A DNA stretch of 63,962 nucleotides, counting the filler, from Welwitschia mirabilis (lineage: Eukaryota), in NCBI GenBank assembly GCA_051453625.1. It is 5 parts of one record of this genome, joined end to end, with 100 filler letters (N's around TTAATTAATTAA, not from the genome) between each part and the next. Parts side by side here need not be neighbours in the genome. Positions count along the whole stretch, not along the records: positions 38,530 to 58,027 come from JBOZIK010000001.1; 4 more parts are not named here. The stretch is one strand, 5' to 3'. This document shows positions 1 to 63,962 of this stretch, in pieces. How positions within the stretch are numbered: position 1 is the first letter of the stretch; every line of letters starts with the position of its first letter. Both the position numbers and the translations under genes were made by a program. The notes under the pieces were generated by a model. It did no database searches, was not told where the DNA came from, and saw only the letters and a list, made by a program, of their open reading frames with translations.

Positions 1-2930
1 CTTTTTAATTTCCATCTTTTGCTCACTGTCTCTGACATTCTGATTTTAAGTCATGCCATGTTGCAGACTTTTACCCATGGCTACATGTCACTGATGTTTT
101 GAAAATGTCACCTGAAAATGTCACCTAGCAAAAGACATAAACCCTAGAGGTTTCTTGGGCTACATATCACCCAATTTTGGAGACATGTCACCCTTTATAA
201 ATCATTGTGTCAATCACTTTGGCTTCTTTTAATGGAGTGAGATTTGATGAAGTGATTAAAGGTTTCCTACAAACTCCCTAAGTGAAAACATATTCAAATT
301 ATGTTGAAGCTCCTTCAATTTTAAGTCCTAAGTGTGGACACTAGAGGGGATGCTAACTCCATCATCAACGATAGGATTTCTTGGCTATTCAGAAATTTGC
401 CTTCTTTCAAATTTAGAGATAGTTATATAGAGCACTGCAAATGTAGGCAATTGATCTCCATTTAGTTGACATGGATTGGAGAAATTTTGTGATGATAGAA
501 TAGTTGCAATTTTCTCTTCAACATGAGTTGAAGGAAGTTGTTAGATTAGGATCTTTTTAGGAGTTTATATTGTGATAAATTTGAAATCTTTAGTCATTTG
601 TATCCTCCATCTCACTTATCTCAATGAAAACTTCTCCTTTTTGTTGCTACATTGAACAGCCTGATATTGAATTTTTGCTTTCCAAAAATATTGTAACCAT
701 GTTTGTTCTGGTATCCATGACTCAATGAGTAGTGGCACAAAAGCTCTTTTTATAAATAAAGAATACCTATCTTTCTTTGCTCCCTAAGGATAACAAATCA
801 ATAGGATAAAGTTGGTATCAGTATACAATAGTAATCCTTAATGATTGCTACTAACTTTGCTATAGAAGCATTCGTTAGTACCAATATGATGTCACTAGGT
901 TGGATCCTATCCTCTAGCTGCAAGTGTTTTTGCTATATGTAAGGGCATAACATCTGCATTTGCTCCTAAATTTATAAGGCATTTTCTCACTTCTTTACTT
1001 CCTTCCAAGATCACACACACGACACTTGGACCTTGGCTTTTATATTTTGGAGCCTTGTTAGCAAGAAAATAAGTTGTGCTTTTTCCCATATAAACTGTTT
1101 TTGGGATTGCCCTATTCCTTTTTCGGCTCACCAAGTCTTTGCACATTCCAACGTATTACTTAACATTTTGAAGAATTTTCCAAATAGGCAAATTAATATT
1201 AAGCCTTTCATTATTTCTTTTAAGTATTCACCATAAGTTGAGGGTGGTGTTAATCTTTTCATCCATGGGGTTGGCTTTTTATCTCCTTTCCTTTTAGTAG
1301 TATCATAAGATGTTGAGGGAATTGGGTTAGCTACACTTGCGAAGGGTATGATTTCTTCAATGTCTTCCTCACTCTTTTTCCTAATCTTCTTTAGTTTGGA
1401 CTTTAGGATTTGTATATATTGCTAGTTTGTAATGTTTTACACTATCCTTCTTGTCATATGGTTAGGAAGGAATCATGCCTTGTTTCCAATGGTCCCATAC
1501 AATTGTTTATTGCAGAATTTCCAACATTTTCTCCATATTTTTATTTGTTCCTGAGTCTGTTTTAACCATTCCTCCATCATCGCCTTGAATGAATCATTAG
1601 CTTGATTATTATTATTAATATTCCCTAAGTAATGATTTTTGGAGCTGTTACATGGCAGTTTTGGCACTTTATTTCCAAAAGATTCAAACTTTGAGTTAAA
1701 CATTCTCTTAAAGTCTCCCATGGATTTAGGTTGGATTACTGATTCAAAGCACATATCTCTTTAAAGATGAACTCTTCAGAAGTAGGAAGGGCAGGACATT
1801 GATTAATTGTATGATACTTATCTTCACAAATGCAACAAGTAGCTATGTTAGGTCTCAAAGCTGTAGGCTTCTGACTCTCCTTTAAGTTTTTCAGATTCTT
1901 TAAACTAGAGGTGATATCTTTCACAATTGGTTTGAAAGACTCTATGAAGGATGCAACTTCAAGATTTGGAGTAGAAGATTGAGGTGATTCTATGGCCTTT
2001 ACTTACTTTATCAACTCCCTGAAATGTATAGGCTCACTCTTGGTTTGGATGACGGGTCAGGTTCTGCTCATTTCTCTAACTTCTTGTGACTTTTTTGCAT
2101 GTAGTTGTAGGATCTTCATCCAAGATATTCCCCCACTTGTGAAGTCAACCATTTGTCTTGTGTGATGATTCAATCCTTCCAGGAAGCATCCCACAATTTG
2201 ATATTGTTGAAATTCATTACTCAGATTTTGGGTGACATATTTCACCAATCTTTCAGAGGTTGCACAATACTCCTCATCATCTTTTTGCTTAAATCCACTT
2301 ACTTGTTTTCTTAATTCTTGAATTTTTGACTAGTCATACAATGGTGGAAAAAAGGGGTGTGTATATTGTCTCATGTTTTGATACGATTATTTGGTAAAGA
2401 GTTGATCTCATTCTTACCCTATCCTAGATGTTTGATCCATTACATCCTTCTTTGTAGTTTTAGCAATTTGTTTAGTTTCAATCAAGAGGTTGTAAGGATC
2501 TTCATTGTCCAAACCAGGAAAGTAGGTTAAATTGACTCTTGGATTTCTACATCTTCTGCTAGTAGGACGATAGACTTGTTGGCTCTATTTTATGATTTAA
2601 CAGTAAGTCTTTCAATTTTGCATTAGGGCTTGAAGGCAAACTCATGTTGAAATTCAGAGACGAAATAGCAGCACTATAGGGTTGATTGAGGTGAAAGAAA
2701 CTGTTCCTTAGACATGTGGAAGAATTGGACAAAGGTAGAAATTGGTCATTATAAAGTCTTCTTAGAATTCCTCGCTTTTCCATTGTTCTTCAATTGAAGT
2801 GCTTGGGGTCATAGTGCTAGCAAGAGGAGCTTTAGGAGGTTAACTATCTGAAGAGGATTCTTTGTACACATTTTCCCTAGGTGAGTTTTCCCAAGATGAA
2901 TGAAGGGACTTTTCTACACCATTGCTTGCT
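1..2930 (-). mobile_element. Degenerate Ty3/Gypsy (Athila-like) gag-protease remnant
   Basis: Broken minus-strand ORFs include a CxxC-H-C knuckle (CCICEDKYHTINQCPAL, 1736-1924), a gag-like segment (FLEGLNHHTRQMVDFTSGG) and a decayed aspartic protease site (CLINLGANADVMPL, cf. DLGASVNVMP, 907-1146). Boundaries are approximate. Confidence 0.7.
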
Positions 2931-4020
2931 TCTTGTATGAAAGACAATCAGAGATGCTGCTACTGTCTTATGTGTGAAAGAATGTTATGATTGTAAGACT
3001 GATTTGTAAATTACTTTGGGCTAGGATTTGAAACAATTTGAAGATTGATTTGTTGCTACTATTCCTTCTTTCTGTTGGATCAACTATGTATACCTGCTCA
3101 TTTTAAGCTATCATGATTGCCCTAATTACTCATGATTTTGTGAAGGAAGACAGAATTCATAGTGTATTGACATAGGTGAAATATGTCATAAATTCCATGC
3201 CTGTTTCTTCCTGCTACTTAATTAATTAGATTTTGAGCTTAATTCTTTAATAACAAGTCTCTTGGAATGTGAACAAAGTCAAATTTTAGAACTCAAGGCA
3301 AAGCAAAACCAACATATGGGAGCATTAACTCTGAAGTATTTTGTTTCTGTCATTAGGACCGCTACATGTACATATCCTGTGTATGGTCTCTGCTGTTTAA
3401 TTATTTTGTTCCTCCTTTTCTTTATATTTCTATTCTACTGCAAAATAAGACTAACTTTTGATGAATGTCATTTCTTATTTTCAACTCAACATCAGGGCAT
3501 ACTGGTGTTGAAATAAATTTTACACTGATAGGGGATTTCCATGCGGAAGATTATGTTCCTTAAATTCTAACCAATTGAGATGTCTGAACCTGTATGTCAG
3601 AAGGTCATTCTCCTACCTTTTAAATCAAAAACTTCAAGGAATGTAAATCTATGAGATGTGGATTTCTAAGTCACCCAGATAGATATCTAAGAACAACACT
3701 GGGTACTGTGATTCCTATTTGAAAAGTTGGGAATAAATAAAGAATGAAAAATGTTCTAGTCTCCTCAACAAAAAAAGATTTTTCAATTTTTTTTTTATTT
3801 TGGTCATTCTTGTCCATTTGCTTAGATGTTTGCATTCTAGTTACAACATGCTTAATTTTGTATTTACTAGGTGAAATTCTACCATCAATTGAAGTATTGA
3901 ATGAATGTTTCTATTCAAGCCTGGTTGGTTAGAAATAAAATTCAGTCTTGTATGCACCATTGCTCTATCATTCCATATTAACTTTTGAAGCCACTAATGA
4001 AATTTTATTCTGTTTTACAG

Positions 4021-4081
4021 AAGGGGACTAATTACTCGCAACATCAAGGAATCTGTTGATTTGTTCCATTCCCGGTTTGGG
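4021..4081 (+). CDS. Internal exon of a HAD-like hydrolase gene (At2g33255-like family)
   Basis: ttttacAG acceptor and GTgagt donor. Translates to RGLITRNIKESVDLFHSRFG (HAD motif II region). Confidence 0.85.
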
Positions 4082-4580
4082 GTGAGTTCCATTCTATTGC
4101 TTCACAAAGAACTATTACCCAGCACAAACTTCCATGACAGCTAGGACTCTTCTCTATAATTTAGTAAACCGTACACTAGTGTGTATACAAGTAGATCTCT
4201 AGAAAGTATTAAGTGTCAGGTCTTGATTTGACAATCTATACAAAATGTCTAGGGACTTTATCAATAAAATTTTATAAGCCCTATACTTACATTTGCGTTT
4301 ATTCATATGAAAGTATATTCTTATTGAGTATGGAGGGAGTGCCCTGATGTGAGAAATTTGGCTTGATATTGAGCACCATTATAAAGTCAGCCCCCCCTGA
4401 TTTGCATTACATTTTAAAATCTCTGTTTATGTTTGTTGTTATCGTGAACTGGTCATTCCATTAACCCCCCCACCCCCCTTCCCATTTTGACAAGTCATTT
4501 TATTTGTAATTATCGTAGCAATTAAGATATGAATTTTATATTTACTATACTGTTTAAAAACAGTTTTAAATAATTTTCAG

Positions 4581-4718
4581 ATGAAAGAATTCACTCCAGC
4601 TTTGAGTAGAGAGTTTCGGCCATATAAACCAGATCCAGCTCCTTTGCAGCATATCTGTGCATCTTGGGAAGTTGTACCAAATGAAATCATGATGGTTGGG
4701 GATAGCTTGGCTGATGAT
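4581..4718 (+). CDS. Next exon of the HAD-like hydrolase gene
   Basis: ttttcAG acceptor and GTaagt donor, 138 nt, in frame with the previous exon. Translates to MKEFTPALSREFRPYKPDPAPLQHICASWEVVPNEIMMVGDSLADD (HAD motif III KPDP and motif IV VGDSxxDD). Flanking exons were not found in the window. Confidence 0.9.
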
Positions 4719-6662
4719 GTAAGTTCTTGATGAATCTTATTCTTCACCTAAGATTCTATTTCAAAAACAACAATTTTCTGTTTTGTTCCTCATAAAAGCT
4801 TATTAGCAAACATGCTTTAACAAAAGGTGGGAACATAATTTTACATCCTATTGACACTCAACATCACCTCCATATTATTGGAGACCCCTAAAAATTTCAA
4901 TCTGCAAATGTTATATTTAACTATATTTAAATTTGTGCTTGTTTTGAATGAAGCATGCTTCCATTAACCAAAAGTGGACCAATTAGTCTTTTGTTAAAAA
5001 TTGTAGATTTCTTGCATTATGCTATCTATGAGAGCAAGATCAAAGATATAAGGAGAGGAGCACAAGCAGGGCAGATAACACTTACTCCTTAGAGAAATGA
5101 ACTATGTGCAGCACAACCAACAAATATGGAAGAAAGAACATATTAGGATTAGAGATACCACCCACGTCAATAGTAGGAATCTCCTCAATTGTACAATAAC
5201 TACCCACAAGATTAGCTTAATTGGTGTTCTCATCAACATCATCCGGAGCTAAGGGTTGAACATAAGCTCATCCTACAAGGATATCTCCTTCCACAACCAT
5301 GTGCATCTAACGTATTNNNNNNNNNNNNNNNNNNNNNNNNNNNNNNNNNNNNNNNNNNNNNNNNNNNNNNNNNNNNNNNNNNNNNNNNNNNNNNNNNNNN
5401 NNNNNNNNNNNNNNNNNNNNNNNNNNNNNNNNNNNNNNNNNNNNNNNNNNNNNNNNNNNNNNNNNNNNNNNNNNNNNNNNNNNNNNNNNNNNNNNNNNNN
5501 NNNNNNNNNNNNNNNNNNNNNNNNNNNNNNNNNNNNNNNNNNNNNNNNNNNNNNNNNNNNNNNNNNNNNNNNNNNNNNNNNNNNNNNNNNNNNNNNNNNN
5601 NNNNNNNNNNNNNNNNNNNNNNNNNNNNNNNNNNNNNNNNNNNNNNNNNNNNNNNNNNNNNNNNNNNNNNNNNNNNNNNNNNNNNNNNNNNNNNNNNNNN
5701 NNNNNNNNNNNNNNNNNNNNNNNNNNNNNNNNNNNNNNNNNNNNNNNNNNNNNNNNNNNNNNNNNNNNNNNNNNNNNNNNNNNNNNNNNNNNNNNNNNNN
5801 NNNNNNNNNNNNNNNNNNNNNNNNNNNNNNNNNNNNNNNNNNNNNNNNNNNNNNNNNNNNNNNNNNNNNNNNNNNNNNNNNNNNNNNNNNNNNNNNNNNN
5901 NNNNNNNNNNNNNNNNNNNNNNNNNNNNNNNNNNNNNNNNNNNNNNNNNNNNNNNNNNNNNNNNNNNNNNNNNNNNNNNNNNNNNNNNNNNNNNNNNNNN
6001 NNNNNNNNNNNNNNNNNNNNNNNNNNNNNNNNNNNNNNNNNNNNNNNNNNNNNNNNNNNNNNNNNNNNNNNNNNNNNNNNNNNNNNNNNNNNNNNNNNNN
6101 NNNNNNNNNNNNNNNNNNNNNNNNNNNNNNNNNNNNNNNNNNNNNNNNNNNNNNNNNNNNNNNNNNNNNNNNNNNNNNNNNNNNNNNNNNNNNNNNNNNN
6201 NNNNNNNNNNNNNNNNNNNNNNNNNNNNNNNNNNNNNNNNNNNNNNNNNNNNNNNNNNNNNNNNNNNNNNNNNNNNNNNNNNNNNNNNNNGCTTTTTGAT
6301 TTTGGAGATTCCAGTTCGCTAAACACTCTAGAGCAGATTACGGATCGTTTCAAATCGTGAACATTGAAAAAAGTGAAATTACATATATTTTAATTTTTAT
6401 AAATATATCATTGCAATTGTATTGACAATAACTTGTAAAATTAAAAACTATAATGTCAATTTTCAATACCATGATTAATTTTTAATGAAGGCACATAGGT
6501 AATTGAACATTGTAATTATATTACTTCGAGTTTCAACCACACAAGTGGTATAATCAAGTGCTATAATATAGTAAGTCACGAGTACAAAATTACAAATTCC
6601 ACTATGTAAAATTGCAAACCACAAAGTCCAAATCATGATCTAGATGCTTTTCCTCCATGAGT

Positions 6663-9450
6663 TCAAAGCTTGGCCTTTTGAATAAGCCTTGCTTCTTGTG
6701 CTACAATGGCTTCCTTTTGTCTAGTGCTAGTCTCAAGAAAATCAATATCAAAAGGACTTATATATGGCTCACTAGTAGCTACTCTAGCACTCATAAGATG
6801 GCAAGAAAGGTTGCCAAGGCCACTATTAGTAGAATGGTTAGGATCAACTGAGGCATCAGTTGGTACATCTGAAATCCACTTTGTGATTACTGAAACTCTT
6901 TGATCATCATCAAGCATGTCTATAAGGGCATCCAAGTCCATGTGGTCATTATTTTCTGTGGGACTAGAAACTCTGAAATTGATTTTCATATTATAGTAGA
7001 CATAGACAAGTTTATCCAATCGTTGCATGGTTGGCTTTGTTTGCTTCTTTATGTAGATATGCTCAAAAGGCACTCCAACTTCACTCACATCCTAAAGCAC
7101 TACAAGGTTAACTAAATATTTTCAATGATAATTTCCTTGGCTCAAGAGTGGAAATACCCCATAGCTCCCACCATTGACTAACAAAATACAAATTATAAAT
7201 TGGAAACTAATTGATCAAAAAAATTAATAATAAAAGGATAAAATAAAAATATAACTATGCTAATATGGAAATTTGCAAATTTAATATGTTATTATGGTAC
7301 CACTTGTAGATACCGCGTTGATTTATCTCTGAGCAGAAAGCCTATTAAACAAGGCTTCTTCCCTTCTCACAAATTGTTAAAGTTGTTTGCATATAAGCTC
7401 TTGCTCATCCTAGTTAGGAGCTAACTTCTCCATTGTATCATGGAAACCGAGGCTAACTTTTATATCAAGTTCATATTTAACAACTTTTTTTGTATAGACA
7501 AATCTAGGGTTAAGATGGTGTGCTATTGCATTCAAGGGTCTATGGAGCTGGCTGTTTCACCTTCAATCAATAATATCCCAAAATGGTTATCCTTGCCTCC
7601 GTCATTATTGTAATAGTTTGCAATTGCCTCCTTAGCTATGTCCATTGCCTCATATCCTTTTGCCATTGGACAATTATCCCCATTAACAATGCAAAGCACA
7701 TGGACAAGGGGCTCAAAAGCCTATATGAAATCATGAAAAAGTTGTCCAGTTTGTACATAACTAAATGACAATTATAAAGTGAAAGTATAAAACTCTGATT
7801 CATAATTAATTTTCAGATTTATGATTTACTTTTGCCTTCATAGACTCGCATACTTTCTCCCAAAATGCCTTATTATAAACTAGCTCACTATCTTATCTAC
7901 CATGAGGAGAAGTACGATATTGGATAAAGTCTTCTCCATGTAGCCACCTATCGGAGGCAAAAGCTTGTATAAGTTGTAAGCACTTACTCTCCAACCTTTT
8001 TAATGTGAGGAAGTGTGTGGCAAAGGGAGTTGTAGCAAGCCTGACAAGATCTTTTCCTTCAGTATATTTCTTCACAANNNNNNNNNNNNNNNNNNNNNNN
8101 NNNNNNNNNNNNNNNNNNNNNNNNNNNNNNNNNNNNNNNNNNNNNNNNNNNNNNNNNNNNNNNNNNNNNNNNNNNNNNNNNNNNNNNNNNNNNNNNNNNN
8201 NNNNNNNNNNNNNNNNNNNNNNNNNNNNNNNNNNNNNNNNNNNNNNNNNNNNNNNNNNNNNNNNNNTACCTCTATTATATGCTCAATTTTTGACAAGTCC
8301 TCCAATAACAAATCAAGCAGTGAGCGGAACAAGGTGTCCAATAAATCGATGGATGGTTCTTCATCAACTCTTCCCTTGCTGTGAGATAGTTGGAGGCATT
8401 ATCTATAATGAATTGCACAACATTATTTTCCCCAACAAAGTTCACTATCCCCTTGAATAATTTAAGTAAATAATCCAATCTTTTGACATGATCAAGGGCA
8501 TCCACAAATTTGATGAATACTATTCCATTCTTAGAGGCTACCAAAAAGTTAATTATTGTCCTTCATCTAGAGGTTGTCCATCTGTCAGCCATAACATAGT
8601 ATTCATATTTCTCCCATGTATTTTGTAATATTCATTTAAGGCATTAGAATTCTTAAATGAACAAATCTAACAAAGTATAAAATAAAACTCTCAAACATTG
8701 TAAATTTCACTAAATCAGTAAATCACTAAATTGTCAAATACAAAATTACGTTACAAAATAAAGACTTATAATTATTCCTTACCTTGTGCTCCTCAAGTAG
8801 TTTATCAATGTCACTTGCACAATCATCAAGAAGTGACCCTCGCCATTGATTGTATGTACGTGCTTTAAAACCTGGAGTTGCTGTGATGAGTGCATCAAAC
8901 ATTTTTTGTTACAATGCGCTATTTGTAGCATTGAAGGGAATTACACAAGCATAGAACCAAGATGCAATCATTTTTCTTACACCTTCATATACATCTTTGT
9001 TTTGTGATCCCATTCCCTGAATGGTGGGTTGTGAACCAGGTGTGGTGAATGATGGAAATACATTTGCCCCTTCACCCACATTAAAAATGGATTGTTTGTG
9101 GATTGCAGAGTATAAGAGCTACCTAATCCAACATAATTAGAGGAGCCCTCTAAACATAATTACACACCAAATCTTGTGGAAGAAACAAATTGTTGAAAAG
9201 AGTGTTTACTTCTTGCTTTTTTTGCCTCAACTCCTTGTTCCACTCTATGCCACCATATTTAAAATTTTTCTTTTACTTCTGTGGGTGCTTTCAGACATGT
9301 TATCCCCTTTAATTTTATTCCATCTAAGTGGAATTTTAATCGGAAACTCCACCATGGCACTCTCTATTACAAAAAATGCTAATGTCAATTTTTGGTTTGG
9401 ATCTAGGTGTTGCCCAAGTCCAACCAAAGGCTTTTCTTCGTCCTTCGTCC
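6663..9450 (-). pseudogene. hAT transposase pseudogene
   Basis: Fragments VGENNVVQFIIDNASNY...IYWTPCSAHCL (DUF659, CxAHC motif), KDLVRLATTPFATHFLTL and the dimerisation-domain motif RLDKLVYVYYNMK, with many stops and frameshifts. Confidence 0.88.
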
Positions 9451-10275
9451 CCCATTTTAGAATTTAGAATTTGAATTTTAAAGTTGCTACTCTCAAATTT
9501 GATAAGAAATCAACAATCAGTAGAACTGTAGAACCCTAGAATTCACACAAGAAATTACAATATACAAAGTTACAAATAGTTAAAAAAGCATAAGTATTGT
9601 TGAAAGCTTAAAGTTCAAACTCAAACATAGATCTAAAATTAATACTTGATAAGTATGCATCTAAACATGTTCCTTTGGTAAAAATGTAAAATTGAACTAA
9701 TGTTTAGTATTTCACTATTTCCTCTTAAAAGAACTAACTAAAGAATTTGGTTCTTGCCTTATTACTACTTTTGTTTTCAACAATCTGATAATTGTATGTC
9801 TATGTTAAGGGGGGAATGCATGATGGAATAAATTTAGGTTTCCACAAAGCAATTTCAGCATGCAAAATATGGATGTAAAAAATTAGAAGCATAGTACTAC
9901 TATACTATTGGCAACTAACAGATGTAAGGAGTGGAAGATGTTGTAGAATAAGATATTTAACCTACAACCACCTAATTCAGCAATAAGGAAATACTTGATC
10001 TAACAGAGACTTATCTATCTAATAGACAAAGGCATTCATAAGAAAGGTAAGTATAAGGTACGTTTCATCCACATTTCAGTTTTCTATGTGTTATGATTCA
10101 TAAAGCTTGTTTGCTACGCATAGTTCTTTGGTTGAGAGCAAAATTGAAAATCCCAAAGGCCAAAACATACTCCATTCTGTGATAAAAACACTATAGATTA
10201 TATATATTTGATTAAAAAGATTAATAAATATCAAATAAACATTGAAAATATTTGATTAAATAAACATTATATAGT

Positions 10276-10461
10276 TGTTAAAGATTGCATCTTTTGTTGC
10301 AGTTAGTTTAGAGCTACTAAGTTTCCTGATTTTTCTACAATCAGCTTAGTGCTGTTAAGTTAGTTTCTTGATTTTTCCACAATCAATTTAGACTTGTTAA
10401 GCTTATTTCCTTGTATAAATTTGAGATCATCTCCATTACTTTTCTTCTATTATATCCTACA
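10276..10461 (+). repeat. Copia 5' LTR (186 bp, internally deleted relative to the 3' LTR)
   Basis: TGTTAAAGATTGC...ATCCTACA, aligns to 15377-15634. Confidence 0.92.
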
Positions 10462-10463
10462 AT

Positions 10464-10476
10464 TGGTATGAGAGCC
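10464..10476 (+). promoter_or_regulatory. Primer-binding site (tRNA-iMet type)
   Basis: TGGTATGAGAGCC, one mismatch to TGGTATCAGAGCC, 2 nt after the LTR end. Confidence 0.88.
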
Positions 10477-10553
10477 CTCTCATTCTTAAGGGGCTTGTCA
10501 GAGTGTGAAACCTTTTCCATAAACCTGAATCTCCAACCCTCAAAAATTACCCA

Positions 10554-13500
10554 ATGACCTCAAACAACTTCCTATCCTCACCTTGTCTATTTCATAGATA
10601 AAACTATGGTTCTTGGGCTATTAAGATGAAGGCCTATTTGCAGGCCTTTGACTTGTGGGAGGTGTTGGAAAATTACTTGGATCTAGGATCACTACCAAAC
10701 AACCCAACCTTAGCTCAAATCAAACTTCACGATGAGGAGAGGTCAAAAAAATTTAAAGCCAAAACCAGCATCTATTCTACACTCTTAGAGGATGTTTTCA
10801 CAAAGATAACGACTTGTGAAACTCCAAAGAAAGTTTGGAATTCACTCAAGGAGGAATACCAAAGTAATGATGGGACAAAGAGAATGCAAATATTGAATCT
10901 CAGAAGGGAACTTGAGATCCAAAGGATGAAGGAATTTGAGAGCATCAAGGACTATGCGAACAAACTCAAGGCCATAGTTAACAAGGTCTAATTGCTTGGG
11001 GAAGAGCTTACTGATAGAAGGATTGTAGAGAAAGTCCTTGTTAGCTTACCTGAAGGATTTAAGTCAAAAATATCTTCACTTGAGGATTCAAGAGATCTTT
11101 CACAGATTAGTTTTACAAAGCTGATCAATGCCTTGGAAGCACAAGAGCAAAGAAGGGCAATTAGACAAGAAGAAATAATTGAAGGTGCATTTCATGCTAA
11201 GACAAGAGAAAATGCACAATCAGGCAACATAGGCAAGAAACAAATTGGAGATTGGAGACATAAGAAAGGAACTTCAAGCAGTAAAGATGAAGAAATAAAG
11301 GGAAATTTCCTCCATGTTCACACTGCAAGAATACATCAAACTCTCAGAAGTATTGCTGGTTCAGACCTGACATTTAGTGCAGGTCATGTAAACAAATGGG
11401 GCATATGGAGAAGGTTTGCAAGAACAAGCAACGAGTTCATTAAGCACAAGCTGTAGAAAGCCAACAAGAGCAGGAGGAGCAGTTGTTTNNNNNNNNNNNN
11501 NNNNNNNNNNNNNNNNNNNNNNNNNNNNNNNNNNNNNNNNNNNNNNNNNNNNNNNNNNNNNNNNNNNNNNNNNNNNNNNNNNNNNNNNGAAAGCCAACAA
11601 GAGCAGGAGGAGCAGTTGTTTGTTGCAACTTGTTTTGCAACTAATAAAAGTAATGATGCATGGCTAATTGACAGTAAAGTATGTTCAGGAAGCTAGATAA
11701 GACATGCATCTCAAAGGTTAGAATTGGTCATGGAGATTATCTTGAAGTCAAAGGAAGAGGAGTGGTAGCAGTTGAACTCCAACAGGTATTAAACTTATTT
11801 CAGATGTGTTATATGTACCTGAAATTGATCAGAATCTCCTAAGTGTGGGCCAGCTATTAGAGAAGAATTATTTTGTATTTTTTAAAGATAACACATGCAT
11901 AACACATGACTCTGTTGCTTGTGAATTTTTTTCTATCAAGATGAAAGACAAGTTCTTCTCTTTGGATTGGAAATGTGTTGCTTGTGCATCTCCTTGTTTA
12001 GTTGATCAATCTGAACTTTGGCATAAAAGCTTGGGGCATTTTCATTATTCTGCATTGCATTTCTTTCAAAGGAGCGAACTTGTGTAGGATATGCCAATGA
12101 TTACAACAAAGTCTGAAGTATGTGAGATTTGTCAACTAGGAAAGCAATTTCGATTGTCATTTCTAGTTAACAAAGCTTGGAGAGCAACCGAAAAGCTACA
12201 GCTTGTCCATACTGATGTTTGTGGCCTAATGAAGACCCTATCTTTTAGTGGCAGTAGATATAATATTGCATGTATTGATGATTTTAGCAGAATGTGTTGG
12301 GTTTACTTTTTGAAATTAAAGTCTGAGGTTGCTGCTGTGTTTTGGAAATTTAAGAACTGGATTGAGAACCAACGTGGTTTGAAAACCAAGGTGATTAGGT
12401 CAGATAATGGGATTAAATACACTTCTGAGAAGTTTAATCAGTTTTGTGAAGATGCAGGCATTGAGCATTAATTTACAATAACTTATGCTCCTCAACAAAA
12501 TGGAGTTAAGTGAAAGGAAAAATAGGACAATTATGGAGATCTCAAGGTGTTTGCTTTTTGAAAAGAAAATGCCTAAGAAGTTTTGGGCTGAGGTTGTTAA
12601 CACTTTAGTCTATTTACTTAATAGACTCCCAACAAAAACACTAAAGGGGAAGACACCATTTGAAGCTTGACATGGTTACAAACCCTCTATGCAAAATTTG
12701 AAGGTGTTTGGCAATATATCCTACACACATATTTCAAATGTGAAGAGAGATAACCTAGATTACAAGTCAGAGGTTGGGATTTTTGTGGGCTACAATAGTA
12801 TCATCAAAGGTTATAGGGTTTATCAACCTTTAATAGGAAAGGTGATAGTTAGCTAAGACATCAAGTTCAATGAATTTGTAGCCTGGAATTGGGAAAAAAA
12901 AACAGAAGTGGAGCCTGACAAACTTATTCCAAGACCTGTATTGATCCATGAGGAGTAGGAGGATGACACTAGTGATGATGAAACATATGATCATCAACCT
13001 GTAAGTGGTACAAGATCACTTGCTAATATCTATGCAAGATGTAACTTAGCTGTTTTTGAGCTTGTAGGTTATGAAGAAGCTGCAATGGATCCAAAGTGCA
13101 TTGAAGCAATGGAGGAGGAGTTGAGAATGATAGAGAAAAATCAGACATGGATCTTAGTGGACAAACCTAGCCACAAGAAATTTATTGGTGTAAAGTGGGT
13201 ATACAAAACCAAACTCAACCCTGATGTATCTGTCAATAAACACAAGGCAATGCTAGTTGTCAAAGGTTATGCTTAGCATTTGCTGTGGACGTCTCAGAGA
13301 CATTTGCAACAATAGCATGACTTGACACTATCAAAATGCTATTGGCATTAGTAGCTCGAAAGGATTTGAGAGTTTACCAGCTTGATGTCAAGTCAGCCTT
13401 CCTAAATGGCTTGGAGGAGGAGATTTTTGTTGAGCAACCAAATGGTTTTGTTATAAAAGGAAATGAAGACAAGGTTTATTTACTTAAGAAGGCCTTGCAT

Positions 13501-15382
13501 GGTCTAAAGCAAGCTCCAAGAGCCTGGTACAACAAGATTGATGACCNNNNNNNNNNAATTGCTGTTTCTTTATATGTTGATGACCTACTTGTAACAATAA
13601 GCAATGTAGGAATGGTGCAACAATTTAGAGGTCAAAAGATGAATGTCTTTGAGATGACTGATCTAGGAGAGATGTCCTATTTCCTTGGTTTGGAAATTCA
13701 GCAGCTGTAGAAAGGAATCCTTATTAGGTAGTACAAATATGCAAAAGAAATGCTTAAGAAGTTCAGCATGGAAAACTGCAAGCCTGTAAGCACTCCCTTG
13801 ATGCAAAATGAGAAGCTTAGTAAAAACGATCAAGCACAAAAGGTGGATGAATATCTATATAGACATCTTATAGGTTGTCTAACGTATTTGACAATAACAA
13901 GGCTTGATATTATGTATTCTGTAAGTCTGTTGTCTAGATTCATGCATTGTGCAAGTGAATTACATTTTAAAGCTACTAAGAGAGTGCTTAGATATGTTAA
14001 AGGCACACTAGACCTTGGAGTTTGGTTTGAAAGATCAGACCAGCTAAATTTGCATGGTTTCTGTGATAGTGATTGGGCAGGTTCTAGTGATGATATGAGA
14101 AGCAGTTTTGGATATTTGTTTAGCCTTGGTTCAGGTCTTTTCTCTTGGAGTTCAAAGTAGTAGGATGTGGTAGCTCAGTNNNNNNNNNNNNNNNNNNNNN
14201 NNNNNNNNNNNNNNNNNNNNNNNNNNNNNNNNNNNNNNNNNNNNNNNNNNNNNNNNNNNNNNNNNNNNNNNNNNNNNNNGTATGGTCTAAAGCAAGCTCC
14301 AAGAGCCTGGTACAGCAGGATTGATGACCATCTACTCCAAATTGGTTTCAAAAAGAGTTTGAGTGAATCAATTCTTTATGTGAAAATTAGTAATGGTGAT
14401 CTAATTGTTGTTTCTTTGTATGTTGATGACCTATTTGTAACAGGAAGCAATGTAGGAATGGTGCAGCAATTTAAAGATCAAATGATGCATGTCTTTGAGA
14501 TGACTGGTCTAGGAGAGATGTCCTATTTTCTTGATATGGAAATTCAGCAGCTGCAAAAAGGAATCCTTATTGGGTAGTACAAATATGCAAAAGAAATGCT
14601 TAAGAAGTCCAGCAGGGAAAACTGCAAGCCTGTAAGCACTCCCTTGATGAAAAATGAGAAGCTGAGTAAAGATGATGAAGCAAAAAAAGGTGGATGAAGG
14701 TCTATATATCAGTCTTATAGGCTGTCTAATGTATTTGACAGCAACAAGGCCTGACATTATGTATTCTATAAGTCTGTTGTCCAGATTCATGCTTTGTGCA
14801 AGTGAATTACATTTTCAAGCTAGTAAGAGAGTGCTTAGATATGTTAAAGGCACAGTAGACCTTCGAGTTTGGTTTGAAAGATTAGACAAGCTAAATTTGC
14901 ATGGTTTCTGTGATAGTGATTGGGCAAGTTCTAAGGATGATATGAGAAGCACTTCTGGTTATTTGTTTAGCGTTGGTTTATGTCTTTTCTCTTGGAGTTC
15001 AAGGAAGCAAGATGTGGTAGCCCAGTCAACTGCTGAAGCAGACTACATTGTTGTTGTTGCTGCTATTGATCAAGCTTTGTGGCTAAGAAAGTTATTGTCA
15101 AACTTAAAACATGACCAGAAGGAACCCCCAAAAATTTTTGTTGATAATCAAGCTGCTATAGCTATCTCTAACAATCTAGTGTTTCATGGCAGAACAAAGT
15201 ATTTTAAGATTAAGTATTATTTTCTTAGAGAAGTCCATAAAAGCAAGGAGATTCTTCTGGTGCATTGCAAAAGTGAAGTTCATCTGGCTGAGCTTCTTAC
15301 AAAGGCTTTGTCTAAAGCCAAATTTGGAGAACTAACGAAGAGTCTGGGACTTTGCAGCAAAAGAAACAAAAACGAATGTTAA
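10554..15382 (+). pseudogene. Copia gag-pol polyprotein pseudogene
   Basis: MKAYLQAFDLWEV (gag), LWHKSLGH..CEICQLGKQ (integrase Zn finger), HTDVCG/RSDNG (rve), [16 protein letters not shown] (RT), CDSDWA...AQSTAEADY (RNase H). Contains stops and frameshifts. Confidence 0.95.
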
Positions 15383-15634
15383 AGATTGCGTCTTTTGCTG
15401 GAGTTAATTTAGGAGTTGAATAAGTTACCTGAAATTATCATTAGCAGTTAGTTTAAGTTAGTTTCCTGATTTTTCTAGTATCAGTTGATAGCTGTTAAGT
15501 TAGTTTCTTGATTTTTCTACAATCAGTTTAGAGCTGTTAAGCTTATTTCCTTGTATAAATTTGAGATCATGTTCATAATAAAGTATGTGATTCTTAGTCT
15601 TGTCTTCATTACTTTTCTTCTGTTATACCCTACA
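15377..15634 (+). repeat. Copia 3' LTR (258 bp)
   Basis: TGTTAAAGATTGC...ACCCTACA, preceded by a purine-rich tract and followed by the TSD ATAGT. Confidence 0.92.
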
Positions 15635-18169
15635 ATAGTTCCTGAAGCAAACAACATTGTAAAGGTTGAGACGAACTCTCTGATCTTGGATTTAATGAGT
15701 GTATAAACCTGCTATGCTACTACTGTGATCGCAACATTGCTGTAGTTGTGTTTTCCACTCTTCACTAGATTCAATCCAATATTGAAATCATTTTTGATGT
15801 CGAAACAGAGGCTCTACACGTTCTTATGCATCGGAAGGGCATCAAAGAGTGTGAAATGTGGAGGGTTTCAACAAAAGTTTGATTTATTTTGTGATGCTGA
15901 TTATTTTTAACACTCATGCTCCAAAAACTCGTGGAATCGTGTGGATTGTGATCTTCATGATCCACTCTAGATTGTGCACCATAGGTCACAAATCGCGATT
16001 TGTCCTAGATCATGTTTACGTTGCAATTGGGTGTGGTTCTCTTCAGATCACGATCCACAATCGTTTGTATCGTGATTCTGATCCCCTCTGAATAACTATG
16101 GCAACAACTACTTCTTGAGATCCTCTCATGTGGTTGACTTCCTGAATCCTAGATTGTGTTTCTAAATTAGCTAGCTTCTCTTACGAGGCATCATAGGTAT
16201 CCATAGTCTCAACAAGCTCTTTCATGATGTCTACATCTCCAACTTTTCAACATGTCTCCTTTCTTCAACTATTGAACTATTTCTTTATAGAAAACATCAA
16301 TGTGGATATTCAATTTGAAGATGAGTACATCCAATGGAGAAGCAGTTGAAAGAAGATAGAGATTCAAGTAGGGAATTTTAGAGAAACTTAGAGGAAAAAT
16401 GATTACAATCATTTAGCTTGGTTATGCATTTCTACAGATCTTTAATATTGATAAGTTTCAAAGTTTCCTTTATAATTTTTTTAATTAAATAGTTTGCATT
16501 GTTCTTCATTGCAACTATTGTATCTTTTCCAAGTGAACAATACGGTGGAAAACAGACTAAAGTTTCTAGTATGATCACAAAGAGGACATGACAAAGAATT
16601 TCTTTTTTGTTAACAAAGAGTAAATTTGCAATATGGCTCCCATTTTGCATTAGCTCTTAAAAACGTGTTCCTACGTGATTGCCGACAAGTATCTTAAGGT
16701 GCACATTTTATTCTTAACACATATCTCAGGTCGAGTGACAAGATTGATCTTGATGGATCAATTGTTTGAAGAGGATTCATTCTTGACATCTTATGGTCAA
16801 GAACATAGTGTAGCTTGTAAATTTTCTTTACTTTCTTTTGTTTATTTGGGTTTTTTTTTCCTTCTATCTTTTCATTTTTCCTTATGTCTCTTCAATAGTC
16901 ATGGATGTGGATTGATGCATGACCTTCTGCCTATAAAGGAAGACCCATTCGAGACTTGGTGGGGAATTTGATCATCCACAATATTCTTGGAAAAGCATGC
17001 TAAGATTATGCTAATATTAGTCTTAATTCTATTGTTATGAATTTAAAATGTGCTAGAGTGTATGGCAAGTATGTTGGAAATAATAGTCATGTGTAAATGT
17101 TTATTTATTTTGGAGGGTCATTTCTTGTGCTAATCTAAGTTTCTCTTTAAAGAAGATTGTTAATCTACTTGCTAACCTTTAAACTAATCACCTTGTTGCT
17201 TAGATTATCCTATTTTAAAAACTAATGCTTTCACAATAGCCTAATAGTTACAATTCAAGACTCCTAATCAAGTAATCTGTTAAACATCTAGATTAAAGGA
17301 AAGAGAAAAAGCTATTGACATTTAATACGAATATGGAGGTCAAACGCATCACACATTGCTAAATTAACAAAGTGTTTTAATTAATAAGATGTACCTATTT
17401 CTAAGCACTAATCTTAGACACTTCTTTAAATGAGAAATACCTAAAGGAAGGGTAAAGATAGATAATTAGTTTCTTAAAGTAATTGACATAGTAGCATGCA
17501 TGTTTTGCATTTCTTTTGTAAAAGCATCTGCAACTTCTCTAATGCTTGGTGGCTTTTGATAATCCAAGAACAAATTTCCTCCAACATATCGTTTTCTCCT
17601 ATTAGAGGTTGTTCATTGCTTCTAAGATGTTGCACATTACCCAGTTTCATGGTTTGTTGGATGCCTTTTGTGAATGTTTGGTGAACTCTTGGCATGTCAT
17701 AGTTTGATAGTTTTACACTTTCATGTGTCAAACAATCTAAGAGAAAGTTTCCTTTATGGGCATCTATTGCAAGTTACAACAATCATTGTCAATTGCAAGG
17801 GCAACAATTGGTGCTTAATTATAATAGATTGAGGTATTCATTCCGTAACAACTCATTTGTAATGTTGCCCAACTTGTGTTAGCCTATGCTAGGGTGGACC
17901 ATCCTATGGTCCTCTACCCCTAGCAGAGTTCATTGCAGAGCAAATCTAGGTGTAGGATTTGGATGTGACAAATGGATGTGTGATCCCTTGGGTTCATTGG
18001 GTGGACCCGTTGGACGATTAGTTCTTCCTAGATGGTTGGTTCCTTTAGGTGATCATTCCCCATGGGGTGGTTGCTATCGTAATTACTTGATGATTTGTGC
18101 ATAGGAAATAGTGCACCTCTTGGGGTGTTGGAGATTGAACTTATCCTTGAAGACTATTGACTTTGTCTT

Positions 18170-18576
18170 CAAGTGGGAGAATGTTATAATGTGATGCCAC
18201 AGTTTGTTTTTATCCCTTGTTTTTTTATGTTCTTATGTTGACCCCATTTGATTGTAAAAGGTTAATCATAAAATCACTTTAGGGTGGCTATTAAATTAAG
18301 CTAAAGGAAATATAGTGGTTAAAAGCAAGTTAAGGTTGGTTTGCTTCTTTAACCTAACTCCTCTCCTCTATATACCCATCAAGCTTTTAGGTGTTATGTG
18401 CTTCATGAGTATTTGTATTCTCTCAAGCTTGTTTTTATTAACAAGAACTTCACACTACTTTCTCGAGGACAGAGGCTACAAAGTAGTTGAACCTCATTAA
18501 ATATTTTGTGTGCTTCTGCTTTTGTTTCTATTGAAATTTGTTTATTTTGCTTTATGTTGTACTTGTTTTGATAACA
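18170..18576 (+). mobile_element. Copia-type PPT plus LTR remnant (LTR about 18182-18576)
   Basis: GTCTTCAAGTGGGAGAA-TGTTATAA...GATAACA. The same PPT/LTR-start context is seen at 52086-52110. Confidence 0.6.
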
Positions 18577-18828
18577 ATTGGTCCACTGGGGTGACTAATC
18601 ACCTTTTCAATTCTGAGTCATCACTTCATGTTCATTATTTTTGCAACCATCATATTTTGCTAACACAACTCTCTATTTATTAGAGAATTTCATCAATACT
18701 TTCATGTCTTCAGCTTCAACAACATTTTGTATGTTGTAAGTTTATCATTGGGTGACTATGTCTACTTCCTTTGATATTTCATTACCCTTTTCTTTCTCTT
18801 TTGCTTCTTTTTTTCTTTTTTTGCTTCT

Positions 18829-18863
18829 TTCTTCTTCTTCTTCTTCTTCTTCTTCTTCTTCTT
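18829..18863 (+). repeat. (CTT)n microsatellite
   Basis: About 11 consecutive CTT units. Confidence 0.9.
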
Positions 18864-19479
18864 TTTTACTTTTGTTTTTGCATTGTATTTACAAGAGAAT
18901 TAAATGAAAATTAGATGTTAATAGGNNNNNNNNNNTGTGATGTGAAAGAAGGAAATAGAAAGGCATGGTGCATTTTCAATTTTGAAAGATTTTGATGAGA
19001 TATGTTACAATAACATGGACATGATTTCTAGAATTGTGATGACATGCTTATGAAGATGCATGTAGGTTTTGTTGTAGTCAGAGGTAGCAACTCCCTTACG
19101 ATGATTATTTGTTTTGTCCATAGGCTTTCAAAAGGGTATGTGTGCCATCCCTTCTTTCTACTTTTGGTTCTTTCAAATTTCTTCATTTGAAATACCAAGT
19201 TGTCTTCATTTTTGTCGCATTTTTAGGCTTTTGTTTCCCATCTGTCTAGTACTTTATTTTTGGAATCTAAGCTCTCAAACAAGCAAAAGGAGGAAGAGTT
19301 TTGAGATTAGGGAGAATTTTCAAAGGCATCTTGCAGATATCAGACAAGAAGGATGTCATTAGTCTTGTAGATGGTTCGAGTGCTACAAGTTAGTGACCTT
19401 GTTTGGTTTTAATATTTCATATCTCTCTCTTTCTCTCTCTTTGCCCCTCCCTCTCCCCTCTAATATAAATTAGTTGTGA

Positions 19480-20575
19480 GGGTTAAGCCCTATTTTCAAG
19501 CAAATCTAATGAGAATTGCGACTTAGCTAAGAAAAACTTCAGTTATAGGATTATCAAGAAGTTTGTTTCTTTAGGTTCCTAGACCAAGGATTGAATAAGT
19601 CAAATATTGGGTTGGCACTAAATGGGTGGATAGTCGACAAGTTTGGGTTGTAGCCTTACCTGAAGTTTAATTTTGTTTTAGTTTAGCAACCCATGGAATA
19701 GAGATTTGACTTTAGCTAAAGGATCATGGCTTTTTGGTGTAAGGGGTCTTGTTGTAGTGAAATGGAAACTTAAGCCACAATTTGACCCAAAGCTATTTCA
19801 GAAAGTGCCACTATGGATAAGAATATCTCACTTTCCTATTAATTTTGGGAAGAAAACTTTCTGAAACAGGTTATATGCAGCTTTGAAGAGCTCATCCACC
19901 TTAACAAAGTCATAGCTAGAGATAGTCAAGATTGGTCGTAGCTTACTATTGCTCTTAGAACTCACTAGATAAGATTAATGATATTAAAAACATTAAGCTT
20001 AACTGAAAACTGAACATGTAGGAGATGACACTTGAGTATGAAAATTTTCCCACACTTTGTAGGATATGTGGAATTAAACTCATGGAACACGAGCTATCCA
20101 AAAATAACTTGGCATGTTTGGGATGATATGCATCCCTACTCTTAATAAGGAGGGAGGTTTGGTTGTCATGAGTAGGAGGACTTTGGATAAAATTTAATGT
20201 GAGCAATGGTTTGTGACAGCTAGAGATCTCACAGAAAATATTGTTATTACTAACACTTATGGACCTAAGAATGGAGAAGAGAGGATTCGTGCCTTGGAAA
20301 AAGCTGCTCAAGTTATTCAAAATAAGAAGAGATGGATTATTGCAAAGACTTTAACACATGTTCATGTAGATGGAGAAATTTGATGGGTCTAGTTGGAATC
20401 AAGGCATTGTTTATATGGTTATTGAATACATCCAAGGTAAGGATTTGGTAGATATTTCGATCTCTAGATGTAGATTCACTTGCACTAATAAGAGGAATGG
20501 GCAAGATAGAGTTATGACAAGAATTGATAGGGTGATGATAGCCTAGGAGCTTTTACAAGAGGGACACTTTTGTTG
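19480..20575 (+). mobile_element. L1-type LINE fragment (ORF1 end and APE endonuclease)
   Basis: LEYENFPTLCRICG (ORF1 zinc-knuckle region), then NTYGP and RFTCTNKRNGQDRVMTRIDRVMI (APE motifs). Heavily disrupted. Confidence 0.75.
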
Positions 20576-20647
20576 ATATGTGAAGCCAAATATATTATTT
20601 ATATTGTAATGTTATGTTTTAACATTGACCCCTCTTTAAAGTTGTAA

Positions 20648-20747
20648 NNNNNNNNNNNNNNNNNNNNNNNNNNNNNNNNNNNNNNNNNNNNTTAATTAAT
20701 TAANNNNNNNNNNNNNNNNNNNNNNNNNNNNNNNNNNNNNNNNNNNN
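20648..20747. other. Artificial scaffold linker N44-TTAATTAATTAA-N44
   Basis: Exactly 100 bp with a six-frame stop core, identical at four places in the window. Confidence 0.97.
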
Positions 20748-21077
20748 CCTCCTACTCTCCTATGCATCTTCGATGCACCAGAGATTCTCATGACAGGAGA
20801 GCAAAGGGTGGGAGATCCATCTTTGTGAGTTATAGAAAGACATGCACTTGGTAGAGGGCTGAGTATCTTCTATTGAGACCCAGCTATTTTGTAACCTGAA
20901 TGATTGTTACCATTTTAATATAAATCTTGGCTTTATTTTATGTTTGCATTGTAGGATTTCTTATGTCCCTCATAGTCTAATGTTGCCCAAATTTAGTGAC
21001 AATTTCTTGAGTGATATCGATTATCAAGGACAGCTCTTGTTAAGGCTAAAGGCGAGGAGAGTTAGGATCATTTTGCA

Positions 21078-21270
21078 TTGCATGTTAGTCTAGATTGCTT
21101 ATTGCACTTTGGATGTTAGTTTATTTTCTTGCATTGTTATTTATTATTATTAGTTTAGTCTAGATTGCATATTGCACTTTGGATGTTAGTTTATTTTCTT
21201 GCATGTTAGTCTAGATTGCATATTGCACTTTGGATGTTAGTTTATTTTCTTGCATTATTATTTATTATTT
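21078..21270 (+). repeat. Three-copy tandem repeat (core about 52 bp), probably inside an LTR remnant
   Basis: TTAGTCTAGATTGC(T/A)TATTGCACTTTGGATGTTAGTTTATTTTCTTGCAT occurs three times. Confidence 0.85.
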
Positions 21271-23821
21271 CCAGTTCCTAAGATTAAATTGCAAAAGCAA
21301 CCTGAATCTCATGTGGGTAGACTTCAACGAGATATAACCTTTTGGGTCACTCCCATTATATTAGCGTGATGTATTATGCATAATATCTATTTTAATTATT
21401 AATGAAAAAATCTTTTTTAATGTAAAAGCATGCATAAATACACACCGCAACAATGTCAATGTTTGAAAAATTCATGTTTAATCTCTAAGTTGGATATGGA
21501 TCTCAAAATAGATAAAAATTCTAATCAAATTAGCCTAATTGGATCAAATACACATATATTACTTATAATCTTGTAAACCAGTGATTAGTAGCTAATTAGT
21601 TTCTGATGTGATTAATCTTTAATCAATAAACATTAAAAGGGTAAAAACACATTTTGTTTTGACATTTGAAAGTATGATTCTACTTCAAAAAATTTTAGCA
21701 ATTATGAAAACAGCAAGAACCTTCATAGATCTATACATTTCATTTATTCTTCAGCTATGAATAAATAAATGTAAATGTATATAAGATTAGAAATAACACT
21801 TTCTAAATTGTCTATTTTAAAGCTTTCGAATTTTGAACTCTATTTCAAAATTTTTCTTATTGTGTTTCACTAAATACTAACAACCATAAACGATATAATT
21901 TAAGGGAGTAAAAGTACTGAAGGTTCATATAATTCATTATTTTGAGATTTTTATATGATTATAGCATTGATAAAACACTAAAACAAATAGATAGACGCGT
22001 GCATCCTTTAGTTGTTGTTTACTACTATCATGTTTTGTAAATATATGATTCTCAATGTTATATTTTTCTTAGATGTTATTGCATGTGTGGAATCATGTCC
22101 TAGTGTTGTTCATGAAAAAAGTATTTTCCTATATTTCTTATTTTGTGTGTAGTTTGTTGATTATTTAGCAATCAATCTGCAATCGAGACCAATTTTCTAC
22201 CAAGTTCTTATTCATGAACAATGACAACTAAATGCTAATTTAATGACTTTCAAGCACTAAGGGACATTAACAAAGATTTAAAATATTAACAAAATTATGT
22301 ACAAGCCTCAAACTTAGTAAGCCTTCCTAGAATATAATAGAATAGAAAATAAATAAACATACCATAAAAAATGATTATGACTAGAAGAAAGTGATAGAAA
22401 TAGTCATTCCAGGGAAAATCATTTAGCTGTTGCTTGATTGCATCAAGAAGAAAATCAATATGAACCTTTTAAACATCAATTAGAAGAAGTCCATATTTTC
22501 TACTAAAGATGGAATTTACATATTTTAAAGATGTCATTTGTATTATGTTATTATTCTATATTTTTGTACATGTATGGTGGGAACAAACATATTATAAACA
22601 AAATACCATTTCGTGTTGTATAGAAAAGATTTAATGTTTGAAATGTTACTTTTAAAGTTTCATTTATCTATTTAATTAGTCTATAAATCTTAACTTTAAG
22701 AAAAGATGACCTATGTTACATAACAAACTACTTCACTATTTCCTAAATAATAGCATGCACTTTCACTCATCTACATATGAGAAAATGTAGACATAACTCT
22801 ACACTACTACACATATTAATAGATATAATAAAGGAGGGAAAACATAATAAGTTAATAGAAAGTTCCTTTAAATAAGAAAGTAAAAAATAAAGTTCATAGG
22901 TTATTAACCTTAAGTAGAAGACAAAGTACCTTATAATTATTTCATGTGATGTAAACCAAAACTCCCCAAAAAAAACTTCACTCACTTTTATCTCTTTATT
23001 ATTTTTCTATAAACTAGTGTATGAAGATACTATTTTTATGAATACATTATATTTAGAGTTTTCTATAAACTAGTGTATGAAGATATCATTTGTATGCATA
23101 CATTATATTTAGAGGTTTTGTGACGACTTCTAAAAAAGCTTTTTGATTATTACTATTTATTCTAAAGACAAGTTAGTATTTAATTCCACCGAGATCAAAT
23201 CATATACTCTCTTAACAAGATGAGCAACTTTGATTGAATAACTTTTTAGTTAAACAACTCACATGGAATCATTTCATATGAAAAAGGTCAAGAAATTTTG
23301 AGTGTGAATAAGGTCTATGATAGGGTTAGGAAAAGTAGCTAGATTTTATAGAACATCATCTTGCCTCAGCAGTTATACATCCTATCCTATCTCTACCCTT
23401 AATTATCAAAAACTATGGAGGCCACATCTATCAATAGTTTTAACCCCTAAGTGTTCAAAGAGATAATAGGGAAGTCAAGAAATAGTAGGCTCATTGGATG
23501 ATTTTCTACTTCTTCCCTTAATTATCAAAATTTGTGAAGGCCACATTCATCGATGGCTTCATTCCCAAGTGTTCTAAGAGGTGATAGAAAGGTCAAGCGA
23601 TAATAGGTTCACTACTATGCAATAGTGATCTAAGGTTGTGAAACCATATTACATGCCCAAGTGCTCTTCATAGTTTTGTTAAAGATTCCTTTATTGATAT
23701 GAATTAACTTGATTTAATACTATTTTATTGTTTTTCACCCTGCAAAAGAAGTTAAAAATTAGGTTTTATAATTGGTGATACATCACTAACATTGAGATAT
23801 TTTTGGCTTTCCAAAAGAGGA

Positions 23822-25270
23822 ATTGTGTTAGATGTAAAGCAGTACTACTCTCATTTTTTTCTGTTAGCTCCCAAACAATTACTTTCTACTCAAAGGTTTT
23901 TACAAAATAGAAGGTTGCATCCTAAAAAAAACTATAAACCTGGGAGGCGATAGCCAAAACAAAAAAACTTCATCTTGGCATTATAAAGGTTTAATTACAC
24001 AACTCCTTTACCATGCATGACTGGCTAATAAGGAAATAATAAAACTGAAATATAGAAATAATAACATGACATTTTGAAATATAGCTCATTTTTTAACTTT
24101 TAGACTCCCCTTTCATATATTAATAATTAAATTACAAATACATCTAATATGTGATTCTTTTCCTATATATAGTCTTCAATTACATTCTTTCTAAAGCTAT
24201 CATAATGCTTGAAGAAGCAAATGCCAAAAAATAATATTTACTTCTCATCCACCTTTGAGCCAATGCTATTGTTTAACCAAGTGTTCAACTTCGTTTGAAA
24301 GAATCATACATTGCTTTATTATTGAAAACAATAAAATTCCACTTTTTTGTTCATGTACGTTGAAGCAAATAATGTCTAGGATATTTCTCCATTTTACAAA
24401 AGCAGCAATGATTTATAATTTTCCAACACATTTTGAAAGATTTGTTAAGAAAGGAAATTTATCTAATGATGTTAGAGGAAGGATGATTCTTCTTTCTTCC
24501 CTTCAATTTCTTCCATGTCTAGAAGATAACTTTAAAGAGTATTATAAGCTTCTAATGTTTTGCTAGTATCTTTGTCTCACCGTTTCCAACTTCCATAGAT
24601 ATCTACATGCATATAATTCTTTTAGTAATCTCTTAATTTTGCAAACCATTTCAACTTATAAAACCTCTCATACTATGAGTACTTTCAAAGAATATTTTAG
24701 AATGATTTAAATATTTAGTCTTCAACATCTAACCCATTTTCCATTTTTTATATGTATTTGCCAAACCATTTTAGCTAAAAGGGATAGATTTAATTCATGA
24801 AATCTTTTTAAACCAAAGCCACCTTTGTCTCATAATTTATGTAAAGCATCTTAAGTTTTGAAATGAATACACTTTTTATCTTCATGGATTTCCCAAAAAA
24901 AATTTCTTTCTATCTTTTTCATGCACTTGACATCTTCTTGGGAAGTTTACAAATAGAGAATTAAATAAATTAGTAAGGCTTGAGGTGAGTTGAGCTCCTT
25001 TGATTAAAGCAATAAGTTTACCTCTTCATCTTACTAATCTTTTCGCCATCTTATTAAGAACATTGCTTCACAATCCTTTCTTCAATCTTCTTAAAAAAAG
25101 AGGAAGACCAACATCTTTTCAAAATAAGCTATGCGTTGCATAATTTGAATTTCTTACATTTCATGAATATATCTTTGATCCATGTTAAAAGTATAAGCTA
25201 CAATTTTTTTGAAGATTAATGCTTAAACTAAAACTTGTTACAAAATACCTCAAATACTTTGAAAATTTTT
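23822..25270 (-). mobile_element. LINE-A, 3' half (post-YADD RT region to 3' end)
   Basis: Inverted homology to 26770-28340. Shares the 3' terminus TCTAACACAA with LINE-B. Confidence 0.75.
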
Positions 25271-28200
25271 AAAAAGTTAGATGGATTCCTTGTAAATTTC
25301 TCAACTATTGCCTTTTCTAAACTCTTGATATCAAACTAGAACTTATATTAGTTGAGATCATTAATCGATTCTTCTTCAAACTCATAATAGTTAAAATAAT
25401 TATCAACTTTTTAGATGGATAAACTGTTAGTTTTAATTTGCTAATTTGATGGGGGGAAGTTCAAGAATGATGAAAGATTAAAGCTAAGGATTCAAAGCAA
25501 TTCTAGTTACAATAAAAGTTAATTAATGTCAAGAAACACATAAAATCCTTATATGGCTCTAATATATTAAATTGGAAAAATTCAATTCAGTAGCTTCAAG
25601 AAGAAACCTAGAAAGACAAGTCGATTGATGAGTTAGATAATAAATAAAGAAAATTACTTTTGATTTATGTTTCACAAAAATGAAAGCAATCTTAATAGTT
25701 TCAAAAGGAAGGGGAAAAATCATTAGATCAAAGAAGGTGACACAAATACTAACTTTTTTTAATGTATGCTACAAATTGTAAGCACCCAAAAAAAATAACA
25801 ACTTCTACTGTGATTCATTAATTTAAAAATGAAAAAAATCAACATGTTATGTTACTAACAATACAAGGAAAATTAATGCTAAATATTTCAATAATTTATT
25901 AGCGAATCCCAAATTTATAAATTTGGATAATGTCCATAAGGTTGTTTGTGTTGTAGATAGACATTTGGGATATGTTGAATTATACTTTCTTATAAAACAA
26001 CCTACTACCAAAGATGTTAAAGAAGCTTTATTTAGAATAAAGCCTAATAAGTCTTTAGGTCTAGATAGTTTTCTTGTTAAGGTTTTGTACTATTGAAGAT
26101 TATTAAGGCTAATATTTTTTTTTTTTGAATTTTAACATTCGAGATAGATTTTGAAGGTTTTTATCTTCTACATTAATAACTTTAGTTTTCAAAAAGAAAC
26201 AAGCACTAATAATAGATCAGATTTTAGAAAAATAAGCTAATGCAATATTATTAATAAAATAATATTAAAGTTCTTACAAAAAGATAGAAAATTATTGTTC
26301 TAGCTTTGATTTCAAAGTCATAAAAAGGATTTATAAGAGCAAGACATATTTTAGATCAAGTAATTTGGTTTATAAGATTTTCGACCTTGCTTGTAAGCAG
26401 AAAAAGCTTAATATGACATTCAAATGGAATATGAGCAAGGCATATATGATAGAGCGGATTGGTATTTTCTTAAAGTGTTAATCCAAAGATTTGATTTTTC
26501 TAAATGATGACAAATAGTATTAAAAGGTTGCTATACCTTTTCATGTCTTTCCATTATACAAAATTATGGTATGCATGGATATTTTAATAGTAAACATGGA
26601 ATTTGGTAAGGAGATAACTTTTGACCTTTATTGCCAAAATTTTAGGAGTAATAAATAATAAGGGTAAAAAAGATAACGCTTTAATAGGCATTGAAGTTGT
26701 AGAAGGTATTTCTAATTTAATTCATGTTTAACATGTTGATGATAATTTTATATTTTATACAGGGGAAATAAAGAATTGCAAAAGTATTTAAGACATTTTG
26801 AAAATCTTATGTAAGATGTTTAGTTTAAGCATTAATTTTCAAAAAAGTGTCTCTTATATAGGTTAGAGATAGATTCATGAAATGCAAGAAATTCTAAATT
26901 GTGCAACTGATAGCTTTCATAAAAATATTTAGGTAGTTTTGTTTTTACAGGCAGAGTAAAGAAAGAATTATGGAGTAGCATTCTTGATAACATGGCAAAA
27001 AGATTAGTAGGAATGAAAAGTAAATTTCTTTCATAACAAGAAGAGCTTAAATCATCCAAATGTGTCTTTAATCCTTACCAATCACTTTAATATGATATCT
27101 TTAAACCCAAAACAAATTGTCAAGCACATGAAAGGGGTAGAAATAGATCTTTTATGGGCGAGTACCAATAGTGAGTTGTGTTGATTCAATAAATTGAAAT
27201 TTTTTGTGCCAACCATGGAATGAAGGTAGCTTTGGTTTAAAAAGTTTCATGAGTTAAATATTTCCCTCTCACCTCTAGTCTAGTAAAATGAAAAATCTAC
27301 TAAAGTGTTAAAGTCTATACATTTAAATCATTCTGAAATTTTCTTTTGAGGTTCACATATGTTTGGAGACTTTGCAATTTAGGTTTGGAAAAATTTAAGA
27401 TATTGGTTAAATATTTATATTAATTATATGCATTTAGATATTCATGAAAATTAGAAAGGGAAAGATAATTTCAAATCCTTCAGAAGCTTATAATACTCTT
27501 CAAACTTATCCTCTAGATAGCAAAGAAATCATATTAAAAATAATAGAAATTAGTAGAAAGCTAGAACTCTTTTTTTATTTCATCATGATTAGATAAATTG
27601 GATTTTCCAGTGAATCTTTTAAAATGTGTTTGAAGCAAAGGAAAATTGAAAAAAAAAATCTTATAGACATTATTTTCTTTATTGTACATTGAAAAGAAAA
27701 GTCTTGGATTTTATTTTTTTCAATCACAAGCCAACGTATGATTCTTTTAAATGATGTTGAACACTTTGTCAAATAATAAAATTGGCCTATGAATGAAAGA
27801 TGAATCTTGCTTTTCGTCACTTACTTCCTCATGTGTTATGGTAGGTTTCAAAAGAGCGTAATTTAAAGATTATAGAGGAAAAGAAACTCCTCATGTGTTA
27901 TGGTAGGTTTCAAAAGAGCGTAATTTAAAGATTATAGAGGAAAAGAAACTCCTATTCGATATATTGGTAATTTAATTACTGATGAATGGAAAGAAAGCCT
28001 GAATTTTGAAAAGGAATCATATCTTGAGATGCAATGTTATTATTTGCATCTTCAATTTTTTTGTCCCTTCACTCTTGACTAGTCTTTCCTGGTAAAGGTG
28101 TTGGCTAACCAAGCCTTTATCATGCTAATATAATCCCACCTTGCTTTCCCCTCTTTCCTTTAACGTTATAGTTTTTTGAGGATGAATCTTTCCACTCTAT

Positions 28201-28359
28201 GAAAACCTTAGGTACAAAATACTTCCTTAGAAGCTAAGAAAACAATTTGGCATGTAATGAAGCAAATGCTTTGGAGAGATAACACTCTTGTTATTTAGCA
28301 CTGCACTAGCCAGCGTAGAATTAGACTACTTCTAACACAAAAAATAAATAAATAAATAA
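25271..28359 (+). mobile_element. LINE-B, a 5'-truncated L1-type copy inserted into LINE-A in the opposite orientation
   Basis: Starts at the end of the APE domain (KLDGFLVN). Has a decayed KSxGxDxF motif, the RT core (EGISNLIHV*HVDDNFIF, about 26700-26760) and an A-rich tail AAAAATAAATAAATAAATAA at about 28339-28359. Confidence 0.8.
27826..27953 (+). repeat. Perfect 62-bp tandem duplication
   Basis: TCCTCATGTGTTATGG...GGAAAAGAAAC occurs twice in tandem. Confidence 0.9.
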
Positions 28360-31300
28360 CATATCATGCAAATCTTGAACGTGAGTTAAATTAGTGATAC
28401 CTTCCACAATTTCAATGCATGTCAAAGAGTTATCTCTTTAAGCCTTATCAAGTATTACTCCTAAAACTTTGGCAATAAAAATGAAAAAGAAAAAGTAACA
28501 AGCAATCAACTTTCCAAAAACCATTTGTACTATTAAAATATTTATGTAAATTACCATTTGATATAATAAAAAGGTATATAAAGGTATAACAAGTTTTTAA
28601 TAATTTCTACAATTGTTTAAAAAAATAAATGTTGAAATACCACGTTAAAAAAAAATATCAATTCAGTTTATCATTCGCTTTGCTTGTATCCAATGTGAAT
28701 GCCTATGATTTTTTTAATTTTTCTTTTTTCCTTTTTTTTTTTATTTTTTTAATTTCTTTAAATTTTTTTTCTTGGTAACCTATAAATAGACTCAAAAATC
28801 TTCTGAACAAAAATTGCTTGATCTAAAATATGTCTTCCCTTCATAGATCTTTTTTATCAATCTCAAATCAAAACAAGAACAATTTTCAATCTTTGTAGAA
28901 GAACCTTTAAATAAAATTACATAAGATTATTGATCTAAAATTTGATATATTATCAACTTCTTTTTTCTTTGGAATTAAATTTATCTAGATAAAAGGAAAT
29001 CCTTTAAAATTTATTAACAATAAACTCTAAAAGGGCAATTTAAATATCATCCTTAACAATCTCCTAGTTATGTTAGAAAAAATCAATAGGAAAGCCCTTT
29101 AAAGCTTAGGTTCCTTGATCTCTTGCATAGTAGGTTTTTCCCTCACAAAACTATAGTTTGGTGTCTCTCAAAAATCTATTTATAAAATAAACAACTTTAT
29201 TAATGTTATTGATATTTATTTGTTTACTCTTCACTAAAAAATTCTTGTAGTATTTCATAGCAATTTACCTAATCTTATCAGTATCATGAATATATTCATT
29301 TTTTGTATCTTTAAGATAAGGAATCAATCCAGAGTTTTTTCATTTTGTAGCATAGACGTGAAAAAAAAAAAATCTAGAATTTGCATTACCTTCATTCATC
29401 CACTTAGTTTTTGTCCTTTAGAACTAGAAAGGTCCTCCAATTTTTATTTTAAAAAAAAATGAAAAGATCCCAAAGCAATTTTCTTTCTTTATTATCGAAG
29501 TCATCCATTTAACTGTCTTTTTAAATGTCTTATTGAGGCTACTAAATTTGATGAATTTTTTTTAGCTTTTACCAATTTAAAATATGAAAGTGTTCCAGAG
29601 ATTTTATGTGTTCCTTAACATTGGTTAACTTTCATTCTAGCTAGAATTGCTTTGAGCTCACAGCTTTCATCTTCTGTCCATCTTGAAAAATTTTTTTTGT
29701 TTTTTTAATCTTTTAAATTACAAAATTAAAACTAACCATTTATACATCTAAAAAATCATTGTTTATTTTGATTTGTATGAGTTTGAAAAAGAATCAATCA
29801 ATGGTCTGAGCCAATATGAGTAATAGTTTAACTATAAAATTCCAAAAAGACCTAATGCCAAGAAACCTTCACAATGGATCTATCTAACTTTTTAAGAATT
29901 AATTAGAACTAGATTTTCTATTATTCTACGTAGAATTTTTCATTGGAATTTCTAACAAACCACAATCATCTATACCTCTTTTGAAAATCTTTGTTTTTTG
30001 AAAAACTAAAAACTGATATTCATGAAAAATAGTATTAAGATCACTACTAGTCAAAAATAGATCAAAAAATCTTAAAATATTTTGCCAAAATTCTTTCATT
30101 TTCTCTATAAATAATGAGCAACAAACACTAATTAAAAGTAGTGAAGCATTTTCCATATGAGATCTATAACTAGTATTAAACTAATTATTCCAAAGCTCTC
30201 TGCATTCAAGTAATGAAGCCATACTAACCAAGTTCTAAAAATGCAACACAATGTTGGGATAAGTCCTTGCACAAAAATATGTCATTGGTTGAAGTTGAGC
30301 ATTCATTTTCACAAATGAAGACAAAATTAGGATTTTCTTTTGGACCCTATGTTTTAAGGGCGTCAAGGGTTATTACAATTTTTTGAGTTTCAACTAAATA
30401 TTTTCATTGTGGCATGGAGAGACAATTCTCTTCATATGTGATGTTATTTTCCTCTTTTGACCTCTTCCAATCAAAGCACATTAATCATTTCTTACTATTT
30501 TTTTCCGATTGTGTTTTTGCATAACAGATCTTTTAAACAAGATCAATAGTCTTTTTAGTTTTCTTTGGTCCTTAGAGATCCTATGCTTGCTTATCAATAA
30601 TGTTTAGTGCAAGATGTCAGCCCACTAAAAGGAGGAGAGGTCCATTAACTCAAAAGCAACTAAAATCATCTTCTTCCTTATCTATGATTTTTGGTTCTTT
30701 ATTTACAAATGTTTGCAAATTGTTCAATCGTTTCTTTTAGTAACAAATTTATCGTTTTTCCCCTTGTGAATATCCCTTTTCACTTGGTTTAATCTTTTTA
30801 ATTTTTTCCAAAAGTATTTTTTTGTGAAAATCATTTTATTAAGATTGAAAATTGCTTTTAAATGTTTATAGAGAAGAAAGGAAACTTGGTTTCACATTAT
30901 AGGATTTGAATCACAGCCTATTATCTATCTAGAATAACTATCTTGATATCTTATATTGGTTACTTCCATGTTAATTGATACGTTATCATGACTATCTTTC
31001 CTCAAAATGTTTTCTTGTAAGATCCATCTCTTTTCTAGAGTAAATTTTGTTCCTCGAATACATGTGAATTTTTCTATTGCATGAAGGGTAGACCCTTTTT
31101 GGATAAATGCTCTGCTCAAAAGAATGAAACATTTCAAACATTCCTTGAAGAAATTTCAACATTGAGTACTTCGCAAAAGGAACTATCTTATTTTTCAATA
31201 CACAAACCCAATAATTTAGAGAAGATCTAACCATAAAAGAATTATTATCCACCCATAAAAAGTGGTTAAATAAAGAAACAACTCAAAAAACAATTTTAGA

Positions 31301-32480
31301 ATCCCACAAATCGAGATTCAAATTTTATAAATATATCCAGTTTGCTCTCCAAAGTTGAGATAAATGAACATTTGAATCTTGTATATTTCTCTTCTATGGC
31401 TACTAGTTCCGAGAGGGATAAGGCTCATATGTATAAATTTCATACAAAACACATTCTACTTTACTTATGCATAAGAAAATCCAAATGTTTCTAGAACATC
31501 AAAAAATTTAAATCTTAATATTGAATACTTAAAACATAAAAAATTCTTCAAATGTATGTAAATGTTTCAAGAAACTTTGAGCAACCAATAAAGGCAATTT
31601 GAAGAATATAATCTGTTTTATTCCAACATTCAATTTTTACTAAATCCAAAATGATATGAAAGCCCTTTGCCAATTGCAACTTGAAGAATACAATCTTGAT
31701 TTTGTCGAGATACACTATGAAAGGTAGAATTCTCTTGGATAAATGCTTTGCAAAAAAACAACAGATAACATTTCAAACATTCGTTGAAAAAATTTAAACA
31801 TGAACTATTTTGCAAGAAGGGACTATTTTATTTTTCAGTATGCAAACCCAATAATTTAAATAAAATCTAACAATATAAGAATTATAATCCATCCATAAAA
31901 ATTGACCAAACAAATAAAATATTCAAAAATTAATTTTAAAATCCCACAAACCTAGGTTAGAATTTTGAAATCGTATCCAATTTGCTCTCCAAGCTTGAGA
32001 TGAAGAAACATATGAATCTTGTATATTTGTCTTCTATGGCTGCTTATTCCATCAACAATAAGATCCATACGTGTCAATTTTAGACAAAAAATCATTGCAT
32101 TCTAATTCCCTTACACATAAGAAAATTTAAATATTTCTAGAACATAAAAAATGTTTATTTAAATACTTAAATAAATCTTCAAATAGATTCAAATGTTTCA
32201 AGACATTTTGAGCAACTCATGAAGGCATCTTGATGAATAGAATATTTTTCATTCTAGCATTCACTTTGTGCTGAAACCAAAATAACTGTCTTTCCTATTA
32301 TCTCGATATACTATGGAAGCTCTATGGCAATTGCAAAGACCATTCCTTAACAGCCTTTGCTATTGTTGATATATGCTAACAAAGCCCTTTGCTATTGTTG
32401 ATATATGCTAACAAAGCCCTGTGCCAATTGCAAAATCCATTCCTTCAATATTCTAGATCTGAAAACCCCCCATCTTTTTT
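28360..32480 (-). mobile_element. LINE-A, 5' half (ORF1, ORF2 start, APE, RT up to the YADD region)
   Basis: ORF2 start MKIFS*N (cf. MKIxSWN) near 30407. RT ends EGITNLTHVQDLHDM at about 28365. DUF4283-like ORF1 sequence (WIRF.N..LGLWD...FGQFLWMD) lies at 31100-32300. The 5' boundary is approximate. Confidence 0.75.
31081..32350 (-). repeat. Diverged tandem duplication (period about 636 bp) of the LINE ORF1 region
   Basis: 31081-31716 aligns colinearly with 31717-32350. Shared anchors include GGATAAATGC, CATTTCAAACATTC, CAAACCCAATAATTTA and TTTGCTCTCCAA. Confidence 0.85.
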
Positions 32481-34446
32481 GTTGGGTGAGAATTCATACT
32501 CTATCCCTTTGCTACATTGATTATTTCAATCACTTATGCTTGGAATAAGTTATATTTGTGATTGCTAGCAAAGTCTTTCTCACAAGGAAATTCAAGATAA
32601 AACAATACAAATGAATCAATAATTTATTTGTTCGATACAAAGACATTTATACAAGCTTGATGTGTAAAATTGGAAAAAGTTTTAAGTTACCTCACATTGA
32701 GTACGTAACAGTCACAAAACCAACTTCAAAATTAGTCTCTCATCCTCATTATATCGAAACCTTATTTAAGCATAATGACAGCTTTGATTTGTCATTTCCA
32801 AGCAATACAATAGCCCTTATCTTACATTTCTGTTACTGTGCTTCTCTCGTGTATGTTTGTTATTTCTAATTCCTATTCTTCTAATTATTCAGTTTATGTA
32901 TGTATCTTAACTACATTATTCGTTAATAAGATGAATTAACATCTCATATCACTCTGATGTATAATCTACTACGTAATGTATATCTCATGCTAACTTACAG
33001 AATTTCAGCAACAAGTATTCTATCTTGTAATTGAAAGCAGGAGAATGACCACTATGATTTCAAAAATCATTAGCAAACTTCTTGAAATTAGAAATCAACT
33101 ACTAAATGACTTCACAGCTACGGATAATTTACAAATACAGTAACAGCTAAACATTTTTCAAAACACACTTGAAGGAAATAATGTCCACTAAACGGCAATT
33201 GGTAAACTACATCAGGCATCTAACATGCAAAAAGAGAGCCAAAGATCAACACTAAGGTCAAAAAACATCACATTCCTATTAGAGAAATTGTAGGGAAATG
33301 GCTACCTATGTTGGATTTAGAACATAATCATATAATAAGCCCTAATATGGGTAGAACACAGTGCAATAAAAAAAAATTCTCCTTGCCATAAATGAATGGA
33401 CAATTTATGAGGATCAAGCCTGTCAGCATCATGCATGATGATATTTTACTTAAAACGATGTGCATTTGCAGTATGAAACTAAGTACATAACTCTCAATAT
33501 TTGCATCGGTCCACTTTCTATGTTATTGATTCAGATATTTCCCAGGAGTATTCCACAAATTACAGTACCTGGAACTTACGTGTACCTGGCATATCATGTG
33601 GTGGATGTGTCTCCTATACATTCAATAGAGCAATGTGCTTAAGAATTGACTATAAACAGAGGGTACACATAAATCAACTCCATACCCATGTCGATAGATA
33701 TTTCCCCATTACCAAGAAGTACATAAAATGCATTTTTATTACTAAAGGCTTCATCTAATTAAAATGAATATCCATTTTTGATATTTAATATTCCATGGTT
33801 CACTCCTTTATTTAAAAAATTAAAAAAACATGTTTTGAATGCAAAAGAAACTTTGTAAATTCTGGGCTTCTTCAAGGAAGGAGTTTACCGAAAAACAGAT
33901 TTTTCAATATAAATGTTTGCATCCATATCCAGAGAGCAGAAGACGAGAAATTTCCAATGGCATGCAGACACAAATGCATCCCAACTCAAATTGAGTGAAC
34001 ATGATAGCAAAACTTCAGTCCAGGGTATACGGTCAAGTACCCACCTCAAATACCATCCCAATGCCAATTGCATTTTTAGTATTTACAATGATCACTGCCA
34101 AAAGTATGACATTGTGTAAATAGTTTTTGGTACAATTCTTCCAGATTTATGCTAGCCCTGTAAAGATTGAGAAATCATCTTAAATGTTTTGAAAATTAAC
34201 TGCTCACTTTCCTTTTTCTTCTTTGTGGCAATTACTTTGTGCACTACATGCATATACTAGAAAAACTCAACTGCCAATTCTGCCTTCTTAACGCTCTACC
34301 TTGTGAAGGTAGTACACCATGATAGAATTAAAACCGACCAATCTTCATCTAGTCTTCAAGTGAACAAGATACGATTCAGGTTTTATCTTGTATGGCAGGT
34401 TACACAGCAACATGATTGGTTGAACAGGTATTTCAACCACATGGCC

Positions 34447-34615
34447 TTAGCTATTATCAGTTTGGAGCCTTCGTAATGCTTTCTTTGCGTATAGTGTTAT
34501 GGCAATGGTTGTACCCACAGCAACAAAACAGCCCACAGCGCTTGATATAATCTGCATTGTCGTTACATGCTGTCTTTTACTTTTAACATCAGCTAATTCA
34601 CGTAACAAGCGCCCA
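34447..34615 (-). CDS. Last coding exon of a TVP38/TMEM64 (SNARE-associated Golgi protein, At2g02370-like) gene
   Basis: Minus-strand acceptor ttgtttatgttgcAG, then (S)GRLLRELADVKSKRQHVTTMQIISSAVGCFVAVGTTIAITLYAKKALRRLQTDNS*, matching the family C-terminal SGRL...TxYAKxAL transmembrane motif. Upstream exons were not seen (N gap or next scaffold). Confidence 0.75.
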
Positions 34616-36697
34616 CTGCAACATAAACAAAGCAAGACAAATTCCACTTAGCTATCTTGAGACAAAATGTTCATCCAAACAAAATTACAATTCAAGTTTT
34701 CTAAGAATGTTTATCCAAGACTGTAATTGTAAAAACAGGAGTTTTCCTCTTCACGTATCAAGCTAGAATTCCATTATACAGCATCCAACAGAGTCGAGCC
34801 ATCTATAACTTATGAGAAACTGTTTATAAATTGTATTTCAGAAAGTATTGCATGGGGGTCACTTTGTCATACATGGGCCATCAGAGAACTCCATGCACAT
34901 GCATCAACATGCAGTAACATGCAAGTCGGAATAGCACCCCATACAACTCAAAATAGATCAGATCCAACTAGTATGCAATCCTTTTAACTAACAGCTAGCA
35001 GGCTGACCCAAGATGCCTTCACACACAGAACAATCTCTTTTCTAACACCTATTAACAATTAGACCCCATTAATAATATTATGTGAAATTTACTTTTGNNN
35101 NNNNNNNNNNNNNNNNNNNNNNNNNNNNNNNNNNNNNNNNNNNNNNNNNNNNNNNNNNNNNNNNNNNNNNNNNNNNNNNNNNNNNNNNNNNNNNNNNNNN
35201 NNNNNNNNNNNNNNNNNNNNNNNNNNNNNNNNNNNNNNNNNNNNNNNNNNNNNNNNNNNNNNNNNNNNNNNNNNNNNNNNNNNNNNNNNNNNNNNNNNNN
35301 NNNNNNNNNNNNNNNNNNNNNNNNNNNNNNNNNNNNNNNNNNNNNNNNNNNNNNNNNNNNNNNNNNNNNNNNNNNNNNNNNNNNNNNNNNNNNNNNNNNN
35401 NNNNNNNNNNNNNNNNNNNNNNNNNNNNNNNNNNNNNNNNNNNNNNNNNNNNNNNNNNNNNNNNNNNNNNNNNNNNNNNNNNNNNNNNNNNNNNNNNNNN
35501 NNNNNNNNNNNNNNNNNNNNNNNNNNNNNNNNNNNNNNNNNNNNNNNNNNNNNNNNNNNNNNNNNNNNNNNNNNNNNNNNNNNNNNNNNNNNNNNNNNNN
35601 NNNNNNNNNNNNNNNNNNNNNNNNNNNNNNNNNNNNNNNNNNNNNNNNNNNNNNNNNNNNNNNNNNNNNNNNNNNNNNNNNNNNNNNNNNNNNNNNNNNN
35701 NNNNNNNNNNNNNNNNNNNNNNNNNNNNNNNNNNNNNNNNNNNNNNNNNNNNNNNNNNNNNNNNNNNNNNNNNNNNNNNNNNNNNNNNNNNNNNNNNNNN
35801 NNNNNNNNNNNNNNNNNNNNNNNNNNNNNNNNNNNNNNNNNNNNNNNNNNNNNNNNNNNNNNNNTCAGCTTAGGAGACCTGTTAAGCTTTTTCTCTGCTT
35901 GCAGTCTTAACGAACTACAATTCTTCCTTCAATGATTCATGAATCAAAAAACCCCTTGATTGTATATGATTTGGTCATGGGTGAAACACTGCCTCCTTCA
36001 CACCGGACAGGGTACTCTTTGTCAGTAAGGCAAGTTCCATTACATGACAAATACCCTCTAGAAATATCCCTACGTCATATTTTAATTTGCGTGTAAGGAA
36101 CGGGTTCCATCTACCCTTGTTACTCTGTTGAAATTAGGCTGCCCTCTTTTAGTAAAGAGAGCCAGCAAACTAAGCCTCCACTGCTGAATCTGTGGGCTGC
36201 CTTCTAAATATATTGTGACTCACTTAACAACTTACTTGTGATCGTTTATGTTTGACCTTTGAAATCTCCCAAATAAGAATTTGTATATTCAAACAGTGGA
36301 GAGGCATGGAGGAACTACTCTAAACCATTCCACCAATATTAAAAAGTGCAATCAACCTAACATCAGCAAACAGTGTTACCATCTAAAGAATGACTGGCGT
36401 AAACAGGATGATCAGCCTTAGATCACCAGAACTGTAGCTCTCTCATGATTTGCCCAAAGTTTGTGCACCACTTCAACTGAAACACATATTGTACCTTCTG
36501 TATAATTCCTGATCTGTGTTTGCATGCATTATCACCTTTTGTCATCAGGCCATACCAAATATCTCAGATGTGTCGTGTGTGCCAGAATGGCATACCAAGC
36601 ATCTCAAGACTTAGTTAAAGGATAATGTTATCTAACTACTGCATCACATTGTTGTTGGCTTTTAATGTGCTCTCAGAAGGTTCAAAATCTCCATTTG

Positions 36698-38190
36698 ACT
36701 CTTGCTAACTTGCAAGTTACAAAAAGAAAGAAAGAAAAAAATAAAAGGGAAAGACAAGGGAGTTGAGATTGGTTTTGTGAAACTTCGTAGGGAAAGTAGG
36801 AAGCAAGCAAGCTCCAAGTGTGCCCAATTTGTCCTCCTGCAAATCCTTACTTGACCATATGCAACATTAACCTGTAACAAACTTCAGACCATCAAGTGTA
36901 AAAGCTCGAGTCATAGCGACATAGTCTCATTCGAGTGTTGCTACATTCAACAGTCACTGATCCTTCACAGCCTTGCAATAAAAATAGAAAGTGTGAACTT
37001 ATAGTGCACAAGATCTATGAAACTACAAAGATGAAGATCAATTAACTTATTCGGATTCACTCGGTTGACCAAAGCAAAACTTGATAGTGCATTGCTACTT
37101 AAGTATTCCTAGTACAAACTAAATTGAAACTAACAATCAAAAGAAAAGAACTCTTTAGTATTAAATCAGAAAAATGTACATTACATCAAAGATGAAGGAA
37201 GCAGAAAGGACTCCTCAAGCTCCTTGGAATAAGATCACATCTCAAAGAAGTAATCAGAGGGCCATTATGCCTTAACACTCTAATAATTTTTACTTTACCC
37301 AAATGAAGGATGAATACAATGAAGGACTCAATGCCCTATTATAGGTGAGCATGAGGTAGGGGTGGTTATAAGATCTTAATGTATAGCATTAGATGGACGA
37401 CTACATAATCATGACATTCGGTAGGATGATTTATCATTTATTACATTTTGTACAAATTCTCATGATGATGCTAATACTTGGAATCTCGGTGTTGTAGTTA
37501 CTACCAATTATTATCATTATCATCTATCTCTATAATTATCCTAGTTAGGCCAATCAAATGTCATAAATGTGAGTAATTCTCCTTACTACTATTTATTATT
37601 CAGAATGAAGGATATCTTCAAGATAAAAATTAATCTAACTCTAGTTGACTAAGTTATTTATGATATTTCAAGAACATAAAATTGAAAGTGATCTACCCAC
37701 ATAGACCAATGGCACTGATATTCCTAGCTAATGCCATCTACATTCTAGGTTGAAGTATCTTTATATTTTACAAAGTTCTTTAAATGTGATAGCTAACCTA
37801 AAAATATCATGGAAAAGTTATAAGTTCATAATTAATATTAAAAATCAATATAAGACATGTATTGTGATAAAAGAAGTTAAATTAATTTCTTCTATTAAAA
37901 TAAATTTTCCATTTAACTTGATTGTAATGTTAAATTTTTACATGTTAACACACCCCCAAATTAGACTTTTACTAGTGCCTTAGAAAAAAGTTGATAACAA
38001 CATGGTTAAACATGGAAAAATGTTTTAAATCAAATTAATTAAGTGTGAAAATGATATAACTTTGTAAATTTTATGACTAATTGTTTTTTGTAGTTAAGCA
38101 TAAAAATGAAAATTTAATGAAAAATAATGTAAAACTAGATGTCATATCCCCTAATCAAAATTCAATATGATGAAATTGTGTTAAAATAAT
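36698..38190 (-). mobile_element. Athila-like 3' LTR (36698-37950) with PPT and adjacent internal sequence
   Basis: Aligns with 44878-45534 and about 38640-39390. Minus strand reads TTTGGGGGTG-TGTTAACATG (PPT then LTR start). Confidence 0.85.
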
Positions 38191-38429
38191 GAGATTCTCC
38201 ACTTCTCTCTTTTGTATATATTTATCTGTTTGTTAAGAAATTAATAAAACCTTTAGCTGAGGGGAATTAATAAAGATAAATTTTATTATAAATTGTGCTT
38301 ATCAATAAAGTGTTTTCATTATCTTAACCATGCATTTTAAATATCAATAGATGTTTTTAATTATTATTATAATTACTAATTAATAGGTTAGTTAGTTAGT
38401 ATGTTAGTAGGTTAGTATGTATATTTTAT

Positions 38430-38529
38430 NNNNNNNNNNNNNNNNNNNNNNNNNNNNNNNNNNNNNNNNNNNNTTAATTAATTAANNNNNNNNNNNNNNN
38501 NNNNNNNNNNNNNNNNNNNNNNNNNNNNN
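38430..38529. other. Artificial scaffold linker N44-TTAATTAATTAA-N44
   Basis: Identical 100-bp linker. Confidence 0.97.
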
Positions 38530-39160
38530 ACAGCTTCTGAATTACTACAAGAAACGATGTGCTGAAACCAGTTCTTCGTTCATCATTGAAACTCATCATC
38601 TCTACAGCTCTTGGCTTGCAGCAATAGGCGAGCAGTTACATAATCATGACATTAGGTAGGACAGTTTGTCATCTTTTCCATTAAGTAAAGATTCTTATAA
38701 CACAGCGAACACTTGGCTCATAGATGCTGATGCTTCTGTCAACTACTGTCATCAACATGTCTCCCTCATTATCTTACTCATCCCTGCCAAATGTCATCAG
38801 TGTGCTTTCTCGTCATCACTGCCACGTGTCACCGAGAATGGAGGGTGTTTACAAGGTAAAATCTGATTAAACCCATAACTCCAATTGATTAAATTTTGCA
38901 TGACATTTCAAGAATGTGAAATTGAACTGTTCTGCCCTCATAGTCGTCGGCATATTAGCTTGATTGATCAACAACTTTCGACATATCCTTCAAGATGCAT
39001 TAAATACCTTGAAAATGTCATGGGAAAGTGATAGGTCCATAATTAATATTGACAATCAATAGAAGACATGTTTTGTGATAAAGTCAATTATATTAATGTC
39101 TTTCATTAACATAAATTGGTCATCTAACTTAATTGTAATGTCAATTTTTACATATTAATA
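38530..39160 (-). repeat. 3' LTR of the Athila-like element (truncated by the scaffold end)
   Basis: 38957-39160 is a close match to 45330-45534 and lies next to the PPT. Confidence 0.85.
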
Positions 39161-41195
39161 CACCCCCTAACCAGCCTTTTGCTAGTGCCTTAACAAAAAG
39201 TTAATAACGTCATGGTTAAACATGGAAAATTTGCCTTAGCCAAAGCACTCAAGTGTGAAAATGATAAGCCTTTGAAAAATTTTATGACCAAATTTACGCA
39301 ATTAAGGCATCAAAATGAAAATTTTGGTGAAAAAAGGATGTCATACCCGCCAATCAAAATTGAACTTGTCCTCAAAGTTATGTGGTGAAAAGCGTATAAA
39401 ATTATTTGAGAACATAGCCTTAAAAAGATTTTGATGAACCCTTTTACTGAAAGCAATGCAAAACGATGCAACTAAGCTATGAAAAGAGAAAAGCTAACTA
39501 ATGTGAAACAACCATTTTATTTCTTCCTAAAAATTCTAAGTAAAAAGTCAAACCCTAAAAGTCTATTTTTATAAGGTGCGGGTGAGGTGGAATGGATGAT
39601 GGAGATGAACAATGAAAATGTGACAATGGACTTAGTCATTGAATAAATGAGCAAACTTACTTAGGCTAATGATCTTTGTTATATTTTTATAATTTTAATG
39701 GACCTCGGAATCAAATAAGTGAAGTTTTGACCAAATAACTTATATGAACTCAAGAAATCGCAACAAATCCTAAGTATGAAAGTTAGAAGACAAAAAAACA
39801 ACCAACGCCTCCAATTCCCACCTTTTTTGTTCCTTTTTTCCCTTTTCTACCAATGTATATGCCCTTAGTTTTAAGCCTTTGAATCACTTTAAGCATCCAG
39901 TGTTATGACATCTCCCAGCAACAAAATTAAGCGTGTTGATATATGGAGCAGTCATTGTCACATGACCAATGTACATTCATAGCCCTGATATAGTTGAACA
40001 TGTCATAAAATAGATCGTTAGAGCTACATTATCAGTGAGCATCCATATCCCCGATGTAGTTAACTAAACCCAATATTTAAGTTATGTATGTTTGGAGAAG
40101 AGGTATATTATTTTACTTTTGTGCATCTTCTCATATTCATTTTTTTATGCACATTAGAGGGGTCATTGGCTCATTAAGCCTAGTCAAGACAAATCTTGTG
40201 CCCATCAAAAGCTTTAAACTTAAGGAGCATATACAAAGGTAGATCCCACCTTTTCAACTAAATTTTACCAAAATCGCAAACCTTAAGTGAGCGTGTTCTT
40301 AACCATCACACTTAGACTAAGCATAACTCTTCCTTTAAAACTTAAAAGCATACTCAATCGCAATTGTTACTTAGGTGATAATGAGATCAATTTATTATTG
40401 AGTTTTGTTTAAGGCCATCAACAAGGGTCTGTAAATCTCAAGAGCTCATGGATGAATGGCCTAGGTGATGGTTTATTGGGTTGGAGGGATTGATAGGAAA
40501 TGGAAGAGGTGAATGGAACGGCTTATGGGGGCGAAATGTGGGAATTTGTAAGTAAAAGGATTTAAGGCGACGATTGTAAAGATGGTAGTGCTTGTGAGGT
40601 TTATGGCGAGAAGGACCACCAAGCACACATGTTTTTAAGTTTTTTATTTTTTTCCAAAAGAAATCAAACCTAAAAGAAAAGCCTATCCTAAAAGAGAACT
40701 CTAACGTGAAAGCTAAAAATTCTCTAAAATGATATGTGCGTGAGGGCTCATGAGTGTGGAAACGACCATCAAATGATTCGAAACTTTGCGAAGTATTTTG
40801 AACTGGGACGGAATCCAAGTAAATTTTTATACATGAGTTTATGAAATCTGAAAGAACATTTGCGCAAGCAGGAAATTTTATGCATTTAAGATCATCAGCA
40901 GTCCACCCCTTAGCCTATTTATGTTTTACCAACTCCTCATGCAAGACCTCATTTTGGAGGGAAGACGAAAATGAAATGGAAATTACTTAACAAGGTAAGT
41001 GTTCATCAGAAGAACTAAAGTCTTTAAAAGTTGGTTCCAATTCGACAATAGATTTCTCTTCTTTACTAAGGCTTGGGTCTTGCTTAGTAAAAGGTGGAGG
41101 CCCATTGAGTTATGTTTAAGACAATGCTCTTTTTGTTGATGTCGCTCAATGGCTCAACCGTTTTTTGTGCAACTCTCTAAGGTATAACTTTCCTC

Positions 41196-41852
41196 TCATG
41201 GTTGTTCACCTTCTGATTCATCCTCTGATGTGTTTAACCGTACTCTAAAATACAGATTTCTTGCGCATAATTGATCATTGACTAATGCATTTCTAAACTC
41301 AAAGTCCTCTTTTGTTTCTTCCTCATTGGATGTGGCTTGAGTATCGATGATTTCACTATCCTTAATCCTCTCAAAATTTTCAAGGCTCTTAGACTCGTGG
41401 ATTGGAGGAAGATCTTCTTTCTGTTGGTTAAGGGCTTCCATGATTTGAGCATAAGTTTGGGCGATTTGTTGGAGGGTTTGGATTTGGGCTTGGAAACTTT
41501 GTTCAAGATTGTCATGGAAAGAGGAGTGTTGTTCAAAAATTCTTTCATGGTCTTCATTAATTTGATTTTGAGCATCCATGAAAGCTTTTGCTCTCTCCTT
41601 AAATGTGGTGGATGAAGGTTGTTGTTGAGTGAGGGAATATGGATGGTAAAGATCAAATGATGAAAGATAGGGATCATGAGAGTGGATCAAACTTTTGTTG
41701 GTAATAATGTGTTTCAAGTTTAGGATAAGAAGTTTAATTGGTAAGTGAAGGGTGTTGATCAAACGAATATGGAGAAGAGGGTGAAGGATAAGGGTTGTGG
41801 TGTTTGGGTTAGATGAAGTCCCTTGAAATTTTCTTGGGCCGAATGTAATCAC
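41196..41852 (-). pseudogene. Athila-like gag C-terminal remnant (coiled-coil, Q/E-rich)
   Basis: KAFMDAQNQINE...QAQIQTLQQIAQTYAQIMEALNQQ resembles the post-gag coiled coil of Athila polyproteins. The similarity is compositional. Confidence 0.45.
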
Positions 41853-42453
41853 CTATAGTTTCAGGCTGAGCATAATTGGACGCATTCTAGGGATTATCAC
41901 AGTTTCCATAAGCAAGGTGAGGTTTAATAGGTGTTTCAAACGGATTATGTGCCCAACTCACCTTAAAGTTTTCAAAAACGGTTTACGAAATTTACTAAAA
42001 GGCTTACGTTTTCATTAATTATTCAAATTTTCAGAGGTGTCTGATATTTGAACAGTTTTACCAAGTTGAAAAGAGAAGTTTTGTGATTTTTTAGAGTGTT
42101 TTGAGCGAAATGGCTCATAGCACCGATAAGGGAAGATGGCGGCAATGGTCAAGATGAGAGTTACCACTACAAAAAAACAGAGAGTTTTGCAAACATCTCG
42201 TGCATCGAACAATGTTACAAGGTCGCAGAAAAACCAAAACAAAAATAAGAACGTGAGCACACACGAAATCTGTGCTTAACAAAAATTGATTAAAAAATTT
42301 TAGGACTTAAAAAATTTTTGGACGTAAAAAATTAAAAAAAATTGAACTTAAGAAATTTAGGACTTAAAAAATTTACAAGGATCGTGTGCTGCAATGAAGA
42401 CAGGAATAAAAAAGTAATATTGAAGAGCAAAAAAAAGAATCCAAGAAAAGAAA

Positions 42454-42509
42454 CAAAAGATAGCACAAAGTGCTTTCGGGGAGTTACACCCCTCGTCTGC
42501 GTGCTTTTG
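42454..42509 (-). ncRNA. Type I hammerhead ribozyme-like motif (U4A core variant)
   Basis: Minus strand reads CAAAAG-cac-G CAGACGA GGGG-tgtaact-CCCC GAAA GCAC-ttt-GTGC TA T-CTTTTG. It has stems II and III, the GAAA box, a CUA cleavage triplet and a bulged stem I. The core reads CAGACGA instead of CUGANGA. Confidence 0.72.
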
Positions 42510-42724
42510 AATTTCTGATTTCTGAATCTTGGAATACATGGAGGAGATTACACCTTGAAATAGGAGAGGCTGCCCTAACTATTGGCAGGAAAGGGGGCCC
42601 AAAGAAAGGGCAAGAAAAAATTACATTTCAAATTTCAAATTCCCATCTTTAGAAAATAAGAAACGGAAAGAAAATAGAATAAGTAACACCCCATAAAGTG
42701 GATAGGAAGCATGAGGTGAGAAAA

Positions 42725-44428
42725 CTAAGATCTCCTGACTGCTCTGATTAAACAGGAATCTCTATGGAATTGGCTACATGTAACAAGTTTCCCAAGTTTA
42801 GGAGGATTCTGCTAGCAAATTGTTGGATCTGGAATAACTGGGCTCGGCATGTGATCATTTTGGGTAAGCCTAGAAAGTATAGGATTTAGGATTGGGCCCA
42901 TGTTACAAGATCTTGTCGAAGGACTAAAATCCATTTTGAAAACAAGGGGGTTCCCTTTCTTCTTCCAAATGCTTCCATGTATGCTATGGAGAAGAGTTGT
43001 TCTATCAAATGCAGAAACTTTGTTGAAGCAATGTAAAAGGAACTTGGAAGGGTAGCCGCAGGCGCAAAGGCAAAGATACAGGTTACGCTTGGAACTGGAA
43101 TAGTCCCAAAGGTTGGATTCCCGCATCAAGTATCTGCAAGGCTCTGAAATAACGAAAGCCTTCTTCTAATGGACTGGATGCCATGAGGAGAAGGGGATAT
43201 ATTGATAGGCATTCAAAGGTTTTTGGTAGCATTTGGTGGACCAAATTCCTATAGAACAAAACGTGGGACTTTTGAAAACAAACAACATCTAGAATGTTAA
43301 CAAATTCTTGGGATACTGAGTAATGTNNNNNNNNNNNNNNNNNNNNNNNNNNNNNNNNNNNNNNNNNNNNNNNNNNNNNNNNNNNNNNNNNNNNNNNNNN
43401 NNNNNNNNNNNNNNNNNNNNNNNNNNTTGGGATACTGAGTAATGTGAATGCTGAGGTACATAGAATTGTAGCTCTCCAAAAACATTGTTAAGGAATCTAA
43501 GGGACTAGTCCAAATACCAAAGGCATCATCAATATAACACTTGTAGTAGAAAAGAAAATGTATGTTCATATTGGAGAAAAGTTGCTTCTCTAGATGACAG
43601 AGGGATAAACAAGCATACATCACTGCAAAATTACTGCCCATAGCAGTACCACGAACCTCTTTGAACAAATTGCCATCAAACTCCCAATAATTTTCTCCAA
43701 GGACAAGAGANNNNNNNNNNNNNNNNNNNNNNNNNNNNNNNNNNNNNNNNNNNNNNNNNNNNNNNNNNNNNNNNNNNNNNNNNNNNNNNNNNNNNNNNNN
43801 NNNNNNNNNNNNNNNNNNNNNNNNNNNNNNNNNNNNNNNNNNNNNNNNNNNNNNNNNNNNNNNNNNNNNNNNNNNNNNNNNNNNNNNNNNNNNNNNNNNN
43901 NNNNNNNNNNNNNNNNNNNNNNNNNNNNNNNNNNNNNNNNNNNNNNNNNNNNNNNNNNNNNNNNNNNNNNNNNNNNNNNNNNNNNNNNNNNNNNNNNNNN
44001 NNNNNNNNNNNNNNNNNNNNNNNNNNNNNNNNNNNNNNNNNNNNNNNNNNNNNNNNNNNNNNNNNNNNNNNNNNNNNNNNNNNNNNNNNNNNNNNNNNNN
44101 NNNNNNNNNNAGAAGATAAAGAAATGATGGCCTCTTGATAAAGCTCCTGATTAGGAAAAGGATGCAACATAAAATACTCTTCAACCATAGATTTAAGAGC
44201 TGAAAGACTTGCTTCAGTAGGGATGCTAGGATACAGGGATTCCACATCGAATGTAAAGAGGAATGCATATTGTGGGATGGTTAAAGAACTCAAATCCCAA
44301 ATGAGAGAAACCGAGTCTATGAGATGGGTGGGCTAGCAGAATAGGATGGGGAAGAGTAAGTAGTAAACGAGGCGAGATGTTGGTTCCAACATATACCCAG
44401 AGTAGCTGCAGATGGGATGACCAACCAA
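42725..44428 (-). pseudogene. PLE reverse transcriptase (RT core, thumb and C-terminal extension) with stops
   Basis: LVGHPICSYSG (GRPI motif), FTFDVESLYPSIP (DVESLYPSIP at 44219-44248), ENYWEFDG..GTAMGSNFA (GTAMGS at 43633-43650), YIDD (43525-43536), VNILDV, YQKPLNAYQYIPFSSWHP, L..CGYP, NPPKLGKLV. Terminal stop at 42725-42727. Confidence 0.92.
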
Positions 44429-44754
44429 ACTAGTGTTTTTTAACAACGAGCTTACACAAAACTGGAATTAAAAATGCCAAAAAATTAAAGGCACGCAAAG
44501 TTAATTAAAATTTTTCGTTTTTAAGTTTTCTCCTTGTGCTACCTACAGACCTACACAGAAACAAGTTAGAAAGAAAGCAAACCAAGCCAGTTCAGACATC
44601 ACTAGAATGACCAGTACCAACCGCTGAAAGGAAAAACACACAAAAGAAAAGGAAAAATGACCAGTTCGGGTATCACTAGAAAGGACCAGCACCCACCACT
44701 AGAAAAATAAAATCTAAAAAGTTTCGCTCTTTCTGAACAGCTACCGTGCCATTA

Positions 44755-44772
44755 TCCCTAGCAACAACGCCA
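44755..44772 (-). promoter_or_regulatory. Athila-type primer-binding site (tRNA-Asp-like)
   Basis: Minus strand TGGCGTTGTTGCTAGGGA versus the Athila consensus TGGCGCCGTTGCCGGGGA, 5 nt inside the LTR end. Confidence 0.8.
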
Positions 44773-44777
44773 AAATC

Positions 44778-45534
44778 TGATCATAGCTTTATAGCGATCT
44801 AGATTTAAAACTAAGCTTACACTTAGTTATCATTCTTCCACAAGGACGATTGGGGTTAACTAAATAGAAATTGCACTAACTCTTGCTAACTTGCAAGTTA
44901 CAAAAAGAAAGAAAAAAAAAGAAAAGGGAAAGAAGAGGGAGTTGAGATTGGTTTTGTAAAACTTTGTAGGGAAAGTGGAAAGTAAGCAAGCTCCAAGTGT
45001 GTCCAATTCATGCTTCTATGAATCCTTACTTGACCATATGCAACATTAACCTGAAACAAACTTCAGACTATCAACTATAAAAGCACGGGTCATAGTGACA
45101 TAATCTCATTCACCATTTGAGTGTTGATGAATTCGACGGCCACTAATCCTTCATAGCCATTACGCCTTGACGCTTCAAGGGTTCCATGTTTTACCCAAAC
45201 AAAAGATGAATACAATGAAGGGCTCAAGGCCCTTTTATAGTTAAGCATGGGGTGGGGGTAGTTACAAGCTCTTGGCTTGTAGCGTTAGGTAAGCAGCACC
45301 AGTAGTCCTAACCCGCAGCGCCAGCGTTTTAGCTTGATTGATCATCAACTTTCGACATACCCTTCAAGATGCATTAAATACCCTAAAAATGTCATGGGAA
45401 AACAATAAGTTCATAATTAATATTGAAAATCAATAGAAGACATGTTTTGTGATAAAATCGATTATATTAACGTCTTTCATTAAGATAAATTGATCATTCA
45501 GCTTGCTTGTAATATCAATTTTTACATGTTAACA
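44778..45534 (-). repeat. 5' LTR of the Athila-like element (757 bp, internally deleted)
   Basis: Minus strand TGTTAACATG...GCTATGATCA. Lacks blocks that are present in the 36698-37950 copy. Confidence 0.85.
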
Positions 45535-47214
45535 CTGATTTATAACGATTTTTGAAGAGGTCTGCCACATAATATTTCCCTTAGATAATCAAGACGGGTG
45601 GCAATCAACCCCATATTTACTTTAGGGGCATTATTTTGTTTCATTTTATTTTATTATTAATCTTTTAGCCTGTGCTGATGATCTCAAATGAAAGGAGACA
45701 ACTCTGATGAAGTCACCATCACCCATGATATCTTAATATCATGAAAGTTTAATAAATGATGAATTTTTGTTGACTATGGAACATGTAAAATCCAAGAATG
45801 ATCATCAATGCAGCATTAATAAATAAGAAAAAGTACAACTGCTATCTCATTATACCAGCATTAAACTACTATATGTTCTGATCAGATGCTTAATAACGAA
45901 AACACAATTCCACAAACAACATACTAACCCTAGGAATCCAATGTCTATCTAACAGAGTGGACTCCTAAGGTCATGATAAAAATCTAACAAAGATAGTCTA
46001 GAATAATTAGAAGTTCAAGACTAAAAATAACAACCAAAAACAGACAGCCCGCACATTGGAAGCTGACGCTAAGAAAATGCATCAGTTCAGGAAAATTATA
46101 CACATCTAAATGGTGAGAAACCACTTAATTACCATGATAAAGCACAATTCTAATTTCAGGTTCATGTCACTTGAATGTGGCCATCTTATAGATTCTACAA
46201 GCTCCTACAAATGAGATTAAGCTTGTAAAAGATGGCTACCAATAGTGGGCAATGTAAAAATGTACTCTTATTGCTAAATTGTTGTAAAACTCGACATAAG
46301 TGAAGTGAATTTCACAAGTTTGTGAATAGCTTGCGAAGTTTGTGAGTCTCAGAAACTTTGCAAGGTTAAACAAACAAACTCGGTGAGGCAATTTCTACAT
46401 AGAAATTGCGTCAAGTTCCAACTTTGGCCAACTCCAATGCCTGACCCACATCAAGTACATGTCCAAAAAGTTTTTAAACATGAATTTCATTTTTTAAAAA
46501 AAGGACATATTTTGAGATGGCCTCTATTTCTATAAAAAAATAAAAACTGGAGAGGGTTTAGAAACTCTCATTTGACTCATGCCAGTGAAATCACGAACTA
46601 AAGGAGTGGCGTTAGAGCAACATGTGAGAAGACACACAATGAATCTAGAAGAACAGGATTTTAGAAGAAGCTAGAGCAACAGCTTGTGTTCATTGTGACT
46701 GTCGATCCTTCCAATCGACTCTGAGAGCTCTGTATTGGTTTCCTTTGAAGTAGGGTAAATTGGGCCAAAACCACATTACCCTGTGTTTATTCTTTCTTGG
46801 TTGCTATTTTTCTTGTAGATTTTTGTTATTATTAGAGCCTTAATTAAAGGCCTACAAGCAATCTCAATTTCTTTCTAGTGAACCTTGTGAACAGAGCGAG
46901 CTAAGTAAGTGCACTAATTTTTGACTTGTCCACAGAATAGTTAGGGGTCTTTTGTTTAGGAGAATGTACAAACTACAAACTTCAAAACATACTCATGAGA
47001 AAACTAGAACGTCTAAATCATTTTGATGCAAGATGTTTTGTTAAAAACGTGTGATATTGCCATCATAGGTTTAAAATCCAATAGTGTGTAAGGTTGGGAA
47101 AACTAGACAAAAAGGCTCTTTCTCTCATATGTCACAACATTCTTGCATCCCTAGCAAGTACGAAGATGATGATAAGATATGGAACCACTAAAAAACATGT
47201 ATGGCAAAACCCCT

Positions 47215-48060
47215 AGAATAAATTGCACGGAAAATTCTCTTTGCCAAATCTTGTCTGGTAAATATGATCGTTTACCCTACCAGTTGCTTTCCTATATCTA
47301 ATAAGTATGCCAACTTGATAGATAATATTATCAGAGATTTCATTTGGTCGGGTGTCAAGTCCCACAACAGGCTTCATCTTATAAACTATGAGCAAATAGC
47401 CATGCCTAAAAAAGCATGTAGTCTTGGCATTAGAAAAACTATGGACATGAGCAAATGTATTCTTGCAAAGCACTATTGCAGATTTCTGTCTGACAACTGT
47501 ATTCTTTAGGTTATATTCTTTAAAGAGGATTATGATGATAAAGAAAGGCTCTTTACTTTTTGGAAGCACATGATTCGTTCCTTGAGAGAGGTTTGGCCAT
47601 AGGTTTTTGAAAATCAAACTCTTCCCACTCAAAATGGCAAAATAAGCATTTCAGTGATCTGTCATAATTTGTTTGAATATGACTATAGATAGAAGAAATT
47701 ATGGAAACTAGATATTCTAGAAAAAAATTTAGATATTTTGGTGGTATATGTTAAAAGATTTATTCCCACAGCAAACAAGCTCATTCAAAGGAACATAAAA
47801 GTTAATCAAGATTGTCCAATGTGTCATGAAGAAAATGAGTCCCAAAATCACCTCTTCATTTAATGTTCTATTGCAAAGGATCTCTAGAAAGGCTTGAATA
47901 TACCTCCCCCTTCTCAGATTAGCTTGGATACTTTCAATTCTTTAAAGAAAAATGCCTTCATGATTATTAGTTCTTGGCTTTTATAGAAGCATAAATGCAA
48001 TATTATCTTTTAATAGTAAAAATTATCCCTCTCAAAGTTGAAATTCAAAATCATCAGATA
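47215..48060 (+). mobile_element. L1-type LINE 3' fragment (RT C-terminus and zf-RVT)
   Basis: IDNIIRDFIWSG...INYEQIAMPKKACSLGIR and CPMCHEENESQNHLF. Confidence 0.8.
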
Positions 48061-51000
48061 GATTAGAGAACCGGATCAAGTCCAGGTCTATAAAAAACGT
48101 GGCAGCCCAAACCCTGCAAACAGAATTGCGCCCATTTGCAGGAAAATGCGTAGTGTCCGAACTGCACTAAAGTGGAGCGTCTGAACCGTGCCCGAGCACC
48201 CGTTATGATCTCAATGTGCCAGAAGACACGGGGAAAGCTCTGAGAACTAAACCTACCAAGCTCTGAGAGGCCTTTCAAGTAGCAAGATTTGATTCTTATG
48301 TCCTTAGCCTCAAAAGGCATGATCCTGATCTCTCCAAACAATTCTTCAGAAACTAGAATGGCAGATCTACTCAGATAGGTAACACTACCATCTTCATTGA
48401 TAGTCCTTCCATTAGTGATGCCACTCACGTAAGTCCTCAAGGTATAAACTAAAAAGGGGTGCCCCCAAGGCTTTCATAGTTCCTCATTTCGAACGATTGA
48501 TTGGGAAAACACCGCTAAAGAGAGGAGGAAGCTACAAAAGGAAGGATCTGCCACGGTCCTATGATTCTTAGGCTGCTTTGATCATGAAATATTTCACCTT
48601 GCCTGTAGCTTCTAGATCTTTACAGTCTCTTGATACTATCATTTCAAAATTGCTAGACGCAAATGAGACAAAAACTATAGAACCCTCTAGTAGAGCATCG
48701 AGTATTAGAAAGGGTTTCTCACACAAAAGAGAAGATGTTCATGGACATACTAAGAGCATAAGTAAATTTGCTGGCAGAAGCCAAGTCGTTTGCTGGTATT
48801 GTAAGAAGAAGGGTCATATAAACAAAGATTGTTATGCCTTAAAACATAAGAAGAAAGGCAAGCGACCTGAGAACAGCAAACAAAAACAAGTACAATTCGA
48901 TGGGGATGTTTCAATCATGCTAATTGCTAAAGATGGAGATGCTCATGTCTCCACGTACTCTACTCCTGATGTATGAATTCTATATTCAAGAGGTTCTTTC
49001 CATGTCTATCCACATAAAGAATATTTTTCTGACTACAGATCCATTTCTGGAAGAGAAGTCTTCTTGGGAGATGACAAATCATGCATTGTTAAAGTAATTG
49101 GTGTTGTCATTCTAAAACAGAGTAACGGCAGAATGTGACATTAAGGAGTGTTTACCATGTTCCTTGTATTACAAAGAATTTTATCCCTTTTAGATAGGTA
49201 GATGACTTGGGGTGTAGAATTACATGCTAATGAAAGCTGAAAAGTAAGCAAAAGGGCAATGACACTAATGCATAGAAAGAAAAAGGGACGCTGTATATAT
49301 CGAGAGCATGTGCAGTTGAAGGATATGCTGCTACTGCTGCAATTTCGAAGGACAATATTACTCTGTGGCACTACAAACTCAGACACCTCAACAAAATCGA
49401 AATGAAGGTACTTATTTCTAAGAATCTGCTGCCTGAGTTTTCTTCCTTTTCTCTAGATTGTTGTCATGATTGTGCTATCAATTAAAAAAAGGTGTGTTGC
49501 TTTTAAGAAATCTGTTTTGAATAAGGAGATAAGAAAGCTTGATATTGTGTATTCCGATGTTGTTGGTCCAATGGACGTCATGTCTTTAGGTGGTGCATCA
49601 TATTTTATTACATTCATTGATAGTTTTAGCAAAAAAACGTAGATTTATTTTATGCATCCCAAAAGTCAAGCCTAAGAAAAGTTTAAGGAGTTTAAGGCTA
49701 GAAGAGAAAATGACTCTAGCTATAAAATAAAATGTCTAATAACTGACAATGGGGATGAATACACCTCCCATGAGTTTTTTAAATTTTGTAAGTAGGTTGG
49801 AACTGGACATAACAAAACACCACTAGGAACACCAAAAAATAATGGTGTTGCAGAAAGATATAACCATATCAAATCCATGCTTGCTCGATCCAATGTGCTA
49901 AAGTCATTTTGGGCAGAAGCTACTAAAACAACGCTTAGTTGATCAATCATTCTCCTCATTCAGCCTTGGATGGTGGTATCCCATAATCTGTCTAAAGGGA
50001 GTGTTCTCTTTCTCTATCTCACCTACATGTTTTTGGATGTGAGGTGTATATCCATCTGCAAGGTACAGGAAAACTGGAAGAACATGGTAGGAAATATATT
50101 TGTCCTGGCTATGGGGGAGATGATTTTGCATATAGGCTTTGGGATCCTATGACACGGAGGATTGTTAGATCACGTGATATTGAACTCAAAGAAGATGTGA
50201 TGATTTATATGTCATAGGAGAGCATTCAAAAAGAGGGAAGTTCTAATTCTTGCACCTTGCACAAGCCTAAATAGGTTGATGATGATAAGAAGCATGATAC
50301 ACATATTGAAAATGTCCAACCTAAGCTAGGCTAGCCTAAAGAAGAAAGCTTAAGTTCTAAATCTGGGTCTAATGATGATCGTACTCAAGTTCTGGCATAT
50401 GGGGTTTAGAGATCCACCAGAGTTACTATCTCACCTCAAAGATATTCTCCATCTTTACATTATGTGTTGTTTACAAGTAAGGGAGAACCTAAATCCTTTG
50501 AAGAAGTTCTTTCTTCTTCTGAGTCTCATAAATGGAAAGCTACCATAGAAGAAGAAACAAAATCATACTTGGGATTTGGTCCCCTTACCTAAAGAGAAAA
50601 GGCCTTTAAAATCTAAGTGGGTGTATGTTACCAAACAAGAGATTGGTGGTGGACAGCATTGCAAAGCAAAACTGGTGGTGAAAGGGTACAGCCAAAAACG
50701 AAGTATTGATTTTACAGAAATTTTCTCAACTATTGTGAAGCACATATCTATTTGAATTTTCCTTGGCATGGTGACTTGTTTGGATTTGGAATTAGAGCAG
50801 TTAGACGTTAAAATAGCTTTTCCGCATGGTGATCTAGAAGAAGAAATTTATATGCATGTACCACACAACTTGGAAGTAGAAGATAAAAATATACTTTGTA
50901 GGTTGAGGAAGTCTTTTTATGGCTTGAAACAGGCACCTCGGCAATAGTACAAGAAGTTTGATGATTTTTTGCAGAAACAGGGATACTCCAATTGCGACTA

Positions 51001-52101
51001 CGATCATTGTGTGTACTATTACATGAGTGCTTCAAGGGTGATTGTCATTCTTATGTTGTATGTTGACCATATATGGGTTGTTCGAAATGACATTAAAGGA
51101 ATCAAAAGACGAAAGAAGGAAATATCCAAGAATTTTGCCGCTAAAGATCTTGGGCCAGCAAAACAAATCCCTAGAATGAGGATTATTATGAGGATTGTTA
51201 GAGATAGATCACATCATAGGTTATGATTGAGCCAATCTGAATATATTGCCAAAGTTTTGAAATGTTTTAACATGCTAGATTATAAACCTGTTTGTACTCC
51301 TCTAGCTACACATTTCCAATTAACTCATCAAGTTTGTCCCACTTCAAAGGAGAAGGCAAAATGACAAGTGTGCCTTATACATCAGTTATGGGAAGCCTAA
51401 TGTATGTCATGGTCTACACAAGACCAGATATTGCTCATGCAGTAGGAGCTATCTCTCGTTTTATGAGTAATCCTGGAAGAGCATTGAGAAGCAATAAAAT
51501 GGATACTTTGTAACTTGAAGGGAACCCAACATGTGAATCCGTGTTTTGGCAATACCATTTTGCATGTTATAGGGCTAGTTGGAAGGATGCTAGAAGACCT
51601 ACTAATAGGTACATCTTTTCTCTTGGTGGTGGAGCTATTAGCTGGATGTCCTATCTACAATCAAATGTTGCTCTTTCCACTATAGAAGTTGAGTATATTG
51701 CCTTAACAGAAGCTGCTAAGGAGATGCTATGGCTGCATGGTCTTGTTGGCTAATTTGACCTTAGGGCTTAGTCAAACCAAGTTTGTCATGCATTGTAATA
51801 GTCAGAGTGCCAAGGATCTAACAAAGAGTCCTATTTATCATGCCAGAACTAAGCACATTGATATTAAATATCTTTTCATTAGGCAGAAGTTTGAAAAATG
51901 CCTATTAGATGTTTGAAAGATTCACACACATGTGTGTCTTGCTAATTTTTTGACAAAAGTTGTTAATGGCACAAAGCAAAAGGCATCTCGTGATGGAGTA
52001 GGATTGCAGACGTGATCTAGAAGCACGGACATAAGCATCTATTGGAGCTATATAAGTACTTCTTCTTGAAGGCTCATCAAATTTGTCTTCAAGTACGAGA
52101 A

Positions 52102-52638
52102 TGTTAAAAGAAGTGAAGCCAAATTCGTCTTTTTTTTTTTAATTATAACGTTATGCTTAAACATTAACAATGCCCACCCCCCACCTCCCCCCGAANNNNN
52201 NNNNNNNNNNNNNNNNNNNNNNNNNNNNNNNNNNNNNNNNNNNNNNNNNNNNNNNNNNNNNNNNNNNNNNNNNNNNNNNNNNNNNNNNNNNNNNNGAAAA
52301 AACAAAAACCCCCCAACCAAAAACCTTTTTTGCGATGTTGTAAAAGGAGGTTGTGTTTTAACTCCTTGGGTTTCTCCTTTTCTTTCTTATTTTCCCTCCA
52401 AAAGAAAGGAAAGGGAAAGAACTTTCTAGAAGAGGAATTTTCTAGGACTTTCTAGATTAACTTGGCTTAAAACCCTAGACCTATTAAGGTTGCTTAAGGG
52501 TTTGTTTTGTACAAGTTTCTTTTACTCCTTAAAGAAGATTAAAAGCTCTACCTACTTCCTTTGGCTTTCCCCTGCATTAGGGTTTTGCATGTTAACTCTT
52601 GTGTGTTGTTCTTTTGCTTGCTGTTTCCGTTTGCTACA
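52102..52638 (+). repeat. Copia LTR lying between two Copia internal regions
   Basis: TGTTAAAAG start after a PPT-like tract, ending GCTGTTTCCGTTTGCTACA. Contains a 100-N gap. Confidence 0.6.
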
Positions 52639-52699
52639 TTGGTTTTCATAACATGTTTTAGTAGACATGACCACTCTACTACTGGTTCTGTAACAAGAA

Positions 52700-55085
52700 G
52701 GGTCACATGAAAAAGGATTACCAGACATACAAAAAAGCAAAAAGAAAAGGAAGCAAATGGTAGAAAAACAGATGACCAAACAAAGAGACATGCACATCAA
52801 ACTAAAGTGATGGAGGGTAGCATTCATGTGCATGGGTTCACAAGTAATTTTTTCTCAAGATTTCATTGATGATGTCTGGTTATTGGATAGTGGTGCTTCT
52901 TTTTCACATTTGTCCAAACTGGCAGAGTTTAGTTTATATGTAGCTTAATGAAGTTAGAATAGTTGTTGCTGACAGTAGAAAGTGTAAGATACCTGGTATT
53001 GGTACTATTGTCTTACAACAGCAGAGTGGTTCGCATGTCACAATTAAAAAAGCAAGACATGTTACTGACATCAATAGAAATCTACTATCACTTGATCAAG
53101 TGGCAGTCTTCCTTGCAAGTTGCTTTTCTAAGAAAGAATGTGATAGATTAGCAAAGGTGCTATGACATTACTGAATGGTAATAAGGAAAGTTACTTATAT
53201 ATCCTTTGTGCCAGACCCACAAGTAGACAAGGTAAGGTAGTAGTTGTTGCAAAGGATGCAAATTTGTGGCATGGGCATCTTGGACATCTGGGCGTGTTTG
53301 CAATAAAGGTATTTCAATCTCAAAATCCAACCACTGTATCTACTTTTGTTTCATTAAATTTCTGTAGAGAATGTAAAGGAGGAAAGTGTAGTAGAGTCAA
53401 CTTTAAAAGCAATGCACAGTTTAGAAGCAAAACAAAATGAGAATTAATTTATTTTGATGTTGTCAATCCTCCAAATCCAACGTCTCTCGGTGGTCCCCGT
53501 TTCTTTGTTACTTTTATTAATGACTTTACTTGCAAAAGTTGGGTATGTCTATTCAGACAAAGGACATGGTTCTCAATTTTCCTAAGGAGTTTCTAGCAAA
53601 GGGGGAAACACAGATAGGTTTGAAGGTTAAGAGACTTCTCACAAATTATGGAGGTGAACAGACCTTAAATTCTGTACTTAGAAGGGCATAATCCACTTCC
53701 ATATGACACCTGAAGCTTCACAGCAAAATGGAGTCATGGAAAGATGTGATAGGGTCTTGTTGGTATGTGAAAGAAGCATGGTGGTTGATGCAAATCTTCC
53801 CAAACGTTTTTGGGTGAAGTAGTTAGTACATCAGCATATCTTATTGAGAGGTCACCCCATTAGATGGAAACTTCCGAAAATCTTACTGAAGGGAAAAGCC
53901 ATATCATATCAGCACTTGAGGTCTTTAGTTGTGAAGACTATGTTGATGTGCAAGAGTCCCATAGATCCAAGCTAGATGACAAAGCACACATGTATGTCTC
54001 TGTAGGCTATAATGGAGATGACATAGGTTTTAGACTCTGGGAACCTGCCAGCCAACAGATCATCAGATTAGAGATGTAATAGAGAAGATACTCCTTTCTA
54101 TCCACAGTAGAAGCAGAGTCATAATGTGGGAATTTCTGAGCTCATACTCAGTAGAAGGAATCTGTTGTTTTTCCCCTCAAGTCTATGATGAAGAAGAACA
54201 AGAAGAAACTGATGTGCATGAAATTAATGACACAAATCAGCAGCTTGAGGAAAGTGATTAACTAGAAAAGAAGAGGGTTTAAATGAATAGGTCAAAGGGC
54301 AGGCAGAACGAGATGTGCCTTCTCATGAGGCTCCTTCCCACTGGATAAGGAGATTAACTAGAGTTATAAAACAATCAGATAGATACTCTCCTTCCTTGTA
54401 CTATGTTTACTTAACAGATATGTGTGAACCAAAAACTGTTGCAGAAACTAAATCTTGCAGTGAATTAAAGCAGCGCAAGAAAGCAATGAAAAAGGAATGG
54501 AAGTCCACCCTTACAGGTAACCATACATGTGACTTGAAGCCACTGCCAAAGAGGAAGAAAACCCTCCATCGCACATAGCTTTTCACAAGAAAGACAGATT
54601 TGAATGAACTTATGGGGTACAAAGCAAGATTAGTACTGAAGAGTTATGCTCAGAAACCAAGTATAGATCTTACAAAGACCGTCTCTCTTGTTGTTAAACA
54701 TTCTTCCAATAGAATCGTGGTGTCCCCAGTTGTTTGTCCAGATTTGGAGTTGAAGCAGTTAGATGTCAAAACTGCACTTACTAAGCATGTATCAGTCCGA
54801 AGGTTTTGTTGATCCTGAGCATCCAGACTTAGTATGCAGATTGAACAAGATCTTGTATGATCTCAAATAGGCAACTAGACAGTGGTACAAGAAATTCAAT
54901 TCCGTCATGGAAGAACAGCAATACTGCAACTGCAATATAGATCATTTGGTGTACCTTTAAGGGCAAGTATGAGGTAAATTTTGTGTTATGTTGTTAAATG
55001 CAGGTCATATGCTTATAGCTAGAAATGACAGCAATGAAATAAGCACTTGAAATAGGAAATAAGTCAGCATGTTGATATGAAAGCA
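52700..55085 (+). mobile_element. Second decayed Copia internal region (protease, integrase, partial RT)
   Basis: WLLDSGASF, LWHGHLGH..CRECKGGK, QQNGV.ER, RSKLDDKA, RYSPSLYY..EPKT, YKARLV.K.YAQK and QLDVKTA. Truncated after the RT core. Confidence 0.85.
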
Positions 55086-55329
55086 TTAAAAGACGAGAAA
55101 AGAAGAAAAACATATTCCTTTATATCTTTTTTTCTATGTTTTCCTCTAATGAAAATCTATTGCTATTTATGTGTTTGGCTTAAATGTTGTGTCTTTTACT
55201 AATACCTTTAAATTATACAACTTTATACTAAAAGAGCAATTCAAGACCTTCAGCATTTCTGATATATTCCATAACTTATCTTATTTGAGAAGGTAACAAG
55301 TTGTCATTGTTGCTGTTTCTTTTTGTCAC

Positions 55330-57140
55330 TAAAGGTTTGGGAGCAAAGACTGATAAGGCTCAAAGAGTAACTCTTTCAGCAGTATTCAAATGGTAACTCT
55401 TTAAAAGTCACTCAAGTTCTAATCTTGCTAATTTAACTTATTCAATATGTGGATGATTCTTCTATATTTTGTGGAGTATTCGAGATATCTTGTAAACTCT
55501 TTGCTCCCTAAAAATCCAGGATTACATATTAACCTTCAAAAAAGTATGGCTCACACTTTTAACATGCATTAGAGGCAGATTCATGAAATGTAAAGAATTC
55601 TGAATCTGGCAATTAAGAGCTTATTTGAAAAATATAAAGGTGTTCCTTTTACTATAGGGAGAGTGAAGAAAAAATAAAGAAAGAATTATGGGGCCATATT
55701 CTCAATAAAATGGCAAAAGTGTTAGCAAGATAAGAAAGTAAATTTCTTTTTTAGCAAACAGAGCTCAGCTTATTCAAAGTTGTCTTCAATCCTTACCAAT
55801 TTTCTTGATGTCCTTTCTTTTTGTCAACTACATGGAAAAGTATGAAAGGAATTTTTTATGGAAAAGCACTAATGTTGAAAGAGCATCCATTTCAAAAATT
55901 GGATTCCTTGTGAAGGGCTGAAGGTGGTTTTGATCTATAAAAGATTTCATGAGTTAAATCTTTCTATCTTGGCTAAGATAGTCTAGCATTTACATTCAAA
56001 AAAGGGAAAATGGTTTCAAGTATTAAACGCCAAATATCTAAATCAGTATCCATTTCTTTGAAGGTCCACGTATTACTGCAAGCTATGCAATCTGTTATGG
56101 TTTGTAGAAATTTAGGAGATTGGTTGAATAATTATCTATTACAAATCTAACAACAAGAAAGTACTAAAATAAAATAGAAAAGCCGGCAAACAAAAGGAAC
56201 AACATAGAATTTACGTGGTTCGGGCTCTTTTTACCCTACCTCCACGAAAAGCAATGCAAAGCTTTATTGATTGATTAGGAGCAAAATGTGTCCAGATACA
56301 ACAGACAACCCTCTATCAAGTTTATATCGCCTTAGGGTTAGGGTTACAAGTCAATCCCCTTTTACAACTTTAAATAGGGTCAATGTTAAAACATTTCAAT
56401 ATAAATAATAATTTGGCTTCACATATCGACATTATCATACTCTAGGAAGTTATCCACTAGACCAAGAAGCGAGTAGATATAAAAAATGTGAATTAGCCCA
56501 AGGCTGCAATTCTTTTTCTCTCTAGCAAGATCAAATGAGTTGCCTTTTCTAGAGGGCCTTTAAAAACATGGTTGGGCGATTAGAAATTGATGTCACAGTT
56601 GCAAAAATGACAAATAATCCTTAGGACATTGCCTCTTCATTGACCATGGGCAAGGAAAGTTTGCAATTTTATTTTTTCAATGACAAAGTCGCAAATAATT
56701 CTTCCAAATAATGTTAAAAATCTAGTTAAACAATGGGATTGGTCTAATGGCAAACAAGAGATGAAAAGTACATTTTATCATTTGCTTCCACGTGTTTGAT
56801 TGCAACTTTGAAAAGAAAGCAAGTTCAAATCCTCTAGATGAAGCCTGAAAATTTAAAAAGAAATTATGTTATGAAAAGTTGTCATATTCCAATTTAATTG
56901 CTCGAGGGAAGGAAAGCCTAAAAATTTAAAAAGGAATGATGTAATAAAATATGAGATTATTGTCTTCATATTCCAATTTTCTTGTCTCTTCATCCTTGGC
57001 TTGACCCTTGTGATGGAGAAGTTAGGCAATCAAACCTTTATCACGCGAAGATTAGTTCACATTCCTTTTTCCTCTAGCTTTAGAGCCAAGGGAAGAAGCT
57101 AGATGCAGAATTGTTTCCTATCCAACATAGCCCCCTATCT
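55330..57140 (+). mobile_element. L1-type LINE remnant of the same family as LINE-A/B
   Basis: QYVDD near 55442 and colinear similarity to 26700-28200. Interrupted by a solo LTR. Confidence 0.72.
56137..56431. mobile_element. Solo LTR (295 bp) with TSD TTATC, inserted in the LINE
   Basis: TTATC at 56132-56136 and 56432-56436. Ends are TA(decayed TG)...CA. The motif ATTTACGTGGTTCGG...CCTACCTCCAC is typical of reverse-oriented Copia LTRs. Confidence 0.75.
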
Positions 57141-57228
57141 TAGGAAGGCAACACGGCTATTGTTAGTGTGGTGTACCAACCTACCATAAAAACAAATTTT
57201 AAGTTCTTCGGAAAAAAAGGAGAGTAAT

Positions 57229-58027
57229 CTTTTTTTTTTGAGAAACGGTAAATGTCTATTATATTATAACTTAAGACAAGAGGAGAAACACAATAGCTTA
57301 AAAGCTATTTTTCCAAGTGTGATAGAAATCCCGTCAATAATCAAAGCCCCAAATATCAGCATCTAATTTAGTCAACACACGTCCCAATTCCAATCAAAAA
57401 GAGGCTATTGACTAGCATACCTCAATGGGTTTACAATAAAACAAAATTTAGAAGACTCCAAAGGTGGGAAATTTTCTTGCCAATCCCAAGGCCTCTACAA
57501 TTCCAAAAAATTCATTGGAAGGAGAGTCGAAATTGCTTACCATCTCGGATGTCTTCCTTCGTCTCCTTTTCAATTTTACTTTTTCTGATATTCATCCTGA
57601 TTTTTTTGTTCGTCTGTCCAATTTTTCAAGTTCTGCTAGCTATTCACATGTATAAAGAATGCTACTCTACGTTGTTACCATTATCTCTTTGCTCCTGTCC
57701 TATTCCATTTCAAAAGGTTGTTGTAATTCAAAAGAGCAAATTGGCGCATTGTAGACACACTCTGTGTGCTACTTTTCATGTACCACTGTTTCCCGTTCAT
57801 TTCTTATTTCATTTTCCTGCATCTATTCTGGTTCTTCCTCTAATAGAATATCATATTTATTTGCATGAGTAGTTGGATCATTGTTTGGGACTAAAGCTAG
57901 TTTCTTTTTGCGATTTTTTTCTTGAATAGTTGCAAGCCATTTTTTTCCACTTTCTCATTTTTCTTACATTTTTCCATCGTATGTCCATTTTCACCACACT
58001 TCGAACATTGCAATGGAATATTTCTGA
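57229..58027 (-). mobile_element. Internally deleted L1-type LINE (ORF1 tail, ORF2 start, 3' end with poly-A)
   Basis: Minus strand has IFWNCRGLG (about 57486-57512) only about 250 bp upstream of the ...TTTACCGTTTCTC-poly(A) end at 57229-57239. Confidence 0.65.
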
Positions 58028-58127
58028 NNNNNNNNNNNNNNNNNNNNNNNNNNNNNNNNNNNNNNNNNNNNTTAATTAATTAANNNNNNNNNNNNNNNNN
58101 NNNNNNNNNNNNNNNNNNNNNNNNNNN
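58028..58127. other. Artificial scaffold linker N44-TTAATTAATTAA-N44
   Basis: Identical 100-bp linker. Confidence 0.97.
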
Positions 58128-58930
58128 AATCGTCCATCTTTCAATTTTTACTATTAAAATTCTTTCTTCTTTGGGTTGATCAAACCATATGTTTGAGTCG
58201 ACCAGATTCATCTCAGTTTCCTATTAAATCTTCCATGCAATGGGTCAACTACCAGTTATTTTAAGGTCAATCTCATTTAGAACTTTTCGTAGTCATATCA
58301 GGTCAATCACTACTTTTGTTTAGGTTGACCGACTTTATCTTAGTTTTTCCTGTAAAATCTTTATCTCTCAGAGTCGACTGCTCATTTTTTTCTAAGATCG
58401 ACCACCTCCTTGTAGTTCTAGTTTTAAAAATTTTACATAGGTCGACTGATCTTGCTAATCGGTCACCTGCGTTTAAGGCGGTGCACCATGGATTTTTAAA
58501 ATTTGCCCACCCCTCTTAAATCCCTCATTTATCTTATTCTTCTCTTGTCGTTTCTCAACTCTTGTGGCCCACTCTTCATCTTTCCCACATTTTTTATTTA
58601 GAGCTGGTCTTCAAATGGCTTCTCAACAATCAAGAGAGGGTTCTAGGAAGAGGAGAAAGGAGTCTACTATAAAATCCCCTAGTTATATTTTTTCAAGAAT
58701 AAGTACTAAGCAAGTAGAATATGTTGAGAAGCATTTTGAGTCTAGCCCCATTGCTTTGGAAAGGACCTATGAACGTGTTCAATTTCTCAGTCTGAGGGAG
58801 GTTTAGATTCTTCTTGAGGAAGTAAATAGGAGCTACTTCCTCCATGTTTCATGAACGTGTTATCCATTAGTCACTAGGTTATTTTATTCAAATGCTAGAT
58901 TTGATGCTGCCCATTCCACTTTTATTACTT
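58128..58930 (+). mobile_element. LTR-retrotransposon 3' region with an env-like ORF fragment (SIRE- or Athila-like)
   Basis: Dispersed GTCGAC-like palindromes (58197-58450) followed by MASQQSREGSRKRRK...YPLVTRLFYSN, which resembles plant env-like ORFs. Confidence 0.45.
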
Positions 58931-60082
58931 TTATTTTTTGCCATGAGATGTGTTACGACAACTTTTGGCAACGTCAAATTTTTGTGATATGGTATCTTAA
59001 AAATATTTAAGTTGAATAAAGGCTCATGGCTAATTGATGTTATGGTTTGGGCATATGATGTTATAGGTTTCATAAAATCTATAATTAAAGATTAAATTAT
59101 GGATGAAACCTAGAAGGAATAATTTAAGAAGTAAAATTTGGAAGTATAATTTAAAATGATTAAAAAAAAGTTTTTTTCCCTTATTTTTGAAGCATTATCA
59201 CGCTATTATAATTGGAAATTTGTGGCTTTACTATTTTTGAGACACTATGCAAACAAAAATAGTAATGGAAAAATTTCAATAAAAAGAAAACACATTTCAT
59301 TCCCTTTTTTTAAGATAATAATTCCAAAATTTAAAAAAAGAAATTACAGTCTATTAAAAACTATGGAAGGAATAAAATTAAAAAATAAAAATAATTGAAA
59401 AAAAGAAAAATAAACTTCTTATTATTTCCCTGTTATCTTCAAGATGATATTTCGAATGCAAGAATCCCAAATATTTCATAAAAATCATTCGAAGGCAAAA
59501 TATTTGATAAAAGAAAAAATCGCTCAAGCAGATATTTTAAAAGGAAACTTGTGATAGAAATTCAAATTATACATAATTTATTCAAATCATTGACTAAATA
59601 GAATTATGAAACCTAGGTAGCGTCTTCTCTAAAAAATGACTCTAGCTGTTATCGATGAATGATATTTTGGGTCGACGTTTGAGTTTGTTTTCTACTGTCT
59701 AATGCACGTCTTTAGCTTCTGCTTCTCGTTGTTTCAGCTCATTGCTTTGTTTCACTGCAATACTTTCTTCTTATGATTCTTCTGTGATCGTTGCCCGTCA
59801 TGTTGCATTTACCATCTTTTTGTCTGCGATGTCTATCCTCCCTTTCACGCTGCTTCTGATGTGTTCTGATGCATTTCTGATAATGTGTTTTCATTCTTTG
59901 ATATTTCACCCACCCTTCTGACATTTCCCCTTTCTCTGCTATCTTCTCTTCTGGTCCCTCTGATGTGCGTCCTCGATGCTGTCTGCCTTCGTTCTAGCAT
60001 TCCTTTTTTTTATGCCGTCATTTTTCCTCCTTTTTTTTTGGTATGCGTATCTAGTGTAAGTTTTTTTTACTGCCTTTCCCTT

Positions 60083-60463
60083 AACTAACAGCTAGGATGG
60101 GAGGACTATTTTCTGATTATAGCAATTCTGTTACTGAAGCCAAAGGTCTTTGACCTTGTTATGCAGCTGATCCAAAAAGCTTGGCATCCAGTTGCGTGGA
60201 TTGTAAATGCTCCTAATGACGTGGAGTGGATGCAACTGATGATAGCATTTGCTTCACTCAAAATGATATGATTTTTTTAGCAACTTGTGTGATCTCTATT
60301 GCTCTATGCATTTTGGCATCTTTTCTCCTCTCTGCATTTGGAAATGAAATCACCTTTCCTCATCAGTCGTTTGTGGAGCCTCTTGATCTCGCCTCTTTAC
60401 CTTGCAGAGTTACCTTCTTGTTTCCTGCAACGTCTGATGGATTAGAGTTTGTTCGGTCACCAT
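60083..60463 (-). pseudogene. Unidentified decayed coding fragment (protein C-terminus), third part of the chimera
   Basis: One frame reads HGDRTNSNPSDVAGNKK...ERRKDAKMHRAIEITQVAKKIISF...SENSPPILAVS*. Its internal stops could be C>T changes of CGA/CAG/CAA. No family was recognised. Confidence 0.3.
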
Positions 60464-60816
60464 GAAAGTAAAGTAATCACGGTCAAGCTGATTTTTATTA
60501 TTGGAAACATTAGCAATGGCAACTAGACGAAGTTTCTTATTGGAGGTGTCATTATGCTGTCAAAAGGTAGCACTGGCGAAGACAGAAATGACATCGCCTT
60601 GCTGGACATGTTTGATCTTCTGACAGGTGTTCGACGACCCTTGAGCAACTCCTCTTTCACTTCTACTATGTTGCTGCTCCTGCAGAGAGGAGAATGGCTC
60701 GTGGAAGTTCAACGGATAGCTGGGGATAACAATTTTGAAGAGACCATAGCCGTGGGTGACATAGGCAAGATGCAAAGTATTGGTGTAGCGTGGAAGCAGA
60801 GTGTATTGGGTTCAAG
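60456..60816 (-). pseudogene. 11S legumin-like (cupin) storage globulin fragment
   Basis: LEPNTL/LPRYTNTLHLAYVTHGYGLFKIVIPSYPLNFHEPF...TCQKIKHVQQGDVISVFASATF*QHNDTSNKKLRLVAIANVSNNKNQLDRDYFTF, the N-terminal cupin domain of 11S globulins. One frameshift and one stop. Confidence 0.85.
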
Positions 60817-61187
60817 GTGTTTGAAATGGTCCAACAATTTAACCACACATTTTCTTGTATTCCACATCACCCCTTGCTATTTGATTAAAAATTGTAATCT
60901 CATCCATGACTGTTTCTACATAATGCTAGATACTTTTCTATACCTTTAAAGTGACGATTCTATTTTCTTGTGTGTCTCAGGTGAGCCAAACGATGGAGAA
61001 ATGGTCCCAGCCGAGCTTAGAATGAATAACATACCTCCCATTCCTGGAAAAAAATCACTTATGTGCACAACATGGTATCCTCCATGCCTATATTCGTCCT
61101 TTCCTTCATCCTCCGACCAGCTATCATTCTCGTTCTGGTTGCTCTTGCTTTATTCCTCATCCTTACGCTTTTCCTCTTTCTATGAAT
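60817..61187 (-). pseudogene. SRPK: SRPK (SR-protein kinase) N-terminal fragment
   Basis: SEDEGKDEYRHGGYHVVHISDF/RNGRYVIHSKLGWDHFSIVWLT*DTQENRIVTLKV*KSI*HYVETVMDEITIFNQIARGD...CVVKLLDHFKH, matching plant SRPK subdomains I-IV with stops and frameshifts. Confidence 0.92.
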
Positions 61188-61287
61188 NNNNNNNNNNNNN
61201 NNNNNNNNNNNNNNNNNNNNNNNNNNNNNNNTTAATTAATTAANNNNNNNNNNNNNNNNNNNNNNNNNNNNNNNNNNNNNNNNNNNN
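61188..61287. other. Artificial scaffold linker N44-TTAATTAATTAA-N44
   Basis: Identical 100-bp linker. Confidence 0.97.
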
Positions 61288-62979
61288 GGGACCTCTTAAC
61301 ATACTTAGCTTTTATGTGTCTAATAGATATTGTGGCCTAGTGACCAAGGGATTCACTATGATTCTAGTTTCCCATGTTGTATTTCATTTTATTATTGATT
61401 AAATGCATTTTATATCATATTTGCATTAGAGTCTTATTAGGGTAAAAGAGTTTGACCCTCAAGAGTTTATTTAGGCTAGGCGCTCCTTCTCAGAAAATCC
61501 TAAGGATCATGGTATTAAAGAATTATTTATTATAAGTTTATAGTACTTTTAATTATTTTTATTTATTTNNNNNNNNNNNNNNNNNNNNNNNNNNNNNNNN
61601 NNNNNNNNNNNNNNNNNNNNNNNNNNNNNNNNNNNNNNNNNNNNNNNNNNNNNNNNNNNNNNNNNNNNAAGAATTATTTATTATAAGTTTATAGTACTTT
61701 TAATTATTTTTATTTATTTATAATAAAAATTCATAGTCAATTTAATTGATTTGATGTCTATAAATTAGTATGATTTCTCTTATTCTCAGTTTAGACAAAG
61801 TTTATCGTTTGTTCTTTTAAGTCAAGCAAATTAATAAAGTTATAAATCATTTAATACTAAGTAAAATTTTATAAATTTTTTTTATAGGTCTATAATTATG
61901 TTAGAAAGTTAAAGTTTTAAAAAAGTAATTTTTTAGGATTAAAATAATTTTTAAAATTTATTTTATAAAACTATCTTAGAATTTATAAGCAAAAAACAGT
62001 AAGTAAAAAGTTTCAGTTTTTAGAATTTACAAAGACTTTGGGTAAAAATGGAATAGTCCAAGTTGTAGAGAGTTGAATAAGCATTCCAAAAAGTATTTAC
62101 TTATTGAAAAAATCAAGTATATTAAAAGGTATAACCATTTTAGTGAAGGGTATTCATTTAGTAATTCAATAACTTAGGCAATTTTTTTGGTTTAATGTTT
62201 GACCATATAAAATATATATAGGCTATTTTAAACTTATTAAAATTAGTTTTAGGAATAGTGTAATGAGTCTAGGTTAAGAAAGTCAAGTCTATTTTATCTT
62301 TACAGTTTTAAATAATTAATTGTAAATTTTTAGTTCTAATGTCTTCTAAAACGTAAGAAAATTTGTAATTAATTTTAATAATTATAGAAATTATCTAATG
62401 CAAGTACCAAATTGTTTTAAATATTAGTTTTGATTTATAATTAAGTTATGTTTATTTTTCTATCCTTTTTATATACTTTTAATTGAAATTTAGGCTCTTA
62501 TTCTTTCCTTTCATGCATAAACATTATGAATGTCTACTTAATAATTCTAGAGATGTATTGCCTAATTAATTAAATTCATTAATATTTTTTTAATAAGATA
62601 TCCATATATTTTACCTATCTCTATTTTTATGTAGACACTTATCAATGATAAAGGGGATTTTCAAGCTGACTTAGTTTCTTAAATGGAGCATGTCTTTTTT
62701 ACGATAGAACTTGGATGTGTTAATGTGTCTTATTTGAAAGAATTACTATAATGTAGAAAAATAAAGAGATGTTTTATTTCATTTATTTTCATTACTAAAA
62801 TTTAAAAAATGTATTATTTTATTTTATGAAAAACCAAAAAGATGATCGTACATTATATTTTTCTTCTGTATGATTATCTACTTAAAACAAATCCAATGAT
62901 GATTAGATTTATTTTTAATAGGTAAACAATTCATTAAATATCCATATTTGTATGTTTGCATTTGTATGGTGTATTCATT

Positions 62980-63500
62980 CAAGTAAACCAAGATAATCTT
63001 AATAATTATTCATCCCCATACTTGGATTTCATCACCAATGTGGATTGCATTATACTTTTATTTCCAAACCCTTCTGGAACTGGATTTGATTACCACTATT
63101 CTACCCTCCCCATGCATGGAGTTACTCCGACTTAATATCTCAAGCCCTTGGTATCAAAGGATCATGTTGTACCATCTTGTAATGCTTCAAGAAATTGGGG
63201 GTCACTTGTAAGCATGCATCCACCTGACATACTGCCTGTCACCTATATTGGGAGTATTTCGAGGTGAAGTTTAAGCCTATGGAGTTGAGACCAGTCATCT
63301 TTCTATAGTTTAGAACCTGAAGTAAAACCAAATCATGTTTGGAGGGTGGCCAAATATCGAGTTGGAATGCTATTAATAGGAGATGCAACCTCTTATTATA
63401 TTAGTTAGGCACTATCCTAAAACTTATCCATTGTATGTGATAGAACAAGTTAACATCCCATCAAATTTATACAAGATATTTTATGTGGCAAAAAAAAAGT
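62980..63500 (+). mobile_element. L1-type LINE RT-thumb fragment
   Basis: LPVTYIG (cf. LPxxYLG), then IILVRHYPKTYPLYVIEQVNIP. Confidence 0.5.
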
Positions 63501-63708
63501 TAGAAATAAATATAAGACACAATTTTGACATCATTATTGCATTCAAACCAAAAGGGTCTATAGTTAAGTAATAATTATGTTATCTAATTATTTAATATGT
63601 TAATAGAGTCTAAATAGGATTTAATCCTAGGCTCCGTTGTGCATGTTAGTTAATAATGCTTTAAAAGGGGAAAAAAATAGTAGTTAATTAGGGTAATTAA
63701 AGTTAGAA

Positions 63709-63730
63709 TGTTACATAATGGTATTAGAGC
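63709..63730 (+). promoter_or_regulatory. LTR end (TGTTACA) with a tRNA-iMet PBS, suggesting a chromovirus-like LTR upstream
   Basis: TGTTACA-TAA-TGGTATTAGAGC. The upstream AT-rich sequence may be the decayed LTR. Confidence 0.5.
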
Positions 63731-63962
63731 TTAGGTAACTTAAATCGTATCTATGTTAATTACTTGAAAATAAATTTGCTTACGTCCAATTTAAAGCTAA
63801 CTGCTAATTAACTAAAAATTAATTATATTCATGATAATCCTTATTCCTAAAGTAATTATAGAATTAATTATCTCATAAGCATTCCAAGTCATAAATAATT
63901 ATGGAATTAATTATATTTATAGTTACCTTAATTAACTAATAATAATGAAGTAAATTATACCT

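Follow-up and report, generated by a model that had tools for sequence, protein, structure and literature searches.

The retroelement locus and its hammerhead-like motif

The window, which is the whole stretch of 63,962 nucleotides from Welwitschia mirabilis analysed here, is AT-rich, laden with transposable elements, and interrupted by 19 runs of N. Fragments of a Ty1/copia-type gag (Retrotran_gag_2, DUF4219) and of an integrase core (rve) at 10602-12468 on the plus strand are one sign of its richness in transposable elements. On the minus strand, the window holds the remnant of a reverse transcriptase (RT), followed by a hammerhead-like motif and a T-rich tail (Table 1). In the RT remnant, the first 226 residues are missing, the reading frame shifts, and a premature stop occurs at 42814-42812, where the 606-residue relative P0002 has a tryptophan; moreover, the remnant is broken by two assembly gaps (43327-43426 and 43711-44110). 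Homology to P0002 stops near 42767 and the last RT frame ends at a TAG at 42727-42725, the end of this open reading frame (ORF) being that of the 606-residue relatives. The RT pieces are 54-61% identical to the proteins P0001-P0003 and, overall, 40-61% identical to relatives of 489-621 residues. A Pfam search with these pieces returned no relevant family, and the only match, that of a 40-residue piece to Cortexin, was discarded as being at chance level (E 0.14; 12.5 bits against a cut-off of 25). The precomputed Pfam families for the RT are PF28514 and PF26215, and an RT-family profile compared with PDB sequences gave no match at E ≤ 1.

Homologues listed for P0002 include proteins of Cryptomeria (64-68% identity), Ginkgo, Selaginella moellendorffii (P0023, 42%), and Closterium, while the RT pieces of the window match Cryptomeria japonica proteins at 53-59% identity and Ginkgo proteins as well; by protein homology, the closest named relatives of the lineage are gymnosperms. 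An RVT_1 domain is combined with a GIY-YIG endonuclease (PF01541) in 8 of the 120 P0002 homologues listed, at 31-35% identity and E-values of 1e-59 to 6e-65. The RT is, therefore, homologous in sequence to the GIY-YIG-fused RTs of Penelope-like elements (PLEs), and these homologues, together with the Selaginella protein, connect it with the Penelope-like superfamily, including the members of the latter that have no endonuclease. Pfam detected no GIY-YIG domain in P0001, P0003, P0010, and P0011, nor in either ORF of L010, a relative described below; the window copy has none in its surviving part, although an N-terminal endonuclease (EN) may have been lost with the missing N-terminal third. Judged from the sequence, the element is of the EN-less PLE type and not a canonical combination of RT and GIY-YIG.

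Table 1. Features of the retroelement locus, in positions of the window
Feature	Position	Strand	Details
RT remnant, three blocks, 5'-truncated, frameshifted	42767..44431	-	Residues 227-604 of the 606-aa P0002
Extended, bulged outer stem UCCAAGA.../...UCUUGGA enclosing the motif	42440..42533	-	Free minimum free energy (MFE) fold of 42420-42550, -26.8 kcal/mol
Hammerhead-like motif	42454..42509	-	Earlier delimitation, 56 nt; sole descriptor match in the window
AGCACG, helix I 5' strand in fold B	42500..42505	-	Partner UGUGCU 42467-42462; MFE; pair probabilities 0.54-0.69
Core box CAGACGA (C3-A9)	42493..42499	-	Place 42498 is A4 here, U4 in nearly all other family copies
Helix II GGGG/CCCC, 7-nt loop UGUAACU	42478..42492	-	In every computed fold; pair probability ~0.83
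GAAA box (G12 A13 A14 A15.1)	42474..42477	-	Sequence
GCAC-UUU-GUGC-U	42462..42473	-	Fold A: helix III; fold B: minimal helix III (AGCACU) and helix I 3' strand
T-rich tail, three TTTTTTA(A/C)GTCC(T/A)AAA units	42299..42373	-	TCCTAAA at 42362-42356 and 42305-42299

Type-I hammerhead ribozymes are composed, in this order, of the 5' strand of stem I, CUGANGA, hairpin II, GAAA, hairpin III, UH, and the 3' strand of stem I. The motif lies on the RT sense strand, where the minus strand from 42509 to 42454 reads CAAAAGCACG-CAGACGA-GGGG-UGUAACU-CCCC-GAAA-GCAC-UUU-GUGC-UA-UCUUUUG (56 nt), letter for letter as in the original prediction of a type-I hammerhead at this place. Several particulars of that prediction were likewise recovered on re-reading, namely the 4-bp complements GGGG/CCCC and GCAC/GUGC with the GAAA box, an A instead of U at core position 4 (place 42498) as the sole deviation of the core, a distance of about 215 nt from the stop codon (215 nt from the TAG to 42509), and an outer extension through GAAA/TTTC and TCCAAGA/TCTTGGA, both of which are used in the free MFE of 42420-42550. 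Thus, the core C3-U4-G5-A6-N7-G8-A9 is not intact in the window copy (CAGACGA) and is intact in nearly all other copies of the family, whereas the G12-A13-A14 box (GAAA, 42477-42474), the A15.1-U16.1 pair, and a position 17 other than G are all present, as are three helices, the G10.1-C11.1 pair, and an open-ended helix I.

Two registers are possible for helices I and III, because the segment UGUGCU at 42467-42462 has two possible partners, the internal AGCAC (fold A) and the AGCACG on its 5' side (fold B). In fold A, which is that of the original prediction, helix III is formed by GCAC/GUGC, U16.1 is 42462 and A17 is 42461, and the predicted cut falls between 42461 and 42460. In fold B, AGCACG/UGUGCU makes a 6-bp helix I, U16.1 is 42469 and U17 is 42468, the predicted cut falls between 42468 and 42467, and helix III is reduced to 2 bp within a non-palindromic hexamer, AGCACU.

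A relaxed type-I descriptor, drawn up with the candidate already known, allowed at most one mismatch in CUGANGA/GAAA/UH and asked for stem II of at least 4 bp, stem III of at least 3 bp, and stem I of at least 5 bp, in which a bulge of 3 nt or less was tolerated; on both strands of the whole window it matched once, at 42454..42509. The same descriptor gave 68 matches in 579 first-order Markov simulations of the window, one of them with an exact core, which amounts to an expectation of about 0.12 per window (~122 kb scanned) and to one of about 5e-4 for 500 nt of sense strand downstream of an RT.

Other copies of the family and relatives with conserved hammerheads

Other genomic copies of the family were sought in Logan contigs of two DNA runs (X1 and X5), and transcripts in raw reads of two RNA runs (X15 and X18), both compared with 41900-43320 at 80% likeness; the data on copies are summary tables in which the 40 best-supported differences are listed, with 407 lesser ones beyond these. 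The element is highly repeated, with 1126 and 1384 contig pieces in the two DNA runs, mostly less than 95% alike, and DNA depth peaks over the bins of the motif (1200 and 938 at 42428-42475). At place 42498, the T of the window's plus strand is read as A, that is, as U4 in the sense strand, in 532 of a depth of 544.3 in X1 (56 contigs) and in 590.9 of 596 in X5 (60 contigs), and U4 is also found in the RNA reads that cover this place (3/3 in X15 and 1/1 in X18). Since nearly all other copies carry U4, the core of the family is the canonical CUGACGA and A4 is private to the window copy. Each of the 40 listed differences is the majority reading by depth in one or both DNA runs and, within 42454-42509, no place besides 42498 is among these 40 best-supported ones (407 lesser differences lie beyond them), so the majority form of the family would combine the core CUGACGA with otherwise the letters of the window copy. 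The original prediction had left it undecided whether the motif was decayed or a natural variant, and had proposed the consensus of other copies as a check; with U4 in about 98-99% of the depth and CUGACGA as the consensus core, the part of this check that concerns the core came out positive and supports decay.

Most differences between the window copy and the others are C>T (114) or G>A (135), out of 387 places in X1, an excess as expected of the methylation-driven decay of an old repeat. RNA reads matching 41900-43320 number 33 in X15 and 15 in X18, and those at least 95% alike are 0/33 and 0/15. No cluster of RNA ends occurs at the motif, where the depth is 2-4 and the reads all come from other copies, and these reads are thus uninformative on cleavage.

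The other copies stop matching at 42356, just past a TCCTAAA unit of the tail, where 11 loose ends are seen in X1 and 12 in X5; a second set of loose ends lies before 42290-42292 (9 in X1 and 11 in X5). Position 42356 is likely the 3' end of the family unit and, as the contigs stop matching there, the motif would lie about 100-150 nt from that end. The TCCTAAA unit is one mismatch away from the plant telomeric CCCTAAA. The tail at 42299-42373 possibly derives from the tail with which EN-minus PLEs prime at telomeres; the window contains no telomeric array near the motif, only (TTAGGG)2 at 56332.

A protein-guided scan of metagenome contigs provided 49 RT loci that are 30-49% identical to P0002 in their best segment (47 of them at 38-49%) and about 43-53% identical to the window pieces. 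A plain regular expression located exact-core motifs at 38 places in these 49 loci, corresponding to 24 distinct sequences, and the covariance model R1, built from the motifs of the relatives (alignment A2), gave 40 matches in 38 of the 49 loci, every one of the 40 on the RT sense strand. In the downstream flanks that were scanned, the hammerheads lie 114-550 nt past the RT match. Their common form, ..CA/CUGAnGA/GC-stem II-GC/GAAA/4-nt palindrome (CUAG, CAUG, CCGG, UGCA)/UU^UG.., is by its sequence that of a canonical type-I hammerhead in which helix III is minimal and palindromic. In helices I and II, 93% of the cells are paired versus 27-42% when the partner is slid, both sides have changed in five of nine pairs, and the observed covariation score was reached by none of 500 shuffles; these two helices covary among the relatives. 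Two motifs, at L027:5749-5808 and L049:2135-2194, have a G5>U change in the core (CUUAnGA), are otherwise intact, and were detected by R1 only; they are decayed cores in relatives.

Several of the relative loci contain a second copy of the hammerhead upstream of the ORFs. L010 is a partial tandem: its stretch 1439-2514 recurs at 6579-7745, and its two hammerheads, at 1707 and 6846, flank the ORFs, as in pseudo-LTRs (pLTRs). Within its 5.1-kb tandem unit, a frame of 682 codons precedes the RT frame (L010:2908-4956, plus strand); it is proline/threonine-rich, has a helical middle part and no Pfam match, and may represent ORF1 as drawn for EN-minus PLEs. The original prediction had assigned the window motif to a pLTR; the hammerhead part of this assignment is supported. 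As to the pLTR part, this locus has a single 5'-truncated copy, and tandem copies were seen only in relatives. A second copy of 42200-42900 was not found within the window.

Telomeric repeats on the sense strand of the relatives are C-rich in 90 stretches, distributed over 22 loci, versus one G-rich stretch. Arrays of (CCCTAA)n or (CCCTAAA)n lie 271-1393 nt downstream of the hammerhead (L006, L007, L016, L023, L031, L033, L035, and 15 further loci), as exemplified by L031:6239-6301 and L023:5421-5630, and, because the hexamer and heptamer units occur in separate loci, the hosts seem to differ in telomere type. Nothing alignable to the 3' untranslated region of the window was found by blastn in the 49 loci. 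In viral contigs, the protein-guided scan yielded no RT relative and a pattern scan for motifs of the window type yielded 0 matches. Among genome contigs the pattern had one match, in a bacterial metagenome-assembled genome (L050:3800-3890); about one match is expected by chance for 20 specified bases, and this one is not a hammerhead since its core is CGGAUGA (CGGATGA in the DNA). It is flanked on either side by a 19-nt repeat, the two repeats being separated by 72 nt, and may belong to the spacer of a repeat array.

The hammerhead models of Rfam (clan CL00010) had no match in the window at the gathering score, nor in 271 nt at E ≤ 10, so the Infernal run with Hammerhead_1 (RF00163), another check attached to the original prediction, was negative at both levels. 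The same models gave 0 matches at the gathering score in 20 loci of exact-core relatives (L001-L020), while at E ≤ 10 a single Hammerhead_3 match of 20.3 bits was obtained in one of five loci (L001, L003, L012, L030, and L040). Being blind to exact-core relatives, Rfam provides a negative on the window that carries little weight and, moreover, annotation pipelines will under-report ribozymes of this lineage, whose exact-core members are missed by these models. R1, run on the window with filters off at E ≤ 10, returned 15 matches without the motif among them, and a 101-nt stretch with the motif scored about 0 bits. The best R1 match in the window, at 37701-37747 on the plus strand (15.7 bits, E 0.054), was rejected as chance, since GGCACUGAU...UGCC is a plain hairpin without a GAAA box.

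These scores bear on whether the motif could be a chance look-alike in AT-rich 3' flanking DNA, unrelated to any ribozyme, which seems very improbable. The lack of a score from Rfam or R1 fits such a look-alike, as do the finding of at least one match of the one-mismatch descriptor in 64 of the 579 simulated windows and the weak stability of the fold, the MFE of the 56-mer having a z-score of -1.36 with 18 of 200 shuffles equally stable. Nevertheless, the deviating core base is canonical in almost all the depth of other copies, the motif is on the sense strand just past an RT whose relatives bear hammerheads in 38 of 49 loci, and, in the register of fold B, it agrees with the relatives at 15 of their 19 invariant columns (read by eye). 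The four missed columns are A4, a G for A at 2.1, and the two columns of one flipped helix II pair, the second, which changes from C-G to G-C. The central idea of the original prediction, that this is the element's own hammerhead, thus gains support from the U4 of the family copies and from the sense-strand hammerheads that the relatives have in the same relative place.

Fold register and state of the window copy

The MFE structure of the 56-mer (42454..42509) differs from the fold of the original prediction, and the helix I that it draws is that of fold B. In the 131-nt context, constrained folding gives -25.1 kcal/mol for fold A versus -25.4 for fold B, with pair probabilities of about 0.29 for helix III of fold A and up to about 0.69 for helix I of fold B. 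The helix register proposed initially, and with it a cut after A42461, are therefore doubtful, as the relatives and the MFE favour fold B and the two folds are nearly isoenergetic. Sequence comparison and folding models together favour fold B as the ancestral register, with fold A as an almost isoenergetic alternative. A dimer route for the window motif is not evident, because the hexamer AGCACU of fold B is non-palindromic; its GCAC could conceivably derive from a palindromic GCGC through the CpG decay that dominates the family.

It is possible, but rather doubtful, that the active ribozyme of the family adopts fold A instead, as a monomer that cuts after A42461 and in which helix I (CAAAAG/CUUUUG) is bulged and helix III is stable, with 5 bp (A-GCAC/GUGC-U) closed by a UUU loop. 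The core and all three helices can be drawn in this way, and the energy of the 56-mer, -12.6 kcal/mol for fold A without the G-U pair, is better than the -9.8 kcal/mol of the full drawing of fold B; the near tie in the longer context and the helix III probability found there are likewise compatible with it. In addition, the dimer route of the relatives looks shut for a non-palindromic AGCACU, and monomeric hammerhead variants with a large helix III have been reported in fungal and protist PLEs (PMC4209133). However, AGCACG/UGUGCU is preferred by both the MFE and the ensemble, a 3-nt bulge in helix I would abut the core, and a long helix III is present in none of the 40 motifs of the relatives. 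Moreover, the spacing GAAA + 4 nt + UUUG of the window motif is the same as in 24/24 distinct hammerheads of the relatives, whose regular expression fixed only the first two U of UUUG.

The small difference between both folds, about 0.3 kcal/mol in the 131-nt context, is the basis of a further proposal that appears unlikely, in which the family hammerhead would be a two-state switch whose UGUGCU closes either helix I (fold B, with no usable helix III, uncut) or helix III (fold A, cleavage-competent). If this were true, self-cleavage would be gated by refolding, as opposed to dimerisation in the relatives, and the family would represent an undescribed regulatory variant of the PLE hammerhead, in an EN-minus lineage at high copy number inside chromosomes.

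With fold B as the favoured ancestral register, the motif is probably a dead or badly impaired type-I hammerhead of a plant EN-less PLE lineage, located on the sense strand about 100-150 nt from the 3' end. In this analysis, the window copy most likely no longer cleaves, because the element has lost its 5' part, frameshifts and a stop interrupt its RT, and U4>A, private to this copy, alters the CUGA U-turn. Low activity is reported for mutants with one or two changes in the CUGA turn (PMC9901934); a change in this turn that abolishes most activity would leave the window copy inert. Conversely, a natural active variant, in which the A4 form would have kept its self-cleavage and would serve, for instance, a host transcript, is the least probable of the alternatives considered. 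Atypical cores are known in PLE hammerheads, such as the U3-A8 covariation of Schistosoma (PMC4209133), which is nothing direct, whereas A4 is private to the window copy, this copy is within a dead, truncated element, none of the matching RNA reads is at least 95% alike at the locus, and the weak activity of CUGA-turn mutants (PMC9901934) also speaks against it.

In live copies, as in the literature on PLE hammerheads, the transcript would read through partial tandem units (pLTRs), fold into a three-way junction, and cut itself, and this self-cutting could serve to trim retroelement RNA of more than unit length, a role suggested by PMC4209133. The ancestral form would have been of the canonical type I, cut at 42468/42467: its helix I would have 6 bp (AGCACG/UGUGCU) and continue past an AUC bulge, its helix II would have 4 bp, and its helix III would be very short.

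Comparison with known hammerheads and Penelope-like elements

Hammerheads in the terminal repeats of PLEs are well described, including those of one plant (Selaginella). The kind of ribozyme is thus known, and the window copy is a relic of it. The case documents an EN-less PLE lineage that has its closest named relatives in gymnosperms, is highly repeated at interstitial sites, and retains a type-I hammerhead with an exact core as well as a 3' tail resembling telomeric repeats. Among the papers listed by the literature searches, no title or opening of an abstract describes hammerheads in gymnosperm PLEs, although the supplementary family lists of PMC8557442 and PMC4209133 may include the lineage.

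The window motif shares the type-I order of elements with Hammerhead_1 of Rfam (RF00163, clan CL00010), but it is below every reporting threshold, as are nearly all the exact-core relatives tested. The minimal hammerheads (min-HHRs) that Cervera & de la Pena 2014 describe in metazoan PLEs sit in terminal repeats and, like fold B of the window motif, have a very short helix III. According to that study (PMC4209133), min-HHRs work as dimers and are weakly active in vitro; their helix II measures 7-8 bp, their helix I is short, and one additional nucleotide precedes stem II, whereas the window motif has a helix II of 4 bp and a helix I of 6 bp or more.

The pLTRs of Selaginella moellendorffii PLEs carry canonical type-I hammerheads, and in canonical type-I PLE motifs helix I has 6 bp, helix II has 4 bp, and helix III is short, as given by Cervera & de la Pena 2014 (PMC4209133). 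As in the Selaginella PLEs, the type-I hammerhead of the window family is past the RT on the sense strand, and fold B has helices I and II of 6 and 4 bp with a short helix III, a likeness that is by description. The EN-deficient, telomere-associated PLEs of Selaginella resemble the present element, too, in their plant host and in an RT without a detected GIY-YIG, P0023 being 42% identical to P0002. By contrast, the nearest named RTs of the window family are of gymnosperms, the window copy has A4 and a non-palindromic hexamer at helix III, and its locus is interstitial and rich in transposable elements, with no telomeric array nearby.

In EN-minus PLEs, according to Craig et al. 2021 (PMC8557442), hammerheads adjoin telomeric repeats in reverse complement; the same paper summarises the Athena and Coprina elements (Gladyshev & Arkhipova 2007; Arkhipova et al. 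2017). The element resembles Athena and Coprina, as summarised there, in having no endonuclease; its relatives have a hammerhead by reverse-complement telomeric repeats near the 3' end, and L010 has a putative upstream ORF1; and the tail of the window copy contains TCCTAAA units close to CCCTAAA, this likeness being one of features. Unlike Athena and Coprina as summarised there, the window family is highly repeated and interstitial, with 56-60 contigs covering the motif.

Follow-up and report, generated by a model that had tools for sequence, protein, structure and literature searches.

A decayed, 5′-truncated copy of a probably Coprina-like, endonuclease-free Penelope-like element in a plant genome

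Penelope-like elements (PLEs) are the retroelements closest to telomerase. An earlier note on the window (the whole stretch of DNA analysed here, 63,962 nucleotides) had reported a reverse transcriptase (RT) with a PLE motif series at 42725-44428, and had read it as a possibly undescribed PLE family inserted within an Athila-like plant element. The locus raises the questions of what kind of PLE this RT represents, whether it is a genuine part of the host genome, and how it came to lie where it does.

The reverse transcriptase pseudogene and the extent of the element

Translation of the window located an RT pseudogene on the minus strand at approximately 44467-42758. Every motif listed beforehand was recovered on that strand, and the PLE motif series of the earlier note thus stands, albeit spread over three reading frames: GHPI (44422-44411), DVESLYPSIP (44248-44219), NYWEFDG (43692-43672), GTAMGS (RT motif B, 43650-43633), YIDD (RT motif C, 43536-43525), VNILDV (43301-43284), YQKPLNAYQYIPFSSWHP (43228-43175) and CGYP (43060-43049). 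The part comprising the fingers and the first part of the palm, delimited by tblastn and translation (44111..44467), contains GHPI, DVESLYPSIP and one in-frame TAG, and is followed by the palm (43429..43710), where NYWEFDG, GTAMGS and YIDD lie in an open stretch of 94 aa. The VNILDV stretch (43280..43325), whose frames were read against relatives, is situated between two frameshifts, near 43311 and near 43288, and the thumb and C-terminal region (42758..43288) carries YQKPLNAYQYIPFSSWHP, CGYP, PLVFKMDF and a terminal IC followed by a stop. At all three in-frame TAG stops of the RT (44335-44333, 43168-43166 and 42814-42812), relatives have Q or W, pointing to C>T or G>A changes.

Eleven database relatives were aligned to the window with tblastn and gave three collinear blocks (44431-44156, 43710-43430 and 43276-42767) with E-values of 1e-26 to 4e-48 and, for the best relatives, 54-61% identity; judged by sequence similarity, this match is far beyond chance. 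A library search with 42815-43165 (minus strand) generated 20 matches, the closest being P0001 at 54% identity. The window RT corresponds to residues ~215-604 of the ~605-aa relatives (aligned part ~227-604 in P0002). Homology begins at ~44467, which corresponds to residue ~215 in P0002 (606 aa), and the N-terminal ~215 residues are absent; at E ≤ 1, neither the N-terminal half of the RT nor, in tblastn with the relatives, a second copy of the RT was found anywhere in the window. At the other end, homology stops ~20 codons past the IC[W] motif, as it does in the ~600-aa relatives, and the thumb is followed by a stop and then the 3′ UTR, with no endonuclease domain. The window copy is a 5′-truncated, decayed RT pseudogene.

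The RT does lie at 42725-44428, as previously described, but the element as a whole is wider, approximately 42331-44515 on the minus strand, because homology extends to ~42758 and a family-specific repeated stretch continues to ~42331. This PLE-derived segment, the ends of which are approximate, consists of the 5′-truncated RT pseudogene and ~0.4 kb of presumed 3′ UTR (42331..42757, minus strand), the latter moderately repeated like the RT (depth 130-377). Contig depths summed over the RT were 93-252 in X1 and 91-504 in X5 (91-504 over 42331..44515), against 4.6-9 for single-copy sequence, though depths summed over contigs are a poor measure of copy number; up to 27 distinct contigs were found at one RT site. 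The host genome contains tens of family copies that are at least 90% alike. Single-copy unitigs stop at 42321/42331 and resume at 44515. Of the two single-copy flanks, the one 5′ of the element (44515..44724) was represented by 213 nt of X7 (record 21, depth 5.3) without any difference, and the one 3′ of it (41784..42331) by X1 record 7 (41784-42321, depth 5.0) and X7 record 20 (41837-42331).

About 500 bases of 42331..44515 are N, in a 400-N run that separates RT motifs A and B (43711..44110) and a 100-N run (43327..43426). Both are regarded as oversized scaffold gaps, since public contigs bridge the two with 3-23 letters. Relatives align residues 348 and 361 on either side of the 400-N run, so that a few residues are missing there at most, and in contigs of X1 and X5, 23 letters separate 43683 from 44111; the contig across this run does not match the window over the 27 nt next to it. 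The 100-N run has the same 19-nt string on both sides, as a spurious gap between overlapping contig ends would, and contigs of X7 place 3-4 letters between 43317/43318 and 43437. As these scaffold gaps fall within a repeat family of tens of copies, a mixed origin is conceivable, and the three RT pieces could have more than one copy as their source.

The same features could suggest that the RT is a contaminant, or a chimera assembled from unrelated contigs that corresponds to no real host locus: the window consists of scaffolds concatenated by artificial linkers, two N runs interrupt the RT, the middle RT piece is a contig of only 284 nt, and no single public contig runs across a junction. This explanation is very improbable, because the three pieces agree with one RT in order, strand and collinearity, and because the outer pieces are contiguous with long stretches (44111-44467 with 44468-52195, and 42331-43326 with 38530-42330) that both contain plant transposon remains. 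The same locus was found in two organisms (A and B), and independent runs of the two yielded the single-copy flanks with 0-1 differences. The stretch was present in 14 runs from five studies. The earlier view that the RT is not contamination is borne out by these runs and by the contigs that RT pieces share with plant transposons.

The proposed insertion within an Athila-like element was not upheld, as the immediate flanks are single-copy and the apparent LTR pair (36698-39161 versus 44879-45535, ~85%) is weakened by a linker (38430-38529) that splits its first copy between scaffolds. The scaffold of the window copy is itself unplaced, being joined to other scaffolds by artificial linkers. The window copy is interstitial, bounded on either side by single-copy sequence and transposon remains, and no pseudo-LTR was seen around it. 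A 10-nt direct repeat (44489-44480/42334-42325) was considered as a target-site duplication and set aside, since in such AT-rich sequence it may be due to chance. An ORF at 41199-41852 (minus strand) was likewise considered as ORF1 of a downstream tandem unit and rejected, as it showed no similarity to the N-terminal extensions of the relatives. In Atlas, the same ORF matched Streptophyta hypothetical proteins at 0.92 and 'Retrotransposon gag' at only 0.80-0.82, which is a lead at most.

Assignment to the endonuclease-free PLEs

The RT had been described as clearly unlike those of Copia, Gypsy and L1 elements, a distinction that was confirmed and extends to DIRS elements and group II introns. 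P0002 aligned with P0241, a protein with RVT_1 and, C-terminally, a GIY-YIG domain above Pfam cut-offs, over 516 residues (29% identity, E = 9e-65), an alignment that takes in the GLKF and ADK(N/G) motifs. An RT of another class (DIRS, LINE, LTR or group II intron) that merely resembles PLEs in its motifs might be suspected from the Pfam results, as none of the six window RT pieces generated a hit at E ≤ 1 and P0001 and P0003 generated RVT_1 hits below threshold only. It might also be suspected from the fold search with the predicted model of P0002 (pLDDT 72), in which LINE-1 ORF2p came second (E = 2.6e-8) and R2 and group II RTs matched with similar E-values. Such an origin is scarcely credible given the whole-length collinearity with the RT plus GIY-YIG protein, PLE N-terminal motifs and thumb included, the hammerheads and C-rich telomeric repeats in the relatives' loci (see below), and the lack of RNase H, integrase, tyrosine recombinase and APE domains in the relatives scanned. 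In the same fold search, telomerase RTs accounted for nine of the 12 best PDB matches (best E = 5e-9), with TM-scores for the P0002 matches of only 0.33-0.39; this is consistent with the sister relation of PLEs and TERT in the literature, but the RT of the window family belongs to a mobile element and is no host telomerase. Searching PDB by sequence gave one match, which was not significant (E = 0.036).

Among 122 relatives, 104 contained ADK plus a further residue (DKN in 85 and DKG in five of these), and 39 of the 104 carried the pattern Gx[KNGR][FYW][IVLA]P upstream of it. The GxKF/DKN region is absent from the window copy owing to its 5′ truncation, and these motifs therefore rest on the relatives. 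Coprina has been reported to carry DKN (PMC13159263). A regex search for the GIY..YIG pattern found it in none of the 122 relatives, and among 12 family proteins scanned with Pfam, GIY-YIG occurred only in the distant P0241. Many relatives have an ORF1 of no known family upstream of an ORF2 of ~600 aa, and head-to-tail RT-ORF1-RT arrays were present in three relatives' loci (L011, L018 and L023). Precomputed database families (PF28514 and PF26215) were also attached to relatives; the Pfam search here did not reproduce them, and their names were accordingly given no weight.

From these comparisons, the window element is most probably a dead, 5′-truncated insertion of an endonuclease-free PLE of a Coprina-like plant lineage, the label being set by the motifs and architecture of the relatives rather than by a tree with named references. 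The relatives resemble Coprina, as published accounts describe it (PMC13159263 and PMC8557442), in lacking an endonuclease, in having DKN and an RT with thumb, in their head-to-tail arrays, and in a 3′ hammerhead adjoining C-rich telomeric repeats. They differ in that many carry ORF1 upstream, whereas Coprina is usually described as having a single ORF, and the window copy itself differs in being interstitial, 5′-truncated and decayed, and in having neither hammerhead nor telomeric repeats. Coprina-type elements without endonuclease have been reported from fungi, Selaginella (Sm1/Sm2) and a diatom.

The suggestion of a possibly undescribed family could not be maintained. By its sequence relationships the family is of a known kind, the endonuclease-free plant PLE lineage, with relatives in Selaginella, Ginkgo, Cryptomeria and Closterium. 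Endonuclease-free PLEs of Pinus taeda and Picea abies were reportedly described by Lin et al. 2016, as cited by others. Such PLEs are already listed for Selaginella, P. taeda and P. abies in PMC9033089, and the window family resembles those of conifers in its nearest named relatives (Cryptomeria and Ginkgo), in a length of ~600 aa and in the lack of an endonuclease; that the P. taeda and P. abies families are the same as the window family is assumed here from that paper's description.

Other PLEs of the green lineage were compared in the same way. Dryads share with the window element their occurrence in a seed-plant genome, but they are reported to carry the C-terminal GIY-YIG endonuclease with CCHH motif that is the hallmark of Penelope/Poseidon-type elements, and are attributed to transfer from arthropods. 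Identity with Dryads was rejected for a family without endonuclease, whose relatives, moreover, branch in the streptophyte order Closterium - Selaginella - Ginkgo - conifer. Chlamys, Naiad and PLE-X elements are also green-lineage PLEs, and PLE-X elements are likewise described as endonuclease-free with canonical hammerheads. Published descriptions give this group a CxC motif and an IFD insert, with spike-moss families targeting 28S rDNA (endonuclease-free PLE-X elements with this target are reported from Selaginella and Chara). Only one of the 104 relatives had a CxC motif upstream of its DK motif, and the spacing between RT motifs A and B (median 60) was 63 in P0002 against 60 in P0241, which has an endonuclease, leaving no IFD-sized insert; identity with Chlamys/Naiad was rejected on these grounds. 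A more general form of the idea places the family in the Chlamys/PLE-X branch, or derives it from Dryads by loss of the endonuclease, instead of from a Coprina-like branch. It draws on the endonuclease-free families with canonical hammerheads in Selaginella, and the BLASTP matches in mosses, that are mentioned by Craig et al. (PMC8557442), but is quite improbable in view of the CxC and spacing results, the strong conservation of DKN in the relatives, the telomeric repeats, not rDNA, that flank relatives, and, for Dryads, their reported Penelope/Poseidon type; neither the window nor the loci of 20 relatives gave an rRNA match. Athena elements and Terminons of bdelloid rotifers, compared by published description, are similar in being endonuclease-free with two ORFs, a 3′ hammerhead, C-rich telomeric repeats and chains at chromosome ends, but have animal hosts and much larger composite units.

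Relatives, host and ancestry

Among the best 120 family matches, 22 rows named an organism, and these comprised Cryptomeria, Ginkgo, Selaginella and Closterium but not a single angiosperm. The nearest named relatives were Cryptomeria proteins (54-59% identity), and Selaginella protein P0143 was a family member at 42% identity. In the phylogenetic tree, the window RT fell with Cryptomeria in a clade of eight rows (SH-aLRT 100 and 96) that also holds P0001 and P0002, to the exclusion of both Ginkgo proteins. Among the best 120 matches of a Copia ORF at 14666-15379, 50 named an organism, of which 48 were eudicots and two were Persea, with no monocot and no gymnosperm.

These two sets of matches bear on whether the host is a gymnosperm or another non-flowering land plant, in which case the window copy would be one more endonuclease-free PLE of the sort present in conifers and Selaginella. 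The closeness of Cryptomeria, the supported clade and the lack of named angiosperms agree with such a host, and since Copia lineages are old, the 61-67% identity to eudicot Copia proteins is no proof to the contrary. Even so, a non-flowering host appears rather improbable, as all 50 named Copia matches were to angiosperms when Ginkgo and Cryptomeria proteins were in the same database, and as a bias towards eudicots over monocots is not expected of an outgroup. Run sizes and depths (see below) would moreover give a genome of roughly 0.6-1.1 Gb, smaller than gymnosperm genomes are known to be. By this indirect evidence, the host is most likely a flowering plant. If the host were a gymnosperm, there would be nothing unusual about the locus, a decayed member of a family already on record from conifers.

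According to published statements (PMC8557442 and PMC10473749), angiosperms lack PLEs, and the literature consulted, as far as its accessible text goes, contained no described angiosperm PLE family, only mentions in repeat tables and statements of absence. We tentatively entertain, as a serious possibility, that a flowering plant harbours a Coprina-like, endonuclease-free PLE lineage and that this lineage, without the aid of an endonuclease, has settled at tens of interstitial sites, this copy at least lacking the hammerhead and telomeric-repeat 3′ module. If the host is a flowering plant, the endonuclease-free lineage of Closterium, Selaginella, Ginkgo and conifers would reach the angiosperms, and the family, the first PLE family of angiosperms, would provide a testable case of an endonuclease-free element colonising internal chromosome sites by endonuclease-independent interstitial retrotransposition. 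Transposon annotation pipelines, which at present miss or mislabel this family, would gain it.

Under the flowering-plant reading, the lineage would be either a relic that most angiosperms have lost or a transfer from a conifer-like donor. Horizontal transfer into a flowering-plant lineage, in place of vertical inheritance, would account for the grouping of the window RT with Cryptomeria outside both Ginkgo proteins, and for the missing angiosperms among the named relatives. Forcing Ginkgo and Cryptomeria together without the window made the tree 10.3 log-likelihood units worse (AU p = 0.0596), and other copies are only 5-10% diverged (in X1, 8523 of the 11091 contigs matching the stretch were 90-95% alike). 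Transfer nevertheless seems on the unlikely side: the vertical topology was not rejected by the AU test at 0.05, and the branch of the window row is long (0.93-1.17) and its composition odd. Ancient paralogous PLE lineages would, in addition, produce the same picture, and pseudogene copies in angiosperms would be invisible in protein databases.

The 3′ end and the interstitial position

The 3′ ends of the relatives were compared with that of the window copy. A regex search detected the hammerhead core 43 times, in 42 of 80 relatives' loci, and all 43 occurrences were on the RT-sense strand. Runs of telomeric repeats were found in 17 of the 80 loci, and all 42 were C-rich on the sense strand. 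In L025 and L003, Rfam HH9 matched at E = 2e-4 and the hammerhead lies ~0.3 kb upstream of CCCTAAA runs; L025 terminates in C-rich telomeric repeats. At the Rfam gathering score, the window and the loci of 20 relatives gave no match.

No hammerhead was detected in the window copy with Rfam at E ≤ 5 over 40000-47000, and a regex search found no run of telomeric repeats in the window. The best window match (E = 0.087) of our own hammerhead model R1, built from 12 relatives, lies away from the expected region and was discarded, as was a second match at 42168-42217 (minus strand, E = 0.4), in which no catalytic core was recognizable by eye.

Published work on Athena and Coprina provides the basis for a possible life cycle of intact relatives, in which the ribozyme would trim the transcript, the exposed C-rich repeats would anneal to the G-rich chromosome end, and the RT would extend the 3′-OH of that end. 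The window copy, by contrast with this telomeric route, may have arisen when reverse transcription, primed at an internal free 3′-OH (a break or nick) rather than at a telomere, stopped short, and would have been silenced after insertion and then have decayed. Endonuclease-free PLEs are described as generally restricted to chromosome ends (PMC8557442). An endonuclease-free element at tens of interstitial sites runs contrary to the prediction of that published model.

Recovery of the stretch from public data varied with run size: ~5.2 billion letters gave a single-copy word depth of 5-7, and in runs of 0.75-1.1 billion letters, 28-38% of the words of the stretch were present. None of the runs listed as containing the stretch was an RNA run; in the raw RNA run X18, 29 reads matched, of which 27 were only 90-95% alike and 27 lay only partly on the stretch. 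Run X7, with 221 million letters, covered the unique flanks at depth 3-7, a misfit with simple whole-genome sequencing.

Reverse transcriptase motifs and decay of the window copy

The reverse transcriptase (RT) reading frame lies in pieces on the minus strand at ~44467-42758, and all of the motifs quoted in the earlier note were located in it on that strand: GHPI (44422-44411), DVESLYPSIP (44248-44219), NYWEFDG (43692-43672), GTAMGS (43650-43633), YIDD (43536-43525), VNILDV (43301-43284), YQKPLNAYQYIPFSSWHP (43228-43175) and CGYP (43060-43049). As a database query, the 94-aa open piece (43710-43429) retrieved 11 proteins at E ≤ 0.001, with a top identity of 58%. In tblastn of these 11 relatives against the window, three collinear blocks (44431-44156, 43710-43430 and 43276-42767; E-values 1e-26 to 4e-48) corresponded to residues ~227-604 of P0002, a relative of 606 aa, and no second RT copy was detected in the window. 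The RT observation is real and well above chance.

The window segment is a decayed, 5′-truncated copy of a Coprina-like endonuclease-free Penelope-like element (PLE). Homology starts at ~44467; a search of the whole window for the N-terminal ~215 residues that the relatives possess gave nothing at E ≤ 1. The RT is interrupted by two frameshifts (near 43311 and near 43288, frames being read from the sequence) and by three in-frame TAG stops (44335-44333, 43168-43166 and 42814-42812). As the relatives show Q or W at all three TAG positions, each stop represents a C>T or G>A transition, the pattern expected if methylated cytosines of a silenced repeat deaminate. Where public contigs differed from the window, the changes were likewise mostly transitions.

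Two runs of N lie inside the RT, one of 100 N (43327-43426) with an identical 19-nt string on either side, and one of 400 N (43711-44110) where the relatives allow at most a few residues. Both were bridged by public contigs with only 3-23 intervening letters, and therefore these runs are scaffolding artefacts. The contig across the 400-N run does not agree with the window over the adjoining 27 nt; it is from another copy of the PLE family, and the three RT pieces might originate from more than one copy.

Affiliation and distribution of the relatives

The relatives of the window RT are ~600 aa in length and lack an endonuclease; the GIY..YIG pattern was found in none of the 122 family proteins. 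P0002 aligned with the endonuclease-bearing (EN+) relative P0241 along 516 residues at 29% identity (E 9e-65), spanning the N-terminal GLKF, ADK(N/G), all RT motifs and the thumb, with an RT motif A-to-B spacing of 63 residues in P0002 versus 60 in P0241. P0241 carries RVT_1 and, at its C terminus, a GIY-YIG domain, both above Pfam cut-offs, which is the canonical EN+ PLE layout. The ADK motif was present in 104 of the 122 family proteins, and CxC occurred upstream of it in one of these 104. PMC8557442 gives DKG-type and GxKF/Y motifs as diagnostic of PLEs, and CxC and IFD as diagnostic of Naiad/Chlamys. The DKN form, described for Coprina in PMC13159263, is common to the relatives (85/104). 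In the window copy, the PLE N-terminal motifs fall in the region lost by truncation. Telomerase RTs made up nine of the 12 best PDB matches to the predicted structure of P0002 (pLDDT 72), with LINE-1 ORF2p ranking second and TM-scores of at most 0.39, a predicted fold that agrees with PLE ancestry without being decisive. The relatives are PLE RTs.

Of the 1496 family matches, the best 120 were examined for organism-named rows; these comprised Closterium (11 rows), Cryptomeria (5), Ginkgo (3), Selaginella (1) and two rows labelled bacterial MAGs, with no angiosperm among the organism-named rows of these best 120. P0208 and P0223 are labelled as bacterial MAG proteins (Syntrophorhabdaceae and Bacteroidota), and their contigs of 3-4 kb are probably eukaryotic and mis-binned.

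Two trees were built from selections of the 122 family proteins, the first with 45 of them and the second with 24. In the 46-row tree rooted on P0241, the order ran from Closterium through Selaginella, unnamed rows and Ginkgo to an eight-row clade (SH-aLRT 100) in which the window sits with Cryptomeria, P0001 and P0002; the identical clade was obtained in the 25-row tree with a support of 96. Constraining Ginkgo and Cryptomeria together without the window cost 10.3 log-likelihood units (AU p 0.0596), short of rejection at 0.05. The window row stood on a long branch (0.93-1.17) in the trees and was odd in composition.

PMC9033089 lists Selaginella, Pinus taeda and Picea abies as hosts of endonuclease-free PLEs, and PMC13159263 reports Coprina elements in Selaginella. 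Angiosperms lack PLEs according to PMC8557442, and PMC10473749 gives Penelope as missing from both angiosperms and non-conifer gymnosperms. No report of an angiosperm PLE was found in the literature searched. The suggestion of a possibly undescribed PLE family did not hold, the kind being already known and the lineage broadly streptophyte; the interstitial, multi-copy spread of a Coprina-like endonuclease-free PLE is a new point.

Telomere-associated features and the setting of the window copy

Among 80 loci encoding relatives taken from metagenome contigs, 42 contained a hammerhead catalytic core (43 occurrences), and all 43 cores lay downstream of the RT and in its sense orientation. Rfam Hammerhead_HH9 matched two loci, L025 and L003, at E 2e-4, under the gathering score, and in the aligned hammerheads both helix I and helix II showed paired changes. 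Telomeric-repeat runs (n = 42) came from 17 of the 80 loci, and in every run the C-rich strand coincided with the sense strand of the RT; L025 terminates in (CCCTAAA)n, and L011, L018 and L023 contain RT-ORF1-RT head-to-tail arrays. According to PMC8557442, such a combination is a hallmark of endonuclease-free telomere-associated PLEs of the Athena and Coprina types. Whereas the relatives' loci share hammerheads, C-rich telomeric repeats and head-to-tail arrays with these types, the window copy has no hammerhead around it (Rfam, E ≤ 5), our own model R1, built from 12 relatives, gave no convincing hammerhead match in the window, and telomeric-repeat runs were absent from the window.

No Pfam family was detected in the ORF1s of the relatives, save for a Copia RT fragment (RVT_2, E 1e-16) in the ORF upstream of the RT in L015. 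Part of the long ORF1 in L003, L004, L011, L018, L023 and other loci is low-complexity 'NPNPNP...', coincident with (CCCTAA)n runs that are in frame. L003, L004 and L025 each combine C-strand repeats of the TTAGGG type with those of the TTTAGGG type.

The window copy is not terminal, being flanked by single-copy unitigs at 41784-42321/42331 and 44515-44724. In the assembly, the RT pieces are contiguous with plant transposon remains on either side; no junction-spanning public contig was found. Four identical 100-nt spacers (20648-20747, 38430-38529, 58028-58127 and 61188-61287), N44-TTAATTAATTAA-N44, look like artificial six-frame-stop linkers between separate, unplaced scaffolds. Adjacency across such linkers is not genomic, and the window RT would thus sit on a 19.5-kb scaffold (38530-58027). 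The Athila-like host element proposed earlier could not be established, as the immediate flanks are single-copy and the direct repeats flanking the RT are partly split by a linker. Hypothetical proteins of Streptophyta are what the minus-strand ORF at 41199-41852 resembles, with gag clusters as weak leads only.

Copy number and neighbouring elements

The stretch was present in 14 public sequencing runs from five studies and two coded organisms. In the DNA runs X1 and X5, summed word depth was 4.6-9 in single-copy bins (45675-47000), and reached 93-252 (X1) and 91-504 (X5) in RT bins. Up to 27 distinct contigs covered one site of the RT element, and 8523 of the 11091 contigs aligned to the stretch in X1 were 90-95% alike. 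These values point to a PLE family of tens of copies, 5-10% diverged, summed contig depth being a rough measure. Since the immediate flanks are single-copy, the PLE copies are dispersed rather than co-amplified with these flanks. Single-copy word depth was 5-7 in runs of ~5.2 billion letters, and 28-38% of sampled words were present in runs of 0.75-1.1 billion letters. In X7, a run of 221 million letters guessed to be RNA, depth across 39000-47000 was 3-7 in unique flanks and 65-91 in the RT; plain whole-genome sequencing would not give such values, and RNA, pooled clones or a targeted library are candidate sources of X7.

The repeat at 44607-45674, parts of which recur at 36698-39364, had a summed depth of 1954-3357 in X1 versus 4.6-9 in single-copy bins, and is probably the LTR and leader of a high-copy LTR retrotransposon. 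This several-hundred-fold repeat is adjoined by a minus-strand motif at ~44772-44755, which we take to resemble a tRNA-Asp primer-binding site.

A Copia-type element on the plus strand (10320-15576) has 117-nt direct repeats at 10320 and 15460 (90% alike), a Retrotran_gag_2 match at 10992-11456 and integrase/RT/RNase H-like ORFs at 11776-15379. Its internal ~850-bp duplication (13557-14137 versus 14403-14984, 90-91%), which adjoins a 100-N gap, may be an assembly artefact. The 50 organism-named matches among the best 120 for its ORF at 14666-15379 were 48 eudicot and two Persea (54-67% identity), with no monocot or gymnosperm among them. Nested inverted repeats at 25333-29829 comprise four pairs of arms (115-140 nt, with 71-78% complementarity) and may stem from a DNA transposon bearing long terminal inverted repeats. 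Judged by eye, the minus-strand ORFs at 6666-8562 look like the C-terminus of a hAT-type transposase together with a region of DUF659 type, and the plus-strand ORF at 47222-47506 looks like the C-terminal zinc-binding region of a plant L1 ORF2. The plus-strand region 48572-54575, with a gag zinc-knuckle ORF at 48572-48973, is by eye what we take to be a second Copia-like element.

What the first reader, a model, noticed from the sequence alone, without database searches (positions are those of the whole stretch)
60456..61187. SRPK::11S-legumin chimeric pseudogene fused at a Pro-Asn microhomology
Seen: on the minus strand the SRPK N-lobe (...CVVKLLDHFKH) runs directly into LEPNTL-LPRYTN...GDVISVFA...NQLDRDY of an 11S globulin with no spacer. 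Established: SRPK normally continues FKH-SGPN and 11S globulins read xEPN at this point. Inference: the 60805-60816 junction (CTT GAA CCC AAT) is compatible with both parents, suggesting microhomology-mediated template switching between two mRNAs or gene-fragment capture by a transposon. No introns are visible in either part.
Basis: partly seen in the sequence, partly recalled or inferred. Interest (0 to 1): 0.75.

Follow-up and report, generated by a model that had tools for sequence, protein, structure and literature searches.

The report
Decayed SRPK–legumin chimeric pseudogene fragment
A dead, mutation-riddled piece of DNA in a gymnosperm (Welwitschia-like) genome joins the front of a splicing-kinase gene to the middle of a seed-storage-protein gene; it is a real but ordinary kind of genomic debris, most likely made when a reverse transcriptase hopped between two messenger RNAs.

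Summary
On the minus strand of a 3,060-bp contig (58128-61187), the N-terminal lobe of an SRPK kinase (PDB phmmer E 1.3e-14) runs without spacer into codons 91-219 of an 11S legumin. tblastn gives 87 of 122 residues identical to Welwitschia mirabilis legumin, E 1e-52.

Both parts are colinear with coding sequence and have no intron-sized gaps. Both are dead: 3 small indels and at least 4 in-frame stops.

Almost all inferable changes are G>A or C>T, as expected for methyl-cytosine decay in a GC-poor gnetophyte genome.

At the junction the kinase ends at F-K-H and the legumin version L-E-P-N follows. P-N sits exactly where the kinase's own S-G-P-N would place it (chance about 0.015).

Best reading (about 0.5): a chimeric retrocopy made by microsimilarity-guided reverse-transcriptase template switching, a known kind. 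DNA-level transposon capture is not excluded.

Not obtained: parental DNA, genome copy number, read support and RNA coverage. The one read-laying run was lost. The find is ordinary.

The parts
60817..61187 (-). SRPK-derived part. It holds the acidic N-terminal tail and N-lobe up to ...CVVKLLDHFKH (about residues 24-130 of Capsicum SRPK P0005). It is read in three frame segments: 61137 to about 61060, 61045-60851 and 60849-60817. It is cut at 61187 by the contig end.
   Evidence: PDB phmmer gives SRPK1 at E 1.3e-14. HMMER against 1.84e9 representatives gives a best E of 2.9e-16. tblastn gives 39/63 identical to P0005 and 39/65 to Ginkgo P0003, plus a second HSP that includes CVVKLLDHFKH.
60805..60819 (-). 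The junction: CAC (His, last SRPK codon) | CTT GAA CCC AAT (L-E-P-N, legumin version of I-E-P-N). There is no spacer, it is in frame, and P-N is in register with SRPK's S-G-P-N.
   Evidence: Sequence and codon comparison. Parental protein motifs. Chance of such register 0.015-0.016.
60431..60816 (-). 11S legumin-derived part: codons 91-219 of Welwitschia legumin Q41714 (N-terminal cupin, from I/L-E-P-N to ...I-R/H-Q-T). It is colinear and has no intron-sized gap.
   Evidence: Pfam Cupin_1 E 4e-6. PDB 11S globulins, best 5.4e-12. Q41714 at E 4e-43. tblastn 87/122 identical, E 1e-52.
61044..61054 (-). Frameshift 1: about +2 nt in or next to a T7 run inside the SRPK part.
   Evidence: Change of frame between the two tblastn segments. 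Sequence.
60850..60850 (-). Frameshift 2: one extra A in the run AAGAAAA, between ...EYKK and CVVKLL.
   Evidence: The tblastn segments end at 60851 and start at 60849.
60797..60798 (-). Frameshift 3: only two bases (TG) are left of the legumin Ser97 codon, a 1-nt deletion.
   Evidence: LEPNTL ends at 60799 and LPRYTN starts at 60796.
60977..60979 (-). In-frame TGA where SRPKs have Trp (WLAWD). Further stops TAG at 60940-60938 and 60928-60926, where SRPKs have Gln.
   Evidence: alignments show * opposite W, Q, Q.
60560..60562 (-). In-frame TGA where the legumin has Trp175.
   Evidence: tblastn alignment. ORF list.
59600..60430 (-). Unassigned tail downstream of the legumin part. It is purine-rich on the sense strand (0.58-0.72). 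It has GT-type motifs (AAG|GTAACT, AAG|GTAAAG) at about 60416-60396 and A-runs at about 60041-60003. It could be the parent's hypervariable region or intron, a third captured RNA, or host-element sequence.
   Evidence: Composition. No Pfam or Rfam match. Only non-significant low-complexity tblastn matches to the legumin (E>=1.3).

Best explanation
This is a non-functional, old chimeric retro-pseudogene in the transposon-rich DNA of a gnetophyte (Welwitschia or a close relative).

Inferred origin. Inside a retroelement particle, most likely of an LTR retrotransposon, reverse transcriptase was copying a legumin mRNA from 3' to 5'. At codon 91 the nascent cDNA end paired with a similar short stretch of an SRPK mRNA (x-G/E-P-N after F-K-H). 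Synthesis then continued on the SRPK mRNA towards its 5' end. The cDNA keeps the first template's letters in the similar stretch. This is why the chimera reads legumin-type L-E-P-N immediately after SRPK F-K-H, in frame and in register.

After integration. The copy was never under selection. It was methylated and decayed mainly by cytosine deamination, giving G>A and C>T changes, Trp and Gln codons turned into stops, and three small indels. It does nothing today, except possibly feed small-RNA silencing.

Shown: the two identities, the colinearity without introns, the spacer-less in-frame joint, the decay spectrum and the TE-rich setting.
Inferred: the RNA origin, the template switch and its direction, and the type of retroelement.
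For: - Identities: SRPK E 1.3e-14 and 2.9e-16. Legumin E 4e-43 and 1e-52.
- Colinearity: no gap larger than 2 nt over about 107 SRPK codons and 129 legumin codons.
- Introns: 11S genes have four exons and three introns (passages in PMC9561314, and PMC11187137). By my recall of exon sizes (exon 2 about 250 nt), a 386-nt piece covering codons 91-219 must cross at least one intron site.
- Joint: same strand, in frame, no spacer. The P-N register has a chance of 0.015-0.016. L-E is legumin-like, as expected if legumin was the first template.
- The 5' partner reaches the N-terminal tail of its coding sequence, as expected when the enzyme runs to the 5' end of the second template.
- Decay: in the legumin part, 29 of 133 non-synonymous G/C transition targets are hit against 3 of 111 A/T targets (p 5e-6). 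In the SRPK part the figures are 16/60 against 2/68 (p 2e-4). Similar decay in both parts fits a shared history.
- Long-term deamination and 29% GC are reported for Welwitschia (passages of PMC8275611).
- Setting: 9 of 18 tested window ORFs carry copia-type gag, integrase or RT domains.
Against: - No LTR, primer-binding site, polypurine tract, target-site duplication or clear poly(A) was found.
- The 2.3 kb on the legumin side has no transposon protein domain (0 families in 6 read-through frames; 0 significant in 10 ORFs). The SRPK side is cut by the contig end.
- The legumin piece is internal (codons 91-219) and lacks the mRNA 3' end. At least one more junction, or a later truncation, must be assumed.
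- Splice-donor-like motifs (AAG|GTAACT, AAG|GTAAAG) lie within about 35 nt downstream of the last aligned legumin codon. If they mark the parent's intron, the legumin piece is genomic DNA, not cDNA.
- The intron positions of the parents rest on recall. The classic papers were not held. I have no information on SRPK intron positions.
- Nucleotide microhomology is untested because no parental DNA was available.
- Read support for the junction was not obtained.
Confidence: 0.5

Rival explanations
1. DNA-level capture of two genomic gene fragments by a DNA transposon (Pack-MULE, CACTA or Helitron type), or by transposon-associated repair synthesis, followed by decay.
For: - Gymnosperm genomes are reported to hold about 400,000 TE-captured coding fragments each. 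All major TE superfamilies take part, and on average 13.68% of host TEs carry two or more fragments (passages of PMC13477047).
- GT-type donor-like motifs sit just after the end of the legumin similarity, as if the copy ran into an intron.
- By recall, some legumin genes (the B type of Vicia and pea) lack intron 1.
- Short GTCGAC/GTTGACC-like motifs recur at 58150-58500 and might be subterminal repeats.
Against: - No terminal inverted repeats were found. The longest inverted pair in the contig is 33 nt, 79% complementary and AT-rich.
- There are no introns in 129 + about 107 colinear codons.
- A spacer-less, in-frame and in-register joint is not expected from independent captures.
- No transposase domain was found.
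Confidence: 0.2
2. Two separately inserted pseudogene fragments, or a fragment and a nearby gene, were joined later by a chromosomal deletion or end-joining event (NHEJ or MMEJ). The P-N register would then be chance, or a short repair microhomology.
For: - Both parts are old and equally decayed, so the order of events is not recoverable.
- End joining with 1-3 nt of microhomology at CAC|CTT cannot be excluded without the parents.
Against: - It needs two independent intronless copies side by side in the same orientation.
- It also needs a deletion that leaves the frame and the P-N register intact (1.5% by chance).
Confidence: 0.12
3. A chimeric transcript (read-through or trans-splicing between an SRPK exon and a legumin exon) was retroposed as one RNA. 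The joint would then be an exon-exon boundary rather than a template switch.
For: - ORF fragments of SRPKs that look like reads from an exon into an intron leave the family sequence within a few codons after the same motif. Examples are P0012, P0032, P0050, P0054 and P0021, which deviate at or after G-P-N/H-G. Their organisms were not looked up. An intron may therefore lie near this site in some eukaryotes.
Against: - Those breaks are 2-6 codons downstream of F-K-H, not at it.
- No evidence exists for a legumin exon starting at I-E-P-N. By recall, intron 1 lies about 20 codons further on.
- SRPK and a seed-specific legumin would have to be adjacent or co-spliced.
Confidence: 0.06
4. Assembly artefact: two unrelated sequences were misjoined inside the contig.
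For: - The window is a chain of short contigs with many gaps and linkers.
- The junction lies 370-380 bp from a contig end.
- Read support could not be examined.
Against: - A misjoin would not be expected to be spacer-less, sense-to-sense, in frame and in register.
- Both halves show the same decay.
- Contigs of 9 runs from 3 studies hold part of 60300-61187. Four runs hold 0.71-0.75 of its sampled words, more than either half plus the tail could give (about 0.57-0.58). These runs may include the source sample, and the shares do not locate the junction.
Confidence: 0.05

Closest known systems
LTR-retrotransposon-mediated chimeric retrocopies (maize Bs1; rice retrocopies inside LTR elements; Drosophila polymorphic retrocopies)
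   Same: Partial, intronless copies of cellular mRNAs. Two or more parental genes fused sense-to-sense. Short similarity at the fusion point. Often in frame (passages of PMC5131818).
   Different: No flanking LTR-retrotransposon sequence could be shown here, because the contig is 3 kb and cut at one side. This copy is far more decayed than the young cases described. Its copy number is unknown.
LINE-mediated bipartite or tripartite chimeric retrogenes (template jumps during target-primed reverse transcription)
   Same: A 5' partner that reaches its RNA 5' region is fused directly to a 3' partner. Double jumps give three-part chimeras (title and abstract of PMC2104539 in the listing). The unassigned tail with A-runs (60430 to about 60000) could be a third, 3'-terminal part.
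   Different: No clear poly(A) tail or target-site duplication was seen. The legumin part is internal, not the mRNA 3' end. The A-runs are unremarkable in a window of 33% GC.
TE-captured gene fragments in gymnosperm giga-genomes (Pack-TE type capture)
   Same: Exonic fragments of host genes sit in TE-rich, methylated DNA. A minority of host elements hold two or more fragments (passages of PMC13477047).
   Different: That survey defines capture by the fragment lying inside an annotated TE. No host TE could be recognised around this chimera.
Welwitschia mirabilis legumin Q41714 and seed-plant SRPKs (the parental families)
   Same: 71-73% amino-acid identity over legumin codons 98-219. About 60% identity over the SRPK N-lobe core.
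   Different: Only fragments are present. There is no signal peptide, no C-terminal cupin, no kinase catalytic or activation segments, and there are stops and frameshifts.

Membership tests
Retrocopy / processed pseudogene (RNA-derived copy) | Colinear with the parental coding sequence, with the parental introns missing | tested here: inconclusive
   Colinearity without intron-sized gaps is shown for both parts. It could not be checked that the parents have introns there. 11S genes have 4 exons and 3 introns, but the positions are recalled only (papers not held). SRPK gene structure is unknown to me.
Retrocopy / processed pseudogene (RNA-derived copy) | Poly(A) tail and target-site duplications (LINE type) | tested here: not met
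   There is no poly(A) directly after the legumin part. Only A8-A9 runs occur about 390-430 nt downstream. The 5' end lies outside the contig, so duplications cannot be sought.
LTR-mediated chimeric retrocopy (Bs1-like) | Retrocopy flanked by LTR-retrotransposon sequence | tested here: inconclusive
   No retroelement domain is found in 58128-60430 (0 families in six frames). The other flank is missing. Copia elements are present elsewhere in the window, but across scaffold gaps.
LTR-mediated chimeric retrocopy (Bs1-like) | Microsimilarity between the templates at the switch point | not testable with these tools
   Only protein-level similarity was seen: x-G/E-P-N in register, with a chance of 0.015-0.016. 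No parental nucleotide sequence was reachable.
Pack-MULE / CACTA / Helitron gene-fragment capture | Terminal inverted repeats (or Helitron ends) bracketing the fragments, with genomic structure (introns) retained | tested here: not met
   No convincing inverted repeats are found in the contig (best 33 nt, 79%, AT-rich). No introns lie inside the fragments. The contig is cut, so one end could not be examined.
Functional 11S globulin (legumin) gene | Open reading frame with signal peptide, two cupin domains and the Asn-Gly processing region | tested here: not met
   Only codons 91-219 are present, with one TGA and one frameshift. No C-terminal cupin lies anywhere in the contig.
Functional SRPK kinase gene | Complete kinase domain (N-lobe, spacer, C-lobe with catalytic loop) in an open frame | tested here: not met
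   Only about residues 24-130 are present, with three stops and two frameshifts. No match to the residues after F-K-H lies anywhere in the contig. Pfam Pkinase was not detected.

The most novel reading that the evidence does not exclude
The joint is a readable fossil of a microsimilarity-guided reverse-transcriptase jump between two cellular mRNAs in a gymnosperm. It preserves the direction of the jump: legumin first, then SRPK. If so, a seed-specific storage-protein mRNA and a housekeeping kinase mRNA were co-packaged in a retroelement particle in cells that reached the germ line, such as the developing embryo or megagametophyte. Mining gnetophyte genomes for such joints could then date and locate past retroelement activity. 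A bolder add-on is that the sense-strand excess of G>A over C>T in the legumin part (21/67 against 8/66, p 0.011) reflects editing or damage of the first-strand cDNA rather than later methyl-cytosine decay.
Probability: 0.3. Interest if true: 0.35.

Novelty: new member of a known kind. Interest (0 to 1): 0.2.

Why it matters
The find matters little by itself. Chimeric, decayed gene fragments are reported in very large numbers in gymnosperm genomes, and this one cannot encode a protein.

Its small value is as a clean worked example:
- The joint is spacer-less and in register, so its two parents can be named.
- The legumin partner is a tissue-specific transcript.
- The decay spectrum illustrates the deamination-driven GC loss described for Welwitschia.

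For annotation, it warns that Cupin_1 or SRPK-like hits here are pseudogene debris and should not be called as genes.

Tried and rejected
- Own-genome search: no genome is held for this window. Copy number and parental loci could not be sought.
- Within the window the contig matches only itself.
There is therefore no read-level test of the junction and no RNA or small-RNA coverage.
- The look-up of sequencing runs: no RNA holder is listed. This is not evidence on expression.
- Word-indexed protein searches: the SRPK piece found no candidate. The legumin piece against near-length proteins scored none of 4 candidates. No ORF fragments of parental exons or of sister copies were found.
- Earlier scan findings: none by place, sequence or words.
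- Rfam on 57000-63962: one sub-threshold snoRNA-like match outside the contig (23.5 bits against a gathering score of 60). There is no small-RNA partner such as U6.
- Pfam on ORFs and on six read-through frames of the rest of the contig: nothing significant.
- tblastn of the remaining parts of the legumin and of two SRPKs against the contig: only low-complexity matches with E>=0.14, apart from the known pieces.
- Literature on intron positions: searches, and passages read, gave no positions. Nielsen 1989, Baumlein 1986 and Gatehouse 1988 are not held.
- Rejected: a functional chimeric gene (stops and frameshifts), and a crossover inside the Pro-Asn codons (the L-E codons are legumin-like).
- Organism: I did not try to decide between Welwitschia and another gnetophyte. 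Window GC is 33% against 29% reported for the Welwitschia genome as a whole.

Full report
WHAT IS THERE

The window is plant DNA with 33.3% GC and is broken by 19 runs of N. Four of these have the form N44-TTAATTAATTAA-N44, which looks like a contig-joining linker. The finding lies on one gap-free contig, 58128-61187 (3,060 bp). No whole genome is held for the window.

IDENTITIES

The legumin part:
- It matches Pfam Cupin_1 at E 4e-6, 26.9 bits against a cut-off of 22.
- It matches 22 distinct PDB sequences at E<=0.01. Twenty are 11S-type seed storage globulins and 2 are vicilins. The best is 5.4e-12.
- In the 5.8-billion-protein collection, the only hit of 68 candidates is Welwitschia mirabilis legumin Q41714 (519 aa, E 4e-43, 73% identity).
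- tblastn of that protein against the whole window gives a single alignment. Residues 98-219 correspond to 60796-60431, with 87 of 122 identical, E 1e-52 and one TGA opposite Trp175.
- Six further codons (L-E-P-N-T-L, 60816-60799) match I-E-P-N-A-L of residues 91-96.

The SRPK part:
- An 80-residue read-through with X at stops gives SRPK1, SRPK2 and yeast Sky1 as the 13 best distinct PDB sequences, E 1.3e-14 to 5.7e-9.
- It gives 1,047 proteins at E<=1e-3 in the 1.84-billion representative library, best 2.9e-16.
- The named top hits are SRSF protein kinases of Capsicum, a Ginkgo model, a partial Taxus model and a Diphasiastrum protein.
- Pfam did not detect a kinase domain in the SRPK pieces. 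The word-indexed search found nothing for them.
- tblastn with these SRPKs shows about residues 24-130 (Capsicum numbering) colinear in three frame segments.

The host is therefore a gnetophyte, Welwitschia or a relative. I did not resolve which.

STATE OF THE COPY

Neither part has an intron-sized interruption. Both are dead.
- Indels: +2 at a T-run (61054-61044), +1 at an A-run (60850) and -1 in the legumin Ser97 codon (60798-60797).
- Stops: TGA at 60979-60977 (Trp), TAG at 60940-60938 and 60928-60926 (Gln), TGA at 60562-60560 (Trp), and two more in the acidic N-terminal tail.

I inferred the minimal codon change for each replaced residue.
- Legumin part: 27 unambiguous single changes, of which 17 are G>A, 3 are C>T and 7 are other.
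- Legumin part, per non-synonymous transition target: G>A 21/67, C>T 8/66, A>G 1/63, T>C 2/48. G/C against A/T targets gives p 5e-6.
- SRPK part against Capsicum: G>A 9/38, C>T 7/22, A>G 2/41, T>C 0/27 (p 2e-4).

Caveats:
- Parental codons are guessed as the closest synonymous codon.
- Q41714 may not be the true parent paralogue.
- The SRPK references are other species.

[quoted passage not shown] CpG observed/expected is 0.58 in the chimera and 0.29 in the window.

THE JUNCTION

The DNA reads ...TTC AAA CAC | CTT GAA CCC AAT ACA CTC... (60819-60799).
- SRPKs read F-K-H-S-G-P-N (Capsicum), F-R-H-N-G-P-N (Ginkgo) and F-R-H-S-G-P-N (Taxus).
- The legumin reads T-I-E-P-N-A-L.
- L-E needs at most one change from I-E. 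It needs at least three from any Ser-Gly codon pair.
- P-N still sits at exactly the distance from F-K-H that it has in SRPK. Among all breakpoint pairs of an SRPK and the legumin, two or more consecutive identities within the next six residues occur in 1.5-1.6%.

A reverse transcriptase that copies legumin RNA and then jumps, by pairing of its nascent cDNA end, onto a similar short stretch of SRPK RNA would leave this picture. The similar stretch carries the first template's version, and the second template begins at its 5' edge. Whether the nucleotides really match could not be tested.

SURROUNDINGS

- The remaining 2.3 kb of the contig has no detectable protein or RNA family. It has no further legumin or SRPK similarity and no convincing terminal repeats.
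- Downstream of the legumin part, the sense strand stays purine-rich for about 800 nt. Donor-like GT motifs lie at about 60416-60396, and A-runs at about 60041-60003. This tail is unexplained.
- Other contigs of the window hold decayed copia-type elements: 9 of 18 ORFs tested have gag, integrase, RT or SH3 domains. They are separated from this contig by scaffold gaps.
- Contigs of 9 public runs from 3 studies and two organism labels hold part of 60300-61187. Four runs hold 0.71-0.75 of its sampled words. The shares do not locate the junction, and some runs may be the source.

MECHANISM AND COMPARISON

[quoted passage not shown] Plant cases are maize Bs1 and rice retrocopies (same passages). 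The chimera fits these features. I could not show the defining flank of LTR-retrotransposon sequence, and the intronless argument rests partly on recalled intron positions. 11S genes have four exons and three introns. That exon 2 is about 250 nt is my recall.

A recent survey reports about 400,000 TE-captured coding fragments per gymnosperm genome, with 13.68% of host TEs holding two or more (passages of PMC13477047). A two-gene fragment chimera is therefore common there, and DNA-level capture remains a live rival.

My weights are:
- 0.5 template-switch retrocopy
- 0.2 DNA-transposon capture
- 0.12 later end-joining of two fragments
- 0.06 retroposed chimeric transcript
- 0.05 assembly artefact
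- the rest unknown

VERDICT

This is a new member of a known kind with no present function. Interest is low (0.2).

Noticed in passing
window 20648-20747, 38430-38529, 58028-58127, 61188-61287: Four gaps have the form N44 + TTAATTAATTAA + N44 (100 bp in all). This is a six-frame stop linker, presumably put in when contigs were chained. Neighbouring contigs are therefore joined by scaffolding only, and adjacency across these points should not be trusted.
   Followed up: partly
window 61519-61568 and 61669-61718: The same run of about 35 bases (…aaaagtactataaacttataataaataattctt) stands on both sides of the 100-N gap at 61569-61668, as seen on the minus strand. The gap probably hides an overlap of the two contig ends rather than missing sequence.
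   Followed up: no
window 10602-15379 (+), 49996-51750 (+), 52944-54809 (+): There are three decayed Ty1/copia-type retrotransposon bodies. Domains found are Retrotran_gag_2, DUF4219, rve, RVT_2, SH3_retrovirus and gag_pre-integrs, with E from 1.8e-36 to 1.4e-6. All are broken into short ORFs.
   Followed up: partly
window 60431-60796 (-): The decay of the legumin part is strand-asymmetric. Sense-strand G>A hits 21 of 67 targets against C>T at 8 of 66 (Fisher p 0.011). The SRPK part shows no such asymmetry (9/38 against 7/22, p 0.55). Combined, p is 0.063. This could be chance, a codon-guessing bias, or a trace of first-strand cDNA damage.
   Followed up: partly
window 58150-58500 (-): Short motifs of the type GGTCGAC, GGTCAAC or GTTGACC recur about nine times in both orientations within about 350 bp at the end of the contig. 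They resemble the subterminal repeats of some DNA transposons. No family could be assigned.
   Followed up: no
window 59600-60430 (-): There is an unassigned purine-rich tract (purines 0.58-0.72 on the sense strand) after the legumin part. Only non-significant low-complexity matches to the Glu/Arg/Gln-rich variable region of the legumin were found (E>=1.3). It may be a diverged variable region, an intron, or a third captured sequence.
   Followed up: partly
protein P0004 (JGI/IMG metagenome contig, 211 aa): One of the best SRPK hits is itself a fusion. It has an SRPK N-lobe up to ...LGDNLLTLIK followed by a ribosomal protein L27e-like sequence, and it clusters with L27e proteins. It is another SRPK-N-lobe chimera, or a chimeric assembly, in an unrelated data set.
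   Followed up: no
window 62977-63039 (-): There is a weak C/D-box snoRNA-like match (Rfam sn1185, 23.5 bits against a gathering score of 60, E 0.29). It is probably chance.
   Followed up: no
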